Notes under the pieces: model-generated | Told to the model about the DNA's origin: nothing | The model's database searches: none | What the model saw: only the letters and a program-made list of their open reading frames with translations | In this document: one piece after another, positions 1 to 32,000 of the stretch | Layout of the letters: each line of letters opens with the position of its first letter | Position numbering within the stretch: position 1 is the stretch's first letter | Source: Telmatocola sphagniphila | Lineage (GTDB): Bacteria; Planctomycetota; Planctomycetia; Gemmatales; Gemmataceae | Reading direction: 5' to 3' | Assembly: GCF_018398935.1 (NCBI RefSeq) | Contig: NZ_CP074694.1 | Location: 4,590,001-4,622,000 of the forward strand | DNA length: 32,000 bases | Position numbers and translations under genes: made by a program

Positions 1-535
1 TAAACAAGTGAAGGTGCCCAATCAGGACCGATGGGGACAAAACGGAATTAATTTGTTGTGCTCGCTCTTTTGGAACCCATTCTTCAAGGGTATAAAGAGG
101 TAGCAGGTCAGCTCTCGCGATCAAGACCCGTTCAATAGCTCAGGGGGTCTATTAGAGATGGAAATGCAATAGTTTTGTAAGGATATATCAGTTAGTGATT
201 CTAAATAATCCGACATGCAGTTCTCCAGGAAAATCTCGAAGATGATTAAGAGGGCATAGCAAGTGTGCCCTGGAGTTTGAGCTATCAATATTCATCAAAC
301 TTGAAGAAAATACCCAGTCCGGAAAAAGAACCGAGTGGACGTTGTTATTTTGCCTGACGGATCAATTTTGATTTGAAAACGAACTCAATTCAGGCTGAAT
401 CTGAAGGGATATTAATCGACGGAGAAATCAATTACAAGCGCCGTTTTCCAAAATTTCTGAAAATTTCTCCTGATGCAGTTTTAGTGTATTCTGAGACGCG
501 AAAATTCAGATTTCGTCTGCTTCTTTTTGAGAATC

Positions 536-575
536 TGGAGTATATCCCATAAAGGACGTTATGGGATATACTCCA
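536..575. repeat. Perfect 17-bp inverted repeat (hairpin with 6-nt loop) about 100 bp upstream of the antitoxin gene. Candidate operator or recombination-site element.
   Basis: Read directly: tGGAGTATATCCCATAA-aggacg-TTATGGGATATACTCCa. Tandem AATCACA heptamers follow immediately at 575-588. Confidence 0.7.
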
Positions 576-676
576 ATCACAAATCACAATATAACAAATC
601 AGCATATATTTATCGATTGACACTTGCCCACTAATTGTGCCAAGATGATTTTGTGTGCAATAAAACGCATTTTGGC

Positions 677-919
677 ATGACCGATCTCCGCATCCGCAAC
701 ATCGAACCTTGGGTCATCGAATCCATCCGTGCTTTGGCCAAAGCTCATGGCCGAACCATGGAGGCTGAACTGCGGGCGACTTTGGAAGAAGCCGTTTCCC
801 GTTCAAAACAAGAACTCCTGAACGAGTTGCAGGGTTTGCAAAAAGATCTCACCGATAAGTACGCACTTTTATCCGACTCGACCGCTTTCATCCGTGAAGA
901 ACGGGATCTGGAAGGATGA
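677..919 (+). CDS. Ribbon-helix-helix type antitoxin (VapB/FitA-like)
   Basis: The N-terminus MTDLRIRNIEPWVIESIRALAKAHGRTMEAELR matches the RHH antitoxin pattern. The stop overlaps the PIN gene start (ATGA at 916-919). ATG at 677 is preferred over the longer 635 ORF. Confidence 0.75.
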   Translation: MTDLRIRNIEPWVIESIRALAKAHGRTMEAELRATLEEAVSRSKQELLNELQGLQKDLTDKYALLSDSTAFIREERDLEG

Positions 920-1365
920 TCGTCGTTGACGCCAGTGTCGTGGTGAAGTGCTATCTTCCCGAGGTTGGCAGTGCGGAAGCCTTATCGGTCATTACCGGAC
1001 GCGAGAAACTCATCGCTCCGCAATTGCTCCGCTTGGAAGTGCATTCCGCGATCATCCGGCACTATCGAGAAAATGCCCTCTCTCGCGAGGAAGTCGAAAG
1101 GCACTCCTCGGCTTTTGAGCGGCATCTGATTACTCGAAAGCACGTCGAATTGTACCCGGACGACAATCAACTTTCGCTGGCTCGAAAGATCGCACTGGAT
1201 TTGCGACATCCGATTCAAGATTGTCTCTACCTGGCTTTGGCAGTCGAGCAAGGCGCTTCGTTGCTCACCGCTGATGACAAGTTCCACTCCAAGGCAGGCA
1301 AAACATTTGATCATGTGAAATTGCTTCGGAATATCCCAAGGGTATCGAACCATGGCACGGCTTGA
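916..1365 (+). CDS. vapC: PIN-domain toxin (VapC family ribonuclease)
   Basis: The start MIVVDASVVVK carries the first PIN acidic residue. The later motifs DCLYLALA and LLTADDKF are typical PIN signatures. The gene has a 4-nt overlap with the upstream antitoxin. Confidence 0.85.
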   Translation: MIVVDASVVVKCYLPEVGSAEALSVITGREKLIAPQLLRLEVHSAIIRHYRENALSREEVERHSSAFERHLITRKHVELYPDDNQLSLARKIALDLRHPIQDCLYLALAVEQGASLLTADDKFHSKAGKTFDHVKLLRNIPRVSNHGTA

Positions 1366-2378
1366 ATCAAACATCATTTTATTCGATGAGTGATTTCTGC
1401 GTGCCCCAGGAAATACTCCCTTTTGAGTCTTCCCTTCCCTCAAAATTACTGGGTGCTCAATTCCCTGCAACTTTTACCGCCGCTGGAGAGAGGGCCTCTC
1501 GACGACTCATCGAATTTCTCACAGCCGAGATCCAAAACCCCAATACTCGCCAGAGCTACGGTCGGGCAATTCTTCGCTTTGACCAGTGGTGCGTTTCCCG
1601 CGAGCTGAAACTTGAGCAATTGACCCCCTTCCATATCGCCGCCTATATCGAAGTGCTGGGCAAAGTTCTGGCGAAGCCCTCCGTCAAGCAGCACCTGGCG
1701 GCACTCCGTATGCTTTGCGATTATCTGGTGATTGGGCAAATAATCCCCTTCAATCCGGCTTCGGCGGTACGCGGCCCGAAATACGTGGTCAAAAAAGGGA
1801 AAACTCCGGTCCTCTCGGGTGAAGAAACCAAGCTCCTCTTCGAGAGTATCGAACAAGATAGTTTGATAGGACTCCGAGACCGGGCATTGATAGGCGTGAT
1901 GGCCTACAGCTTTTCCCGGATTTCGGCCGTTCTGGCGATGAACGTCGACGACTTTTACCAGCAAGGCACCAAATACTTTCTTCGGCTCCATGAAAAGGGC
2001 GGGAAGCACCATGAAGTGCCCGCACATCACACGCTCGTCGAGTTGGTGGATACCTACATTCACTCCACCGGGATCACGGGTCAATCCAATAGTCCCCTGT
2101 TTCGCAGCTTCAATCGGAAGCGCGAGATCTCAGAGGATCGGCTGCATCGACGGGAAGCTCTGGCCATGGTCAAGCGGAGAGCGCTCGCGGCCGGATTAGG
2201 AAATCGAATCTGCAATCACAGTTTTCGGGCGACGGGGATTACGAATTACCTGGAAAACAAAGGAACCATCGAAAAAGCGATGGCCATCGCTGCTCACGAG
2301 TCACCCAGGACTACGAAGCTATACGATCGGACGGACGATCAAGTGAGCTTGGACGAGATCGAGAAGATTCGGTTTTGA
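1362..2378 (+). CDS. Tyrosine recombinase / phage-type integrase
   Basis: The C-terminal catalytic region HSFRATGITNYLENKGTIEKAMAIAAHESPRTTKLYDR shows the H-x-x-R ... H ... Y pattern. An N-terminal SAM-like core-binding region is present (SYGRAILRFDQWC). The TTG start at 1362 overlaps the vapC stop; an alternative ATG lies at 1386. Confidence 0.9.
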   Translation: MNQTSFYSMSDFCVPQEILPFESSLPSKLLGAQFPATFTAAGERASRRLIEFLTAEIQNPNTRQSYGRAILRFDQWCVSRELKLEQLTPFHIAAYIEVLGKVLAKPSVKQHLAALRMLCDYLVIGQIIPFNPASAVRGPKYVVKKGKTPVLSGEETKLLFESIEQDSLIGLRDRALIGVMAYSFSRISAVLAMNVDDFYQQGTKYFLRLHEKGGKHHEVPAHHTLVELVDTYIHSTGITGQSNSPLFRSFNRKREISEDRLHRREALAMVKRRALAAGLGNRICNHSFRATGITNYLENKGTIEKAMAIAAHESPRTTKLYDRTDDQVSLDEIEKIRF

Positions 2379-2434
2379 GAAATTCGGGCCGACACCATTT
2401 CGGATCGGCCTACGTATTGAAAAATTACTCGAAC

Positions 2435-3979
2435 TCATTGATTAGTTTCGGAAACGAGCTTGATCGTAATGTTTGCTATCGGGATATCGAGATTTTGCTT
2501 TGCGAGATCGTCATCACTAACTCCGGTTGTGCTATGCGGTATGATGTGAATCTGCAGCTCTGGGAGTTTTCCCTTATTTGCTCGTTTGATTGCTTGAATC
2601 GTGTTGGTAATGTCAAATCCTTGAGTGAAACCTCCTCCGTCTTTGGCATGCCCGTGGCCGCCACCTGTCCTACCGAAAAATGAGATCCCCCCAACATAGC
2701 TTTTCCGAGAAACTTTCTCTCCGACAAGGGTCAGGTACACGTCAAATATTAGATTGGGCTTCGCTGGCGGCTTGATCCCTTCGATTCGTAGGAGAACCGA
2801 GGCGGGTTCTGCATCCGTTTTAGGGGGAGCATTCAAAGCAGTCATCAATTTGGGATGATTATCCGTATCAAACGATAATTGTTTCACGAAAGGCTTTGTA
2901 TTGAGTTTTAAAGAGGGTTGTGCGGAAGCAATTCCAACGATTTGTGGTTCCACAAGTCTGACTCCTTTTACTGGCGGTCTCGCTGCAACGGTTCGAACTC
3001 TCCGCTGTTCTTCATCATAAATATACGCTCCAACAGCAAGGTTCAGAATTTCTGAAACAGACTTTACCACTCGGTTGCCATTTTCATCGTAATAAGGAAA
3101 CTGTTGATCGAGCCAATCCGAATCCGAAGCATTCTGATGGGTTCGATCATCCAGCCAGCGATTCCAGAGCCTATCAACATTCGCATGGTGTAACCAGAAG
3201 ATCGGGTCACGGGCCGCGGTTCTTGGATCACCCATATCTCCGCTGACAGCATCATGAATGAGGTCGTGAGCCCTAGATTCCATGACACCATGGTTGTCGG
3301 TCGAATCTGGTCGTGTCGGGAGTTGCGTTTTGGCTACTTTGATGCCACCGAAGGACAGTTCGGGATACTGGTTCGTGAATGCGGCGGTCTGTTTGGCTTG
3401 ATTCCAGTCCATAGCAAATGAGCCGGTGGTGCCTGCTTCCGGATTGGGCCTGAGCGGCTGGCCACTATTAGCGGCATCACCACGCTGAGCATCGTACAGC
3501 GCATTAGGCGTCATTTGATACTGAAGCGCACGAAACGGGGCGGGGAGTGCATTCTGACCGGCAGTATCCCAACTCCAATATGGGAGATAAAAACTCGGAT
3601 CACCCGACATTTTTTGGATAATTCGTTCGAAGTAATAAAGGTATCCCCGGTGCCAGGGAAGAAACCACCAGTTGCCGTGCATACACCCATCCCAATCGGG
3701 TTGCACGTTCACCGTTCCATCCGGTATACCATGCATGTTGGCCTGATATATCCAACTGAGAGGGTTTGTTTCTGGCAGCAAAATCATGGCCGCAACTGCT
3801 TTGCGGTAGGAAACCAGAGTAGGATGATTTTCATCCATCCCCGCAACGTTTTCTCGAACACCGGGACTCGAGAGATTGGGTTGAGCAGGCGTCTGACTTT
3901 TCGCATCAAAAGTCAAAATAGACGCGACAGTAACCCCTGCAGATTCCAGAAAAGAGCGACGAGTGATAGGCGAAAGCAT
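2435..3979 (-). CDS. Tat-exported tyrosinase / polyphenol oxidase (type-3 copper protein) with C-terminal PPO-like domain
   Basis: The Tat-like leader is SPITRRSFLESAGV. The CuA site is HGNWWFLPWHRGYLYYFERII. The CuB site is HDLIHDAV...DPIFWLHHANVDRLW. Confidence 0.88.
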   Translation of the reverse strand: MLSPITRRSFLESAGVTVASILTFDAKSQTPAQPNLSSPGVRENVAGMDENHPTLVSYRKAVAAMILLPETNPLSWIYQANMHGIPDGTVNVQPDWDGCMHGNWWFLPWHRGYLYYFERIIQKMSGDPSFYLPYWSWDTAGQNALPAPFRALQYQMTPNALYDAQRGDAANSGQPLRPNPEAGTTGSFAMDWNQAKQTAAFTNQYPELSFGGIKVAKTQLPTRPDSTDNHGVMESRAHDLIHDAVSGDMGDPRTAARDPIFWLHHANVDRLWNRWLDDRTHQNASDSDWLDQQFPYYDENGNRVVKSVSEILNLAVGAYIYDEEQRRVRTVAARPPVKGVRLVEPQIVGIASAQPSLKLNTKPFVKQLSFDTDNHPKLMTALNAPPKTDAEPASVLLRIEGIKPPAKPNLIFDVYLTLVGEKVSRKSYVGGISFFGRTGGGHGHAKDGGGFTQGFDITNTIQAIKRANKGKLPELQIHIIPHSTTGVSDDDLAKQNLDIPIANITIKLVSETNQ

Positions 3980-4185
3980 TTCACACCTGGGTACGAGGAA
4001 TCGGGCCGTAGAATAAGTAATATTTTTCTATCAAATAATACCGATCCAATTGCAAATATTGTTTGAAGAATTGAGCACGTATCATTGGGACTGAATGATT
4101 CCGCAGGTTCGAGTCATTCGTGATTACATCGAAAAATTCAAATTAGAGGAAAGCAATCGCTTATTTCAGGCAATTCAATCGATTA

Positions 4186-5595
4186 TTAAAGCTCTTTCAG
4201 TTCAGGAAAAATCAAAAAGAGTGCGTGTGCATAATGTTCCGTGAGATGAACAGTTCCGTCTCTAAGAGCTCTTTTGACGCACAGCCCCGGTTGATCCTGT
4301 ACGGCTTCTCTTTCGTAAATGACCGGCTGAGGCTGTTGTTGAGTGGGCGTGGCCACTCGGGTGATATCGTCGATTAATGTGTCGATGGCTTTTTCGTTAC
4401 CCAAGCTCATTTCGAGTTCCAATTCGTTCCAGCGATTTCGCAAATTCACAAAATGTTTCTTGTCTCGCATCAGCAGTAGGATGTCGAGTACTTCGCTTCG
4501 ATCCCGACAGCGGTAAGCCTCGATTAGTTCCAAAAAGGCATTTTTCACCAAAAAGTTTTTGGCAAATCTCTGTTTGGAGAGAGCACTTTTTCTCCCGGCT
4601 AGGGCCAGCCGGATTGAGGATCGCACGGTATATGGCATTCGAATCGAAGCGGGAACGGAAAGGGAATTCAGATCGTACCACCAGCCCACGACAATGTGAC
4701 TCAAAGCGGTTCGGAGTAAGAATTCCTGCAACGCTTTTTTGTGATGCTTGGGGTACAGTTCCACCAGAGGAGCTAAAAGTGAATCGACGAATTTGTAGTG
4801 AATCGCTTTGGTCAGCTGGGCGTCTTGAAAAAATTCCGGTGTTTTGGCGAATACGAATTTCTCGAAATCTGCCGTTTTCTGAAGCACCGATTTATGGGTT
4901 CCCAAATAAAGGCGAGCTTCCCGCAAGATCCAGTCGTGCCAAATTTTCTTGTTCAAGGAGTAGGCATCGAACATGGCCATCATGTCCGATTGGAGGTTCC
5001 GACGATGAACGTGGTGGTTAAGAATCTCTTCGTGAGTGATTTGTTTAACGATCTGTTGCTCGTGATTTTTAAAAAGCGATGATAATTGCGTGGTGAGGAG
5101 TCGAGCGGGTGAATCCGTACCCGCGTTAGGCAACGCTGATGTCGTCCCGAAGCTATCGGAGTAGATGCTGGTAAACAGGAAATCTTCAAAGCAAGCGATG
5201 TAGGTGTTGCGGTTTTTAGTGCGTAAGGTCGAGGTGGCATCGCTGTCGAAGATCAATTCTCCCGCACATTGAAGAATGATCCCGTCGACGATCCAATGAA
5301 GACCGGTTTCGTCCGGACGCGGTTTTGCTACAGGTACTTCTCTAACGGGGACCGCTGGCTTCTGATCCTGTTCCGTCAAAAAATCTTCATAGACCTCGAG
5401 TGCCTCAGCTAATCTTTTGATGGAAGTAGCATCAGCGAATCCCGTTTTGATGATATTCGTTATGGTATTTTTCGAAAGTCCCGCTAAGTGGGTGAGTTCG
5501 GCTTGAGAGATTCCCCGGCAACACCGCAATTCTTCCATGCGTTTTACCGCGACTTTTATCCCTCGTTTTTTTCGTGGCGATTCGGGCTGAGTCAT
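4186..5595 (-). CDS. XRE-family helix-turn-helix protein with a large uncharacterised C-terminal domain
   Basis: The HTH is GISQAELTHLAGLSKNTITNIIKTG near the N-terminus. About 350 aa downstream has no motif I recognise. ATG at 5595 (MTQPESP) is preferred over the extended start at 5712. Confidence 0.7.
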   Translation of the reverse strand: MTQPESPRKKRGIKVAVKRMEELRCCRGISQAELTHLAGLSKNTITNIIKTGFADATSIKRLAEALEVYEDFLTEQDQKPAVPVREVPVAKPRPDETGLHWIVDGIILQCAGELIFDSDATSTLRTKNRNTYIACFEDFLFTSIYSDSFGTTSALPNAGTDSPARLLTTQLSSLFKNHEQQIVKQITHEEILNHHVHRRNLQSDMMAMFDAYSLNKKIWHDWILREARLYLGTHKSVLQKTADFEKFVFAKTPEFFQDAQLTKAIHYKFVDSLLAPLVELYPKHHKKALQEFLLRTALSHIVVGWWYDLNSLSVPASIRMPYTVRSSIRLALAGRKSALSKQRFAKNFLVKNAFLELIEAYRCRDRSEVLDILLLMRDKKHFVNLRNRWNELELEMSLGNEKAIDTLIDDITRVATPTQQQPQPVIYEREAVQDQPGLCVKRALRDGTVHLTEHYAHALFLIFPELKEL

Positions 5596-5715
5596 GATTT
5601 CCGGAGAAAAAAAATATTTTGGGATTAACTTGGGGTGTGCAAGCCCCCGACGTATGGGAAAACCAAATTCAGTGAAATTGGAACATCTGCTTCCTTTGAG
5701 ACTTCGAAGCAATCC

Positions 5716-6300
5716 ATGCGTGGCCGGTCAACCAAATCTCCGAAGCTCCCCTGCCTGAGTTATGATCAGGCAACCGATCTGATTGATCGGATCCAAAAAG
5801 GAGAGCACGATTTCACGCAGGGTTCGACATTAGCGATTCTGCTCCTACCCACGAAAACTTCGAGCAAAATTGTCTCGAAATTTAAGAAAAATTCACAGTC
5901 AATATCCCCCCCACGAAGGCAAAATATGCACTCGGATGATTTATTGAGTCTGGGAAAACCGGTACTGGATCACCTGGAAGAATTGAAGATTTTCTATCTG
6001 ATCGGGTGTGCGTATCAAGACCAGCGGAGATCCCTTCGAGATATTGCCCGAGAGTTCAGCAATCGGGATTGCCAGGGCCGACTTGCGGAAGGCATGCCGA
6101 CGAGTGCAAGCAAGCTATCGGTTGTCATCGCCGAACTCGAACGACAAGTCTTTGGTCCCTTTTTCAAATCCGAGTTTTTTTCACTTCTGGAATTTCCTCA
6201 AGGGCGGGGAAAATCCGCCGTTTTGAGTGAAATGGGGCAGCAGGCTTGGCAGCTGACGCGACAGTTCCTGAACGACTATTACGAACTGCCCGAGTGGTAG
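5716..6300 (+). CDS. Hypothetical protein, divergent from the XRE gene
   Basis: The ORF has plausible amino-acid composition and a possible HTH-like stretch (RSLRDIAREFS). The start is uncertain (5635, 5716 or 5926). Confidence 0.4.
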   Translation: MRGRSTKSPKLPCLSYDQATDLIDRIQKGEHDFTQGSTLAILLLPTKTSSKIVSKFKKNSQSISPPRRQNMHSDDLLSLGKPVLDHLEELKIFYLIGCAYQDQRRSLRDIAREFSNRDCQGRLAEGMPTSASKLSVVIAELERQVFGPFFKSEFFSLLEFPQGRGKSAVLSEMGQQAWQLTRQFLNDYYELPEW

Positions 6301-6392
6301 TCACTGGGAATCTCCATTTCTTAGGCGTGGAATCGATATTGCTTGACTTAACCGGGAAATAACCGCTTAATGTCGAATAGCAATTTCACAAT

Positions 6393-6803
6393 TTGTTCCC
6401 GATGCCCAAATCCGAAGTTCCCCTTGATTTCATCGATTATCAAGCCATACGATTTCCGAGCGATCAGATAACGATGCGGGACATTAGACGCGTCCATCCG
6501 GATCTTTTCGACGTTGAGGATGCACCTCGATTCCGAAAAATCGTCGATCAAAGCTCTTTCACGCTCGATTTGATTTTGTATTTAGAACGACTGCTAGCGC
6601 GGGCAGCGTTTGAGAAAGCCTTGGGCAAGACGGAAGACGTACTTCAGAGACGCGGGCTCGATCGGCAAGATTGCGTCGAGGAGCTGACTCAATTTTACGA
6701 AACCTATGGCATCGCGCACGCTCAGGGAAAGCATCAGGCAGAGGTATTGATCCAGAACATCGAATCTCAAGCTGCTTCTCAAGCAAGATCGTATTCGCGC
6801 TGA
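6393..6803 (+). CDS. Hypothetical protein
   Basis: The ORF has protein-like composition and no recognised motif. An alternative ATG lies at 6402. A weak hairpin (6803-6825) follows the stop. Confidence 0.45.
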   Translation: MFPMPKSEVPLDFIDYQAIRFPSDQITMRDIRRVHPDLFDVEDAPRFRKIVDQSSFTLDLILYLERLLARAAFEKALGKTEDVLQRRGLDRQDCVEELTQFYETYGIAHAQGKHQAEVLIQNIESQAASQARSYSR

Positions 6804-7122
6804 CTGTTCTTGATTCGGGAACAGTTCAACTCACTGTTTTCTTTTCAGAAACAGAATTTTCAGACCCCCCTCTGTGAACGTATAGTTCACGTAGCGATGG
6901 TGATTCGACAACTTTGAATTATTCGAAACGGATAGCTTAAAGCCGAATCGAAAATCGCAACAGGAGGATGAGCTCTCATCGGTTCAGACTTCTGCCCTGG
7001 GTTGGTTAAGTTCCCAAAGTTCGAGTAGGTAGCTCACCACTAGAAGTCGCGGTAAAACGCGTCGCGGGGAAGCTCTGCGCTTTGGGATGAGTGAATTTGG
7101 TACTAACGCGAGGAGGTGACGG

Positions 7123-7338
7123 TTGCGAAAGCGGAACGGGATCGAGGGAATCTCGGAAGTTCACGCTTTATTGTCCAGCGGCTGGGCAGATGTGGGTAAG
7201 CACTACTTCTTTGAGGACCAGATTGTGTTCGATGGGGTGATGCTGCTGTTCTTGGACGACTTTGTATTGGTCTTGATCTTAGTGTGGCTGCGGATCTTCA
7301 GGAAGAAAAGCACTACCGGTGAATACCGGGGCGCTTAG
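7123..7338 (+). CDS. Possible small membrane protein
   Basis: The TTG start is preceded by GAGGAGG. The sequence has a hydrophobic C-terminal half (VMLLFLDDFVLVLILVWL). It has no homology that I can recognise. Confidence 0.25.
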   Translation: MRKRNGIEGISEVHALLSSGWADVGKHYFFEDQIVFDGVMLLFLDDFVLVLILVWLRIFRKKSTTGEYRGA

Positions 7339-7352
7339 CACTTATTGAATCT

Positions 7353-7380
7353 CGAGTCGGAACCGTGCGCGGCTCCGACT
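7353..7380. repeat. 12-bp stem hairpin (one mismatch, TGCG loop) in the ParB upstream region
   Basis: GAGTCGGAACCG-tgcg-CGGCTCCGACTC, read directly. Confidence 0.6.
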
Positions 7381-7428
7381 CAAATCGCCCTTGCAGGAAC
7401 TTACTCAAGAATCTCCGAACGTACGCCG

Positions 7429-7446
7429 GACGCTGATTTCAGCGTC
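7429..7446. promoter_or_regulatory. 18-bp palindrome, candidate operator or parS-like site immediately upstream of the ParB-like gene
   Basis: GACGCTGA-tt-TCAGCGTC is a perfect dyad about 20 bp upstream of the AAGGAGG Shine-Dalgarno at 7467-7473. Confidence 0.45.
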
Positions 7447-7477
7447 GCAGGGATTCTTCGTGCTTTAAGGAGGCAAT

Positions 7478-8329
7478 TTGACCGGAATTATGCAACCGAA
7501 ACAAGAACATCCTCTGGAATTCGGTTTGGTCGACGCGGAGAGCTTGATTGTCGATCCGCGCGAGGCCGAACGGCATCTGAGTTCGCCGGAATTCCCGGCC
7601 TTGGTGGAGAGCGTACGCCGGGACGACATTCTGCAGCCGCCGGGCGTCCTGCGGAATCTCCAGGTGGCTTTCGGTACTGGCCGAGTTTTGGCTAAACGTA
7701 AGGCCCGACCGGGCGAGCGCATTTTGGTCTGCTGGCTGCAGGAGTCGATGTCGGAGGCGCAGTTCAACCTTCTGAAATGGGTGGAGAATATGCGTCGCCA
7801 AAACTGGACTCCGACCGAGCAAAGCGACCGGCTTTTTGATCTCAAGCAACTGCATGCGGATCTCAACCAGAAGCAGCTGAGTGATCTGGTGGGACTAACC
7901 CCGACTAAAATCTCGACTCTTCTGGCGGTCTTCAAATGTGCTCCCGAGGTGCAGAAGCTCTATCGGGAAAACCTGCTGACCCCGAGTGATTGTGCCGAGC
8001 TAGCCCAGTTGCCGGTGGAAGTGCAACGCGCCCTGGCCAGCCAACGAGCGAGTGGAGAGATCCTCAATCGCGAGGCCTTGAAGAAGCTTCGCATTCAGCA
8101 TCAGACCTCCGAAACGACGACCGTGAAATCGTCGCGCGTTCGCATGCAGATCGGAGGAGTTCAAATCCTGGTTACGGGAAGCTCGGTCTCCGTGGAAGAT
8201 CTGTCGGAACTCTTCAAAACCGGGCTGAATCACTGTCGTCGTGCGGAAAAAATGCGCTGGGATATTCGCACGCTGGAACGGGTTCTCGGCGATGAAAATC
8301 GGAAGGAGGATCCTCATAGCGAAATTTAA
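7478..8329 (+). CDS. ParB-like (ParB/Srx N-terminal domain) partition or nuclease-family protein
   Basis: The ParB-N-like segment is LIVDPREAERHLSSPEFPALVESVRRDDILQPPGV. The HTH-like segment is LSDLVGLTPTKISTLLAVF. A strong SD lies upstream of the TTG start at 7478. Confidence 0.7.
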   Translation: MTGIMQPKQEHPLEFGLVDAESLIVDPREAERHLSSPEFPALVESVRRDDILQPPGVLRNLQVAFGTGRVLAKRKARPGERILVCWLQESMSEAQFNLLKWVENMRRQNWTPTEQSDRLFDLKQLHADLNQKQLSDLVGLTPTKISTLLAVFKCAPEVQKLYRENLLTPSDCAELAQLPVEVQRALASQRASGEILNREALKKLRIQHQTSETTTVKSSRVRMQIGGVQILVTGSSVSVEDLSELFKTGLNHCRRAEKMRWDIRTLERVLGDENRKEDPHSEI

Positions 8330-10208
8330 TCGGGCAGTTTTGGTTCTGGCCGTCCTGGTCCCGTTCGGTACCGGCTTCGTTTTTTTGATTCGGTTATTAC
8401 CGCCGCCCTTGGTTTTGTTCTTCCTGATTTGTTCGGTCGTTCGACTCAAACGGGTCAGCCCCAGTCTCTGGGCGATGGGGACTGCAAGATGGTCGAACCA
8501 TCAAGACCATCAGCGAGCCGGAATGCTCGAGCCCAACGGCGGGATCATCCTGGGTCGCAGTAGTACCAGTCGTTCACCGCCGCTGCGGGAGGCCATCCGG
8601 GGATTATTCGATCCCTACCTCGATGACGAAACGGCTGTGAATCGGGTGTTGCCGCTCGGACGCAAACGGTGGCAAGTCGAGAGCCAGAACACCTGGGTGC
8701 GAATGCCTCGCTGGGTTCCGCACACCGTAATTTTTGCACCAACGGGCGCTGGCAAAAATGTGTCCATCGCTTCGCCCTTCCTGTTGACCTGCCCCGACAG
8801 TTGCGTCGTGGTCGACTACAAGGGGGAGTTGGCCCGAGACCTAGCGGAATTTCGGAGAAGGCGATTTGGGCATCGGGTGGTTTTGCTGGATCCTTGGCGA
8901 CTCTGCACCGATCAGCCGGACATGCTCAATCCGCTCGATTTTTTCGACGGGCAAGATCCGGAGGTTTTGCAGGAGGCTCTCGACCTGGCCGAGGCCTTGG
9001 TGATACGGACCGGCAAAGAGCATGATCCCCACTGGGCCGATTCGGCCGAGGTGCTCCTGACCGCTCTGATCGTGGCGGTGGCCTTCTTTGCCCCGGAAGC
9101 GGAACGGAATCTCCAAAGCGTTCGCGAACGCTTGATCGATCCGGAGAAGTTTCAAAGTGCGATCCAGGCTTTGTGTGCCTCGGACGCTCTGGGGGGTCGA
9201 TTGCGGCGGTTTGGCCATCAGATGATGGCCTATCGGGATAAGGAGCTGGGATCGGTACTGACAACGGCGAATCGAAGCCTTCGCTTCTTGGATTCCCCGG
9301 CGGTTGGGGAGAGCATGCGGGTGTCGAGTTTTGACCCCGCAGAAATCCGCGAGCGGACAACGGCGTTTTTGATTTTACCGCCAACACATCAGAGGACGCA
9401 ATCGCCTTTGATGCGTTGCTGGCTGACCTGCCTGATACGGGCGGTGGTGAAAGGAGGTTTGCAGGAGAAAAATTTCGTCCACTTTGTTTTGGATGAAAGT
9501 TCGTCCTTAGGACGGATGGACATCTTGATTGACGCGGTCGAAAAATTTCGGGGCTATGGACTGAAATTGCAGTTCTATCTGCAGTCGCTGGGCCAGCTTA
9601 GGCAGCACTATCCGGACGGTTTGGATCTCACGATTTTGTCGAACACGGCGCAGATTTTTTTCGGAATTAACGAGCCGACCACGGCTGATTTTGTGAGTTC
9701 GCGACTCGGGGATGCGACCATCTGGGTGGAGAGCCAAGGCGATGGCGAGGGGAATGGAGTCTCCTCGGGCCGGGGGGGCGTGGAAGGCCGCAACCGAACG
9801 TTCAACACGAGCCGGAACTTCAACCAGCAGTCGAGACGGCTGGCCCGACCGGATGAGCTGATGCGATGGTCGAATCGGATGGCGGTGACTTTTGTGCCCG
9901 GGCTGCCGCCGATTAAGACTCGATTGCTGCGCAGCTACGAGGAGTTGGAATTGTACGAACCTCGCCCTCCTCGGAAGTATGCGAAGTGGCCGTTGGTAGC
10001 GCAGTCGTTAGCGACGTTAATTGCTTCCATCGTGATGGTGGCCTTTGTGGTCGATGTGCTGACTGACAATCAGCCTCGCACCTATCGGACCCGGACGATG
10101 ATGCCCACGGAAGCCAAAAAAGCCGCTTTGCCGAATCAGAAGACCGGCCAAGCACTCAAGGGCGGGAATACTTCCCGACCCGTATCGCCGAAGTCTTCGA
10201 AACGCTAG
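8292..10208 (+). CDS. Type IV secretion coupling protein (VirD4/TraG/TraD family)
   Basis: Two N-terminal hydrophobic segments are present. The Walker A is FAPTGAGKNVS. The Walker B region FVLDESSSLGRMDILIDAVEKFRGYGLKLQFYLQSLGQL is typical of T4CPs. The start is ambiguous (GTG 8241 or ATG 8292) and overlaps the end of the ParB-like gene. Confidence 0.85.
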   Translation: MKIGRRILIAKFNRAVLVLAVLVPFGTGFVFLIRLLPPPLVLFFLICSVVRLKRVSPSLWAMGTARWSNHQDHQRAGMLEPNGGIILGRSSTSRSPPLREAIRGLFDPYLDDETAVNRVLPLGRKRWQVESQNTWVRMPRWVPHTVIFAPTGAGKNVSIASPFLLTCPDSCVVVDYKGELARDLAEFRRRRFGHRVVLLDPWRLCTDQPDMLNPLDFFDGQDPEVLQEALDLAEALVIRTGKEHDPHWADSAEVLLTALIVAVAFFAPEAERNLQSVRERLIDPEKFQSAIQALCASDALGGRLRRFGHQMMAYRDKELGSVLTTANRSLRFLDSPAVGESMRVSSFDPAEIRERTTAFLILPPTHQRTQSPLMRCWLTCLIRAVVKGGLQEKNFVHFVLDESSSLGRMDILIDAVEKFRGYGLKLQFYLQSLGQLRQHYPDGLDLTILSNTAQIFFGINEPTTADFVSSRLGDATIWVESQGDGEGNGVSSGRGGVEGRNRTFNTSRNFNQQSRRLARPDELMRWSNRMAVTFVPGLPPIKTRLLRSYEELELYEPRPPRKYAKWPLVAQSLATLIASIVMVAFVVDVLTDNQPRTYRTRTMMPTEAKKAALPNQKTGQALKGGNTSRPVSPKSSKR

Positions 10209-10217
10209 AGGAGAGAA

Positions 10218-10496
10218 ATGTCGAGACAAAATCGCGAGCGGATCGCCGCTCTGGGGGAAAAGGAAGAAAAGCCTTTCGATTGGAAGGCGATTTTCGAACG
10301 CTTTGTTCGAGAAGTGGATGCCGAATTCCGACGCCTCGGCTCACATGGAGCTTCGGAATTGGCAGCCAGTTTGTACACCGGTTCAGCGTTTGTTCTTTAC
10401 GGTAAGGAACGCGAACAGCTCAACGAGGTTTCGCGGATCAACGAGCAGTTCCGCGAGATCGAACGCCAGCAAGAGGAATTGCAGCGTGGTCTTTAA
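10218..10496 (+). CDS. Hypothetical coiled-coil protein
   Basis: The ATG is preceded by GAGGAG. The composition is charged and helical (EQFREIERQQEELQ). Confidence 0.5.
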   Translation: MSRQNRERIAALGEKEEKPFDWKAIFERFVREVDAEFRRLGSHGASELAASLYTGSAFVLYGKEREQLNEVSRINEQFREIERQQEELQRGL

Positions 10497-10557
10497 CTGG
10501 GGATGGGATTCACACGCGGGGTGTGATGAACATAGTTTCTTTTTGGGGGATAGTTCA

Positions 10558-10776
10558 ATGCGTTTTCCGATTGTGCCTTTGATTAGTACGGTCTGTGCGG
10601 CATTGGGTCTGGGCGGACTCTACTGGTACTACCAGCTGAGTAAAGAAGAGCAGCAAGAGGCGGATCGAATCGCCATGGGCTACGCCCGTAGCCTTTACAA
10701 CAAGACGGTCGAGGAGCTGACCTCCAGCGAGATCGACAAGATCCGGGCTCTCACCAAGAGCCACTTCAGCGCCTAA
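10558..10776 (+). CDS. Small single-TM membrane protein
   Basis: The ATG follows a GGGGGA motif. The hydrophobic N-terminus is IVPLISTVCAALGLGGLYWYY. A hairpin (about 10808-10826) lies downstream. Confidence 0.5.
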   Translation: MRFPIVPLISTVCAALGLGGLYWYYQLSKEEQQEADRIAMGYARSLYNKTVEELTSSEIDKIRALTKSHFSA

Positions 10777-10918
10777 TGCTCAGGCGCTGATCGTCAACCT
10801 TCGGGCTCCAGGGGTTCAAAGCCCCTTGGGCCTTCTTCCACAAACAATCTTCGTAGCAGCGGTGCTGGATCTCTTCCGATGAGGGACTTTCCGGCCTGCT
10901 TTCTGGGAAAGGGGTTTT

Positions 10919-11191
10919 ATGGTTATTGCATCCGTTCATTTGGACACTGAACAGCCAGGGAGAACCTTACGCGAAACCAAGATCGAGATCGCCTGCTCCG
11001 GAGCGAACGTGGCGATGGATTATCTGGAGGGGGACTATACCCCGCAACAGCGGAAGGAAATCCGCCGAGCGATTCGGCGGGGAATCCTGAACGGGATCTT
11101 TGTCTATAGCGATCTCCTGCGGGCGCGAGCCCAGGAATCGGCGAACACCTATTCGGTCTGCCGTTTGGGACTGGGAGGTGATAATGACTAG
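10919..11191 (+). CDS. Hypothetical protein
   Basis: The ORF has an 8-nt overlap with the downstream excisionase-like gene. No recognised motif. Confidence 0.4.
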   Translation: MVIASVHLDTEQPGRTLRETKIEIACSGANVAMDYLEGDYTPQQRKEIRRAIRRGILNGIFVYSDLLRARAQESANTYSVCRLGLGGDND

Positions 11192-11471
11192 TGCGGAGCC
11201 ATTGCTCTCGCAGATCCTCGAGCGGCTCGATCAGTTGCAAATCGGCCTCGATCAACTGGTCGAACGCGAGAAGATCAAAGAGTGGTACACCACCGAAGAA
11301 CTGGCCAAAGTCGTCGGCAAGGCGGAATTTACCGTCCGCGAGTGGTGTCGGCTGGGTCGCATCAAAGCCCAGAAGCGACAGAGTGGCCGGGGCAAGTTCC
11401 TGGCTTGGGTGGTCTCGCACGAGGAGCTTCTGCGATTCCAGCGGGAGGGGTTGCTGCCTCTGAAGAACTGA
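11184..11471 (+). CDS. Excisionase-family / MerR-like HTH DNA-binding protein
   Basis: EWYTTEELAKVVGKAEFTVREWCRLGRIKAQK matches the excisionase-family HTH pattern. It is the last gene before the compositional break. Confidence 0.65.
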   Translation: MTSAEPLLSQILERLDQLQIGLDQLVEREKIKEWYTTEELAKVVGKAEFTVREWCRLGRIKAQKRQSGRGKFLAWVVSHEELLRFQREGLLPLKN

Positions 11472-11506
11472 CTTGTGGTTCACTTTTTTCCATTCTATGT
11501 GTCGCA

Positions 11507-11545
11507 TCCTTCTACACATTCACATATCCCGAATGTGTAGAAGGA
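11507..11545. repeat. Perfect 15-bp inverted repeat (9-nt loop) at the element/island junction
   Basis: TCCTTCTACACATTC-acatatccc-GAATGTGTAGAAGGA, read directly. It lies 36 nt after the excisionase-like stop, and no U-tract follows. Confidence 0.7.
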
Positions 11546-12538
11546 GAATGCGCTTACGCGTGACGAATCTGCCAGTGAACCAGCTTCTATCAATATCTTC
11601 AGCCATTTTTGGGCAAAATTCCTGCGGGGTAGTGAAAATTGCTCTCTTCCCTGGTTTTCATTACCAACGTACATCGCTTAGAGATTTTCGAATTCGGTTA
11701 ACTCTACCTTTACGGGCGCAAGAGAGATGTTGCTGACTTACAACGAGACGAAAAATCCGAACCAGACAAGATCGTAATTAGGCTTAGGCTGAACTACTGC
11801 TTCTCCAGTAGCCAACTTCGTTTCAATTGATTCAAAAAATGCAGAAATCGTCGAATATTTTGAACTTAAGGCAAGTTATTCATCCAAGTGAGAGGTAGCG
11901 GTGTGAAATTCCTAATGCTCAGCTCAAAAGCTCGAGTCGCGATTTTAAAGGCAAATTAATAAAACTATTGGTTGACGATGAAGTCGAAAATAATTATAAA
12001 TTTGTTTGATTGTAAGCAGTATTTCTCACATGGGTTCCAACCCCCAAAAGGAACATTATCGTGATTGAGGCACCTTTGGTCGGATCATTTCTTCAGGAAA
12101 AATCGACGTCAGAAATATTTTTCGCATCCGTCTATTTCAATTTTCCAGATCTAAATGACCAAGCTCTGACGATTCCAACTTACTATGAACTGTTGGCGAT
12201 ACTAGAAACGAGGGCTCAGTAGCTGAGGACGTTTGGTTTTTCTTCTAATTTTTAAGGGAAATGCTACAAGCTATGGTGAACGCGACGTGTGAGGATTTTA
12301 ATAATCGTATTCAGAAGAACCAATTGGTAAACCATCTATTTCCTCGAGTTCAATACTTATCATAATCTCAGATTGTTCCACTGCTACTAACTCTATATTC
12401 TTGGTGGGAGATTTTTCCATTAAAACACAAGATGTATATTATCTTTAGTATTTTTTTCTAGAACCGCTTATCATGACTAGATTTAAAAAGATGCCATCTT
12501 TCGTTCTCTTTTCCTGAACTGAACACTGAGTGAACTTA

Positions 12539-14065
12539 ATGGATACACCTAGCCTAATTTTGCCCTGGGATATAGTTAAACACTCACTTTGTTCAAGTGA
12601 ATTTACTCTGCGCCTAAGGTTAGAAGACTTGGGGAATTCCGATGCGGGTTTGACTAAATGGCTAGAATCTTATAAACGATCAAACTCAAATGAGTCGTCT
12701 TTACCTTCAAATGATCCACGATCCTGGAAAATATATTCTCACGATACAGAGTTGAAAATTATTATTAACGATTCTGGAAATAGTTATGAATCTCATGGTA
12801 GGGCTATCTTCACTCGAATGCGTTGTGGTGAGCAGGTCAGCTTGACCTATCGCCATCTTGGCAAACCAATAATAGTGTCCGATAAGAGAATTTACTTCTT
12901 GCCAAAGAAAATTGATACTAATACTAGGAAATTGATAGAACAACAAATAGAGAATAATGATCTTGAAGCAGAAAATTCGCTAAAAGATCTGACCGCAAAA
13001 TTTAAGCAGCTCGATGATATCGAAGTAGATAACGACATTATAAACCTATTCAATTATCTGAGTTCTCAACCAAAATGCGAAGATGATTATCTACTAAGTT
13101 TTGCTGAATTGCACAACTTCGTTTTTCGACGGCTCCAATCGCGAGGAGATCAAACACTTCCACAGGGACTTTTAATTATCTCAGGAGCCACAAAGTCTGG
13201 TAAAAGTGAGATGTCTCGGGCTCTGATCGCAAGGTGGCTGATACAAGCTCGGTGTGAAAAAAAAGGGTCAGGCTTTCGAAATCCCCATCTACTTACAATT
13301 GAAGATCCGATCGAGAAGCCTCTGTTTAATGAAAAACACACAGATGAAAGTCTCTATCAAAAATACGGGATAGATTACACACCACGACTCATAGGGGTAG
13401 ATTGTGCAAGCGTAAGAAATGTGCTGAATGATGCTCTAAGGCAAACCCCTTCCATCGTTTACATTGGCGAAGTGCGCGGTGGCGATGATTGGAGTGCGAT
13501 TCTCGACTTCGCCGCAACCGGCCATTTCGTTGTTGCCACTGCTCATGCGTCGAGTTTAACCGAAACATTTTTAAGAGTTTTTAATGCGATCGGGGTAAAA
13601 AAACCATCTGATTTCATACAGTATGCACAACGTATTTTTGGTATTGTGAGTTTACGCTCAATTTCTGCAATCGATTTCAAGTCTGGGATTTATCGCTCCG
13701 AGGGCAAGAAAGAATCGACTGTAAAGAAGCTAGGTAATTCTGTTATCGTGCCTTCCTTGTGGCGTAATACTAACGAGGCGATCGCCAAACTTGCAGGCGA
13801 TGGATTAGCATCGCTCTTGCCCTTTAGGCATGGAGTGCCAAATGATTGGACTAAAGCGACCGCATTGTCCGGTACCCAGGGTCGAGCGAGCTGTCTCGAG
13901 TGGTTACTGGCATACCATCTATCTAATGAACCGATGAAATCTTGGATTTACTCGAATAAAGAAAATCTCAATTCTGTTACAAATTTTTCTAAGGAAGAAC
14001 TTAAAATAATCTTAGCATCTCAATGGCTCAGAAGAGCCATTGCGCTTGACCTCGAAGGAACTTAG
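12539..14065 (+). CDS. PilT/VirB11/FlaI-family (type II/IV secretion-type) hexameric ATPase with a unique ~210-aa N-terminal domain
   Basis: The Walker A is GATKSGKS (nt 13184-13207). The Asp-box-like motif is HLLTIEDPIEKPL. The Walker B region is LRQTPSIVYIGEVRGGDDW. The His-box-like motif is GHFVVATAHASS. The start is GTG 12530 or ATG 12539. Confidence 0.8.
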   Translation: MDTPSLILPWDIVKHSLCSSEFTLRLRLEDLGNSDAGLTKWLESYKRSNSNESSLPSNDPRSWKIYSHDTELKIIINDSGNSYESHGRAIFTRMRCGEQVSLTYRHLGKPIIVSDKRIYFLPKKIDTNTRKLIEQQIENNDLEAENSLKDLTAKFKQLDDIEVDNDIINLFNYLSSQPKCEDDYLLSFAELHNFVFRRLQSRGDQTLPQGLLIISGATKSGKSEMSRALIARWLIQARCEKKGSGFRNPHLLTIEDPIEKPLFNEKHTDESLYQKYGIDYTPRLIGVDCASVRNVLNDALRQTPSIVYIGEVRGGDDWSAILDFAATGHFVVATAHASSLTETFLRVFNAIGVKKPSDFIQYAQRIFGIVSLRSISAIDFKSGIYRSEGKKESTVKKLGNSVIVPSLWRNTNEAIAKLAGDGLASLLPFRHGVPNDWTKATALSGTQGRASCLEWLLAYHLSNEPMKSWIYSNKENLNSVTNFSKEELKIILASQWLRRAIALDLEGT

Positions 14066-14069
14066 GCAC

Positions 14070-17000
14070 ATGGCAATTAACGAGCGAAAAAGCAGTAGAT
14101 TGAGATTCGGGATTTACGAACTTGATTATCTCTTGAATAAGGACAATCGTTGTGTTTTTGCTGAGTCGGTGACGGCGATGAATTCTCAAGAAGACCTCCC
14201 ACCGGAACCTAAAGAAGTTCACTCAACAGCCCCAGACACCAAACCTGCACTAGGATGTCTTGAGATTGAGGCCGTGAACTCGGGATGCATGAGCCTCTGC
14301 ATCTTAGGACCCGATGGGACTGGCAAATCCCTTTTGGCTTTACACCTCGCTAACCATTACTTGGTTGATGCTAAAACAATTGGAAATTGCCAGCCTTTGG
14401 CGCTCTATTTCTCGACGGATCTCTCTCAGTCCCAAGCTGAGACTTCGTGGAAAGCATTTGCTCTGGACAATCCTCAACTCAGGTGGGAAGAGCTACCATC
14501 CTTTGCTAAAGGATCGGACGGTGAAAAACCTACACTGAACAACATTGGGTTTCGCGGGGTGAAACCATTTCTAGAGCACGACGGATCTCATAACAGCCTC
14601 CTAAGCTCACTTTGTGTGGGGAATCTGCCTTCCGATCCTATTGAGTTGTTTTTTTTAGACAGTCAGGCTAAACCATGCGGCGATGACTGGCTATATTTGA
14701 GTCGTTTTATAAGTACTTTACCTCTTCCCTCAGGTGACAGTTGGCCCCATCTTTTATTGATTGATGCAGTCGAAGGGTTAGAACCCGCTTTCGGTCGTCG
14801 TGATATATTCGGGCATGAGTCGGCAGGCCGAACTCGTCTAGCGCAATTGATTCGTGCGGCTCGAGAAAAGTGTCATATTGTATATGTTGTCGAGGAGCCA
14901 AGGCCAGGAGAGACTCTAGATACGCAATATGTTACAGACGTCGTAATTCGTCTGACAGTTGAAAAGACGGGTAATTATTCTCATCGAACAATTGAGGTCG
15001 AAAAAGCCAGAGGTGCTCAGCACATTCGCGGACAGCACGATTTTGCGATTCGATCTGGTGTTGGCTCTGCAACGGGTGAGCAGGTGAATGCAGACGATCC
15101 TAAAGTTCCTCGGCTCAAAAATACTCATAGAGAAAATATCGCTTACATGCATGTAATGCGATCACTACATTCAATGAGTAGACAGGTGCTCGAATTACCC
15201 TCAGGAGAAACGCCTGACATCAACCCAAGACGAGACAAAGTTTATGGGTTTGGGATCAAATATCTGGATAGCCTTCTTCCAAGAGTCGAGAGTAGTCAGG
15301 GAGACGAAAGAACAAATGGCTTGATCGGCGGTACGGCCTCAGCTCTCATTGGACCTTTAACCACACACAAGAGTCGTCTAGCGCGAGCGTTTTTAGCTCA
15401 AGTTTTGCCCGATGGTCTGGATGATTATCTTGAATCGCTTGAATCCGGGAAGCAACCTTCACTAAAGCCCACTATCAAAGAACTAGGAGTATTAATCTCG
15501 ACTCAAAGAGTGGACCGATCTGTACTTTTCCGAACTGCATGGCAGCATCGTTTTGGTAAACCATTTGCAGCGAAAGACACTGCGCAAGCCGTCCGACATA
15601 CAACGAAATTGATCGAAGATAATTTGTGTCCGTTTATCGTACGCAGGCTTGAAGTTCATCGCTATTCGTCGCAAGGGATAGTACATGTAATCAAAGAGTC
15701 CATTCAAAGTGCTCAGCAGCAATTACTCAATCTTAGTGATCCATCAGGGAACTTATATAAAGTTGAGGTAAAAGAGAAACACGGAACAACGAAGACACGC
15801 GAAATTTGTCGTAATATAAGATTTGTGTTCGATGATTGGCATGTCTTTCAAGATACTTTTCCCGAAGCTGCGCAAGATCCCATGCTGCTACCACACATTT
15901 TTCACTTCCTTAGTCGCCAAGGCATCACGGCACTTTTTCTCGACACTGAACCTGGCATTCCATTAATGCCGGACGCACATTCTGATGTTACGCTCCGAGC
16001 TTTGGCTTCAAGACACTTATATACATGGCTTGTGCCATTTTACGGAGAACGAAGGATTGCAATAACGACAACACCTCCTGCTGCATCAGGAGTACCTTCC
16101 CCAATATTCGAACTTAGGCCACGTAGAGTCGAGCAAAGTACACAGTTTGAAGACGAACAATTGATTGTTGATCCTCACTTTGAAATGTACACAGGCTTGG
16201 AATCTTCAGATATCAAAAGAGTAGCACTAAAAGTGATCCTTTATAACGGTGCAAAGAAAAAGTCCGACGAGGAGCCTATTGAAGGAGAGTACATCACAAC
16301 AATTCGCCAACTGATGAGTGACCTATTCGGGAATGAGGATCACTCGACACTCGAAACGGTCGACAGTGCAGGATACGATCGGATGCGGGATTACGTCTAT
16401 CTGCAAGATGGAACTCGCCTAGATCATACTTTAGTTATGCAAGTTGATGAATTCTGGTCGGAGAGCATCCCGTCGTTAGCAGACTTGACAGATTATATGA
16501 ATGATGAAACCGACATCAATGAAAAAGAATTAAGTGATATTGAAGATCCATCTCGGCTTCGTAGGGGACAGAGGAGTCGATTGGAGGTATTTAATGTTGT
16601 CACAAAAAAATTTAAGAATGACTACAATTTGTATTTCAACAAAGAGAAAAAACCACTTCGAATAGACAAGGTTCCATTTCTTTGGGATTTTGGCTTCTTA
16701 TTAGCAAATCGTGAGCAGTGGCTCTCCATAGCAAAATCGCAACCAAACTCATCAGAGATTTGGTCGGCTCTTTCGGTATTTGAACTCAATTCAGGTGAAT
16801 ATCATAAAAAACTGGGATCAGAGAAAGACAGATATATTAGTTGGTATCAGTTCTTCGGCATATGTGAACTCGCTCGGAGTCGAGGATATATCCCTTTTGA
16901 TATCGACTTGCAAACATCAGAAGTTCTCTCCTGTTTAGTCCTTGAAGTTTGGTGCTCGATTTTGCTCGATTTGCGTATAAAACTGCCAGATCAGATACTT

Positions 17001-17849
17001 AACGGCATTAGACATGATGAAGCAACTATGTCGACAGGACTAGTCGAATTGATCGATCTTAAAGATGAAAAAGGTGTTAAATGCGGTGAACTGGCATTGG
17101 CATTGGCGTTACAACTCATTTTTAGTAACCTTCCAAAAATGGAAATTGAGGGCGGCTCTTTTGTATGTCGCCCTGCAAATCCGAATGCGTTTACTGCGAG
17201 ACACTATTATTCGACTGCTGCTCGAAAAAACTATAACTCCGGCCGTTTAGTTCCACTAAAGCTGCCGGGATGGTTCTCTGTTCGTGGTGATTGGTTTTTA
17301 GGGCTCGCAAAAGGAAGTCGGTCACCTCGGCTTGGCTTAAGAGCTATGGACTTATTATGTAGTACCAGAGGCAATTTTGAACGACTCAGAGCAGGAATTG
17401 GATTACCAGTACGCGAGATCTTGAGTGATGATAGTGTAGGTTCTGTCCGAACTGCGCTCGTGGCTCCATGGAAAAGTGATTTGACTCCCAATATGGATAT
17501 TGGACATATCACACTGGAAGCGCTTTATGCCATCGCACCTGACAGCAATCCTTCAGAACCCAATAAACCACAGTTCAACTTTCTCTGGCGATCTTTGCTG
17601 CAACACTACGATCAGACATCCAGGCGATTTCACAGATGGTTAGGACGAATGTACCTTATGCATGACGCATGGAGAATTCATTTCAAAGCATTAGAAGACT
17701 CTTGTTGGAAGGATCTTGGATCTTTACAAGATGGAATAAGCAATGCTATCAAAGACATTGAAGAGCAGGAACGGAACAAAAAAACCGAGGATAAATTTTC
17801 CACTCAAATAGAATTACTACGCTCGATGTTAAAGCAAGGAATAGATTAA
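14070..17849 (+). CDS. Giant KaiC/RecA-like ATPase: two tandem KaiC-like domains plus a C-terminal solute-binding-protein-like region
   Basis: Domain 1 has RLRFGIYELDYLL, Walker A GPDGTGKS (nt 14307-14330), Walker B HLLLIDAVEGLEP and the KaiC-like tail RTIEVEKARGAQHIRGQHDFAI. Domain 2 has YGFGIKYLDSLL and a degenerate P-loop GPLTTHKS. The C-terminal half has segments resembling family-1 SBPs (VMQVDEFWSESIPSLADLTDYM and GDWFLGLAKGSRSPRLGLRAMDLLCS). The ATG at 14070 lies 4 nt after the upstream stop. Confidence 0.8.
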   Translation: MAINERKSSRLRFGIYELDYLLNKDNRCVFAESVTAMNSQEDLPPEPKEVHSTAPDTKPALGCLEIEAVNSGCMSLCILGPDGTGKSLLALHLANHYLVDAKTIGNCQPLALYFSTDLSQSQAETSWKAFALDNPQLRWEELPSFAKGSDGEKPTLNNIGFRGVKPFLEHDGSHNSLLSSLCVGNLPSDPIELFFLDSQAKPCGDDWLYLSRFISTLPLPSGDSWPHLLLIDAVEGLEPAFGRRDIFGHESAGRTRLAQLIRAAREKCHIVYVVEEPRPGETLDTQYVTDVVIRLTVEKTGNYSHRTIEVEKARGAQHIRGQHDFAIRSGVGSATGEQVNADDPKVPRLKNTHRENIAYMHVMRSLHSMSRQVLELPSGETPDINPRRDKVYGFGIKYLDSLLPRVESSQGDERTNGLIGGTASALIGPLTTHKSRLARAFLAQVLPDGLDDYLESLESGKQPSLKPTIKELGVLISTQRVDRSVLFRTAWQHRFGKPFAAKDTAQAVRHTTKLIEDNLCPFIVRRLEVHRYSSQGIVHVIKESIQSAQQQLLNLSDPSGNLYKVEVKEKHGTTKTREICRNIRFVFDDWHVFQDTFPEAAQDPMLLPHIFHFLSRQGITALFLDTEPGIPLMPDAHSDVTLRALASRHLYTWLVPFYGERRIAITTTPPAASGVPSPIFELRPRRVEQSTQFEDEQLIVDPHFEMYTGLESSDIKRVALKVILYNGAKKKSDEEPIEGEYITTIRQLMSDLFGNEDHSTLETVDSAGYDRMRDYVYLQDGTRLDHTLVMQVDEFWSESIPSLADLTDYMNDETDINEKELSDIEDPSRLRRGQRSRLEVFNVVTKKFKNDYNLYFNKEKKPLRIDKVPFLWDFGFLLANREQWLSIAKSQPNSSEIWSALSVFELNSGEYHKKLGSEKDRYISWYQFFGICELARSRGYIPFDIDLQTSEVLSCLVLEVWCSILLDLRIKLPDQILNGIRHDEATMSTGLVELIDLKDEKGVKCGELALALALQLIFSNLPKMEIEGGSFVCRPANPNAFTARHYYSTAARKNYNSGRLVPLKLPGWFSVRGDWFLGLAKGSRSPRLGLRAMDLLCSTRGNFERLRAGIGLPVREILSDDSVGSVRTALVAPWKSDLTPNMDIGHITLEALYAIAPDSNPSEPNKPQFNFLWRSLLQHYDQTSRRFHRWLGRMYLMHDAWRIHFKALEDSCWKDLGSLQDGISNAIKDIEEQERNKKTEDKFSTQIELLRSMLKQGID

Positions 17850-17852
17850 TCG

Positions 17853-18269
17853 CTAAAAGCTTCTGCCAGACATGATCTTCGTCTGGTTTTTTTCAGATAG
17901 CAGCTCTTTCGAGGCGGCGTCAAACGCTTCCTTCGATGCTTCTGAAAAATCCTTGAGATTGCTACAGTGCCTTCTATAGACGGCCTCCATGGATCCTTCG
18001 GTTGAAACTGTAATGTCCCATTCACGCGGCTTATGTCTCCAACGAGAACACCAACCCCTGACTAAAGGTTTAGTTTCGCCAAAGTCAAATACTAGTCCGT
18101 CATCTGCTGTCTTAAAATTTGGTTTTTGGTTGATTGATGGCTCTGCATTATAAAAAGCCGTGATCATAGCTCTGACGGCATCTAAATATTCGATCCCCGT
18201 CGCAGTCCCCTCCTGAACGGGACCACTATTTTCTCTGGTTGCATCAACTTCATTCATAACTTCCTCCAA
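17853..18269 (-). CDS. Hypothetical protein, convergent with the KaiC-like gene
   Basis: This is a 138-aa ORF with protein-like composition. Its stop lies 3 nt from the stop of the 14070-17849 gene. It shares the AT-rich composition of the island. Confidence 0.5.
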   Translation of the reverse strand: MEEVMNEVDATRENSGPVQEGTATGIEYLDAVRAMITAFYNAEPSINQKPNFKTADDGLVFDFGETKPLVRGWCSRWRHKPREWDITVSTEGSMEAVYRRHCSNLKDFSEASKEAFDAASKELLSEKNQTKIMSGRSF

Positions 18270-18509
18270 GTTTAGACTAGTATTTATCGCTAATACACCG
18301 CTAAGGGAATTTCTCCAAGCACTATTTCTAAAATCGGTTTTATTTCTGTTCCAATATGATTTTATCTGCAGTTTTGCTGCAATAATAGGCCATGTGATTG
18401 AAATATACCTAGAATGGACGTAGGTACGAAAATTGCCATAAGTAACTTAAATAACTGGATTTGCAGTGCGAACAAGTTGCGAAGCTAATGTGACTGAAAG
18501 TGGTCTTAA

Positions 18510-18566
18510 CTAGCCTCAGGAGCTAGTCCTCGCAAGGGGGTGCAGGTTCAACTCCTGTCCTCGGCA
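18510..18566 (+). tRNA. tRNA-Leu(CAG)-like 3' portion (anticodon arm, long variable arm, T-arm, 3' acceptor strand). It is probably a truncated or pseudo-tRNA acting as an integration scar.
   Basis: The anticodon stem-loop is CTAGC-CTCAGGA-GCTAG (U33, anticodon CAG, G37). The variable arm is CCTC-GCAA-GGGG. The T-arm is GCAGG-TTCAACT-CCTGT. The 3' acceptor is CCTCGGC plus discriminator A. The required 5' acceptor GCCGAGG and a foldable D-arm are not found upstream; only a loosely similar GCGAAGC...GAAAGTGGT occurs at 18479-18509. Confidence 0.55.
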
Positions 18567-18582
18567 TCTCAATTAACGAAAA

Positions 18583-18611
18583 GGCCTGCGGTTCCTACCG
18601 CGGGCCTTTTT
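18583..18611 (+). terminator. Rho-independent terminator downstream of the tRNA-like sequence
   Basis: GGCCTGCGG-ttccta-CCGCGGGCC is followed by TTTTT. Confidence 0.75.
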
Positions 18612-18824
18612 GCATTTCGGGAATCCCCAATTCCAATTCGTCCGGTGAAATAATAACAAACTTTAGAATTGAAAATATTTATCTGGACAGCCCAGCCTAG
18701 TTCCCCCTCCTATTTCCTCAAAACCGGCAAATTCAACCCATTCCCAGTCAATTTTTCGTTCTCTAAAGCCCGATTTACTTTGAAGTTTCGAATAATCGCT
18801 ATTTTCCGGTTAGGAGGGAGAGAA

Positions 18825-19706
18825 GTGAACTTTCCGGCTCTGTTACGAACGACTCATTTTTGGATGATAGGTTTCTCGCTGGCTCTTGCTACAGGCTGCA
18901 GTAGCACGGGCAATTCGGTGAACCCCTTCGCTCAGGATCACAAGATGATCGACTCGGCGAAAGAGCTCCGATATACCGGTGTGGCCCCCCTGCCCCGCGA
19001 ACTGAACAAACAGCCGCTCGAGGCTTACGTCGTTGAACCTGGGGATGGATTATTGATCCTTCCTGCCGAGATCGATTCGACGATTCGGGTGCCGAGCGAT
19101 CAGACCGTTTTGCCCGATGGCACCATCGATCTGGGTCGGTATGGCCGTCCGCAAGTCTCCGGGCGAACTCTGCCGGATATCGAGAAGATCGTGAATCAGA
19201 CGGTCAAGGCTCAGTCGAATGCTCCGGAACCGGGCAAATCGAACCTTTTGACGGTGCGATTGGTAAACCGGGTTAGCAAGGTTTACTACGTACTCGGAGA
19301 AGTGAACACGCCGGGCGCCTACCCGATTCAAGGTCGCGAAACGGTGCTGGACGGAATTCTGGCCGCGGGTGGGCTGAACAGCAAATCGTCGCGCAAAAAC
19401 ATCATTCTGGTACGGCCCAGCCTGCCGGAAGGTTGTCGAACGGTGCTGGCGGTCTGCTATCCGGAGATCGTACAGTTGGGAGACACTTCCACGAATTACC
19501 AGTTGCAGCCGGGCGATCGCATTTATGTCTCGAGTAAATGTTTCTTTGAAGGTGTTTTCCACAAGGAGCCTTGCGTGACCTGCACCGGTCCACAGCGTTC
19601 CTGCGATTTCGCTGGAGGAGCTTGTGGCGCACCGGCCGCCACTCAAACACAGATTGGTAGCGCGGCTGTCCCCCCAAACCCCATGCCGACGCAGTTACCT
19701 CGCTAA
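18825..19706 (+). CDS. Polysaccharide export outer-membrane lipoprotein (Wza/Poly_export + SLBB domain family)
   Basis: The GTG start at 18825 lies 7 nt after AGGAGG. The lipobox is LALATGC. The Poly_export-like segment is YVVEPGDGLLI. The SLBB-like segment is YYVLGEVNTPGAYPIQGRETVLDGILAAGGLN. Confidence 0.8.
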   Translation: MNFPALLRTTHFWMIGFSLALATGCSSTGNSVNPFAQDHKMIDSAKELRYTGVAPLPRELNKQPLEAYVVEPGDGLLILPAEIDSTIRVPSDQTVLPDGTIDLGRYGRPQVSGRTLPDIEKIVNQTVKAQSNAPEPGKSNLLTVRLVNRVSKVYYVLGEVNTPGAYPIQGRETVLDGILAAGGLNSKSSRKNIILVRPSLPEGCRTVLAVCYPEIVQLGDTSTNYQLQPGDRIYVSSKCFFEGVFHKEPCVTCTGPQRSCDFAGGACGAPAATQTQIGSAAVPPNPMPTQLPR

Positions 19707-19723
19707 GAAATGAATTTCGCATA

Positions 19724-19747
19724 CTTCCCTCGGACGACCGGGGGAAG
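19724..19747 (+). terminator. Probable intrinsic terminator after the export gene
   Basis: CTTCCCTCGG-acga-CCGGGGGAAG forms a 10-bp stem with one G-U pair, followed by ATTTCATTT. Confidence 0.5.
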
Positions 19748-19968
19748 ATTTCATTTCGCATAAAGAATCGGAAGACCTGAATTATTCAACTATTAATGAG
19801 CATACCATTTCGCAGATTTGAGTAATTTAAGACTTAAAGATCTTTATAGTTCCGGCAAAACACTTCCATTCTAATTCATAAAGCCCATCTATTCTCCCTG
19901 AATCGCTTGGCATATCAATTGCAATCGCTCGAATAGGACTTCTCGGTTAATTCGAATGGATTTCACTC

Positions 19969-21141
19969 ATGAGAGCGCTGTGCTGGTACGGAAAAGGCGA
20001 TGTACGAGTCGAAACGGTTCCTGATCCGAAAATTCAGGATCCGAGGGACGCCATTATCAAAATTACCACAAGCGGCATTTGCGGGTCGGATCTCCATTTG
20101 CTCGATGGCTACATCCCGACGATGGAAAAAGGGGATGTTCTGGGCCATGAGCCGATGGGTGAAGTTGTGGAAGTTGGCCGGGAAGTCCGCAATTTAAAGA
20201 AGGGGGACCGGGTAGTCGTTCCCTTCACCATCTCCTGCGGAAGCTGTTTTTTCTGCCGAAAATCGCTTTACTCCTGCTGCGATAATTCGAATCCGAACGC
20301 CAAGATTGCCAAGCAATTGATGGGACACTCCCCCGCCGGGCTATTTGGTTATTCGCATATGCTCGGCGGCTTTCCCGGCGGTCAGGCAGAATATCTTCGA
20401 GTGCCCTTCGCCGATGTGGGGCCATTGAAGATCGATTCGGATCTTCCCGACGACAAAGTGATTTTCCTCTCCGATATTTTCCCGACGGGTTATATGGCAG
20501 CGGAGAATGCTCAAATTGAAGCGGGTGATACCGTGGCCGTCTGGGGGTGTGGCCCGGTGGGGCAAATGACGATTAAGTCGGCCTGGATGTTCAAAGCGGC
20601 CCGGGTGATAGCCATCGATTGCGTGGAAGAGCGTTTGGAACTAGCGCGAAAAGAAGGCCGGGCGGAAACGATCAACTTCGAAAAGGAAGATGTCTACGAA
20701 CGCTTGCAGGCGCTGACGGCCGAGCGTGGTCCAGATCGTTGCATCGACGCCGTGGGATGTGAAGCCCATGCGGCAGGCACGCTGGGCAACGTCATGGATA
20801 AAGTAGCTTCGCAGGTGAAGGTGACGCCGGATAAATCCCACGTACTCAACCAGACCATTATCAGTTGTCGCAAGGGGGGCACGATATCGGTGCCGGGCGC
20901 GTATGGCGGCTTTCCGGATAATATCCCGTTCGGGGCATTTATGAATAAAGGGCTGACTATGAAAACCGGTCAGACCCACATGCAACGTTATATGAAACCG
21001 CTGTTGCAGAAAATTGAATCCGGTGAAATCGATCCCTCCTTCGTGATCACTCATCGCGTACCTTTAGAGGAGGCTCCCGAAGCTTATAGAAAGTTTCGCG
21101 ATAAAAAAGATGGGTGTATTAAAGTTGTGTTGAAGTTTTAA
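19969..21141 (+). CDS. Zinc-dependent alcohol dehydrogenase (MDR family, formaldehyde/threonine dehydrogenase-like)
   Basis: The catalytic zinc motifs are GICGSDLH and [13 protein letters not shown] structural-zinc Cys cluster is present ([15 protein letters not shown]). The Rossmann motif is VWGCGPVG. Confidence 0.9.
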
Positions 21142-21245
21142 ATTCGAAGAATCTTGAAAGCTGCTAAAACTGAGCAGCGACATTTCCCTTTCAACTCTCA
21201 AGGCCGGGTTGATGCCCGGACTTCACTCTCAATAGGAGCTTTTGC

Positions 21246-21776
21246 ATGAAAACTTTTCGATTTCTTTCAGGTTTTATAGCTTTAATGTCCTTTGCCGTGA
21301 ATCTAACAGCGCAAACCGCTGTTCGAAATAGCGATGACAAGAAGCCTTTCAACGACGCCGAGTTCGTAAAGAAAGCCAGCAGTGGTGGCTTACATGAAGT
21401 CGAGTTGGGCAAGTTGGCCGAGACCTCGGCGAGCAATAAGGAAGTTATTAAGTTCGCGGATCGCATGGTGACCGATCACTCCAAGGCGGGGCAGGAGCTT
21501 AAGGATATTGCCAAAGCCGAAGGCTTCGCGGTTACGGAAAAGCAGCTCCCCGAACATCAGAAAGAATTCGATGCGTTGAAATCTTTAACGGGTGCGATGT
21601 TCGACAAGGAGTATGTGAAGCATATGGTTAAGGATCACGAAGAGGATGTGCATGAATTCACTCGCGCTTCCAAGGAAGCCAAGAATCCCAGGTTGCGAGC
21701 CTTCGCGGAAAAAACGCTCCCGGTGATCAAAGAGCATCTGGAAATCATTCGGAAGCTTGAAACGAAGTTCGAGTAA
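21246..21776 (+). CDS. Secreted DUF4142-like protein
   Basis: A signal peptide is present. Repeated segments of the form DAEFVKKASSGGLHEVELGKLA...FADRMVTDHSKA and DKEYVKHMVKDHEEDV are typical of DUF4142. Confidence 0.7.
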   Translation: MKTFRFLSGFIALMSFAVNLTAQTAVRNSDDKKPFNDAEFVKKASSGGLHEVELGKLAETSASNKEVIKFADRMVTDHSKAGQELKDIAKAEGFAVTEKQLPEHQKEFDALKSLTGAMFDKEYVKHMVKDHEEDVHEFTRASKEAKNPRLRAFAEKTLPVIKEHLEIIRKLETKFE

Positions 21777-21845
21777 ATTAATAACTATTTCTTAATAGCA
21801 AGCGGGGGGATTAATATACCTCGCTTTCTATATATTTTTCCCGCC

Positions 21846-23279
21846 TCATTGACTTCCCGCCAGGCGATAGGCCAGGCAGACAATCTTGGCGTTAAGATCG
21901 TTATTTAGATCATCTAATAATTCTTGCTCTGATCTCGTTTTACGATCCATCATCGATTCTAGAGCCTGAATACCCCGCTCGAAAATCAACCGCTCCTTCA
22001 GACAGACATGTACTAAAATTTGGCGAATCCTCCTGAAAGTCAATGAGCCGCGCAAATTGGGAAAAGAGATCTCCCCGAGAAGTCTTTTCAATTCCGCCTT
22101 TAGCCAGGGACTTTCAACATCGGTCTCGGAATCATCCGTTCGCCAAAGTTCGTTCATCAGAGCCGCATGCAGAAGCGAATTGATAACCGGCGCCACAACT
22201 GCAACCTTCTCCAGTCGGTTCAGCCATTTGATGGGCCGGATCTCCATTGAGTTTAGAAAGCCCAGATAGTCGGCCGTGCAGGTTATGGAGTCGTTCAACC
22301 AGTTCGCCGCCAGAATTTCAAACACGTAAGGTATTGGCGGCATCCGGGCCTGAAGGGATTTCCAACTCAGGCGAATCAGCTGCAAGGATTCACAACGATC
22401 CAGCTGGTAATTGCGGTCGCTGCGCATTGCGAAGGAATTCAGATAAACGAGGATTCGATCCAGTAACTGACTCGCCCGATTCTCATTCATCGGCAACCAG
22501 GCGACGTAATCGAACATCTGAAGGACGAGGCGGAAAGCCAGATCTTCGTCGACTTCTGTGTAATGCTGCTTCAGTGTCTCAAAGTCCTCGATGAATTGCA
22601 GTATATCCGAGGTTTCCCAGAGCGCGCGATAGCGGATTTGATACCAGTGCGATAAGTGGAGGCTCGTGCTGGGCAAGTTCTTCAGTTCCAAAAATTCCGG
22701 AGTGTTCACCAGCGTTGCGTCGACAAAAATTTCCCGGCGCAGCAGTTCAGTCAGAGGCTCCGCCCAACCGAACCGTTTGAGTCCCTCATAAAGCCAATTG
22801 GTCTCGGGACAGAGATTCTTAACCTCCGAAAACAGTTCGCACAACCAGTAAAGTTGCACGTAGTGAATGGGAGTGGCCTGAAGTTCCGTGACGAGACGAT
22901 TCAAACCCCGGTAGGCCTCCAGGAGTTGACCATCCACGGCCATCTGCCAGAAGTCGGTGAGCTGCGGAGCCGTATGACCTTCGGGACCGGTACTTGTAAT
23001 TGTGAAAGCTGGCTGAAAGCTGTTCGGTTCAAAATTTACAATCAGCGAACTCGTTGCCGTGAGGTCGTCTGCTTCCTGATCTTCGAAGCGCTGCAGAAAT
23101 TCGTAGTGCTCGCGAATTTTTCGAAACTGTTCCGGATGATGTTCGGGCCGAAAGCGACGAATCAGCTTGTTATAGCTCCGCTTCAGATCCTCGCGAGTGA
23201 ATCGATTCGAAAGACCGAAAAGTTCCCGCGGATTAGCAGGCCAATGTTTGAGATCTTCGGGCAGATCTTCCGGAGGCAT
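21846..23279 (-). CDS. J-domain-like protein (HPE instead of HPD) with a large uncharacterised C-terminal domain
   Basis: The N-terminus ELFGLSNRFTREDLKRSYNKLIRRFRPEHHPEQFRKIREHYEFL follows the J-domain helix II / HPD / helix III layout, with E at the D position. It is the last gene of the Hsp70 operon. Confidence 0.6.
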   Translation of the reverse strand: MPPEDLPEDLKHWPANPRELFGLSNRFTREDLKRSYNKLIRRFRPEHHPEQFRKIREHYEFLQRFEDQEADDLTATSSLIVNFEPNSFQPAFTITSTGPEGHTAPQLTDFWQMAVDGQLLEAYRGLNRLVTELQATPIHYVQLYWLCELFSEVKNLCPETNWLYEGLKRFGWAEPLTELLRREIFVDATLVNTPEFLELKNLPSTSLHLSHWYQIRYRALWETSDILQFIEDFETLKQHYTEVDEDLAFRLVLQMFDYVAWLPMNENRASQLLDRILVYLNSFAMRSDRNYQLDRCESLQLIRLSWKSLQARMPPIPYVFEILAANWLNDSITCTADYLGFLNSMEIRPIKWLNRLEKVAVVAPVINSLLHAALMNELWRTDDSETDVESPWLKAELKRLLGEISFPNLRGSLTFRRIRQILVHVCLKERLIFERGIQALESMMDRKTRSEQELLDDLNNDLNAKIVCLAYRLAGSQ

Positions 23280-23304
23280 GGGATCTTTTATCCTTCAGGT
23301 AGGA

Positions 23305-24276
23305 TTAAGGCTTCTTCGCTTTGATGTCGCGCAGATTCTTTAATAAGCTATCTTGCGCTTGCATCCGCTTTTCATAAGCCGCATCGGTTTCATTTGGTTT
23401 CTTGATCCAATAGGGTGTCGAATCCTTGGGCTGAATGATCGTAGGCTTCCATTGCGTGTTGGAGGGATCGGGCGATCGGCTGGTCGAACCGGAATTCAGT
23501 GCTAGACAGCCACGCATTAGGAAAAGCATCAACACAAAAATCATGAATGAACCAGATCGACCGCTTCCTCCGTCCGAGTTGGAGCTGCTACTCTGCTTCT
23601 GCTGACTCGGGTTCTGTCGGGCCTTCCCGAGAACTTTCTCCCGGTTTGGTATTTCAATTTCTTCCTTCAAAGCCGAGTCGTCGGGAGTGATAAATTGCTT
23701 TAAACCGGGTAGCGACTCGATCAACTCCGGATCGTCGTTCTTGATCGTTCCCAGCAGAATCCGGTTCTGATGAACATCCGCTTCAAACCACGCTCGGCTT
23801 TTCGCGGCAAATTCGGTGGGAGAATTCAGCAACCACTCGGACGAGAGCGTACGCAACTTCTCCCCTTCGGGGGTGGCCGGTTTAATGGCCGCTACCAGTT
23901 GGGCATTTCGAAAAGATTCCAGCTGCCGTTGGAAGAGGGGATATTTTTCAGTGACAACGTTCAACCGGTCGATTCTTTCTTGCCGTTCGAAAACGTTGAG
24001 AGTCCAGAACTTGCTTCGAAGATCGGCCAGCTGCATTTTGATATTGGCATACTCGCCGTCGGTCAGTTTCAGCGTTTGTACGGCCCGTCCCACGGACTGG
24101 CCGCGCAAAAGCATAATGAGGGCGGCCTGCCGGTTTTTGTCTGGGGTGAACGATTGCTCCTGGAGCATCTTCAATATCGCCTGATCGCGAGCCGCTTCCT
24201 CGGAATGCTCGTTCAGGCCGAGCATATCCAGAGCCCAGAATTCCGGAGGTCGATTGTCTGAAGGTTTAGGGTCCAT
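23305..24276 (-). CDS. Hypothetical single-TM protein encoded between the Hsp70 and the J-like protein
   Basis: The ATG at 24276 overlaps the Hsp70 stop by 11 nt (an alternative start lies at 24309). A Ser-rich linker precedes the hydrophobic segment FMIFVLMLFLMRGCLAL. Confidence 0.55.
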   Translation of the reverse strand: MDPKPSDNRPPEFWALDMLGLNEHSEEAARDQAILKMLQEQSFTPDKNRQAALIMLLRGQSVGRAVQTLKLTDGEYANIKMQLADLRSKFWTLNVFERQERIDRLNVVTEKYPLFQRQLESFRNAQLVAAIKPATPEGEKLRTLSSEWLLNSPTEFAAKSRAWFEADVHQNRILLGTIKNDDPELIESLPGLKQFITPDDSALKEEIEIPNREKVLGKARQNPSQQKQSSSSNSDGGSGRSGSFMIFVLMLFLMRGCLALNSGSTSRSPDPSNTQWKPTIIQPKDSTPYWIKKPNETDAAYEKRMQAQDSLLKNLRDIKAKKP

Positions 24277-26005
24277 CTTCCTCCGCCTTTTCAGATGGAT
24301 CGAAGGCACTGAGAAATTGCTGAAGCTCCTGTCGGGTCGACTCGATCAAGACGGGATCCTGATGATTCATCGCGGCTTCAAAGGTATCCATTAGAACCGC
24401 GAGACGCTCGCGAAGTTCCCGGCTCAATTCCGCGTAAAGTCGCTCGGCCCGCAGCAGCACATAGCGGTTGACTTCATTTTCACGGGGATGAATCTTCAAG
24501 GTGGCCATGGCTTTCAAAGCCGCCTCGATCTGGGCCGCGGACATCTGTTTGGCACCGGAGGTAATTACGAAATTCTTCTTCTTGCCCGTCTTCGCAATCG
24601 TCGCCTCCACCTCCAGTACGCCGTTGAGATCGTAGGTGAATCGAATATCGACCTGTTGGCCGGGCGGTCCCTGGGGAATGCCCATCACATCAAATTTGCC
24701 CAGTAAAAGATTTTGATCTGTCTTCCGGCTATCTCCCTGATACACCTTCACCGTGATCATTGTCTGATTGGGTTCCACCGTGGAAAACGATTCCACGCGA
24801 CTCACCGGGATGGTGGTGTTGCGTTCAATAATCGGGGCGAAATAGCCGTCGGTGTAACTGCCACCCAATTTTTTCACCGTCTCGATACCCAGGGTGAAGG
24901 GGGCAACATCGGTGACCACCAGATCGTCCAGCGCGGCCGAACGACTGAACAGTCCGGCCTGAACGGCCGCCCCCATAGCAACCACCTCATCGGGATTGAG
25001 GCGAATCTGCGGTTCGCGGCCCAGCATCTGCTTCACCCGATCGCGCACCATCGGCATGCGGGTGGCACCGCCAACGAGAATGACTTCGTCCAGCTTTTCT
25101 TTGGGCAGGCGGGTATCGTTCAGCACCCGGCGAACCGGCAATTCGGTGCGGGCCAGGAGTGATTTGATGCGATCCTCCAGTAGTGACCGATTGATTTCGA
25201 AAGTGGGTGTATCCTCGGTAATAATACCTTGCCGATTGGGAACCTGAACCGAGACCGTTTCCTGCTGACTGAGCTTGCGTTTAGCGACTTCGCAGAGTTG
25301 AATCAGCCGGGAGACTCGTTTGGGAGTGTCAATTTCGGCACGTTCAAAGGAAACCCCTTCGCGATCCAGGATCATGGCGGCGATGGCGCGGGTAAAATCT
25401 TCGCCGCCGAGAAAGTTCTCGCCGGAGGAGGCTTTCACTTCGAGAGCTCCTTCGAAGAATTCCACAATGGAAACATCGAAAGTACCCCCGCCAAGATCGT
25501 AGATCAGGATCGTTTTGTTCTGCTGGCTTTCGTGCAGGCCGTAGGCAATCGCGGCAGCCGTCGGTTCGTTGAGAATTCTCTGAACTTCCAACCCGGCGAT
25601 CTGCCCGGCGGCAATCGTGGCTTTGCGCTGCCGGTCGTTGAAGTAGGCCGGGACGGTGATAACTGCCTTAGTCACCGGATGACCGAGATAGTTCTCCGCA
25701 TCGCGCTTCAAGGCGGCCAGGATGAGGCTGGAAAGCTCTTCCGGAGTGAACGTTCGCTTGGAAATTTTGGTGGTCCATTCGGTGCCCATGTAGCGTTTGA
25801 ACAGGCTGGCCGATCGTTCGGAATGAAGTACTTGATATTCCTTCGCGGCGGAACCGACGAGAACTCGTTCTTTTTCATCCAGTGCAACGACCGACGGGGT
25901 GAGATTCTGCCCGAGCGAATTGGGAATGAGCTTCGCGCCCTCGGGCGTCATAATAGCCACGGCCGAGTTGGTGGTACCGAGGTCAATGCCGATGATCGTA
26001 TCCAT
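24266..26005 (-). CDS. Short Hsp70-family chaperone (HscC-like, non-DnaK paralog)
   Basis: The Hsp70 signatures are IGIDLGTTNSAVA, IYDLGGGTFDVS and ILVGGATRMPMV. At 579 aa it is shorter than canonical DnaK. It has no grpE or dnaJ neighbours. Confidence 0.9.
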   Translation of the reverse strand: MDTIIGIDLGTTNSAVAIMTPEGAKLIPNSLGQNLTPSVVALDEKERVLVGSAAKEYQVLHSERSASLFKRYMGTEWTTKISKRTFTPEELSSLILAALKRDAENYLGHPVTKAVITVPAYFNDRQRKATIAAGQIAGLEVQRILNEPTAAAIAYGLHESQQNKTILIYDLGGGTFDVSIVEFFEGALEVKASSGENFLGGEDFTRAIAAMILDREGVSFERAEIDTPKRVSRLIQLCEVAKRKLSQQETVSVQVPNRQGIITEDTPTFEINRSLLEDRIKSLLARTELPVRRVLNDTRLPKEKLDEVILVGGATRMPMVRDRVKQMLGREPQIRLNPDEVVAMGAAVQAGLFSRSAALDDLVVTDVAPFTLGIETVKKLGGSYTDGYFAPIIERNTTIPVSRVESFSTVEPNQTMITVKVYQGDSRKTDQNLLLGKFDVMGIPQGPPGQQVDIRFTYDLNGVLEVEATIAKTGKKKNFVITSGAKQMSAAQIEAALKAMATLKIHPRENEVNRYVLLRAERLYAELSRELRERLAVLMDTFEAAMNHQDPVLIESTRQELQQFLSAFDPSEKAEEDGP

Positions 26006-26440
26006 AGGGCCGCCCGAATGAAGATTCGTTGGATTACTTCAAGTACGCGTGATTGCAAGGAGACAATCCGGGGCCGTCAAGTTCGCCGCTCGATTGTCTG
26101 GGACGCCGGTATACAGGGAGAGATTGGCGCGAAAAAATAACTTTTAGCGTAGGCTATGATGTTCCGGCTGGTCTAGCAATCCACGGGACCGGTTTTTAAC
26201 GCGAGACGAAGGAGCCCATCTTCAACCCTGATTAATTTGCGGTTTCAAATTTATGAAGCACTTAACCACTCAGAACGGCGTCGAAGTGCGCTGCAGTAAA
26301 AAATTGAGAGGCTTCCGGGGCCAAGCAGCTTCAAAGCCAGTCCCCTACTGGTTAAATCCAAAGCCATTCAAATGCAGAGCACATGGAGAGCGCAGAGGGA
26401 ATCAGATTGCGGGGGAGGATGTTTCGGACTCTTCAGAGAA

Positions 26441-26521
26441 TTGAAAATGCGAAGCATTTTCAACACAGCGTAATCAGTATTCTTCGATTTCTCTGTGTAC
26501 TCTGTGTTCTCTGCGGTTAAA
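26441..26521. repeat. Short dispersed copy of the repeat family that is tandemly arrayed at 30875-31650
   Basis: TTGAAAATGC-gaa-GCATTTTCAA is followed by CTCTGTGTACTCTGTGTTCTCTGCGGTTAAA. Both modules match the units at 30947 onward. Confidence 0.7.
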
Positions 26522-26697
26522 TGCATTTAAGAATCCTAAGCTCGGGGACTGGCTCCGGTTTCGTGCCAGTCGCCGAGGGAAGACAGATGGAAGAGAGGTT
26601 TGTCCGAGGCCCGCAAAGTTTAGGATAATCAATTGGGGACCGGCACCTTCGGAACCAGTCCCCTTCTAAGAAATTTGCTTTTTTGATAGGGATCAAA

Positions 26698-27588
26698 CTA
26701 TGCGGAGACGCCGTGCGTGTGCCCGGCGGTACCCGCAGCTTCACTCGACTGATGCAACGCCCCGGCCGTATTGCGCGGCGGATCCTCCGTTTGTAATTTA
26801 GCAACCTGGGAGGCGATTACTCGGTCCTCCACTGCCGGGAAGAGAGTCGCCAGCGTGGTGCTGATCTTGGCCATGGTGCCCACCCGTTTTTCACGCACCG
26901 GTTTCACGGCTGCGGAAAGAATTGCCGCCGCGACTTGCTTCGGATCGAGTTTGGGATCGGGCAGCGCCGGTTCATGTTCCAGATAGTTGCGGGCATGTTG
27001 AGGAAACGGCGTATTCACGGCCGTGGGCTGTATAAGAGTGATGGAAACCGGCGCTTTATCGACTTTCTCCACTTCCACTCGTAAAGCATCGGTAAAACCT
27101 TTCACGGCATGCTTGCTGGCGGTATACATTCCCAGAAGTGGTGTATACGATTCGGAGACTTCGCTACCGACATTGATCAGCGCCCCGCCATTTTTGCGCA
27201 GATGGGGAAGCGCGGCCCGACTGCCGTGCACCACTCCCCAGAAGTTGATGTCGAACAGTTTTCGATCATCGTCTTCATTGGTCTCATCCAGTCGACCATA
27301 AAGGCCCAGACCGGCATTATTGATCCAGGTATCGATGCGACCGAAGCGGGCGATGGCCTTTTCCGCCAATTGTTGCACCTGTTGCGGATCGGATACATCG
27401 CAGGTTACCGCAATAGCTTCCGATCCGAGACGAGCGACGATGTTTTCCAAGGCTTGACCGCTCCGTGCAGCAAGCACCAATTTTGCACCGCCTTTAGCCG
27501 CGGCCTCGGCTGTCATCAAACCGATACCGCTCGAAGCACCCGTTATCACGATCACCTGATCGGCGAGTTTTTTTAATTTCACACTCAT
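26698..27588 (-). CDS. Short-chain dehydrogenase/reductase (SDR)
   Basis: The cofactor motif is TGASSGIG. NNAG is present. The catalytic YxxxK motif is YTASKHAVKG. Confidence 0.9.
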   Translation of the reverse strand: MSVKLKKLADQVIVITGASSGIGLMTAEAAAKGGAKLVLAARSGQALENIVARLGSEAIAVTCDVSDPQQVQQLAEKAIARFGRIDTWINNAGLGLYGRLDETNEDDDRKLFDINFWGVVHGSRAALPHLRKNGGALINVGSEVSESYTPLLGMYTASKHAVKGFTDALRVEVEKVDKAPVSITLIQPTAVNTPFPQHARNYLEHEPALPDPKLDPKQVAAAILSAAVKPVREKRVGTMAKISTTLATLFPAVEDRVIASQVAKLQTEDPPRNTAGALHQSSEAAGTAGHTHGVSA

Positions 27589-27742
27589 GTCATCTCCCTG
27601 ATGCTAAACTCCTGTTTTCCTCGGTCCGATTCCGAGAATCGCTTCCTTTAAAGATGACCTGCAAGCGTTAGGCCAAAGAAAATCCCCAGACGATTTTTAA
27701 TCGATGAGTATTAGAAGACTCCGTAGGAGCGCAGCTGGTTGC

Positions 27743-28333
27743 TCAGGCGGGTGAATCCTGGTTATGAATTCGCAGGCTGTGCACGACCCGCCAACGTTTG
27801 GGAAGAGGCAATTCCAAGTTCACAACGGCTTCCGTCTTTTTGGCGGAGGGAGACCGACGGCAAATTTTCATCATTTTTTGACGAAGGTATTTGAGCAATT
27901 GCCGGGCCGAGACTCGCTGGTGAGCTTCTGCACGCGGTTCTGTCTCCAAGCCTTTCTTGCCCGACCAGTGAAGCATCACCCGGGCGTGACTGTTCGCTTC
28001 CAAGGCCTTTTTGCAGAGAGCCCGCAGATAATATTGATGGAACTCTTTCTCGACCTGTTTCTCCTGTTTGCGGGTTCGATTTCGCTTTTCCGTTCCGCCG
28101 CCGCGAGACCAGAAAAGATGATCGACCCTGAACATTTTTTCGCGATGGAGTTTGTTGAGAAGCCAATGAACATCGCGGACGCGAGCGGCCTTGAGAAACA
28201 GCCGCGGATAATATTTGATGCCGCTAGGGGTGAGACAGTCGGGAATCCAGAATTGTCGGCTGCGCAGATCCAAACCGATCTCATTCACCATATTTTCCCG
28301 TACGCCTGGTTGATCGATTTCCGTCCAGTTCAT
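27743..28333 (-). CDS. Hypothetical basic protein
   Basis: The minus-strand ORF has more protein-like composition than the overlapping plus-strand ORF 27764-28516. No recognised motif. Confidence 0.4.
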   Translation of the reverse strand: MNWTEIDQPGVRENMVNEIGLDLRSRQFWIPDCLTPSGIKYYPRLFLKAARVRDVHWLLNKLHREKMFRVDHLFWSRGGGTEKRNRTRKQEKQVEKEFHQYYLRALCKKALEANSHARVMLHWSGKKGLETEPRAEAHQRVSARQLLKYLRQKMMKICRRSPSAKKTEAVVNLELPLPKRWRVVHSLRIHNQDSPA

Positions 28334-28497
28334 GACTCTAGCTTCCTGATCGAGGAGTTATCCGAAGGAATTTTTCGCAAATGGAATGCCACTAAAGGGT
28401 TTATGAACAGATTTTGCGTCTTTTTAATCCTTCTTTCCGGCATTGGAATTGCATTGAACTTCGAGGTTCGCCCTGACCTTGTTCAAGGATTAGAATT

Positions 28498-29250
28498 ATG
28501 GCTACCACAATGCTGAATGTCGCCGCCAAGTCGGTTGCCGGTTCGGATAACCAGATATCGCAATCATTAAAAAGCCTCCCTCACCTCGATCATAATGTGG
28601 GTGAAACCGAACGTTGGCTCTCGGCCGCCGCGGCCGGATATTTACTCATGCACGGATTCGGGAAAAGCGGGCCGGGTCCGTTTTCGATTCTGGCCGGGGG
28701 CTTTTTGCTTTACCGGGCTACGACCGGCAACTGTCCCCTCTCGCAGGCGATGGGTTGCGCGAGTGGCGAATCGTGCAGTTCGCAGTCGGTGATCCCGGCG
28801 GGTGAAGGTTCGCGAGTCGATCAATCGATTCAAATTCGCAAACCAGTGGCCGAGGTCTATCGGTACTGGCGCAAGCTTGAAAATCTACCGCGCTTCATGT
28901 CGCATTTGGAACAAGTGAAGGAAACCGACGGTTTGCATTCGCACTGGGTGGCCAAGGCTCCGTTTGGGATGCATGTCGAGTGGGATGCGGAAATTATCAG
29001 TGACAAGCCGAACGAAACCATCTCCTGGAAATCGTCGCAGGAATCGGATGTGGACACGGCCGGTTCAGTGCGATTCCGATCGCTCGATAACGGCAACGCC
29101 ACGGAGATTCAGGTGTCGATGAAGTACAATCCGCCGGCGGGACGTTTGGGCACGGCGCTGGCCAAGTGGCTGGGGGAAGACCCCAGTGAGCAGGTTCGCA
29201 AAGATTTGGAAAGCTTGAAGAATCTGATGGAGACGAACAGGAATAACTAG
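28498..29250 (+). CDS. SRPBCC (cyclase/dehydrase-like) protein with an N-terminal DUF2892/YgaP-like membrane segment
   Basis: The N-terminal segment WLSAAAAGYLLMHGF...GGFLLYRATTGNCPL is DUF2892-like. The C-terminal segment VAEVYRYWRKLENLPRFMSHLEQV...WDAEIISDKPNETISWKS is an SRPBCC pattern. Confidence 0.7.
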   Translation: MATTMLNVAAKSVAGSDNQISQSLKSLPHLDHNVGETERWLSAAAAGYLLMHGFGKSGPGPFSILAGGFLLYRATTGNCPLSQAMGCASGESCSSQSVIPAGEGSRVDQSIQIRKPVAEVYRYWRKLENLPRFMSHLEQVKETDGLHSHWVAKAPFGMHVEWDAEIISDKPNETISWKSSQESDVDTAGSVRFRSLDNGNATEIQVSMKYNPPAGRLGTALAKWLGEDPSEQVRKDLESLKNLMETNRNN

Positions 29251-29251
29251 G

Positions 29252-29292
29252 CAAACAAAAAGGGGAGGGCGCCAATAATCGACCGCCCTTCC
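29252..29292 (-). terminator. Intrinsic terminator for the minus-strand VOC gene
   Basis: On the minus strand, GGAAGGGCG-(12-nt loop)-CGCCCTCCC forms a 9-bp stem with one G-U pair, followed by TTTTTGTTTG. Confidence 0.55.
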
Positions 29293-29310
29293 ACCCAGCG
29301 GGCGAGGTGT

Positions 29311-29691
29311 TTATTCGGGCTTCTGGACTCGCTCGGCAATGTGCCACAGGACACCCGACGGATCAGAGAGATAGAGTACCCGCAACCCCCATGGCATCAG
29401 AGCAGGCGGTTTGGCCGTGATGCCGGGATACTTTTTCACCAATTCGATTTGGGTGATATGCGCCCACCAGGCATCGGCATTCTGAACCATCAAGTGCATC
29501 ATGAAGTTGGCGGTGTGTTGCTCGACATGGAAATTCTGTAGTAAGAATCGACATGAGCCTATTTGAAATTCGGTAACTCCCTCACCGCCCCAGTTGAGCT
29601 GGAAACCGAGGTCGGTGTAGAACCGAATGGAAAGCGAATAGTCCTTGGCGGGAACGAATGCCTTCAGGTCGATCACATCTTTCGGTTCCAT
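29311..29691 (-). CDS. VOC / glyoxalase-bleomycin-resistance family protein
   Basis: The size (~126 aa) and the pattern SIRFYTDLGFQL...FLLQNF...WGLRVLYLSDPSGVLWHI are typical of the VOC fold. Confidence 0.7.
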   Translation of the reverse strand: MEPKDVIDLKAFVPAKDYSLSIRFYTDLGFQLNWGGEGVTEFQIGSCRFLLQNFHVEQHTANFMMHLMVQNADAWWAHITQIELVKKYPGITAKPPALMPWGLRVLYLSDPSGVLWHIAERVQKPE

Positions 29692-29997
29692 TGGGAAGTT
29701 CCTTGATTACTCGTTTCAAGAGATCGCGAACTCCATTTTAGAGGATGTTCCTGCCGCCGGGATGGTTTATGTAGGTTGATGGTCGAAGAACACTAAAGTC
29801 GGCCCCACTGGTGAAGTTCCTTCTTCAAGGCTGCGACGGAGCGATGGAAATGATAGCGAATGCTTGAAGAAAATGATGCGTGCCGCCATTGGAGCAGAGC
29901 CTCTCAGCGAAAACTAGCTTCTCCGCTACAGGTCATTCCAGAACTTACGGCGACCGATTTTTACTTTGAAAATCGTTATAGAGAATAAGGATACTAA

Positions 29998-30753
29998 TTA
30001 CTTATCCCAACGAAGATTTTCAACTCGACGAAACATATCTATGACCCAGCATCCTTTAACGTGCGGCTCCGTACTATAGCAATGCTCCAGGATCAGTTGG
30101 TTATCACATTTCGATTGAATCAGTTCAGTTGCCAGTGCGGGTAATTGTGCAAAGGATCGTTCCAAATAAATCTGTTCCGCCAGTTCAACGACGCGGGCCG
30201 ACTTCCACTCTTCTTGAACAGTCAGAGGAGTGAAGGGATTGCCGACGATGTCGCGCAAGAAGTCACATTGGAGCGCAAGCTCCCGCTTCGCCATCTTTTC
30301 CCCAGCGGACTCCCGTACGGCGGCCACTGCCCAGCGACTCGCCTCGTACATAGCAGGTAAAAATGGAGTACGCATAGAATCATAGGCAGAGTCCACGCCG
30401 CTTGTCAGGTCAGCACAGGAGCGGGCGATCAGTGCCTTGGGCGAAGTATTCGCATAACCGCCTAATTCAGCGAACCAATTTTCCATTTCAACGCCCACGG
30501 CCAATAGTTGCGCGTACGTTGCCCGACCTTCTGAGAACTGTTCCACGCTCTGGATAGCTTTTAACCATCGAGGATCATCTACTATTGGCCCCAAGTGTCG
30601 ACAGCACGCGCATCCCCAGAGCAGAAATTGATGATCGGTGGCTATCACGTAATTCAAAGGATCACCCGGTCCGCGCACACGATCTTTTGGCCCTCGAATA
30701 TGATCGAGCATCGCACTCGGATCGGTGAATGCCATCCATTCAGCCTCTTTCAA
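29998..30753 (-). CDS. Hypothetical protein with an N-terminal W..F.DP..ML...CACCR-type segment
   Basis: EWMAFTDPSAMLDHIRG...LLWGCACCRHLGPIVDDPRWLKAIQSVEQFSEG resembles, from memory, a paralogous family of uncharacterised proteins in Planctomycetota. This was not verified. Confidence 0.55.
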   Translation of the reverse strand: MKEAEWMAFTDPSAMLDHIRGPKDRVRGPGDPLNYVIATDHQFLLWGCACCRHLGPIVDDPRWLKAIQSVEQFSEGRATYAQLLAVGVEMENWFAELGGYANTSPKALIARSCADLTSGVDSAYDSMRTPFLPAMYEASRWAVAAVRESAGEKMAKRELALQCDFLRDIVGNPFTPLTVQEEWKSARVVELAEQIYLERSFAQLPALATELIQSKCDNQLILEHCYSTEPHVKGCWVIDMFRRVENLRWDK

Positions 30754-30874
30754 TTTTCACCTGCTTAGTTTTAAAGATCGAAGTTACTTTAGCTGTTAGC
30801 TCATGGATCCTGGGCAATTTTATTCCGCAATACAGCTTTGCTTATCGGGCAAAAATATTAATCCTTGGAACAAA

Positions 30875-31650
30875 AAGCATTTTCACTACTGAGTACACCG
30901 AGAACACGGAGAGTCTCTCGATTCTGGTAGCTAATCCTGGATGGGGTTGAAAATGCAATGCATTTTCAACAGCGAATTATGCAAATGTCTCAGATCGCCT
31001 CCCAAAAGAAAACACTCTCAGTGAACTCTGTGTTCTCTGTGGTAAACGATTTTATTCTCTTCTTCTCTGCGACCTCGGCGATCTCTGCGGTTAAATTCTT
31101 TCGCTATAAGTTGAACGGGGGACAGGCACCCCACCATTTTATCAAGCAATGTTTACCACCGAGAACACAGAGCACACGGAGAGTCTCTGGTTTCGGGGGC
31201 CTCATCCTGGATGGGGTTGAAAATGCAATGCATTTTCAACAGCGAATTATGCAAATGTCTCAGATCGCCTCCCAAAAGAAAACACTCTCAGTGAACTCTG
31301 TGTTCTCTGTGGTAAACGATTTTATTCGCTTCTTCTCTGCGACCTCGGCGATCTCTGCGGTTAAATTCTGTCGCTACAAGTTGAACGGGGGGACAGGCAC
31401 CACACCATTTTATCAAGCAATGTTTACCACCGAGAACACGGAGCACACGGAGAGTCTCTCGATTCTGGTAGCTCATCCTGAATGTGGTTGAAAATGCAAT
31501 GCATTTTCAACAGAGAATTGTGCAAATGTCTCAGCTCCCCTCCCAAAAGAAAACACTCTCAATGACCTCTGTGTTCTCTGTGGTAAACGATTTTATTCTC
31601 TTCTTCTCTGCGATCTCGGCGATCTCTGCGGCTAAATTCTGCCGTTAATA
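30875..31650. repeat. Tandem array of about 2.9 copies of a ~270-bp unit containing a perfect 23-bp palindrome and long internal inverted repeats
   Basis: TTGAAAATGCAATGCATTTTCAA recurs at 30947, 31217 and 31488 (periods 270 and 271). The units are near-identical. Within each unit, CTCTGTGTTCTCTGTGGTAAAC is mirrored by GTTTACCACCGAGAACACAGAG about 100 nt downstream. Confidence 0.9.
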
Positions 31651-31655
31651 TCCCC

Positions 31656-32000
31656 CTACTTCGCCGCCACGCGCCAGATACAGTTCGAGGCATCATCTGC
31701 GACCAACAGCGCTCCATCCTTGGCGAACGTTACCCCCACCGGACGGCCATAAACCTCGTCTTCATTTGCAATAAATCCGGTGAGAAAATCTTCTGCCTGG
31801 CCACTCGGATGACCTTCCTTGAACGGCACAAAGGCTACCCGATAACCGACAAATTGCGAACGATTCCAGGAGCCGTGCTGGCCGATGAACGCTCCCTGGC
31901 TGTAATGTTTCGGGAAATGGTCCGAAGTGCAAAAAGTCAGACCCAACGAGGCCGTGTGCGAACCGAGCGAATAATCGGGGGTAAGTGCTTTTGCGATGAG
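31656..32000 (-). CDS. PQQ-dependent sugar (glucose/sorbosone) dehydrogenase-like protein, C-terminal part; the ORF runs off the window edge
   Basis: The tail is FIGQHGSWNRS...GRPVGVTFAKDGALLVADDASNCIWRV. The frame stays open from 31946 to 32000 (LIAKALTPDYSLGSHTAS), so the N-terminus lies outside the window. Confidence 0.7.
   Translation of the reverse strand, partial: LIAKALTPDYSLGSHTASLGLTFCTSDHFPKHYSQGAFIGQHGSWNRSQFVGYRVAFVPFKEGHPSGQAEDFLTGFIANEDEVYGRPVGVTFAKDGALLVADDASNCIWRVAAK

What the first reader, a model, noticed from the sequence alone, without database searches (positions are those of the whole stretch)
12530..18269. Candidate undescribed system: orphan PilT/FlaI-type ATPase coupled to a giant double-KaiC-like ATPase with an SBP-like sensor domain
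Two ATPases from different ring-forming families are encoded 4 nt apart (stop 14065, ATG 14070). No pilin, platform (PilC/GspF-like), secretin or T4SS gene accompanies them, so this is not a pilus or secretion locus. The only established partnership I know between these two families is the archaellum motor, where the secretion-type ATPase FlaI/ArlI binds the KaiC-like protein FlaH/ArlH. Here the KaiC-like partner is expanded to about 1260 aa. It has an intact first P-loop, a degenerate second one and a ligand-binding-like C-terminus. The module sits on an AT-rich island beside an integrative element and a tRNA scar. That context, together with the NTPase-plus-sensor logic, fits a novel defence, abortive-infection or conflict system. 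A signalling machine is the alternative.
Basis: partly seen in the sequence, partly recalled or inferred. Interest (0 to 1): 0.88.

Follow-up and report, generated by a model that had tools for sequence, protein, structure and literature searches.

The report
Mobile KaiC-sensor plus PilT-like ATPase pair
Two tightly coupled genes, an orphan pilus-motor-type ATPase and a giant double-KaiC ATPase with an internal sugar-binding-protein-like domain, form a conserved, mobile, undescribed two-gene module found across several bacterial phyla, and its function is still unknown.

Summary
Gene A (12539-14065, 508 aa) is a DotB/PilT-type two-domain secretion ATPase with all catalytic motifs. Gene B starts 4 nt later (14070-17849, 1259 aa). 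It has an intact KaiC domain, a degenerate second KaiC domain, a MalE-type solute-binding-protein fold and a helical tail. The pairing is not chance: 45 of 48 related loci with upstream DNA, from six or more phyla, keep A directly upstream of B. The junction is translationally coupled and A and B divergence is correlated. No third gene is conserved, including any pilin, platform, secretin or T4SS gene. The cassette sits in unrelated neighbourhoods and usually has lower GC than its flanks. A sister clade with the same KaiC-KaiC-SBP protein carries an HD phosphohydrolase instead of A in 6 of 6 contexts, so the upstream enzyme is a swappable output. My best reading is a ligand-gated KaiC ring that controls a partner enzyme, carried as a mobile accessory module, possibly for conflict or defence. 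A defence role is unproven. PADLOC gives no hit, neighbours show no clear defence-island enrichment, and no copies occur in phage or plasmid collections. I found no description in the searchable literature.

The parts
11472..12538 (+). AT-rich non-coding leader upstream of gene A. The promoter presumably lies here. One weak sigma-70-like site is at 12414-12442.
   Evidence: No ORF of 60 aa or more, and none conserved. GC is 37%. Promoter-like sites are not enriched over shuffles. No Rfam family reaches threshold.
12539..14065 (+). Gene A: a 508-aa orphan DotB/PilT-type secretion-superfamily ATPase. It has an N-terminal PilT-NTD-like domain with helical inserts (aa 1-~200), an ATPase core (aa ~200-376) and a family-specific C-terminal extension (aa 377-508). 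Motifs: Walker A GATKSGKS (K222), Asp box TIEDPIE, Walker B GEVR, His box TGHFVVATAHA.
   Evidence: Pfam T2SSE E 2e-15. NCBIfam pilT_fam scores 70 bits against a cutoff of 319. PDB PilT and DotB sequences match at E 1e-12 to 1e-9. AF2 pLDDT is 75.9. Foldseek finds DotB, PilT4 and PilU at E 7e-14, with about 400-440 aligned columns. The motifs are conserved across 25 and 40 homologues.
14054..14069 (+). Coupling junction. A Shine-Dalgarno-like GAAGGA lies inside the last codons of A (the conserved D-L-E-G tail). It is followed by the TAG stop and a 4-nt spacer before the ATG of B.
   Evidence: Read directly from the sequence. An SD-like motif is present in 36 of 44 loci, and the [WFL]DL.G tail in about 38 of 44. 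In 34 of 43 loci the A stop lies 40 nt or less from the codon of B's conserved N-terminal FGI motif.
14070..15194 (+). Gene B, domain 1 (aa 1-375): a KaiC/RecA-like ATPase domain with an intact Walker A GPDGTGKS (K86), Walker B LLIDAVEG and the KaiC C-terminal motif EKARG..H..G.H.F.I. The usual KaiC catalytic Glu-Glu position reads S-T-D.
   Evidence: Pfam KaiC 28 bits. The family profile matches PDB KaiC at E 1e-14. STDL aligns to SLEE of the sister clade.
15222..16145 (+). Gene B, domain 2 (aa 385-692): a second, degenerate KaiC-like domain. Its P-loop GPLTTHKS keeps the lysine but has lost the glycine before it. A Walker-B-like FVFDDW is kept.
   Evidence: hhalign of domain 1 against domain 2 gives probability 92%. 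Nine of 10 homologous segments hit Pfam KaiC, best E 2.4e-9.
16164..17606 (+). Gene B, domain 3 (aa ~699-1179): a cytoplasmic type-II periplasmic-binding-protein fold of the MalE / sugar-SBP class, and the presumed ligand sensor. It carries the SBP signature LPG..RGDWFLG.AKGS.S...A...L....G.GLPVR and many invariant Trp residues.
   Evidence: AF2 pLDDT 83.5, pTM 0.89. Foldseek finds MalE3, TMBP, CbpB and UgpB at E 2.5e-10 to 1e-6, probability 1.0. Invariant columns are listed. The domain occurs in 518 representative clusters, almost always at the C-terminus of 1100-1800-aa proteins. No signal peptide or TM segment.
17607..17849 (+). Gene B, C-terminal helical hairpin tail (aa 1180-1259) and stop codon.
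   Evidence: The AF2 secondary structure shows helices from H491 to H569 of the 570-aa model.

Best explanation
The two genes encode a self-contained cytoplasmic two-ATPase machine carried on a horizontally mobile cassette. B most likely assembles, as KaiC does, into a double-ring hexamer. Ring 1 binds ATP, ring 2 is a degenerate structural or regulatory ring, and six MalE-type ligand-binding domains sit on the outside. A is co-translated with B and most likely forms a DotB/PilT-type hexamer that docks on the B ring, as ArlI docks on the KaiC-like ArlH and DotB on DotO. Ligand binding to the SBP-like domain would be transmitted through the KaiC rings to switch A's ATPase on or off. A is therefore the output enzyme and B the sensor and regulator. 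In the sister clade the same scaffold drives an HD phosphohydrolase instead. The module does not build a pilus or a secretion channel. Its biological role is most likely that of an accessory conflict, defence or stress module whose output is nucleotide-consuming enzymatic activity. Shown here: domain identities, conserved adjacency, translational coupling, correlated divergence of A and B, absence of any third conserved gene, shifting genomic locations, low GC, and the partner swap. Inferred: hexamer stacking (about 0.8 that A and B interact physically), regulation of A by B (about 0.6), a conflict or defence role (about 0.4), and nucleotide depletion as the effect (about 0.2).
For: Domains. 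Pairing: A lies directly upstream on the same strand in 45 of 48 B loci with upstream DNA, across Acidobacteriota, Planctomycetota, Verrucomicrobiota, Armatimonadota and Burkholderiales. Only A and B recur in all-against-all ORF clustering, and there is no small conserved ORF. The junction is tight and carries an embedded SD. A and B distance matrices correlate at r=0.90, Mantel 0/2000. All catalytic motifs of A and of B domain 1 are conserved. Mobility: the cassette has lower GC than its flanks in 30 of 41 loci, median -3.2 points, p=2e-5. The 12 closest B pairs (58-79% identity) share no flanking ORF. In this window the pair sits in a low-GC island with an integrase, TraG, an excisionase-like HTH and a tRNA-like fragment. 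Modularity: sister family B2 is homologous to B over 953 columns (hhalign E 2.4e-56). It is preceded by an HD-CE/HD protein in 6 of 6 contexts, and that protein has no similarity to A. In two genomes whose flanks are 82-90% identical, the HD-B2 cassette sits in different slots and is only about 50% identical. Precedent for a KaiC-like protein binding and modulating a secretion-type ATPase: ArlH-ArlI (PMC8978795).
Against: Neither protein hits PADLOC. The nearest neighbours are overwhelmingly housekeeping or metabolic: only about 11 of 139 give PADLOC matches at E<=1e-10, and some of those models are generic. No copies occur in 2.9 M viral contigs, 72,556 plasmids or 50,697 phage genomes, so there is no demonstrated link to mobile-element warfare. 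A PilT-type ATPase is an unusual effector, and all known members act on a membrane platform or another machine. In B the KaiC catalytic Glu-Glu is replaced by Thr-Asp, so ring 1 may bind ATP rather than hydrolyse it. The A/B distance correlation could partly reflect shared host phylogeny. Three loci carry B without A (L018, L021, L053).
Confidence: 0.4

Rival explanations
1. A metabolite-responsive regulator of a machine encoded elsewhere. B senses a cytoplasmic oligosaccharide or related metabolite with its MalE-like domain. It then controls A, which acts in trans as an alternative motor or retraction ATPase on the host's own type IV pilus, Tad or T2SS platform. The result would be a motility or adhesion decision linked to carbohydrate status.
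For: A has the complete DotB/PilT two-domain fold and catalytic motifs. The sensor domain is closest to oligosaccharide-binding SBPs. The hosts are soil and aquatic Acidobacteriota, Planctomycetota, Verrucomicrobiota and Myxococcales, which by general knowledge are polysaccharide degraders with type IV pili. In archaea, KaiC-like proteins regulate T4P-type motors (PMC8978795). Most neighbours are housekeeping.
Against: No pilus or secretion gene is ever linked to the pair. A scores far below the PilT family cutoff (70 against 319 bits), and the region corresponding to PilT's AIRNLIRE motif has diverged (the motif is recalled from general knowledge). The sister clade replaces the motor with an HD hydrolase on the same scaffold, which argues against a pilus-specific role. 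Shifting locations and low GC are unusual for a core regulator.
Confidence: 0.2
2. A KaiC-type timer or stress-signalling module with no conflict role. B acts as a slow ATPase or autokinase (an hourglass) whose state is set by a metabolite bound to the SBP-like domain. A or the HD partner is a downstream enzyme in a physiological stress response.
For: B has a tandem KaiC architecture. Non-clock KaiC homologues are proposed as signalling hubs (titles retrieved). Chromosomal contexts are housekeeping. The family is absent from phages and plasmids.
Against: No KaiA, KaiB, histidine kinase or response regulator partner is conserved nearby. B scores far below the KaiC equivalog cutoff (21 against 408 bits). 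The catalytic Glu-Glu is replaced in B. The cassette has low GC and no synteny even between 79% identical copies. Cassette proteins are 50% identical within 82-90% identical flanks. These features point to turnover typical of accessory genes.
Confidence: 0.15
3. A polymer-handling machine. The PilT-type motor and the KaiC/RecA-type rings together translocate or remodel a cytoplasmic polymer (a glucan, another glycan or nucleic acid), and the MalE-like domains hold that polymer.
For: Both ATPase families are ring translocases or motors by established knowledge. The SBP-like domain is closest to oligosaccharide binders and is rich in invariant Trp residues.
Against: No glycan-metabolism gene is consistently linked; PGM occurs in 2 of 139 neighbours and a GH5 gene appears once. 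The swap to an HD partner does not fit a motor-specific mechanism. No DNA-binding domain was detected.
Confidence: 0.08
4. An accessory ATPase pair of the conjugative or integrative element in this window, with A acting as a DotB/TraJ-like energiser working with the nearby TraG/VirD4 coupling protein.
For: TraG/VirD4 lies 2.3 kb upstream, alongside an integrase and an excisionase-like HTH. A gives weak hits to plasmid TraJ and DotB models.
Against: None of the other roughly 50 loci has T4SS genes next to the pair. There is no match in 72,556 plasmids. The TraJ and DotB scores are far below cutoff (52 against 368 bits and 47 against 463 bits).
Confidence: 0.02

Closest known systems
Archaellum ArlH (KaiC-like) - ArlI (FlaI, secretion-superfamily ATPase) pair
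   Same: A KaiC-family protein is encoded beside a T2SS/T4P-superfamily hexameric ATPase and acts on it. ATP-bound ArlH binds and stimulates ArlI, and its autophosphorylation releases it. A double-ring ArlI-ArlH model has been proposed from cryoET (PMC8978795). This is the best precedent for how A and B could work together.
   Different: By general knowledge ArlH is a small single-domain KaiC-like protein. B is 1259 aa with two KaiC domains plus an SBP fold. A belongs to the DotB/PilT branch, not FlaI (NCBIfam FlaI 26 bits against a cutoff of 550). There is no ArlJ platform, archaellin or ArlCDE/X. The pair is bacterial, mobile and stands alone as two genes.
PilT/PilU retraction ATPases and DotB of the Dot/Icm T4BSS
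   Same: The same two-domain fold (Foldseek E 7e-14 to 1e-12 over about 400-440 columns). Walker A, Asp box, Walker B and His box are all conserved. By general knowledge DotB works by docking onto another ATPase ring (DotO).
   Different: Scores are far below every family cutoff (pilT_fam 70 against 319; DotB 47 against 463). A has extra helical inserts in the N-terminal half and a 130-aa C-terminal extension. No pilus, T2SS or T4SS genes are linked in other genomes.
Cyanobacterial clock protein KaiC
   Same: Tandem RecA-like KaiC domains. The family profile matches PDB KaiC at E 1e-14, and the second domain of homologues hits Pfam KaiC.
   Different: NCBIfam KaiC gives 21 bits against a cutoff of 408. 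No kaiA or kaiB is present. The catalytic Glu-Glu of domain 1 is replaced by Thr-Asp, and the second P-loop is degenerate. There are 570 extra C-terminal residues.
MalE / trehalose-maltose-binding protein class of ABC-transporter solute-binding proteins
   Same: The type-II periplasmic-binding-protein fold with the class signature near the C-terminal lobe (Foldseek E 2.5e-10, probability 1.0, TM about 0.6 normalised to the target).
   Different: No signal peptide or lipobox. The domain is fused behind cytoplasmic ATPase domains. There is no sequence-level match to any SBP, and no permease or ABC ATPase is consistently adjacent (ABC_tran in 3 of 139 neighbours).
STAND NTPase sensors (MalT, Avs/NLR-like antiviral proteins)
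   Same: The same logic: an oligomerising NTPase with a C-terminal ligand or target sensor controls an effector. The effector is exchangeable between clades (here PilT-like against HD).
   Different: The NTPase is RecA/KaiC-type, not STAND. Only faint precomputed nSTAND3 or NACHT hits appear on some homologues. The effector is a separate polypeptide.
Sister cassette found here: HD-CE phosphohydrolase + KaiC-KaiC-SBP protein (uncharacterised)
   Same: The large protein is homologous to B over its full length (hhalign probability 100%, E 2.4e-56, 953 columns). The two-gene layout, tight spacing and variable neighbourhoods are the same.
   Different: The upstream partner is a 515-600-aa protein with an N-terminal HD domain (Pfam PF24391, E up to 1e-16) and is unrelated to A. 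Domain 1 of B2 keeps the canonical KaiC S-L-E-E catalytic motif.

Membership tests
Type IV pilus / T2SS / T4SS machinery (PilT, PilB, GspE, DotB, VirB11 ATPases) | ATPase with the T2SSE fold and Walker A, Asp box, Walker B and His box motifs | tested here: met
   Pfam T2SSE E 2e-15. Foldseek DotB/PilT E 7e-14. Motifs are conserved.
Type IV pilus / T2SS / T4SS machinery (PilT, PilB, GspE, DotB, VirB11 ATPases) | Reaches the curated score of a named family (PilT/PilU, DotB, TraJ, GspE, VirB11, FlaI) | tested here: not met
   The best score is pilT_fam at 70.5 bits against a cutoff of 319. All 13 NCBIfam hits are far below their cutoffs.
Type IV pilus / T2SS / T4SS machinery (PilT, PilB, GspE, DotB, VirB11 ATPases) | Co-encoded platform protein (PilC/GspF), pilins or pseudopilins, a secretin, or a T4SS channel | tested here: not met
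   No third gene recurs across 55 loci. None is present in 7 Pfam-annotated contexts. No family recurs in more than 3 of 139 neighbours. Only this window has a TraG/VirD4 gene, 2.3 kb upstream.
Archaellum ArlH-ArlI module | A KaiC-like protein encoded next to a secretion-superfamily ATPase | tested here: met
   The genes are adjacent with a 4-nt spacer, and the arrangement is conserved in 45 of 48 loci.
Archaellum ArlH-ArlI module | The ATPase is FlaI/ArlI, and ArlJ, archaellins and ArlCDE/X are present | tested here: not met
   NCBIfam FlaI gives 26 bits against a cutoff of 550. No such neighbours are present. The hosts are bacterial.
Archaellum ArlH-ArlI module | Physical ring-on-ring interaction in which the KaiC-like partner modulates the ATPase | not testable with these tools
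   No multimer prediction or biochemistry was available. The only support is indirect: translational coupling and correlated divergence.
KaiC circadian oscillator | Tandem KaiC domains | tested here: met
KaiC circadian oscillator | Reaches the KaiC equivalog score, has catalytic Glu-Glu in both domains, and has KaiB/KaiA partners | tested here: not met
   21 bits against a cutoff of 408. S-T-D replaces S-x-E-E in domain 1. The second P-loop is degenerate. No conserved partner other than A was found.
ABC-transporter solute-binding proteins (MalE class) | Type-II periplasmic-binding-protein fold | tested here: met
   Foldseek E 2.5e-10, probability 1.0, with 915 PDB chains at E<=1e-3; the 50 best listed are all ABC-transporter solute-binding proteins.
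ABC-transporter solute-binding proteins (MalE class) | Exported (signal peptide or lipobox) and linked to permease and ABC ATPase genes | tested here: not met
   The domain is internal to a cytoplasmic protein, with no hydrophobic N-terminus or TM segment. No transporter genes are conserved nearby.
ABC-transporter solute-binding proteins (MalE class) | Binds a small ligand in the inter-lobe cleft | not testable with these tools
   Model coordinates could not be inspected. Many invariant Trp, Arg, Asp and Ser residues are present, but they were not mapped to the cleft.
Known anti-phage defence systems (PADLOC-DB v2.0.0) | Protein matches a model of a known or candidate defence system | tested here: not met
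   A gives only a 27-residue P-loop match to mad8 at E 0.004, and B gives none. The sister-clade proteins give only weak mad8 P-loop matches.
Known anti-phage defence systems (PADLOC-DB v2.0.0) | Enrichment next to other defence genes (defence islands) | tested here: inconclusive
   About 11 of 139 nearest neighbours give PADLOC matches at E<=1e-10, with no genomic background for comparison and some generic models. Most annotated contexts are housekeeping. Transposase or integrase genes are adjacent in 3 contexts.
Known anti-phage defence systems (PADLOC-DB v2.0.0) | Protection against phage or plasmids when expressed | not testable with these tools
   An experiment is required.

The most novel reading that the evidence does not exclude
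This would be the founding member of a new class of modular immune or conflict sensors built on KaiC. A hexameric double-KaiC ring uses a cytoplasmic MalE-type domain to recognise an invader-derived or stress-derived ligand, such as a glycan, a nucleotide-sugar or a modified nucleic-acid component. It then unleashes a dedicated nucleotide-consuming partner: a DotB/PilT-type ATPase in this clade and an HD phosphohydrolase in the sister clade. The cell is arrested by NTP or dNTP depletion. This would be the first defence system to use either a KaiC-family sensor or a secretion-motor ATPase as effector.
Probability: 0.2. Interest if true: 0.9.

Novelty: categorically new. Interest (0 to 1): 0.75.

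Why it matters
If this is real, it adds a new type of two-component protein machine to bacterial biology. The clock-family ATPase KaiC would serve as a ligand-gated hub, using an internalised solute-binding-protein fold as its sensor to control interchangeable enzymes. It would extend the KaiC-like / secretion-ATPase partnership, known so far only from the archaellum motor, to bacteria and to a setting with no filament. It would also give PilT/DotB-type motors a role outside pili and secretion. The family is substantial: at least 240 clusters at 50% identity at E<=1e-30, from six or more phyla, mostly uncultured soil and freshwater lineages. It is absent from defence databases and from the literature I could search. 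One cultured carrier, Rhizobacter sp. OV335, and the compact 5.3-kb cassette make it directly testable. If the conflict reading is right, it opens a new sensor and effector class for anti-phage immunity. If the signalling reading is right, it shows how large-genome environmental bacteria couple metabolite sensing to motor ATPases.

Tried and rejected
(1) Pilus or secretion locus: rejected, because no platform, pilin, secretin or T4SS gene recurs.
(2) Conjugation accessory of the local element: rejected as a general explanation, because TraG is linked only in this window and there are no plasmid matches.
(3) ORF 17853-18269 (-) as a third component: rejected, because it has no homologue in any locus and no family hit.
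(4) A small conserved ORF or RNA near the cassette: none found.
(5) A shared docking domain between A and the HD partner: hhalign found none.
(6) A PDB sequence match for the HD partner: none.
(7) A literature source for Pfam 'HD-CE': two searches and one full-text look-up returned nothing relevant.
(8) Literature on KaiC with PilT-like proteins or defence systems: nothing describes this pair.
(9) The metagenome scan for the sister family was swamped by a generic Walker A pattern and returned only 6 loci. Look-ups of individual proteins were used instead.
(11) Hanks kinases, one with a CHAT domain, lie near 4 cassettes. I judged this to be chance in kinase-rich phyla.
(12) A second copy of the tRNA-like 3' fragment, which would define the island ends: not present in the window.

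Full report
OBSERVATION. Two long ORFs lie on the + strand: 12530..14065 and 14040..17849. With the first ATG codons the products are A (12539-14065, 508 aa) and B (14070-17849, 1259 aa). They are separated by a TAG stop and a 4-nt spacer. An independent gene call on a public Logan contig carrying the identical locus gives the same two products. The region has low GC (37-46%) against 52-57% in its flanks.

GENE A. A matches Pfam T2SSE (E 2e-15) over aa 211-358 only. Its closest PDB sequences are PilT, PilU and DotB, at E 1e-12 to 1e-9. It scores far below every curated NCBIfam cutoff, for example pilT_fam at 70 against 319 bits, DotB at 47 against 463 and FlaI at 26 against 550. An AF2 model built on 25 sequences (pLDDT 75.9, pTM 0.80) aligns over about 400-440 columns to full-length DotB, PilT4 and PilU (Foldseek E 7e-14 to 1e-12). 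A therefore has both the N-terminal and the ATPase domains of a secretion ATPase, plus helical inserts and a 130-aa C-terminal extension. The Walker A lysine (K222), Asp box (T-x-E-D-P-[IV]-E), Walker B (G-E-x-R) and His box ([TS]GH...T.HA) are invariant or nearly so across homologues. A is probably catalytically active.

GENE B. On its own B matches KaiC only weakly (28 bits, aa 285-329). A 37-sequence family profile matches PDB KaiC at E 1e-14. Domain 1 (aa 1-375) has an intact Walker A (GPDGTGKS), a Walker B (DAVEG) and the KaiC C-terminal motif. The position of KaiC's catalytic Glu-Glu reads S-[TS]-D-L throughout the family. Domain 2 (aa 385-692) has a degenerate P-loop (G....[QHYF]K[ST]) but is still KaiC-like. 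Profile comparison of domain 1 with domain 2 gives 92% probability, and 9 of 10 homologous second domains hit Pfam KaiC, best E 2.4e-9. The C-terminal 570 aa were modelled with 53 sequences (pLDDT 83.5, pTM 0.89). The 50 best Foldseek PDB hits listed are ABC-transporter sugar-type solute-binding proteins, including MalE3, trehalose/maltose-binding protein, CbpB, a sophoro-oligosaccharide-binding protein and UgpB (E 2.5e-10 downward, probability 1.0). About 80 residues of helical hairpins follow the SBP fold. There is no signal peptide or TM segment, so this SBP fold is cytoplasmic.

IS THE PAIRING REAL? A scan of one genome per species (GTDB) found 55 loci encoding B relatives. The hosts include Acidobacteriota (Pyrinomonadaceae, Terriglobia, Blastocatellia, Bryobacteraceae), Planctomycetota (Singulisphaera, Gemmataceae, Pirellulaceae, Rubripirellula), Verrucomicrobiia, Armatimonadota, Myxococcales and Burkholderiales. 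Nearly all are MAGs; the one cultured isolate is Rhizobacter sp. OV335. Of the 48 B-family loci with enough upstream DNA, 45 have an A homologue immediately upstream on the same strand. The exceptions are L018, L021 and L053. All-against-all clustering of every ORF of 70 aa or more in these loci recovers only A and B as recurrent families, plus antisense shadows of them. A search for smaller conserved ORFs found none. In 34 of 43 loci the A stop lies 40 nt or less from the codon of B's conserved N-terminal FGI motif. This places B's start within a few nucleotides of A's stop. A's conserved C-terminal tail [WFL]-D-L-x-G is encoded by a GGAGG/AAGGAG-like Shine-Dalgarno motif in 36 of 44 loci. 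Pairwise divergence of A and of B is tightly correlated (r=0.90, Mantel 0/2000, 40 loci). An exhaustive phmmer search with the SBP-like region alone finds 518 representative clusters (241 at E<=1e-30). Almost all of the matches sit at the C-terminus of 1100-1800-aa proteins, so this domain essentially exists only in this architecture.

CONTEXT AND MOBILITY. In seven Pfam-annotated contexts the pair is flanked by unrelated genes. These include LpxI and carboxyltransferase, a tRNA synthetase and Mur ligase, ribosomal proteins with EF-Tu and an IS481 transposase, xanthine dehydrogenase and a peptidase, and an rve transposase with glycosyltransferases. The 139 nearest neighbour ORFs hit 164 different Pfam families, and none appears in more than 3 loci. 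About 11 PADLOC matches reach E<=1e-10. The 12 most similar B pairs (58-79% identity) share no flanking ORF. The cassette has lower GC than its flanks in 30 of 41 loci (median -3.2 points, down to -13.7; Wilcoxon p=2e-5). No relative occurs in IMG/VR viral contigs, PLSDB plasmids or INPHARED phages.

In this window the pair lies at the right end of a low-GC island. The island carries a PIN gene, a tyrosine integrase, a tyrosinase, a ParB-HTH protein, a TraG/VirD4 coupling protein and an HTH_17 excisionase-like gene. It is followed by a tRNA-like 3' fragment with an intact T-arm and a terminator-like hairpin at 18484-18606. Here the cassette is plausibly cargo of an integrative element, but that is not its general context.

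A SISTER CASSETTE WITH A DIFFERENT PARTNER. In the Myxococcales locus L021 a B-family gene lacks A. Convergent to it lies a distant paralogue (1225 aa) preceded by a 603-aa protein with Pfam HD-CE/HD. The paralogue's family (B2; at least 30 proteins) is homologous to B over 953 aligned columns (hhalign probability 100%, E 2.4e-56). It has the same KaiC-KaiC-SBP layout but keeps the canonical S-L-E-E catalytic motif. In 6 of 6 independent contexts B2 is immediately preceded by the HD protein. That protein shows no similarity to A, matches no PDB sequence and gives no PADLOC hit. Two genomes with 82-90% identical flanking genes carry the HD-B2 cassette in different slots of the same syntenic block, and the cassette proteins are only about 50% identical. 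So the large KaiC-KaiC-SBP protein is the constant element and the upstream enzyme is exchangeable. The cassettes relocate and diverge much faster than their surroundings.

MECHANISM (inferred). The constant, sensor-bearing, oligomerising NTPase and the exchangeable upstream enzyme suggest a sensor/regulator-plus-output logic. For this clade, the archaellum pair gives a structural precedent. ATP-bound, unphosphorylated hexameric ArlH (KaiC-like) binds and stimulates the ArlI hexamer (PMC8978795). By general knowledge, DotB also works by docking on another ATPase ring. I therefore propose that a B double-ring hexamer docks an A hexamer and gates its ATPase in response to a ligand bound by the MalE-like domains. 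The Thr-Asp replacement of KaiC's catalytic Glu-Glu suggests that ring 1 acts more as a nucleotide-dependent switch than as a fast hydrolase.

The biological role is open. Shifting locations, low GC, rapid divergence and the partner swap resemble accessory conflict systems. Both alternative partners are nucleotide-phosphate-hydrolysing enzymes, which would fit nucleotide depletion. Against this, there is no PADLOC hit, no clear defence-island signal and no phage or plasmid carriage, and a PilT-type ATPase is an unusual effector. My estimates are: physical A-B complex about 0.8, B regulates A about 0.6, conflict or defence role about 0.4, nucleotide-depletion effect about 0.2. The rivals are a sugar-responsive regulator of a pilus or secretion machine encoded elsewhere (0.2), a KaiC-type timer or stress-signalling module (0.15), a polymer-handling machine (0.08) and a conjugation accessory (0.02).

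COMPARISON WITH KNOWN SYSTEMS AND NOVELTY. The pair fails the membership tests for pilus, T2SS or T4SS systems (no machinery, sub-cutoff scores). It fails those for the archaellum (no ArlJ or archaellins, and A is not FlaI). It fails those for the Kai clock (no KaiA or KaiB, sub-cutoff, altered catalytic residues). It fails those for ABC transporters (the SBP fold is cytoplasmic and fused). It matches no model in PADLOC-DB v2. Full-text searches of 7.7 M PMC papers and 0.34 M bioRxiv preprints for KaiC with PilT-like, T2SSE, defence or conflict terms returned nothing describing it. I rate it an undescribed kind of two-gene system built from known domains. The function is not established, and the rating rests on architecture and comparative genomics only.

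Noticed in passing
window 18484-18606 (+): A tRNA-like fragment. Rfam tRNA scores 22.2 bits against a gathering score of 29 (E 0.07), and ARAGORN calls nothing. The 3' half (long variable arm, T-arm GCAGGTTCAACTCCTGT, acceptor 3' strand) looks intact. The 5' half is degenerate. A terminator-like hairpin with a T-run follows. It is probably the displaced 3' part of a class-II tRNA marking the right end of the island. No second copy exists in the window.
   Followed up: partly
L021:9714-15196 (-), L064, L065, L070:5280-10486, L072:5451-10723, L074:5433-10522: A sister two-gene cassette. A 515-600-aa protein with an N-terminal HD-CE/HD domain sits immediately upstream of a KaiC-KaiC-SBP protein that is homologous to B over its full length. 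The arrangement holds in 6 of 6 contexts. Neither protein is in PADLOC, and the HD partner has no PDB sequence match.
   Followed up: partly
L072 vs L074: The flanking genes are 82-90% identical and syntenic. The HD-B2 cassette sits in different slots (after GltD in one genome, between AIRC and a beta-CASP gene in the other), and its proteins are only about 50% identical. This indicates independent insertion or rapid turnover.
   Followed up: yes
L021:2731-9714 (+) and L018:1089-4973 (+): Two Myxococcales loci carry a B-family gene without any PilT-like gene upstream. In L021 the upstream gene encodes an 805-aa protein with a GH5 cellulase domain, and the orphan B is convergent with the HD-B2 cassette.
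   Followed up: partly
window 916-11471: Island content upstream of the pair: a PIN-domain gene (916-1365) overlapping a tyrosine integrase (1362-2378); a tyrosinase with DUF7868 (2435-3979, -); a 508-aa ORF with no family hit (4186-5712, -); a ParB-HTH protein (7478-8329); a TraG/VirD4 coupling protein (8241-10208); and an HTH_17 excisionase-like gene (11184-11471). No VirB4 or other T4SS channel gene was seen, so this may be a mobilisable or decayed integrative element.
   Followed up: partly
window 17853-18269 (-): A 134-138-aa ORF convergent with B. It is also called as a gene on the public contig, but it has no Pfam, NCBIfam or PADLOC hit and no homologue in any of the related loci.
   Followed up: yes
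window 21846-26005 (-): Three minus-strand ORFs in a row: an Hsp70-family protein (24266-26005), a 334-aa ORF with no family hit (23305-24309) and a 477-aa protein with only a weak DnaJ match (21846-23279). This may be a non-canonical Hsp70 module.
   Followed up: no
L031:13624-15690, L041:11397-14930 (-), L054:13263-14270, L055:12603-14714: Hanks-type Ser/Thr kinases (one fused to CHAT, one to TPR repeats) lie 1-5 kb downstream of the cassette in 4 of about 45 loci. This is probably chance in kinase-rich phyla.
   Followed up: partly
L013 and L056 (both from Verrucomicrobiia MAG SMAG_U6430): Two separate contigs of one MAG each carry a B-family gene. L056 also carries an A gene. A single genome may therefore hold two copies.
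   Followed up: no
neighbour set A6: Three neighbour ORFs match the PADLOC model mad3 (MADS system), best E 1.9e-103. Single ORFs match UzuA, AriA, NsnB and PDC-M72A. I did not identify which loci these come from or whether complete systems are present.
   Followed up: no
window 536-575: A perfect 17-nt inverted repeat with a 6-nt spacer (TGGAGTATATCCCATAA / TTATGGGATATACTCCA) lies upstream of the PIN and integrase genes. It could be an operator or a recombination site.
   Followed up: no

Follow-up and report, generated by a model that had tools for sequence, protein, structure and literature searches.

What does a secretion-family ATPase do where no secretion machinery accompanies it? The question was raised by a gene in the window analysed here, a 32,000-nt stretch of the Telmatocola sphagniphila genome. 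The gene (positions 12539..14065, + strand) encodes a PilT/VirB11-superfamily ATPase of 508 aa when read from the ATG at 12539 to the TAG stop codon at 14063-14065; the ORF also offers an in-frame GTG at 12530 as an alternative start. A previous interpretation drawn from the letters of the DNA (the sequence-only reading) had noted the four hallmark boxes of this superfamily, and all four were found on the + strand: Walker A GATKSGKS (aa 216-223, 13184-13207), the Asp box TIEDPIE (aa 253-259, 13295-13315), Walker B IGEVRGGDD (aa 309-317, 13463-13489) and the His box ATAHASS (aa 333-339, 13535-13555). They lie in an ATPase core (aa 208-380; 13160..13678, + strand) delimited with Pfam, NCBIfam and a family alignment, and Pfam T2SSE (PF00437) matched aa 208-355 with 56.6 bits against a cut-off of 24.9. 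Among 54 family members, K222, E255, D256, E259, G310, E311, H329 and H336 were invariant or nearly so, and R283, R301, R88 and R105 were invariant. In the multiple alignment, many relatives had A, S or C in place of the second P-loop glycine, a point against the motor reading favoured below.

The gene that follows encodes a giant double KaiC-like protein (14070..17849, + strand; 1,259 aa from the ATG at 14070, in an ORF open from a TTG at 14040). The gap between the stop codon of the ATPase gene and this ATG is 4 nt. A Shine-Dalgarno-like hexamer, GAAGGA (14053..14058, + strand), is situated in the last ATPase codons, 11 nt before the ATG of the giant, which suggests translational coupling of the two genes. 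The profile of the giant matched KaiC in two stretches (55.8 bits), and the Pfam KaiC model was matched by all 20 members of the giant-protein family tested. Its first domain contained a Walker A motif (GPDGTGKS), the second P-loop was degenerate, and a C-terminal extension of ~570 aa was without sequence matches. The giant thus resembles the clock ATPase KaiC in having KaiC-like domains in two stretches, but differs from the KaiC system in this C-terminal addition and in the absence of kaiA and kaiB genes.

The same arrangement was found elsewhere. A KaiC-like gene coding for 1,239-1,470 aa was located directly downstream in all three metagenome contigs with ATPase relatives. Using the giant protein as query, 44 genome loci were taken, 39 of them with usable upstream sequence; at 37 of the 39, a same-strand ORF of the ATPase family abutted the beginning of the giant's gene or overlapped it. 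A conserved KaiC-like neighbour, to which the sequence-only reading had pointed, was thereby confirmed. Pairwise identities of the ATPases correlated with those of the giants (r=0.83, 26 loci; none of 2000 permutations gave a value as high), which shows co-inheritance of the two proteins but does not speak to binding. No third conserved gene emerged from all-against-all clustering of the ORFs at 48 loci. At two Myxococcales loci, the giant occurred without a PilT-like gene and faced a second, more distant KaiC-like giant, which was preceded by a gene for a 603-aa HD-CE-domain protein with a 4-nt overlap; the giant can therefore exist without the ATPase partner. Since the ATPase gene is almost always just upstream of the giant KaiC-like gene, the two constitute an undescribed, horizontally mobile two-enzyme module.

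Both genes reside in a low-GC island (11560..18500), the G+C content of which is 0.37-0.47, against 0.49-0.57 in the flanks. A convergent orphan ORF of 138 aa in the island (17853..18269, - strand) was not conserved next to the pair at other loci and so probably does not belong to the module. Neither convincing direct repeats (attachment sites) nor a tRNA gene (ARAGORN, and Rfam at the gathering threshold) were detected at the island edges. The island adjoins a GC-richer element (0.54-0.57) with genes for a tyrosine integrase (1362-2378), a ParB-like protein, an HTH_17 excisionase-like protein and, according to Pfam, a VirD4/TraG-type coupling protein (8241-10208) that lies 2.3 kb upstream of the ATPase gene. 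None of these genes was conserved elsewhere, except that two other loci had a related integrase near the pair; a transposase was found near the pair at one further locus. The VirD4-type gene was not taken as a partner because of its different composition and its absence from the other loci.

The family was sparsely distributed. The ATPase was found in two of 61 relatives, namely the source genome and a second member of its taxonomic family, and in one of 301 sampled genomes of the phylum, the source genome itself, in a search where six candidates were scored per genome. The loci retrieved with the giant protein came from Acidobacteriota, Planctomycetota, Armatimonadota, Myxococcota and a few Pseudomonadota MAGs, and the Pseudomonadota copies were nested among those of Planctomycetota and Acidobacteriota. 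A search of 72,556 plasmids and 50,697 phage records yielded no copy, but only distant matches to the core (at most 33% identity). From the patchy occurrence and the low-GC island, the pair is an accessory cassette that has been moved horizontally.

The pair may be an anti-phage or anti-mobile-element conflict system in which the giant senses a signal and the PilT-like ATPase serves as effector or power unit, for instance by depleting ATP or by extracting or translocating a polymer; we consider this reading, including its proposed modes of action, rather unlikely. The mobile-element genes adjoining the island, the related integrases and the transposase at three other loci, the very patchy, cross-phylum occurrence with nested Pseudomonadota copies and the compactness of the two-gene operon would suit it. 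The Myxococcales locus with an HD-CE hydrolase gene in the slot of the upstream partner would suit it as well, as an apparent case of partner swapping. The genes themselves and their surroundings gave a different picture: the match of the ATPase in PADLOC-DB 2.0 was confined to the P-loop of mad8 (27 residues, E 0.004), the giant had no PADLOC match, no toxic effector domain was recognisable, and the 118 flanking ORFs at 40 loci, searched with Pfam and PADLOC, were mostly housekeeping or metabolic genes with a handful of matches to defence models. The absence of copies from the plasmid and phage records also argues against it. In the literature, no link between PilT, KaiC and anti-phage function and no paper joining PilT and KaiC with defence or gene neighbourhood in bacteria was found, and a search for 'HD-CE' returned unrelated medical papers only. 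In its most explicit form, for which we likewise see only a small chance, the pair would be a signal-gated two-motor machine such as an immune module. The C-terminal domain of the giant would sense a ligand or infection cue and license the PilT-like hexamer, which would then act on a cellular polymer or burn ATP. The HD-CE variant suggests that other effectors might take over the upstream motor slot. A defence role of the pair is accordingly regarded as possible but unsupported.

To place the ATPase within its superfamily, it was compared with the NCBIfam equivalogs, and all of them fell below their cut-offs. The top match was pilT_fam (TIGR01420), with 70.5 bits against a cut-off of 319.1; the three PilT-family proteins of the same genome reached 350-432 bits on this model. 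Lower scores were obtained for TraJ (51.6 bits against 368), DotB (47.2 against 463), FlaI/ArlI (26.2 against 550) and TadA (16.3 against 373), and the ATPase was also far under the cut-offs for ComGA, GspE, PilB, VirB11 and TrbB. When the family profile was searched against PDB sequences, PilT ranked first (101 bits), followed by PilU (90), DotB (84), GspE (59), PilB/PilF (~50), FlaI (38), VirB11 (33) and CpaF (26).

A maximum likelihood tree of the ATPase core was calculated with IQ-TREE under LG+C20 from 50 family members and references; four family rows, the P-loop of which was outside the regular expression used, were left out. The references comprised three PilT-family, four PilB/GspE-type and one TadA-type ATPases of the same genome, YggR, GspE and HofB of E. 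coli K-12, PilQ of IncI and TraJ of a Bordetella pseudohinzii plasmid. The family formed one clade (support 91/80, recovered in 92% of bootstrap trees) on a stem of length 2.0 with no reference inside it, separate from PilT/PilU/YggR, TraJ, PilB/GspE and TadA/CpaF, in a tree that has no FlaI or VirB11 reference and in which the long family stem meets the long branch of the TadA outgroup. The TadA-like protein of the genome was the most distant row. The Telmatocola ATPase had as its sister a protein from a metagenome (48% core identity) and did not group with the Pirellulaceae copies, which fits horizontal acquisition. Because the model scores were sub-threshold and the clade was separate, the ATPase does not belong to the Tad/CpaF or DotB groups, and its position outside the known, functionally assigned subfamilies, as the sequence-only reading had supposed, was borne out. 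The family is a distinct, previously unnamed clade, and the PilT/PilU/DotB-TraJ branch is nearest to it.

With PilT and PilU as the nearest characterised relatives, the ATPase might instead be an accessory motor of the retraction or extension type that joins the host's own type IV pilus platform, with the KaiC-like sensor as its switch. The genome would provide the setting, as it contains three PilT-family and four PilB/GspE-type ATPases and four platform-gene loci, and PilT was present in all 41 sampled genomes of the phylum. The ATPase shares with PilT/PilU (TIGR01420; PDB 6ojx, 3jvv, 9n32) the superfamily fold, the four boxes and an architecture of N-domain, linker and ATPase domain without N1 or a zinc finger, and these proteins were its top profile and structure matches. 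Nevertheless, such a role appears improbable. Its score on the pilT_fam model is far short of the cut-off, its clade is separate and has a long stem, its N-domain is unrecognisable by sequence, and it has an insert of ~76 aa ahead of the core. Moreover, the AIRNLIRE-type motif of PilT was absent, and the family-specific 'L..DGL.SLLP' stood opposite 'air.LIRe.K' of PilT in the profile alignment. The obligate partner is a KaiC-like protein, and pilus genes were adjacent at none of 40 loci. In the source genome (6.59 Mb), the T2SSF platform matches were located at 2.48, 2.74, 2.92 and 4.547 Mb and the ATPase gene at 4.6025 Mb, so that the nearest was ~55 kb away, and no pilus platform, pilin or secretin gene was found near the ATPase. 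The statement that the ATPase lacks secretion partners was thus upheld, the VirD4/TraG-type coupling protein gene upstream being part of the compositionally different element and not conserved at other loci; as a statement about partners in general it does not hold, since the conserved KaiC-like giant begins directly behind the ATPase gene.

That coupling protein gene, together with the ParB-like gene nearby and the rank of TraJ and DotB among the better NCBIfam and PDB matches, might suggest that the neighbouring element is conjugative or mobilisable and that the ATPase is its traffic ATPase of the VirB11/DotB/TraJ type, but this reading is largely refuted and hardly credible in view of the sharp G+C break between element and island, a coupling protein at none of 47 other loci compared (unlike the KaiC-like gene), the position of TraJ outside the family clade, and TraJ and DotB scores at about one-eighth of the cut-offs.

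The region ahead of the core was described in the sequence-only reading as a unique N-terminal domain of ~210 aa that matches nothing recognisable. No model in Pfam, NCBIfam or PADLOC matched aa 1-207, which bears out the second of these points. The initial word-indexed search yielded 24 relatives of the ATPase, for which BLAST alignments were limited to the core; for the N-terminal comparison, a multiple alignment of these 24 relatives and 37 homologues from the genome loci was used. It revealed a core common to the family, which consists of a 'DFTFY' strand (EFTLRL here, aa 21-26), a second strand, the conserved hairpin GRxLxCxxxxGxxxSxTxR (GRAIFTRMRCGEQVSLTYR here, aa 87-105), a 'Y.P' stretch and a helix ahead of the P-loop. 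The hairpin residues R88 and R105, on consecutive strands, were invariant in 54 sequences. Outside the conserved elements, the N-terminal length varied from about 120 to 350 aa across the family because of insertions between these elements.

When 1.84 billion representative proteins were searched with a profile of the N-terminus only, 350 clusters were matched at E<=1e-3, of which 117 reached E<=1e-10, and the domain is therefore not unique. It was N-terminal in all 150 of the matches listed, mostly in proteins of 360-650 aa, and the EDP[IV]E Asp box was present in 121 of the 128 matches of at least 350 aa. The domain, found at the N-terminus of the same type of ATPase, thus marks out a family that is rare but of considerable size.

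Three parts were distinguished in this region (all on the + strand). From alignments, AlphaFold2 and hhalign, aa 1-110 (12539..12868) were assigned to an alpha/beta domain, a probable equivalent of the N2 domain. The following insert or linker (aa 111-186; 12869..13096) is lineage-specific and rich in D, L, I, K and N; its column occupancy in the family was 0.44, it contained no conserved column, and it was missing or short in most relatives. The pre-P-loop helix (aa 187-207; 13097..13159) was assigned from the AlphaFold2 model and from its alignment with the 'LGlP..v' linker helix of PilT. The AlphaFold2 model of the ATPase, built with the 54-sequence alignment, had a pLDDT of 79.6 and a pTM of 0.83. 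In this model, aa 1-110 formed a beta-rich alpha/beta domain (block pLDDT 60-92). After it came helices modelled with low confidence (120-185) and one modelled with confidence (188-199), then the core (210-376) and a helical C-terminal region. A Foldseek search with the full model retrieved PilT4, DotB and PilU (E~1e-14); the alignments exceeded the targets in length.

In the sequence-only reading, this region was taken to replace the usual N1/N2 or PAS-like domain. The comparisons made here point in another direction. In PilT-like motors, N2 packs on the ATPase domain of the adjacent subunit and gives two arginine fingers, which sit on its last strands. These two fingers are fully conserved across PilT-like ATPases (PMC5424180). 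When the family profile was aligned with a 34-protein PilT alignment by hhalign, the overall probability was 99.9%; in the global and greedy modes, 'DFTFY' fell on 'SDLHi' of PilT, the arginine hairpin on 'gRFR.nvF.qrG....vlR' and the pre-P-loop helix on 'LGlP..v'. With the N-terminus only, the top local match was always the arginine hairpin on PilT N2 at E 0.2-0.3, and the local, greedy and global runs with 39- and 182-sequence alignments gave E 0.2-0.9. No match between the N-domain and PilT N2 was obtained with hmmsearch in either direction. The structure search with a model of the N-terminus only (pLDDT 70.5) retrieved no significant neighbour, the best hit being an unrelated designed protein (E 0.015); the modelled fold is an alpha/beta sheet, and several PAS domains and two DotB entries were among its weak neighbours. 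N2 homology of aa 1-110 is thus something we infer, as no sequence or Foldseek comparison reached significance. On balance, the placement of the invariant R88 and R105 on the N2 strands of PilT in these non-significant alignments favours a strongly diverged N2 equivalent with variable inserts over a replacement.

The C-terminal region (aa 381-508; 13679..14062, + strand) was family-specific according to profile alignment and column conservation. It contained conserved SLWRNT (W408), GDGLASLLP (G422) and terminal LDLEGT (D504) motifs, and R449 and D504-L505 were also conserved across the family. While the N-terminal part was the least conserved region of the ATPase, the C-terminal 130 aa thus had conserved motifs of their own, and they are at least as likely to hold the determinants of specificity as the poorly conserved N-terminus, where the sequence-only reading had placed them.

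Taking these results together, we favour the reading that the ATPase is a soluble hexameric PilT/VirB11 motor with a diverged N2 domain, dedicated to a KaiC-like giant and encoded with it in a mobile cassette; this account is probable as a whole, rather than assured. Judged from its conserved boxes, the motor would be catalytically competent. Residues 1-110 would act as the family's own version of N2, with R88 and R105 as putative arginine fingers, and the N-domain and the ATPase domain would form the usual packing units of PilT-like motors; the 76-aa insert between them would be a variable addition. The motor would serve the KaiC-like giant instead of a pilus or secretion machine, and the two proteins are probably co-translated.

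Two known systems offer analogies for how the two proteins might meet. DotB is a soluble hexamer that docks on another ATPase ring (DotB-DotO). Like the ATPase described here, DotB/TraJ (PDB 6geb, 6gef; TIGR02524/TIGR02525) belong to the PilT branch, and they were its second-best profile and fold matches; in contrast to them, the ATPase scored far below the cut-offs, TraJ was placed outside its clade, and no type IV secretion genes were conserved nearby. The second analogy is the ArlI-ArlH (FlaI-FlaH) pair of the archaellum motor. According to a preprint (bioRxiv 10.1101/2021.03.19.436134), a hexameric ATPase of the PilT/VirB11 superfamily acts there with a KaiC-like ATP-binding protein encoded by a neighbouring gene, and nucleotide or phosphorylation state governs how the two interact. 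The pairing of a PilT/VirB11-superfamily ATPase with a KaiC-like protein is shared with the module, whereas the components differ. ArlI is of the FlaI/GspE2 branch, as reflected by the very low score of the ATPase on the ArlI/FlaI model. ArlH is small and single-domain, and the giant is a tandem KaiC that runs to ~1,260 aa and includes a long C-terminal extension. In addition, the module lacks the membrane and filament partners of the archaellum. By analogy with these systems, the ATPase is most likely docked on its KaiC-like partner as a soluble hexameric motor, its ring probably resting on the KaiC-like ring in the manner of ArlI-ArlH or DotB-DotO. The giant may gate the motor, or the motor may remodel the giant.

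To our knowledge, nearly all roles described for PilT/VirB11-like ATPases are those of motors that drive pili, secretion systems, archaella or DNA transfer. A clade that is free of such machinery and tied to a KaiC-like giant would widen the functional range of the superfamily, and the pair would offer a bacterial counterpart of the poorly understood ArlI-ArlH. Hundreds of lineages from soil and water have the module, among them Acidobacteriota, Planctomycetota, Armatimonadota, Myxococcota and some Pseudomonadota, and because it moves horizontally it probably confers an undescribed, selectable accessory trait on the bacteria that carry it.

In the multiple alignments of the PilT-like ATPase family (A2 and A3), many relatives had alanine, serine, or cysteine in place of the second Walker A glycine (GxxxxGK[ST]; G221 in the window protein), giving P-loops such as GATKSAKS and GATRSCKS. 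The Walker A lysine and the following serine were retained in these glycine-substituted relatives. Loss of the second Walker A glycine is unusual among PilT-like ATPases.

The main type IV pilus ATPase cluster of the genome (G000:C1:4546940-4554423), located approximately 50 kb upstream of the PilT-like ATPase gene, comprises a pair of PilB-type genes and a single PilT-type gene adjoining a T2SSF platform gene, showing that the host possesses conventional motors of its own.

The low-GC island that carries the ATPase/KaiC pair (11560-18500) was adjoined by a block resembling a mobile element (1362-11471). This block included genes encoding a tyrosine integrase (1362-2378), a ParB-HTH protein (7478-8329), a VirD4/TraG coupling protein (8241-10208), and an HTH_17 excisionase-like protein (11100-11471), and neither a relaxase nor mating-pore genes were found among its scanned ORFs. 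Directly after the integrase gene, the minus strand (2435-3979) encoded a protein of 514 aa that combines tyrosinase, PPO1_DWL, and DUF7868 domains and may be cargo of the element. Integrases related to that of the window were also found near the ATPase/KaiC pair in two other loci (L015 and L026).

No tRNA was detected in the window by ARAGORN, no Rfam match was obtained in the window at the gathering threshold, and no direct repeat indicative of an attachment site was found in window 1-20000. A hairpin resembling a terminator was located at 18590-18606. A 138-aa orphan ORF (17853-18269, minus strand) was convergent to the KaiC-like gene, with 3 nt between the two stop codons; searches against Pfam, NCBIfam, and PADLOC gave no match, and comparison with the 47 other loci revealed no counterpart.

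A variant of the module lacking the PilT-like gene was present in a Myxococcales MAG (L025:9711-15196) and likewise in locus L022. In this variant, the giant KaiC-like gene was convergent to another one encoding a more distantly related KaiC-like giant of 1,225 aa, and a gene for a 603-aa HD-CE-domain protein (PF24391) lay directly 5' of this second giant with a 4-nt overlap. The HD-CE gene occupies the place upstream of the giant that is held elsewhere by the ATPase gene, suggesting that the upstream partners of KaiC-like giants may be exchangeable.

Follow-up and report, generated by a model that had tools for sequence, protein, structure and literature searches.

KaiC-like ATPases have been proposed as general signalling hubs; beyond the clock and the archaellum, their inputs and targets are, to our knowledge, mostly unknown. 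KaiC itself, of approximately 520 aa, has two RecA-like domains and a characteristic tail with a K/R pair. In archaea, the KaiC-like protein ArlH (FlaH), a single RecA domain of approximately 230 aa without a sensor domain, is encoded beside the T2SSE-family hexameric ATPase ArlI (FlaI), a member of the FlaI branch that functions together with ArlJ and the archaellins. Hexameric ArlH attaches to ArlI, whose activity it modulates depending on nucleotide and phosphorylation state, and type IV pilus ATPases are often encoded together with archaeal KaiC-family ATPases.

Here we describe a protein of the planctomycete Telmatocola sphagniphila (WP_213494698.1, annotated as "hypothetical protein") encoded in the window, i.e., the whole stretch of 32,000 nt that was analysed. 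Like KaiC, this scaffold protein has two tandem RecA-like domains, arranged alike in order and relative orientation (Foldseek), and, in its domain 1, the KaiC-type tail; it differs from KaiC in its length of 1259 aa, to which a 545-aa domain with the fold of solute-binding proteins (SBPs) contributes, in the degenerate P-loop of its domain 2 and in domain 1, where Thr-Asp presumably replaces the catalytic Glu pair. It scores far below the cut-offs of the KaiC equivalogs of NCBIfam (NF006799 and TIGR02655: 21.2 bits vs. 408 and 11.7 vs. 546, respectively), and neither kaiA nor kaiB was found near the scaffold gene in the family loci or in the annotated flanks of the window, a PilT-like gene being the sole conserved neighbour. 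Compared to ArlH-ArlI, the layout of a KaiC-like protein beside a T2SSE-family hexameric ATPase is the same, whereas the scaffold protein is a fusion of a double KaiC with a periplasmic-binding-protein (PBP) fold and the ATPase is bacterial, PilT/DotB-like and closer to PilT than to FlaI. The ArlH and FlaI models both scored below their cut-offs (13.1 bits vs. 215 and 26.2 vs. 550), and no arlJ or archaellin genes were found near the family loci.

The sequence-only reading of this DNA knew of no described family with such an architecture, in agreement with the finding that the architecture of the scaffold protein falls under none of the Pfam, NCBIfam and PADLOC families. The literature searched held no paper on a KaiC and PilT pair, on a KaiC and SBP fusion or on "HD-CE", and neither KaiC nor PilT is mentioned in the eLife 2020 survey of conflict systems; the system of KaiC-PBP protein and partner is thus undescribed in the libraries and literature searched.

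The scaffold gene and its upstream partner

Table 1. Features of the two-gene locus, with positions in the window.
Feature	Position	Strand	Details
PilT/DotB-like hexameric secretion-type ATPase gene (partner)	12530..14065	+	511 aa from GTG
Translational-coupling junction	14054..14072	+	GAAGGA 14054-14059; partner stop TAG 14063-14065; likely start ATG 14070
KaiC-KaiC*-PBP scaffold protein	14070..17849	+	1259 aa, cytoplasmic; WP_213494698.1
KaiC-like domain 1	14091..15074	+	aa ~8-335; Pfam KaiC, family profile, AF2/Foldseek, motifs
Domain 1 Walker A GPDGTGKS	14307-14330	+	
Domain 1 STDL, at the presumed site of the KaiC Glu pair	14412-14423	+	
Domain 1 Walker B LLLIDAVEG	14751-14777	+	
Domain 1 putative trans-acting K312/R314	within 14985-15014	+	
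KaiC-like domain 2	15237..16139	+	aa ~390-690; profile, AF2/Foldseek, motifs
Domain 2 entry motif FGIKYLDSLL	15249-15278	+	
Domain 2 degenerate P-loop GPLTTHKS	15351-15374	+	
Domain 2 Walker-B-like FVFDDW	15822-15839	+	
MalE-type domain (family-1 SBP, type II PBP fold)	16212..17606	+	aa ~715-1179; AF2, Foldseek
C-terminal four-helix tail past the SBP fold	17607..17846	+	aa ~1180-1258; AF2 helices 491-569 of the fragment model

The ORF of the scaffold protein ends at 17849 and has two possible starts, TTG at 14040 and ATG at 14070. The ATG is the likely start since it lies 4 nt past the stop of the upstream gene, follows a Shine-Dalgarno-like motif and corresponds to the start position in the homologues. 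Judged from its conservation, the ORF is real and not a chance one, given the 94 full-length homologues (E ≤ 1e-11), the 518 representative clusters retrieved with the C-terminal domain by itself and the residues without variation that are spread over the full length of the protein in the homologue alignment.

The upstream gene, which the sequence-only reading had missed, encodes an ATPase matched by Pfam T2SSE (2.3e-15) and by TIGR01420 pilT_fam (1.4e-19), in the latter case below the family cut-off (70.5 bits vs. 319.1). A profile of the partner family matched PilT (7e-30), DotB (8e-23), GspE (7e-15) and VirB11 (4e-9) in the PDB, over the ATPase core only. This core, shared with PilT/PilU and DotB, contains Walker A, Asp box, Walker B and His box residues that are invariant among partners. 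In contrast to PilT, the N-terminal approximately 200 aa and the C-terminal approximately 130 aa of the partner are unmatched, and the gene is linked neither to pilus nor to Dot/Icm genes, being always paired with the KaiC-PBP gene. The N-terminal region is fast-evolving: its 205 aa showed no BLAST similarity to other partners, and the four residues conserved at the profile level (P12, D24, R91, R108) hint at a divergent T2SSE N-domain.

A partner-family gene lies directly upstream of the scaffold gene, and is translationally coupled to it, in 56 of the 58 loci with room for it, and the PilT-like partner does so in 7/7 metagenome loci; the gap between the two genes is 1–4 nt in homologous loci. 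Scaffold and partner co-evolve (mirror-tree r = 0.906, 0/2000 permutations), which can simply reflect shared inheritance. In a deep sister clade having the same scaffold and PBP motifs, the slot of the PilT-like gene is occupied in 9/9 loci by an HD phosphohydrolase (Pfam HD-CE), whose HD metal site is intact. Both the PilT-like partner and the HD-paired sister clade had escaped the sequence-only reading, and they change how the scaffold protein should be understood.

Among solved structures, the partner is closest to the PilT/PilU retraction ATPases, and the ArlH-ArlI pair and the archaeal KaiC-type IV pilus associations offer a precedent for a role as accessory regulator of the type IV pilus or type II secretion machinery of the host. 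In this reading, the PilT-like protein would be an extra retraction-type ATPase docking on a platform protein encoded elsewhere, and it would be tuned by the KaiC-PBP protein according to intracellular sugar status; the host phyla are polysaccharide degraders living surface-attached, in keeping with such a role. We consider this very improbable, since no pilus, pilin or secretion-platform gene is linked in approximately 65 loci, the partner falls far under the PilT family cut-off with N- and C-terminal regions unlike those of PilT, and the replacement of the ATPase by an HD hydrolase in the sister clade fits poorly with a function confined to pili.

A third conserved component was sought by all-vs-all clustering of the ORFs of 67 loci, which returned only the two genes and antisense shadow ORFs; nothing equivalent to the convergent 138-aa ORF at 17853-18269 was seen in the other loci. 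Neither an output domain nor a conserved target gene is present, an observation that speaks against a regulatory switch, as does the lack of pilus, pilin and secretion-platform genes around all copies. In the window, promoter and terminator scans gave no signal above shuffle level and tRNA and Rfam searches gave no matches.

Domains of the scaffold protein

The N-terminal part had been read as two KaiC-like RecA domains in tandem, the first active and the second degenerate, and this description was borne out by a Pfam KaiC match, a profile match to KaiC (1e-16) and the predicted fold. PF06745 matches the window protein above its gathering threshold (28.2 bits vs. 26.6) and all 33 of the 33 scaffold family members compared, the best at 1.4e-16. 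For aa 1-720, the AF2 model (pLDDT 84.8) was aligned by Foldseek to full-length KaiC (3k0f_C) with an E-value of 1.4e-23 over approximately 665 columns, with a TM-score of 0.68-0.71 normalised to KaiC. The motifs quoted in that reading are found at aa 80-87 (GPDGTGKS), 306-315 (RTIEVEKARG), 394-403 (FGIKYLDSLL) and 428-435 (GPLTTHKS). GPDGTGKS is kept in 92/92 sequences, and the Gly preceding the Lys of the domain 2 P-loop is missing in all 92; the consensus of the latter, [IL]G[DNE]xxT[QHY]K[STG], i.e., G-x3-T-x-K-S, is degenerate yet conserved. Domain 2 also lacks the K-x-R tail; in the tail of domain 1, K312 and R314 are invariant and correspond to the intersubunit sensor residues of KaiC.

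The STDL motif of domain 1 is invariant in the clade of the window protein, and the sister clade has LE[ESNT] at the same place. We take this site to be that of KaiC E77/E78, from the strand position in the model and the KaiC sequence. The chemistry of domain 1 is uncertain in the window's clade because an invariant Thr-Asp appears to stand where KaiC has its catalytic Glu pair, a further point against a regulatory switch.

As regards the C-terminal region, of which the sequence-only reading had claimed a resemblance to family-1 SBPs, the fold was confirmed and the sequence likeness was not. The AF2 model of aa 690-1259 (pLDDT 83.4, pTM 0.89) matched MalE3 (6dtr, 2.9e-10) and TMBP (1eu8, 4.4e-10) in a Foldseek search of the PDB; the top 50 matches were family-1 SBPs without exception, and there were 872 matches at E ≤ 1e-3, with TM-scores of 0.55-0.66 normalised to the SBP. 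By sequence, the likeness is undetectable in the window protein: SBP Pfam models matched none of 33 family members at E ≤ 1, a profile of the C-terminal domain alone matched no PDB sequence at E ≤ 10 and the whole-family profile matched no SBP among PDB sequences. One sister-clade protein has a weak precomputed match to PF13416 (SBP_bac_8).

Family-1 SBPs (MalE, TMBP, UgpB; SBP_bac_1/SBP_bac_8) have in common with the scaffold C-terminus the two-lobe type II PBP fold and a similar order of conserved motifs; they differ in that the scaffold domain is internal, carries no signal peptide or lipobox, has no linked ABC genes and bears the additional helical tail and loop insertions. Its cytoplasmic location, as had been proposed, is upheld, the domain beginning at aa ~715 of a protein that lacks hydrophobic segments: over 19 residues, the Kyte-Doolittle mean nowhere reaches the hydrophobicity of a signal peptide or transmembrane helix, its maximum (1.86) falling in an internal helix that is charged and conserved. 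In the family loci, genes for ABC permeases or ATPases are not conserved near the scaffold gene.

The motifs DEFW (aa 793-796), PFxWDFGF, LPGxFSVRGDWF (1065-1076) and GxGLPxR (1109-1115) of the SBP-fold domain are rich in Trp, Tyr, Asp, Glu and Arg and are shared by the two clades at only approximately 20% identity, as would be expected of a functional site more than of a mere scaffold; for ligand binding in the inter-lobe cleft, this conservation of aromatic, acidic and Arg residues is only suggestive. The domain could instead be a structural or protein-binding module that, for example, recruits the partner or a polymer, with the SBP fold merely retained. PBP folds have been recruited for roles other than transport, and the undetectable sequence similarity in the window's clade and the large clade-specific insertions in the loops would agree with such a module. 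We regard it as improbable, since the conserved residues are typical of carbohydrate-binding clefts and are fixed in both clades despite the different partners, which goes against partner recognition. Hidden effector domains were considered for the longest proteins of the family, which reach 1959 aa, and rejected, since their extra length is made up of loop insertions in which no Pfam domain was found.

Distribution and genomic context

The scaffold family is sparse, with 66 loci among 185,579 species genomes, and its hosts include Planctomycetota, Acidobacteriota and Armatimonadota; such sparseness would be unusual for a core regulator, a point against a regulatory switch. Around the window copy the GC content is low, and integrase, PIN, ParB-HTH and TraG/VirD4 genes are its neighbours; no att-like direct repeats bounding this low-GC stretch were found. 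Transposases adjoin the module at three loci (L001, L003, L094).

This setting, together with the patchy distribution and the cross-phylum nearest neighbours of 7 of the 48 members, may point to an anti-phage or anti-mobile-element system, in which a KaiC-PBP sensor NTPase would license an exchangeable effector. The PBP domain would sense an infection-derived small molecule, and the effector would be an HD nuclease/phosphohydrolase in the sister clade and, in the window's clade, a PilT-like motor stripping or jamming some machinery. The module is a compact operon of NTPase and enzyme inserted among ever-changing neighbours, with two alternative partners for one slot, and the HD enzyme recalls two-gene NTPase-plus-nuclease anti-phage operons, which likewise combine a large NTPase with a swappable enzyme; they differ in that the sensor is here a PBP fold and the window partner is an ATPase and not a nuclease. 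A few neighbours match defence models (AriA/PtuA-like, ThsB, JetC and MADS components). On the other side, the KaiC-PBP protein has no match in PADLOC-DB 2.0 and the partner matched only mads_8 (E 0.004, over 27 P-loop residues), no relatives were found among the PLSDB plasmids, INPHARED phages and IMG/VR viral contigs searched, nearest neighbours are mostly of the same phylum (41/48), and a toxic effector role is not known for PilT-like ATPases. The 136 flanking genes sampled are overwhelmingly ordinary metabolic or housekeeping genes, and the few defence-like matches are largely generic ATPases; we did not adopt a defence-island argument, in view of the scattered, mostly generic matches in the pooled scan of these neighbours. 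Taken together, we consider a role in defence a serious rival to the regulatory reading, if less likely than not. The bolder proposal, that KaiC-KaiC*-PBP proteins form a new class of immune or conflict sensor whose MalE fold detects an infection- or stress-derived molecule and whose ring activates an interchangeable effector, appears doubtful and less likely still. A metabolite-responsive regulatory role is favoured over an immune role only slightly.

A putative ligand-gated KaiC-type ring

The reading that we prefer, tentatively and at less than even chances, is that the two genes form a self-contained module in which a ligand-gated KaiC-type ring controls a dedicated partner enzyme, by analogy with ArlH-ArlI. 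Domain 1 would bind ATP, with K312 and R314 acting in trans to build inter-subunit nucleotide sites; such sites would imply a ring, probably hexameric like that of KaiC. Domain 2 would be a structural tier, non-catalytic or weakly nucleotide-binding. The MalE-type Venus-flytrap domains, one on each subunit, would form a crown binding a cytoplasmic small molecule, probably sugar-like or anionic carbohydrate-like, and closure on this ligand would shift the KaiC-like ring to another nucleotide or oligomeric state. In turn, the co-expressed enzyme, either the PilT/DotB-like ATPase or, in the sister clade, the HD phosphohydrolase, would be contacted directly and gated by the ring, and the PilT-like motor would act on a target of its own. 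The closest working analogy is the binding and modulation of the T2SSE-family ATPase ArlI by ArlH.

It is very unusual for a Venus-flytrap ligand-binding domain to be cytoplasmic and part of the same protein as a putative ATPase ring. If the immune role were true, it would represent a new sensor logic for bacterial defence and, in the conflict-sensor reading, the first defence system to sense through a PBP-fold receptor and to act through a PilT-like motor. The module holds both ends of a signalling path, a recognisable input in the Venus-flytrap domain and a dedicated output enzyme in two flavours, and signal transduction by a KaiC-type ring thereby becomes directly testable with two purified proteins. 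The partnership of a KaiC-like protein with a T2SSE-family ATPase, so far an archaeal theme, extends to Planctomycetota, Acidobacteriota and Armatimonadota.

The KaiC-PBP protein

The KaiC-PBP gene can be read from a TTG at 14040 or from an ATG at 14070 to position 17849; the ATG is the probable start, since it lies 4 nt past the TAG (14063-14065) that ends the preceding gene, a GAAGGA motif is found 10 nt 5′ of it and the homologues start at the equivalent residue. The 1259-residue product is deposited as WP_213494698.1 of Telmatocola sphagniphila (Planctomycetota, Gemmataceae), labelled 'hypothetical protein'. In no 19-residue window did hydrophobicity reach the level of a signal peptide or membrane helix, and the protein is therefore cytoplasmic; the highest Kyte-Doolittle mean (1.86) falls within a charged, conserved internal helix.

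Library scans recognised a short KaiC stretch only (Pfam PF06745 covers aa 285-329 with 28.2 bits, the threshold being 26.6), the NCBIfam KaiC models scored far under their cut-off and a PADLOC scan gave no match. The 94 full-length homologues (1071-1959 aa, best identities 41-42%) have invariant residues spread over the entire length of the protein, and the family profile matches KaiC chains at 1e-16, weakly aligning the P-loop and Walker B of domain 2 to KaiC. The family as a whole amounts to about 500 clusters. Five members of 1660-1960 aa (P0089, P0071, P0045, P0080 and P0004) owe their extra length to a few variable loops that hold large insertions, such as the ~640 aa inserted into domain 2 of P0089; no recognisable domain was found in these insertions.

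The protein was modelled as two pieces from alignments of 54 sequences. As shown by the comparison of the aa 1-720 model (pLDDT 84.8, pTM 0.87) with full-length KaiC over ~665 columns (best match 3k0f_C, E 1.4e-23; TM 0.68-0.71 normalised to KaiC), both RecA-like domains are KaiC-like and placed as in KaiC. The aa 690-1259 model (pLDDT 83.4, pTM 0.89) matched family-1 sugar solute-binding proteins (SBPs) only, with T. maritima MalE3 (6dtr, 2.9e-10) and T. litoralis TMBP (1eu8, 4.4e-10) at the top of 872 matches at E<=1e-3 (TM 0.55-0.66 normalised to the SBP); a four-helix tail lies C-terminal to the SBP fold. These fold matches uphold the sequence-only reading, which had staked itself on a tandem KaiC/RecA N-terminus and an SBP-like C-terminus. 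In clade A, the scaffolds paired with a PilT-like gene, the SBP kinship escapes sequence methods: no SBP Pfam match was found among 33 members, nor did a C-terminal-only profile match any PDB sequence at E<=10.

Motif states were scored over 92 sequences. The positions noted from the sequence alone were right (GPDGTGKS at aa 80-87, RTIEVEKARG at 306-315, FGIKYLDSLL at 394-403 and GPLTTHKS at 428-435). In domain 1, Walker A is GPDGTGKS in 92/92, Walker B reads hhhhD[AS]VEG[FL]E and the E-K-A-R-G tail has K312 and R314 invariant. We take these two residues to correspond to those of KaiC that reach into the ATP site of the neighbouring subunit, and their invariance would imply a ring, putatively a hexamer, with inter-subunit nucleotide sites. 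In clade A an invariant S-T-D-L ends the strand after the P-loop helix (model strand 111-115), presumably where KaiC and ArlH have their catalytic glutamate(s).

The P-loop of domain 2 is [IL]G[DNE]xxT[QHY]K[STG], with G428 in all 92 sequences, T432 and K434 in 89/92 and the Gly preceding Lys missing in 92/92; its Walker B is RVVIDD, and in place of the K-x-R tail it reads WRxPFYGExRVAI. By these states domain 2 is degenerate, as had been proposed, yet strongly constrained; it may still hold nucleotide or phosphate and is unlikely to turn over ATP. Directly after domain 1, the segment aa 327-344 (nt ~15048-15101) is highly conserved as IRxGxGSTTGxQxNxDDP, with G330, G332, N340, D342 and P344 near-invariant or invariant and with no assignable KaiC counterpart; possible roles are those of linker, phospho-acceptor loop and contact site.

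The PilT-like partner and its HD-CE counterpart

The gene preceding the KaiC-PBP gene, which the sequence-only reading missed, encodes a 511-aa T2SSE-family ATPase (Pfam 2.3e-15) that matches pilT_fam at 1.4e-19, yet scores 70.5 bits where the cut-off is 319. The profile of this partner family comes nearest to PilT/PilU retraction ATPases (7e-30) and to DotB (8e-23), in the ATPase core only, and Walker A, Asp box, Walker B and His box are retained. The N-terminal ~200 aa are fast-evolving, showed no similarity by BLAST and have only four residues conserved at the profile level.

In 5/5 sampled homologous loci a T2SSE-type gene lies directly upstream of the scaffold gene on the same strand, with a gap of 1-4 nt, and the remaining neighbours are all different. 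Scanning 185,579 species genomes gave 66 loci, which belong to Planctomycetota, Acidobacteriota and Armatimonadota apart from a few of Verrucomicrobiota, Myxococcales and Burkholderiales. A PilT-like gene is directly upstream in 56 of the 58 non-redundant loci that have 1.3 kb or more of sequence on that side. The two exceptions by BLAST are L025 (Myxococcales), which has a full-length scaffold, and L070, which has a C-terminal scaffold fragment only and is possibly a decaying copy. All-against-all clustering of the locus ORFs gave no third conserved gene; whatever else recurs consists of antisense shadow ORFs within the large gene. Furthermore, the pairwise distances of the two proteins were correlated over 48 loci (r=0.906, reached by 0/2000 permutations), which fits co-inheritance as a unit and does not alone prove contact between them.

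P0094, the most distant match of the first search, aligns collinearly with aa 225-1115 of the window protein, SBP-domain motifs included, at 22% identity, and belongs to a sister clade (clade B) of about 48 proteins. Here the upstream coupled gene encodes an HD-CE protein (Pfam PF24391, 509-637 aa) in 9/9 contexts (L073-L078, L089, L092 and L094) and a PilT-like protein in 0/9. In the HD-CE partners the H...HD...H...H...D metal site is intact, and a conserved domain of ~170 aa lies at the C-terminus; no solved-structure relative was found by sequence, also for this domain, and the origin of the name 'HD-CE' was not found in the literature searched. In additional metagenome loci the correspondence between scaffold clade and partner type was strict, clade-A scaffolds having a PilT-like partner in 7/7 loci with room and clade-B scaffolds having HD-CE partners.

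Both clades have the degenerate domain-2 P-loop without Gly before Lys and the SBP-domain motifs DEF[W], LPG..GDW[FY] and G[VI]GLP. The C-terminal residues conserved in the two clades are D793-E794-F795, W925, E951, W1046-Y1047, G1073-D1074-W1075, R1105, R1174 and Y1180. At the catalytic position of domain 1, Glu is kept in the HD-paired clade ('YISLE[ESNT]'), and the PilT-paired one reads 'STDL' there. A weak precomputed SBP_bac_8 match in P0241, of the sister clade, is the sole sequence-level echo of SBP ancestry. That the SBP fold is a mere scaffold seems improbable, the same residues being conserved whichever partner is present. A dedicated pilus or secretion accessory role is very doubtful, as linked pilus genes are completely lacking and the HD-paired clade is hard to reconcile with it.

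Genomic setting of the module

The GC content is 0.37-0.47 over 12-19 kb, where the module lies, against 0.49-0.57 on the flanks; no direct repeats bounding the low-GC stretch were found. Directly upstream, 916-11471 is what remains of an integrative or conjugative element, and its PIN toxin, tyrosine integrase, ParB-HTH protein and TraG/VirD4 coupling protein place the module just downstream of mobile-element genes. The ~1 kb between these and the PilT-like gene (11520-12529) has no convincing ORF, belongs to the lowest-GC stretch of the window (0.37 for 12001-13000) and presumably holds the promoter region of the operon, although the promoter scan was at chance level.

Transposases sit beside the module in L001, L003 and L094. 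Otherwise the 136 nearest neighbours in ~50 loci are heterogeneous, with housekeeping and metabolic genes and a thin scatter of defence-model matches, many of them generic ATPases. For 41/48 the nearest neighbour in sequence comes from the same phylum, and the family is absent from the plasmid, phage and viral-contig collections searched. An anti-phage or conflict role is a serious rival reading, a little less likely than a regulatory one. It is suggested by the self-contained NTPase-plus-enzyme layout, the HD partner as alternative, a sparse distribution and neighbours that now and then belong to mobile elements; the lack of any defence-model match for the system, its ordinary neighbourhoods and its absence from mobile replicons tell against it.

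The convergent 138-aa ORF ending 3 nt from the KaiC-PBP stop has no family match and no counterpart in any homologous locus, and is either lineage-specific or no gene. Further downstream, the Hsp70 gene and the two genes that follow it on the same strand may form an atypical Hsp70 operon. The repeat array holds three tandem copies, 85-92% identical, of a ~270-nt unit, each with a palindrome TTGAAAATGCAATGCATTTTCAA and two 39-nt sub-repeats; it overlaps an ORF, and may be an intergenic element present in several copies or else a gene of repetitive sequence.

Features of the window (window coordinates)
Feature	Position	Strand	Remark
PIN toxin	916-1365		
Tyrosine integrase	1362-2378		
Tyrosinase with DUF7868	2435-3979	minus	amid mobile-element genes
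ParB-HTH protein	7478-8329		
TraG/VirD4 coupling protein	8241-10208		
Excisionase-like HTH ORF	11100-11471		recognised by eye only
PilT-like partner	12530-14065	plus	
KaiC-PBP	14070-17849	plus	
Convergent ORF	17853-18269	minus	
Gene without Pfam match	21846-23279	minus	
Gene without Pfam match	23305-24309	minus	
HscC-type Hsp70	24266-26005	minus	
Partial ~270-nt unit	26441-26527		solo copy
Repeat array	30847-31647		
ORF overlapped by array	30958-31491		

A putative ligand-gated switch and its relation to known systems

The simplest and most likely reading, by analogy, is a ligand-gated KaiC-type switch that would bind and control its partner enzyme. The input would come from the Venus-flytrap domain of the conserved scaffold, in which aromatic, acidic and arginine motifs are fixed in both clades and which would bind a putative small-molecule ligand; the scaffold would add a ring-forming ATP-binding tier, and the variable element would be the co-translated enzyme of the upstream slot. 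Direct contact, control running from scaffold to enzyme and a target for the PilT-like motor are putative parts of this scheme. The analysis does establish the folds, the motif states, the location in the cytoplasm, the pairing, coupling and co-evolution of the two genes, and the alternation of partners. That the switch works in this way with a regulatory, non-immune role is proposed tentatively.

A precedent on record is KaiC-like ArlH, a hexamer in its complex with the T2SSE-family ATPase ArlI; ATP-bound ArlH stimulates ArlI, and autophosphorylation releases ArlH. In archaea, genes for KaiC-family ATPases often accompany those for type IV pilus ATPases. On paper the window pair would work as ArlH and ArlI do, but it does not belong to their system. 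Nor is the large protein a KaiC: it has KaiC-family domains, but fails the equivalog scores, lacks kaiA/kaiB partners and has a degenerate second P-loop, and clade A has no catalytic Glu pair. Its C-terminal domain has the fold of ABC-transporter SBPs, but without an export signal, nearby transporter genes or a sequence match it is not one of them.

The architecture, already suspected to lie outside annotated families, and the gene pair are undescribed in Pfam, NCBIfam, PADLOC and the searchable literature, a passing mention in the 2017 mBio survey of KaiC-like ATPases being possible. KaiC-PBP and its partner fit among the KaiC-like signalling ATPases with dedicated partners, where a MalE fold fused into a cytoplasmic protein and a design with two kinds of partner would surprise specialists; the function of the module is putative, and the module makes KaiC-type signal transduction testable with two proteins.
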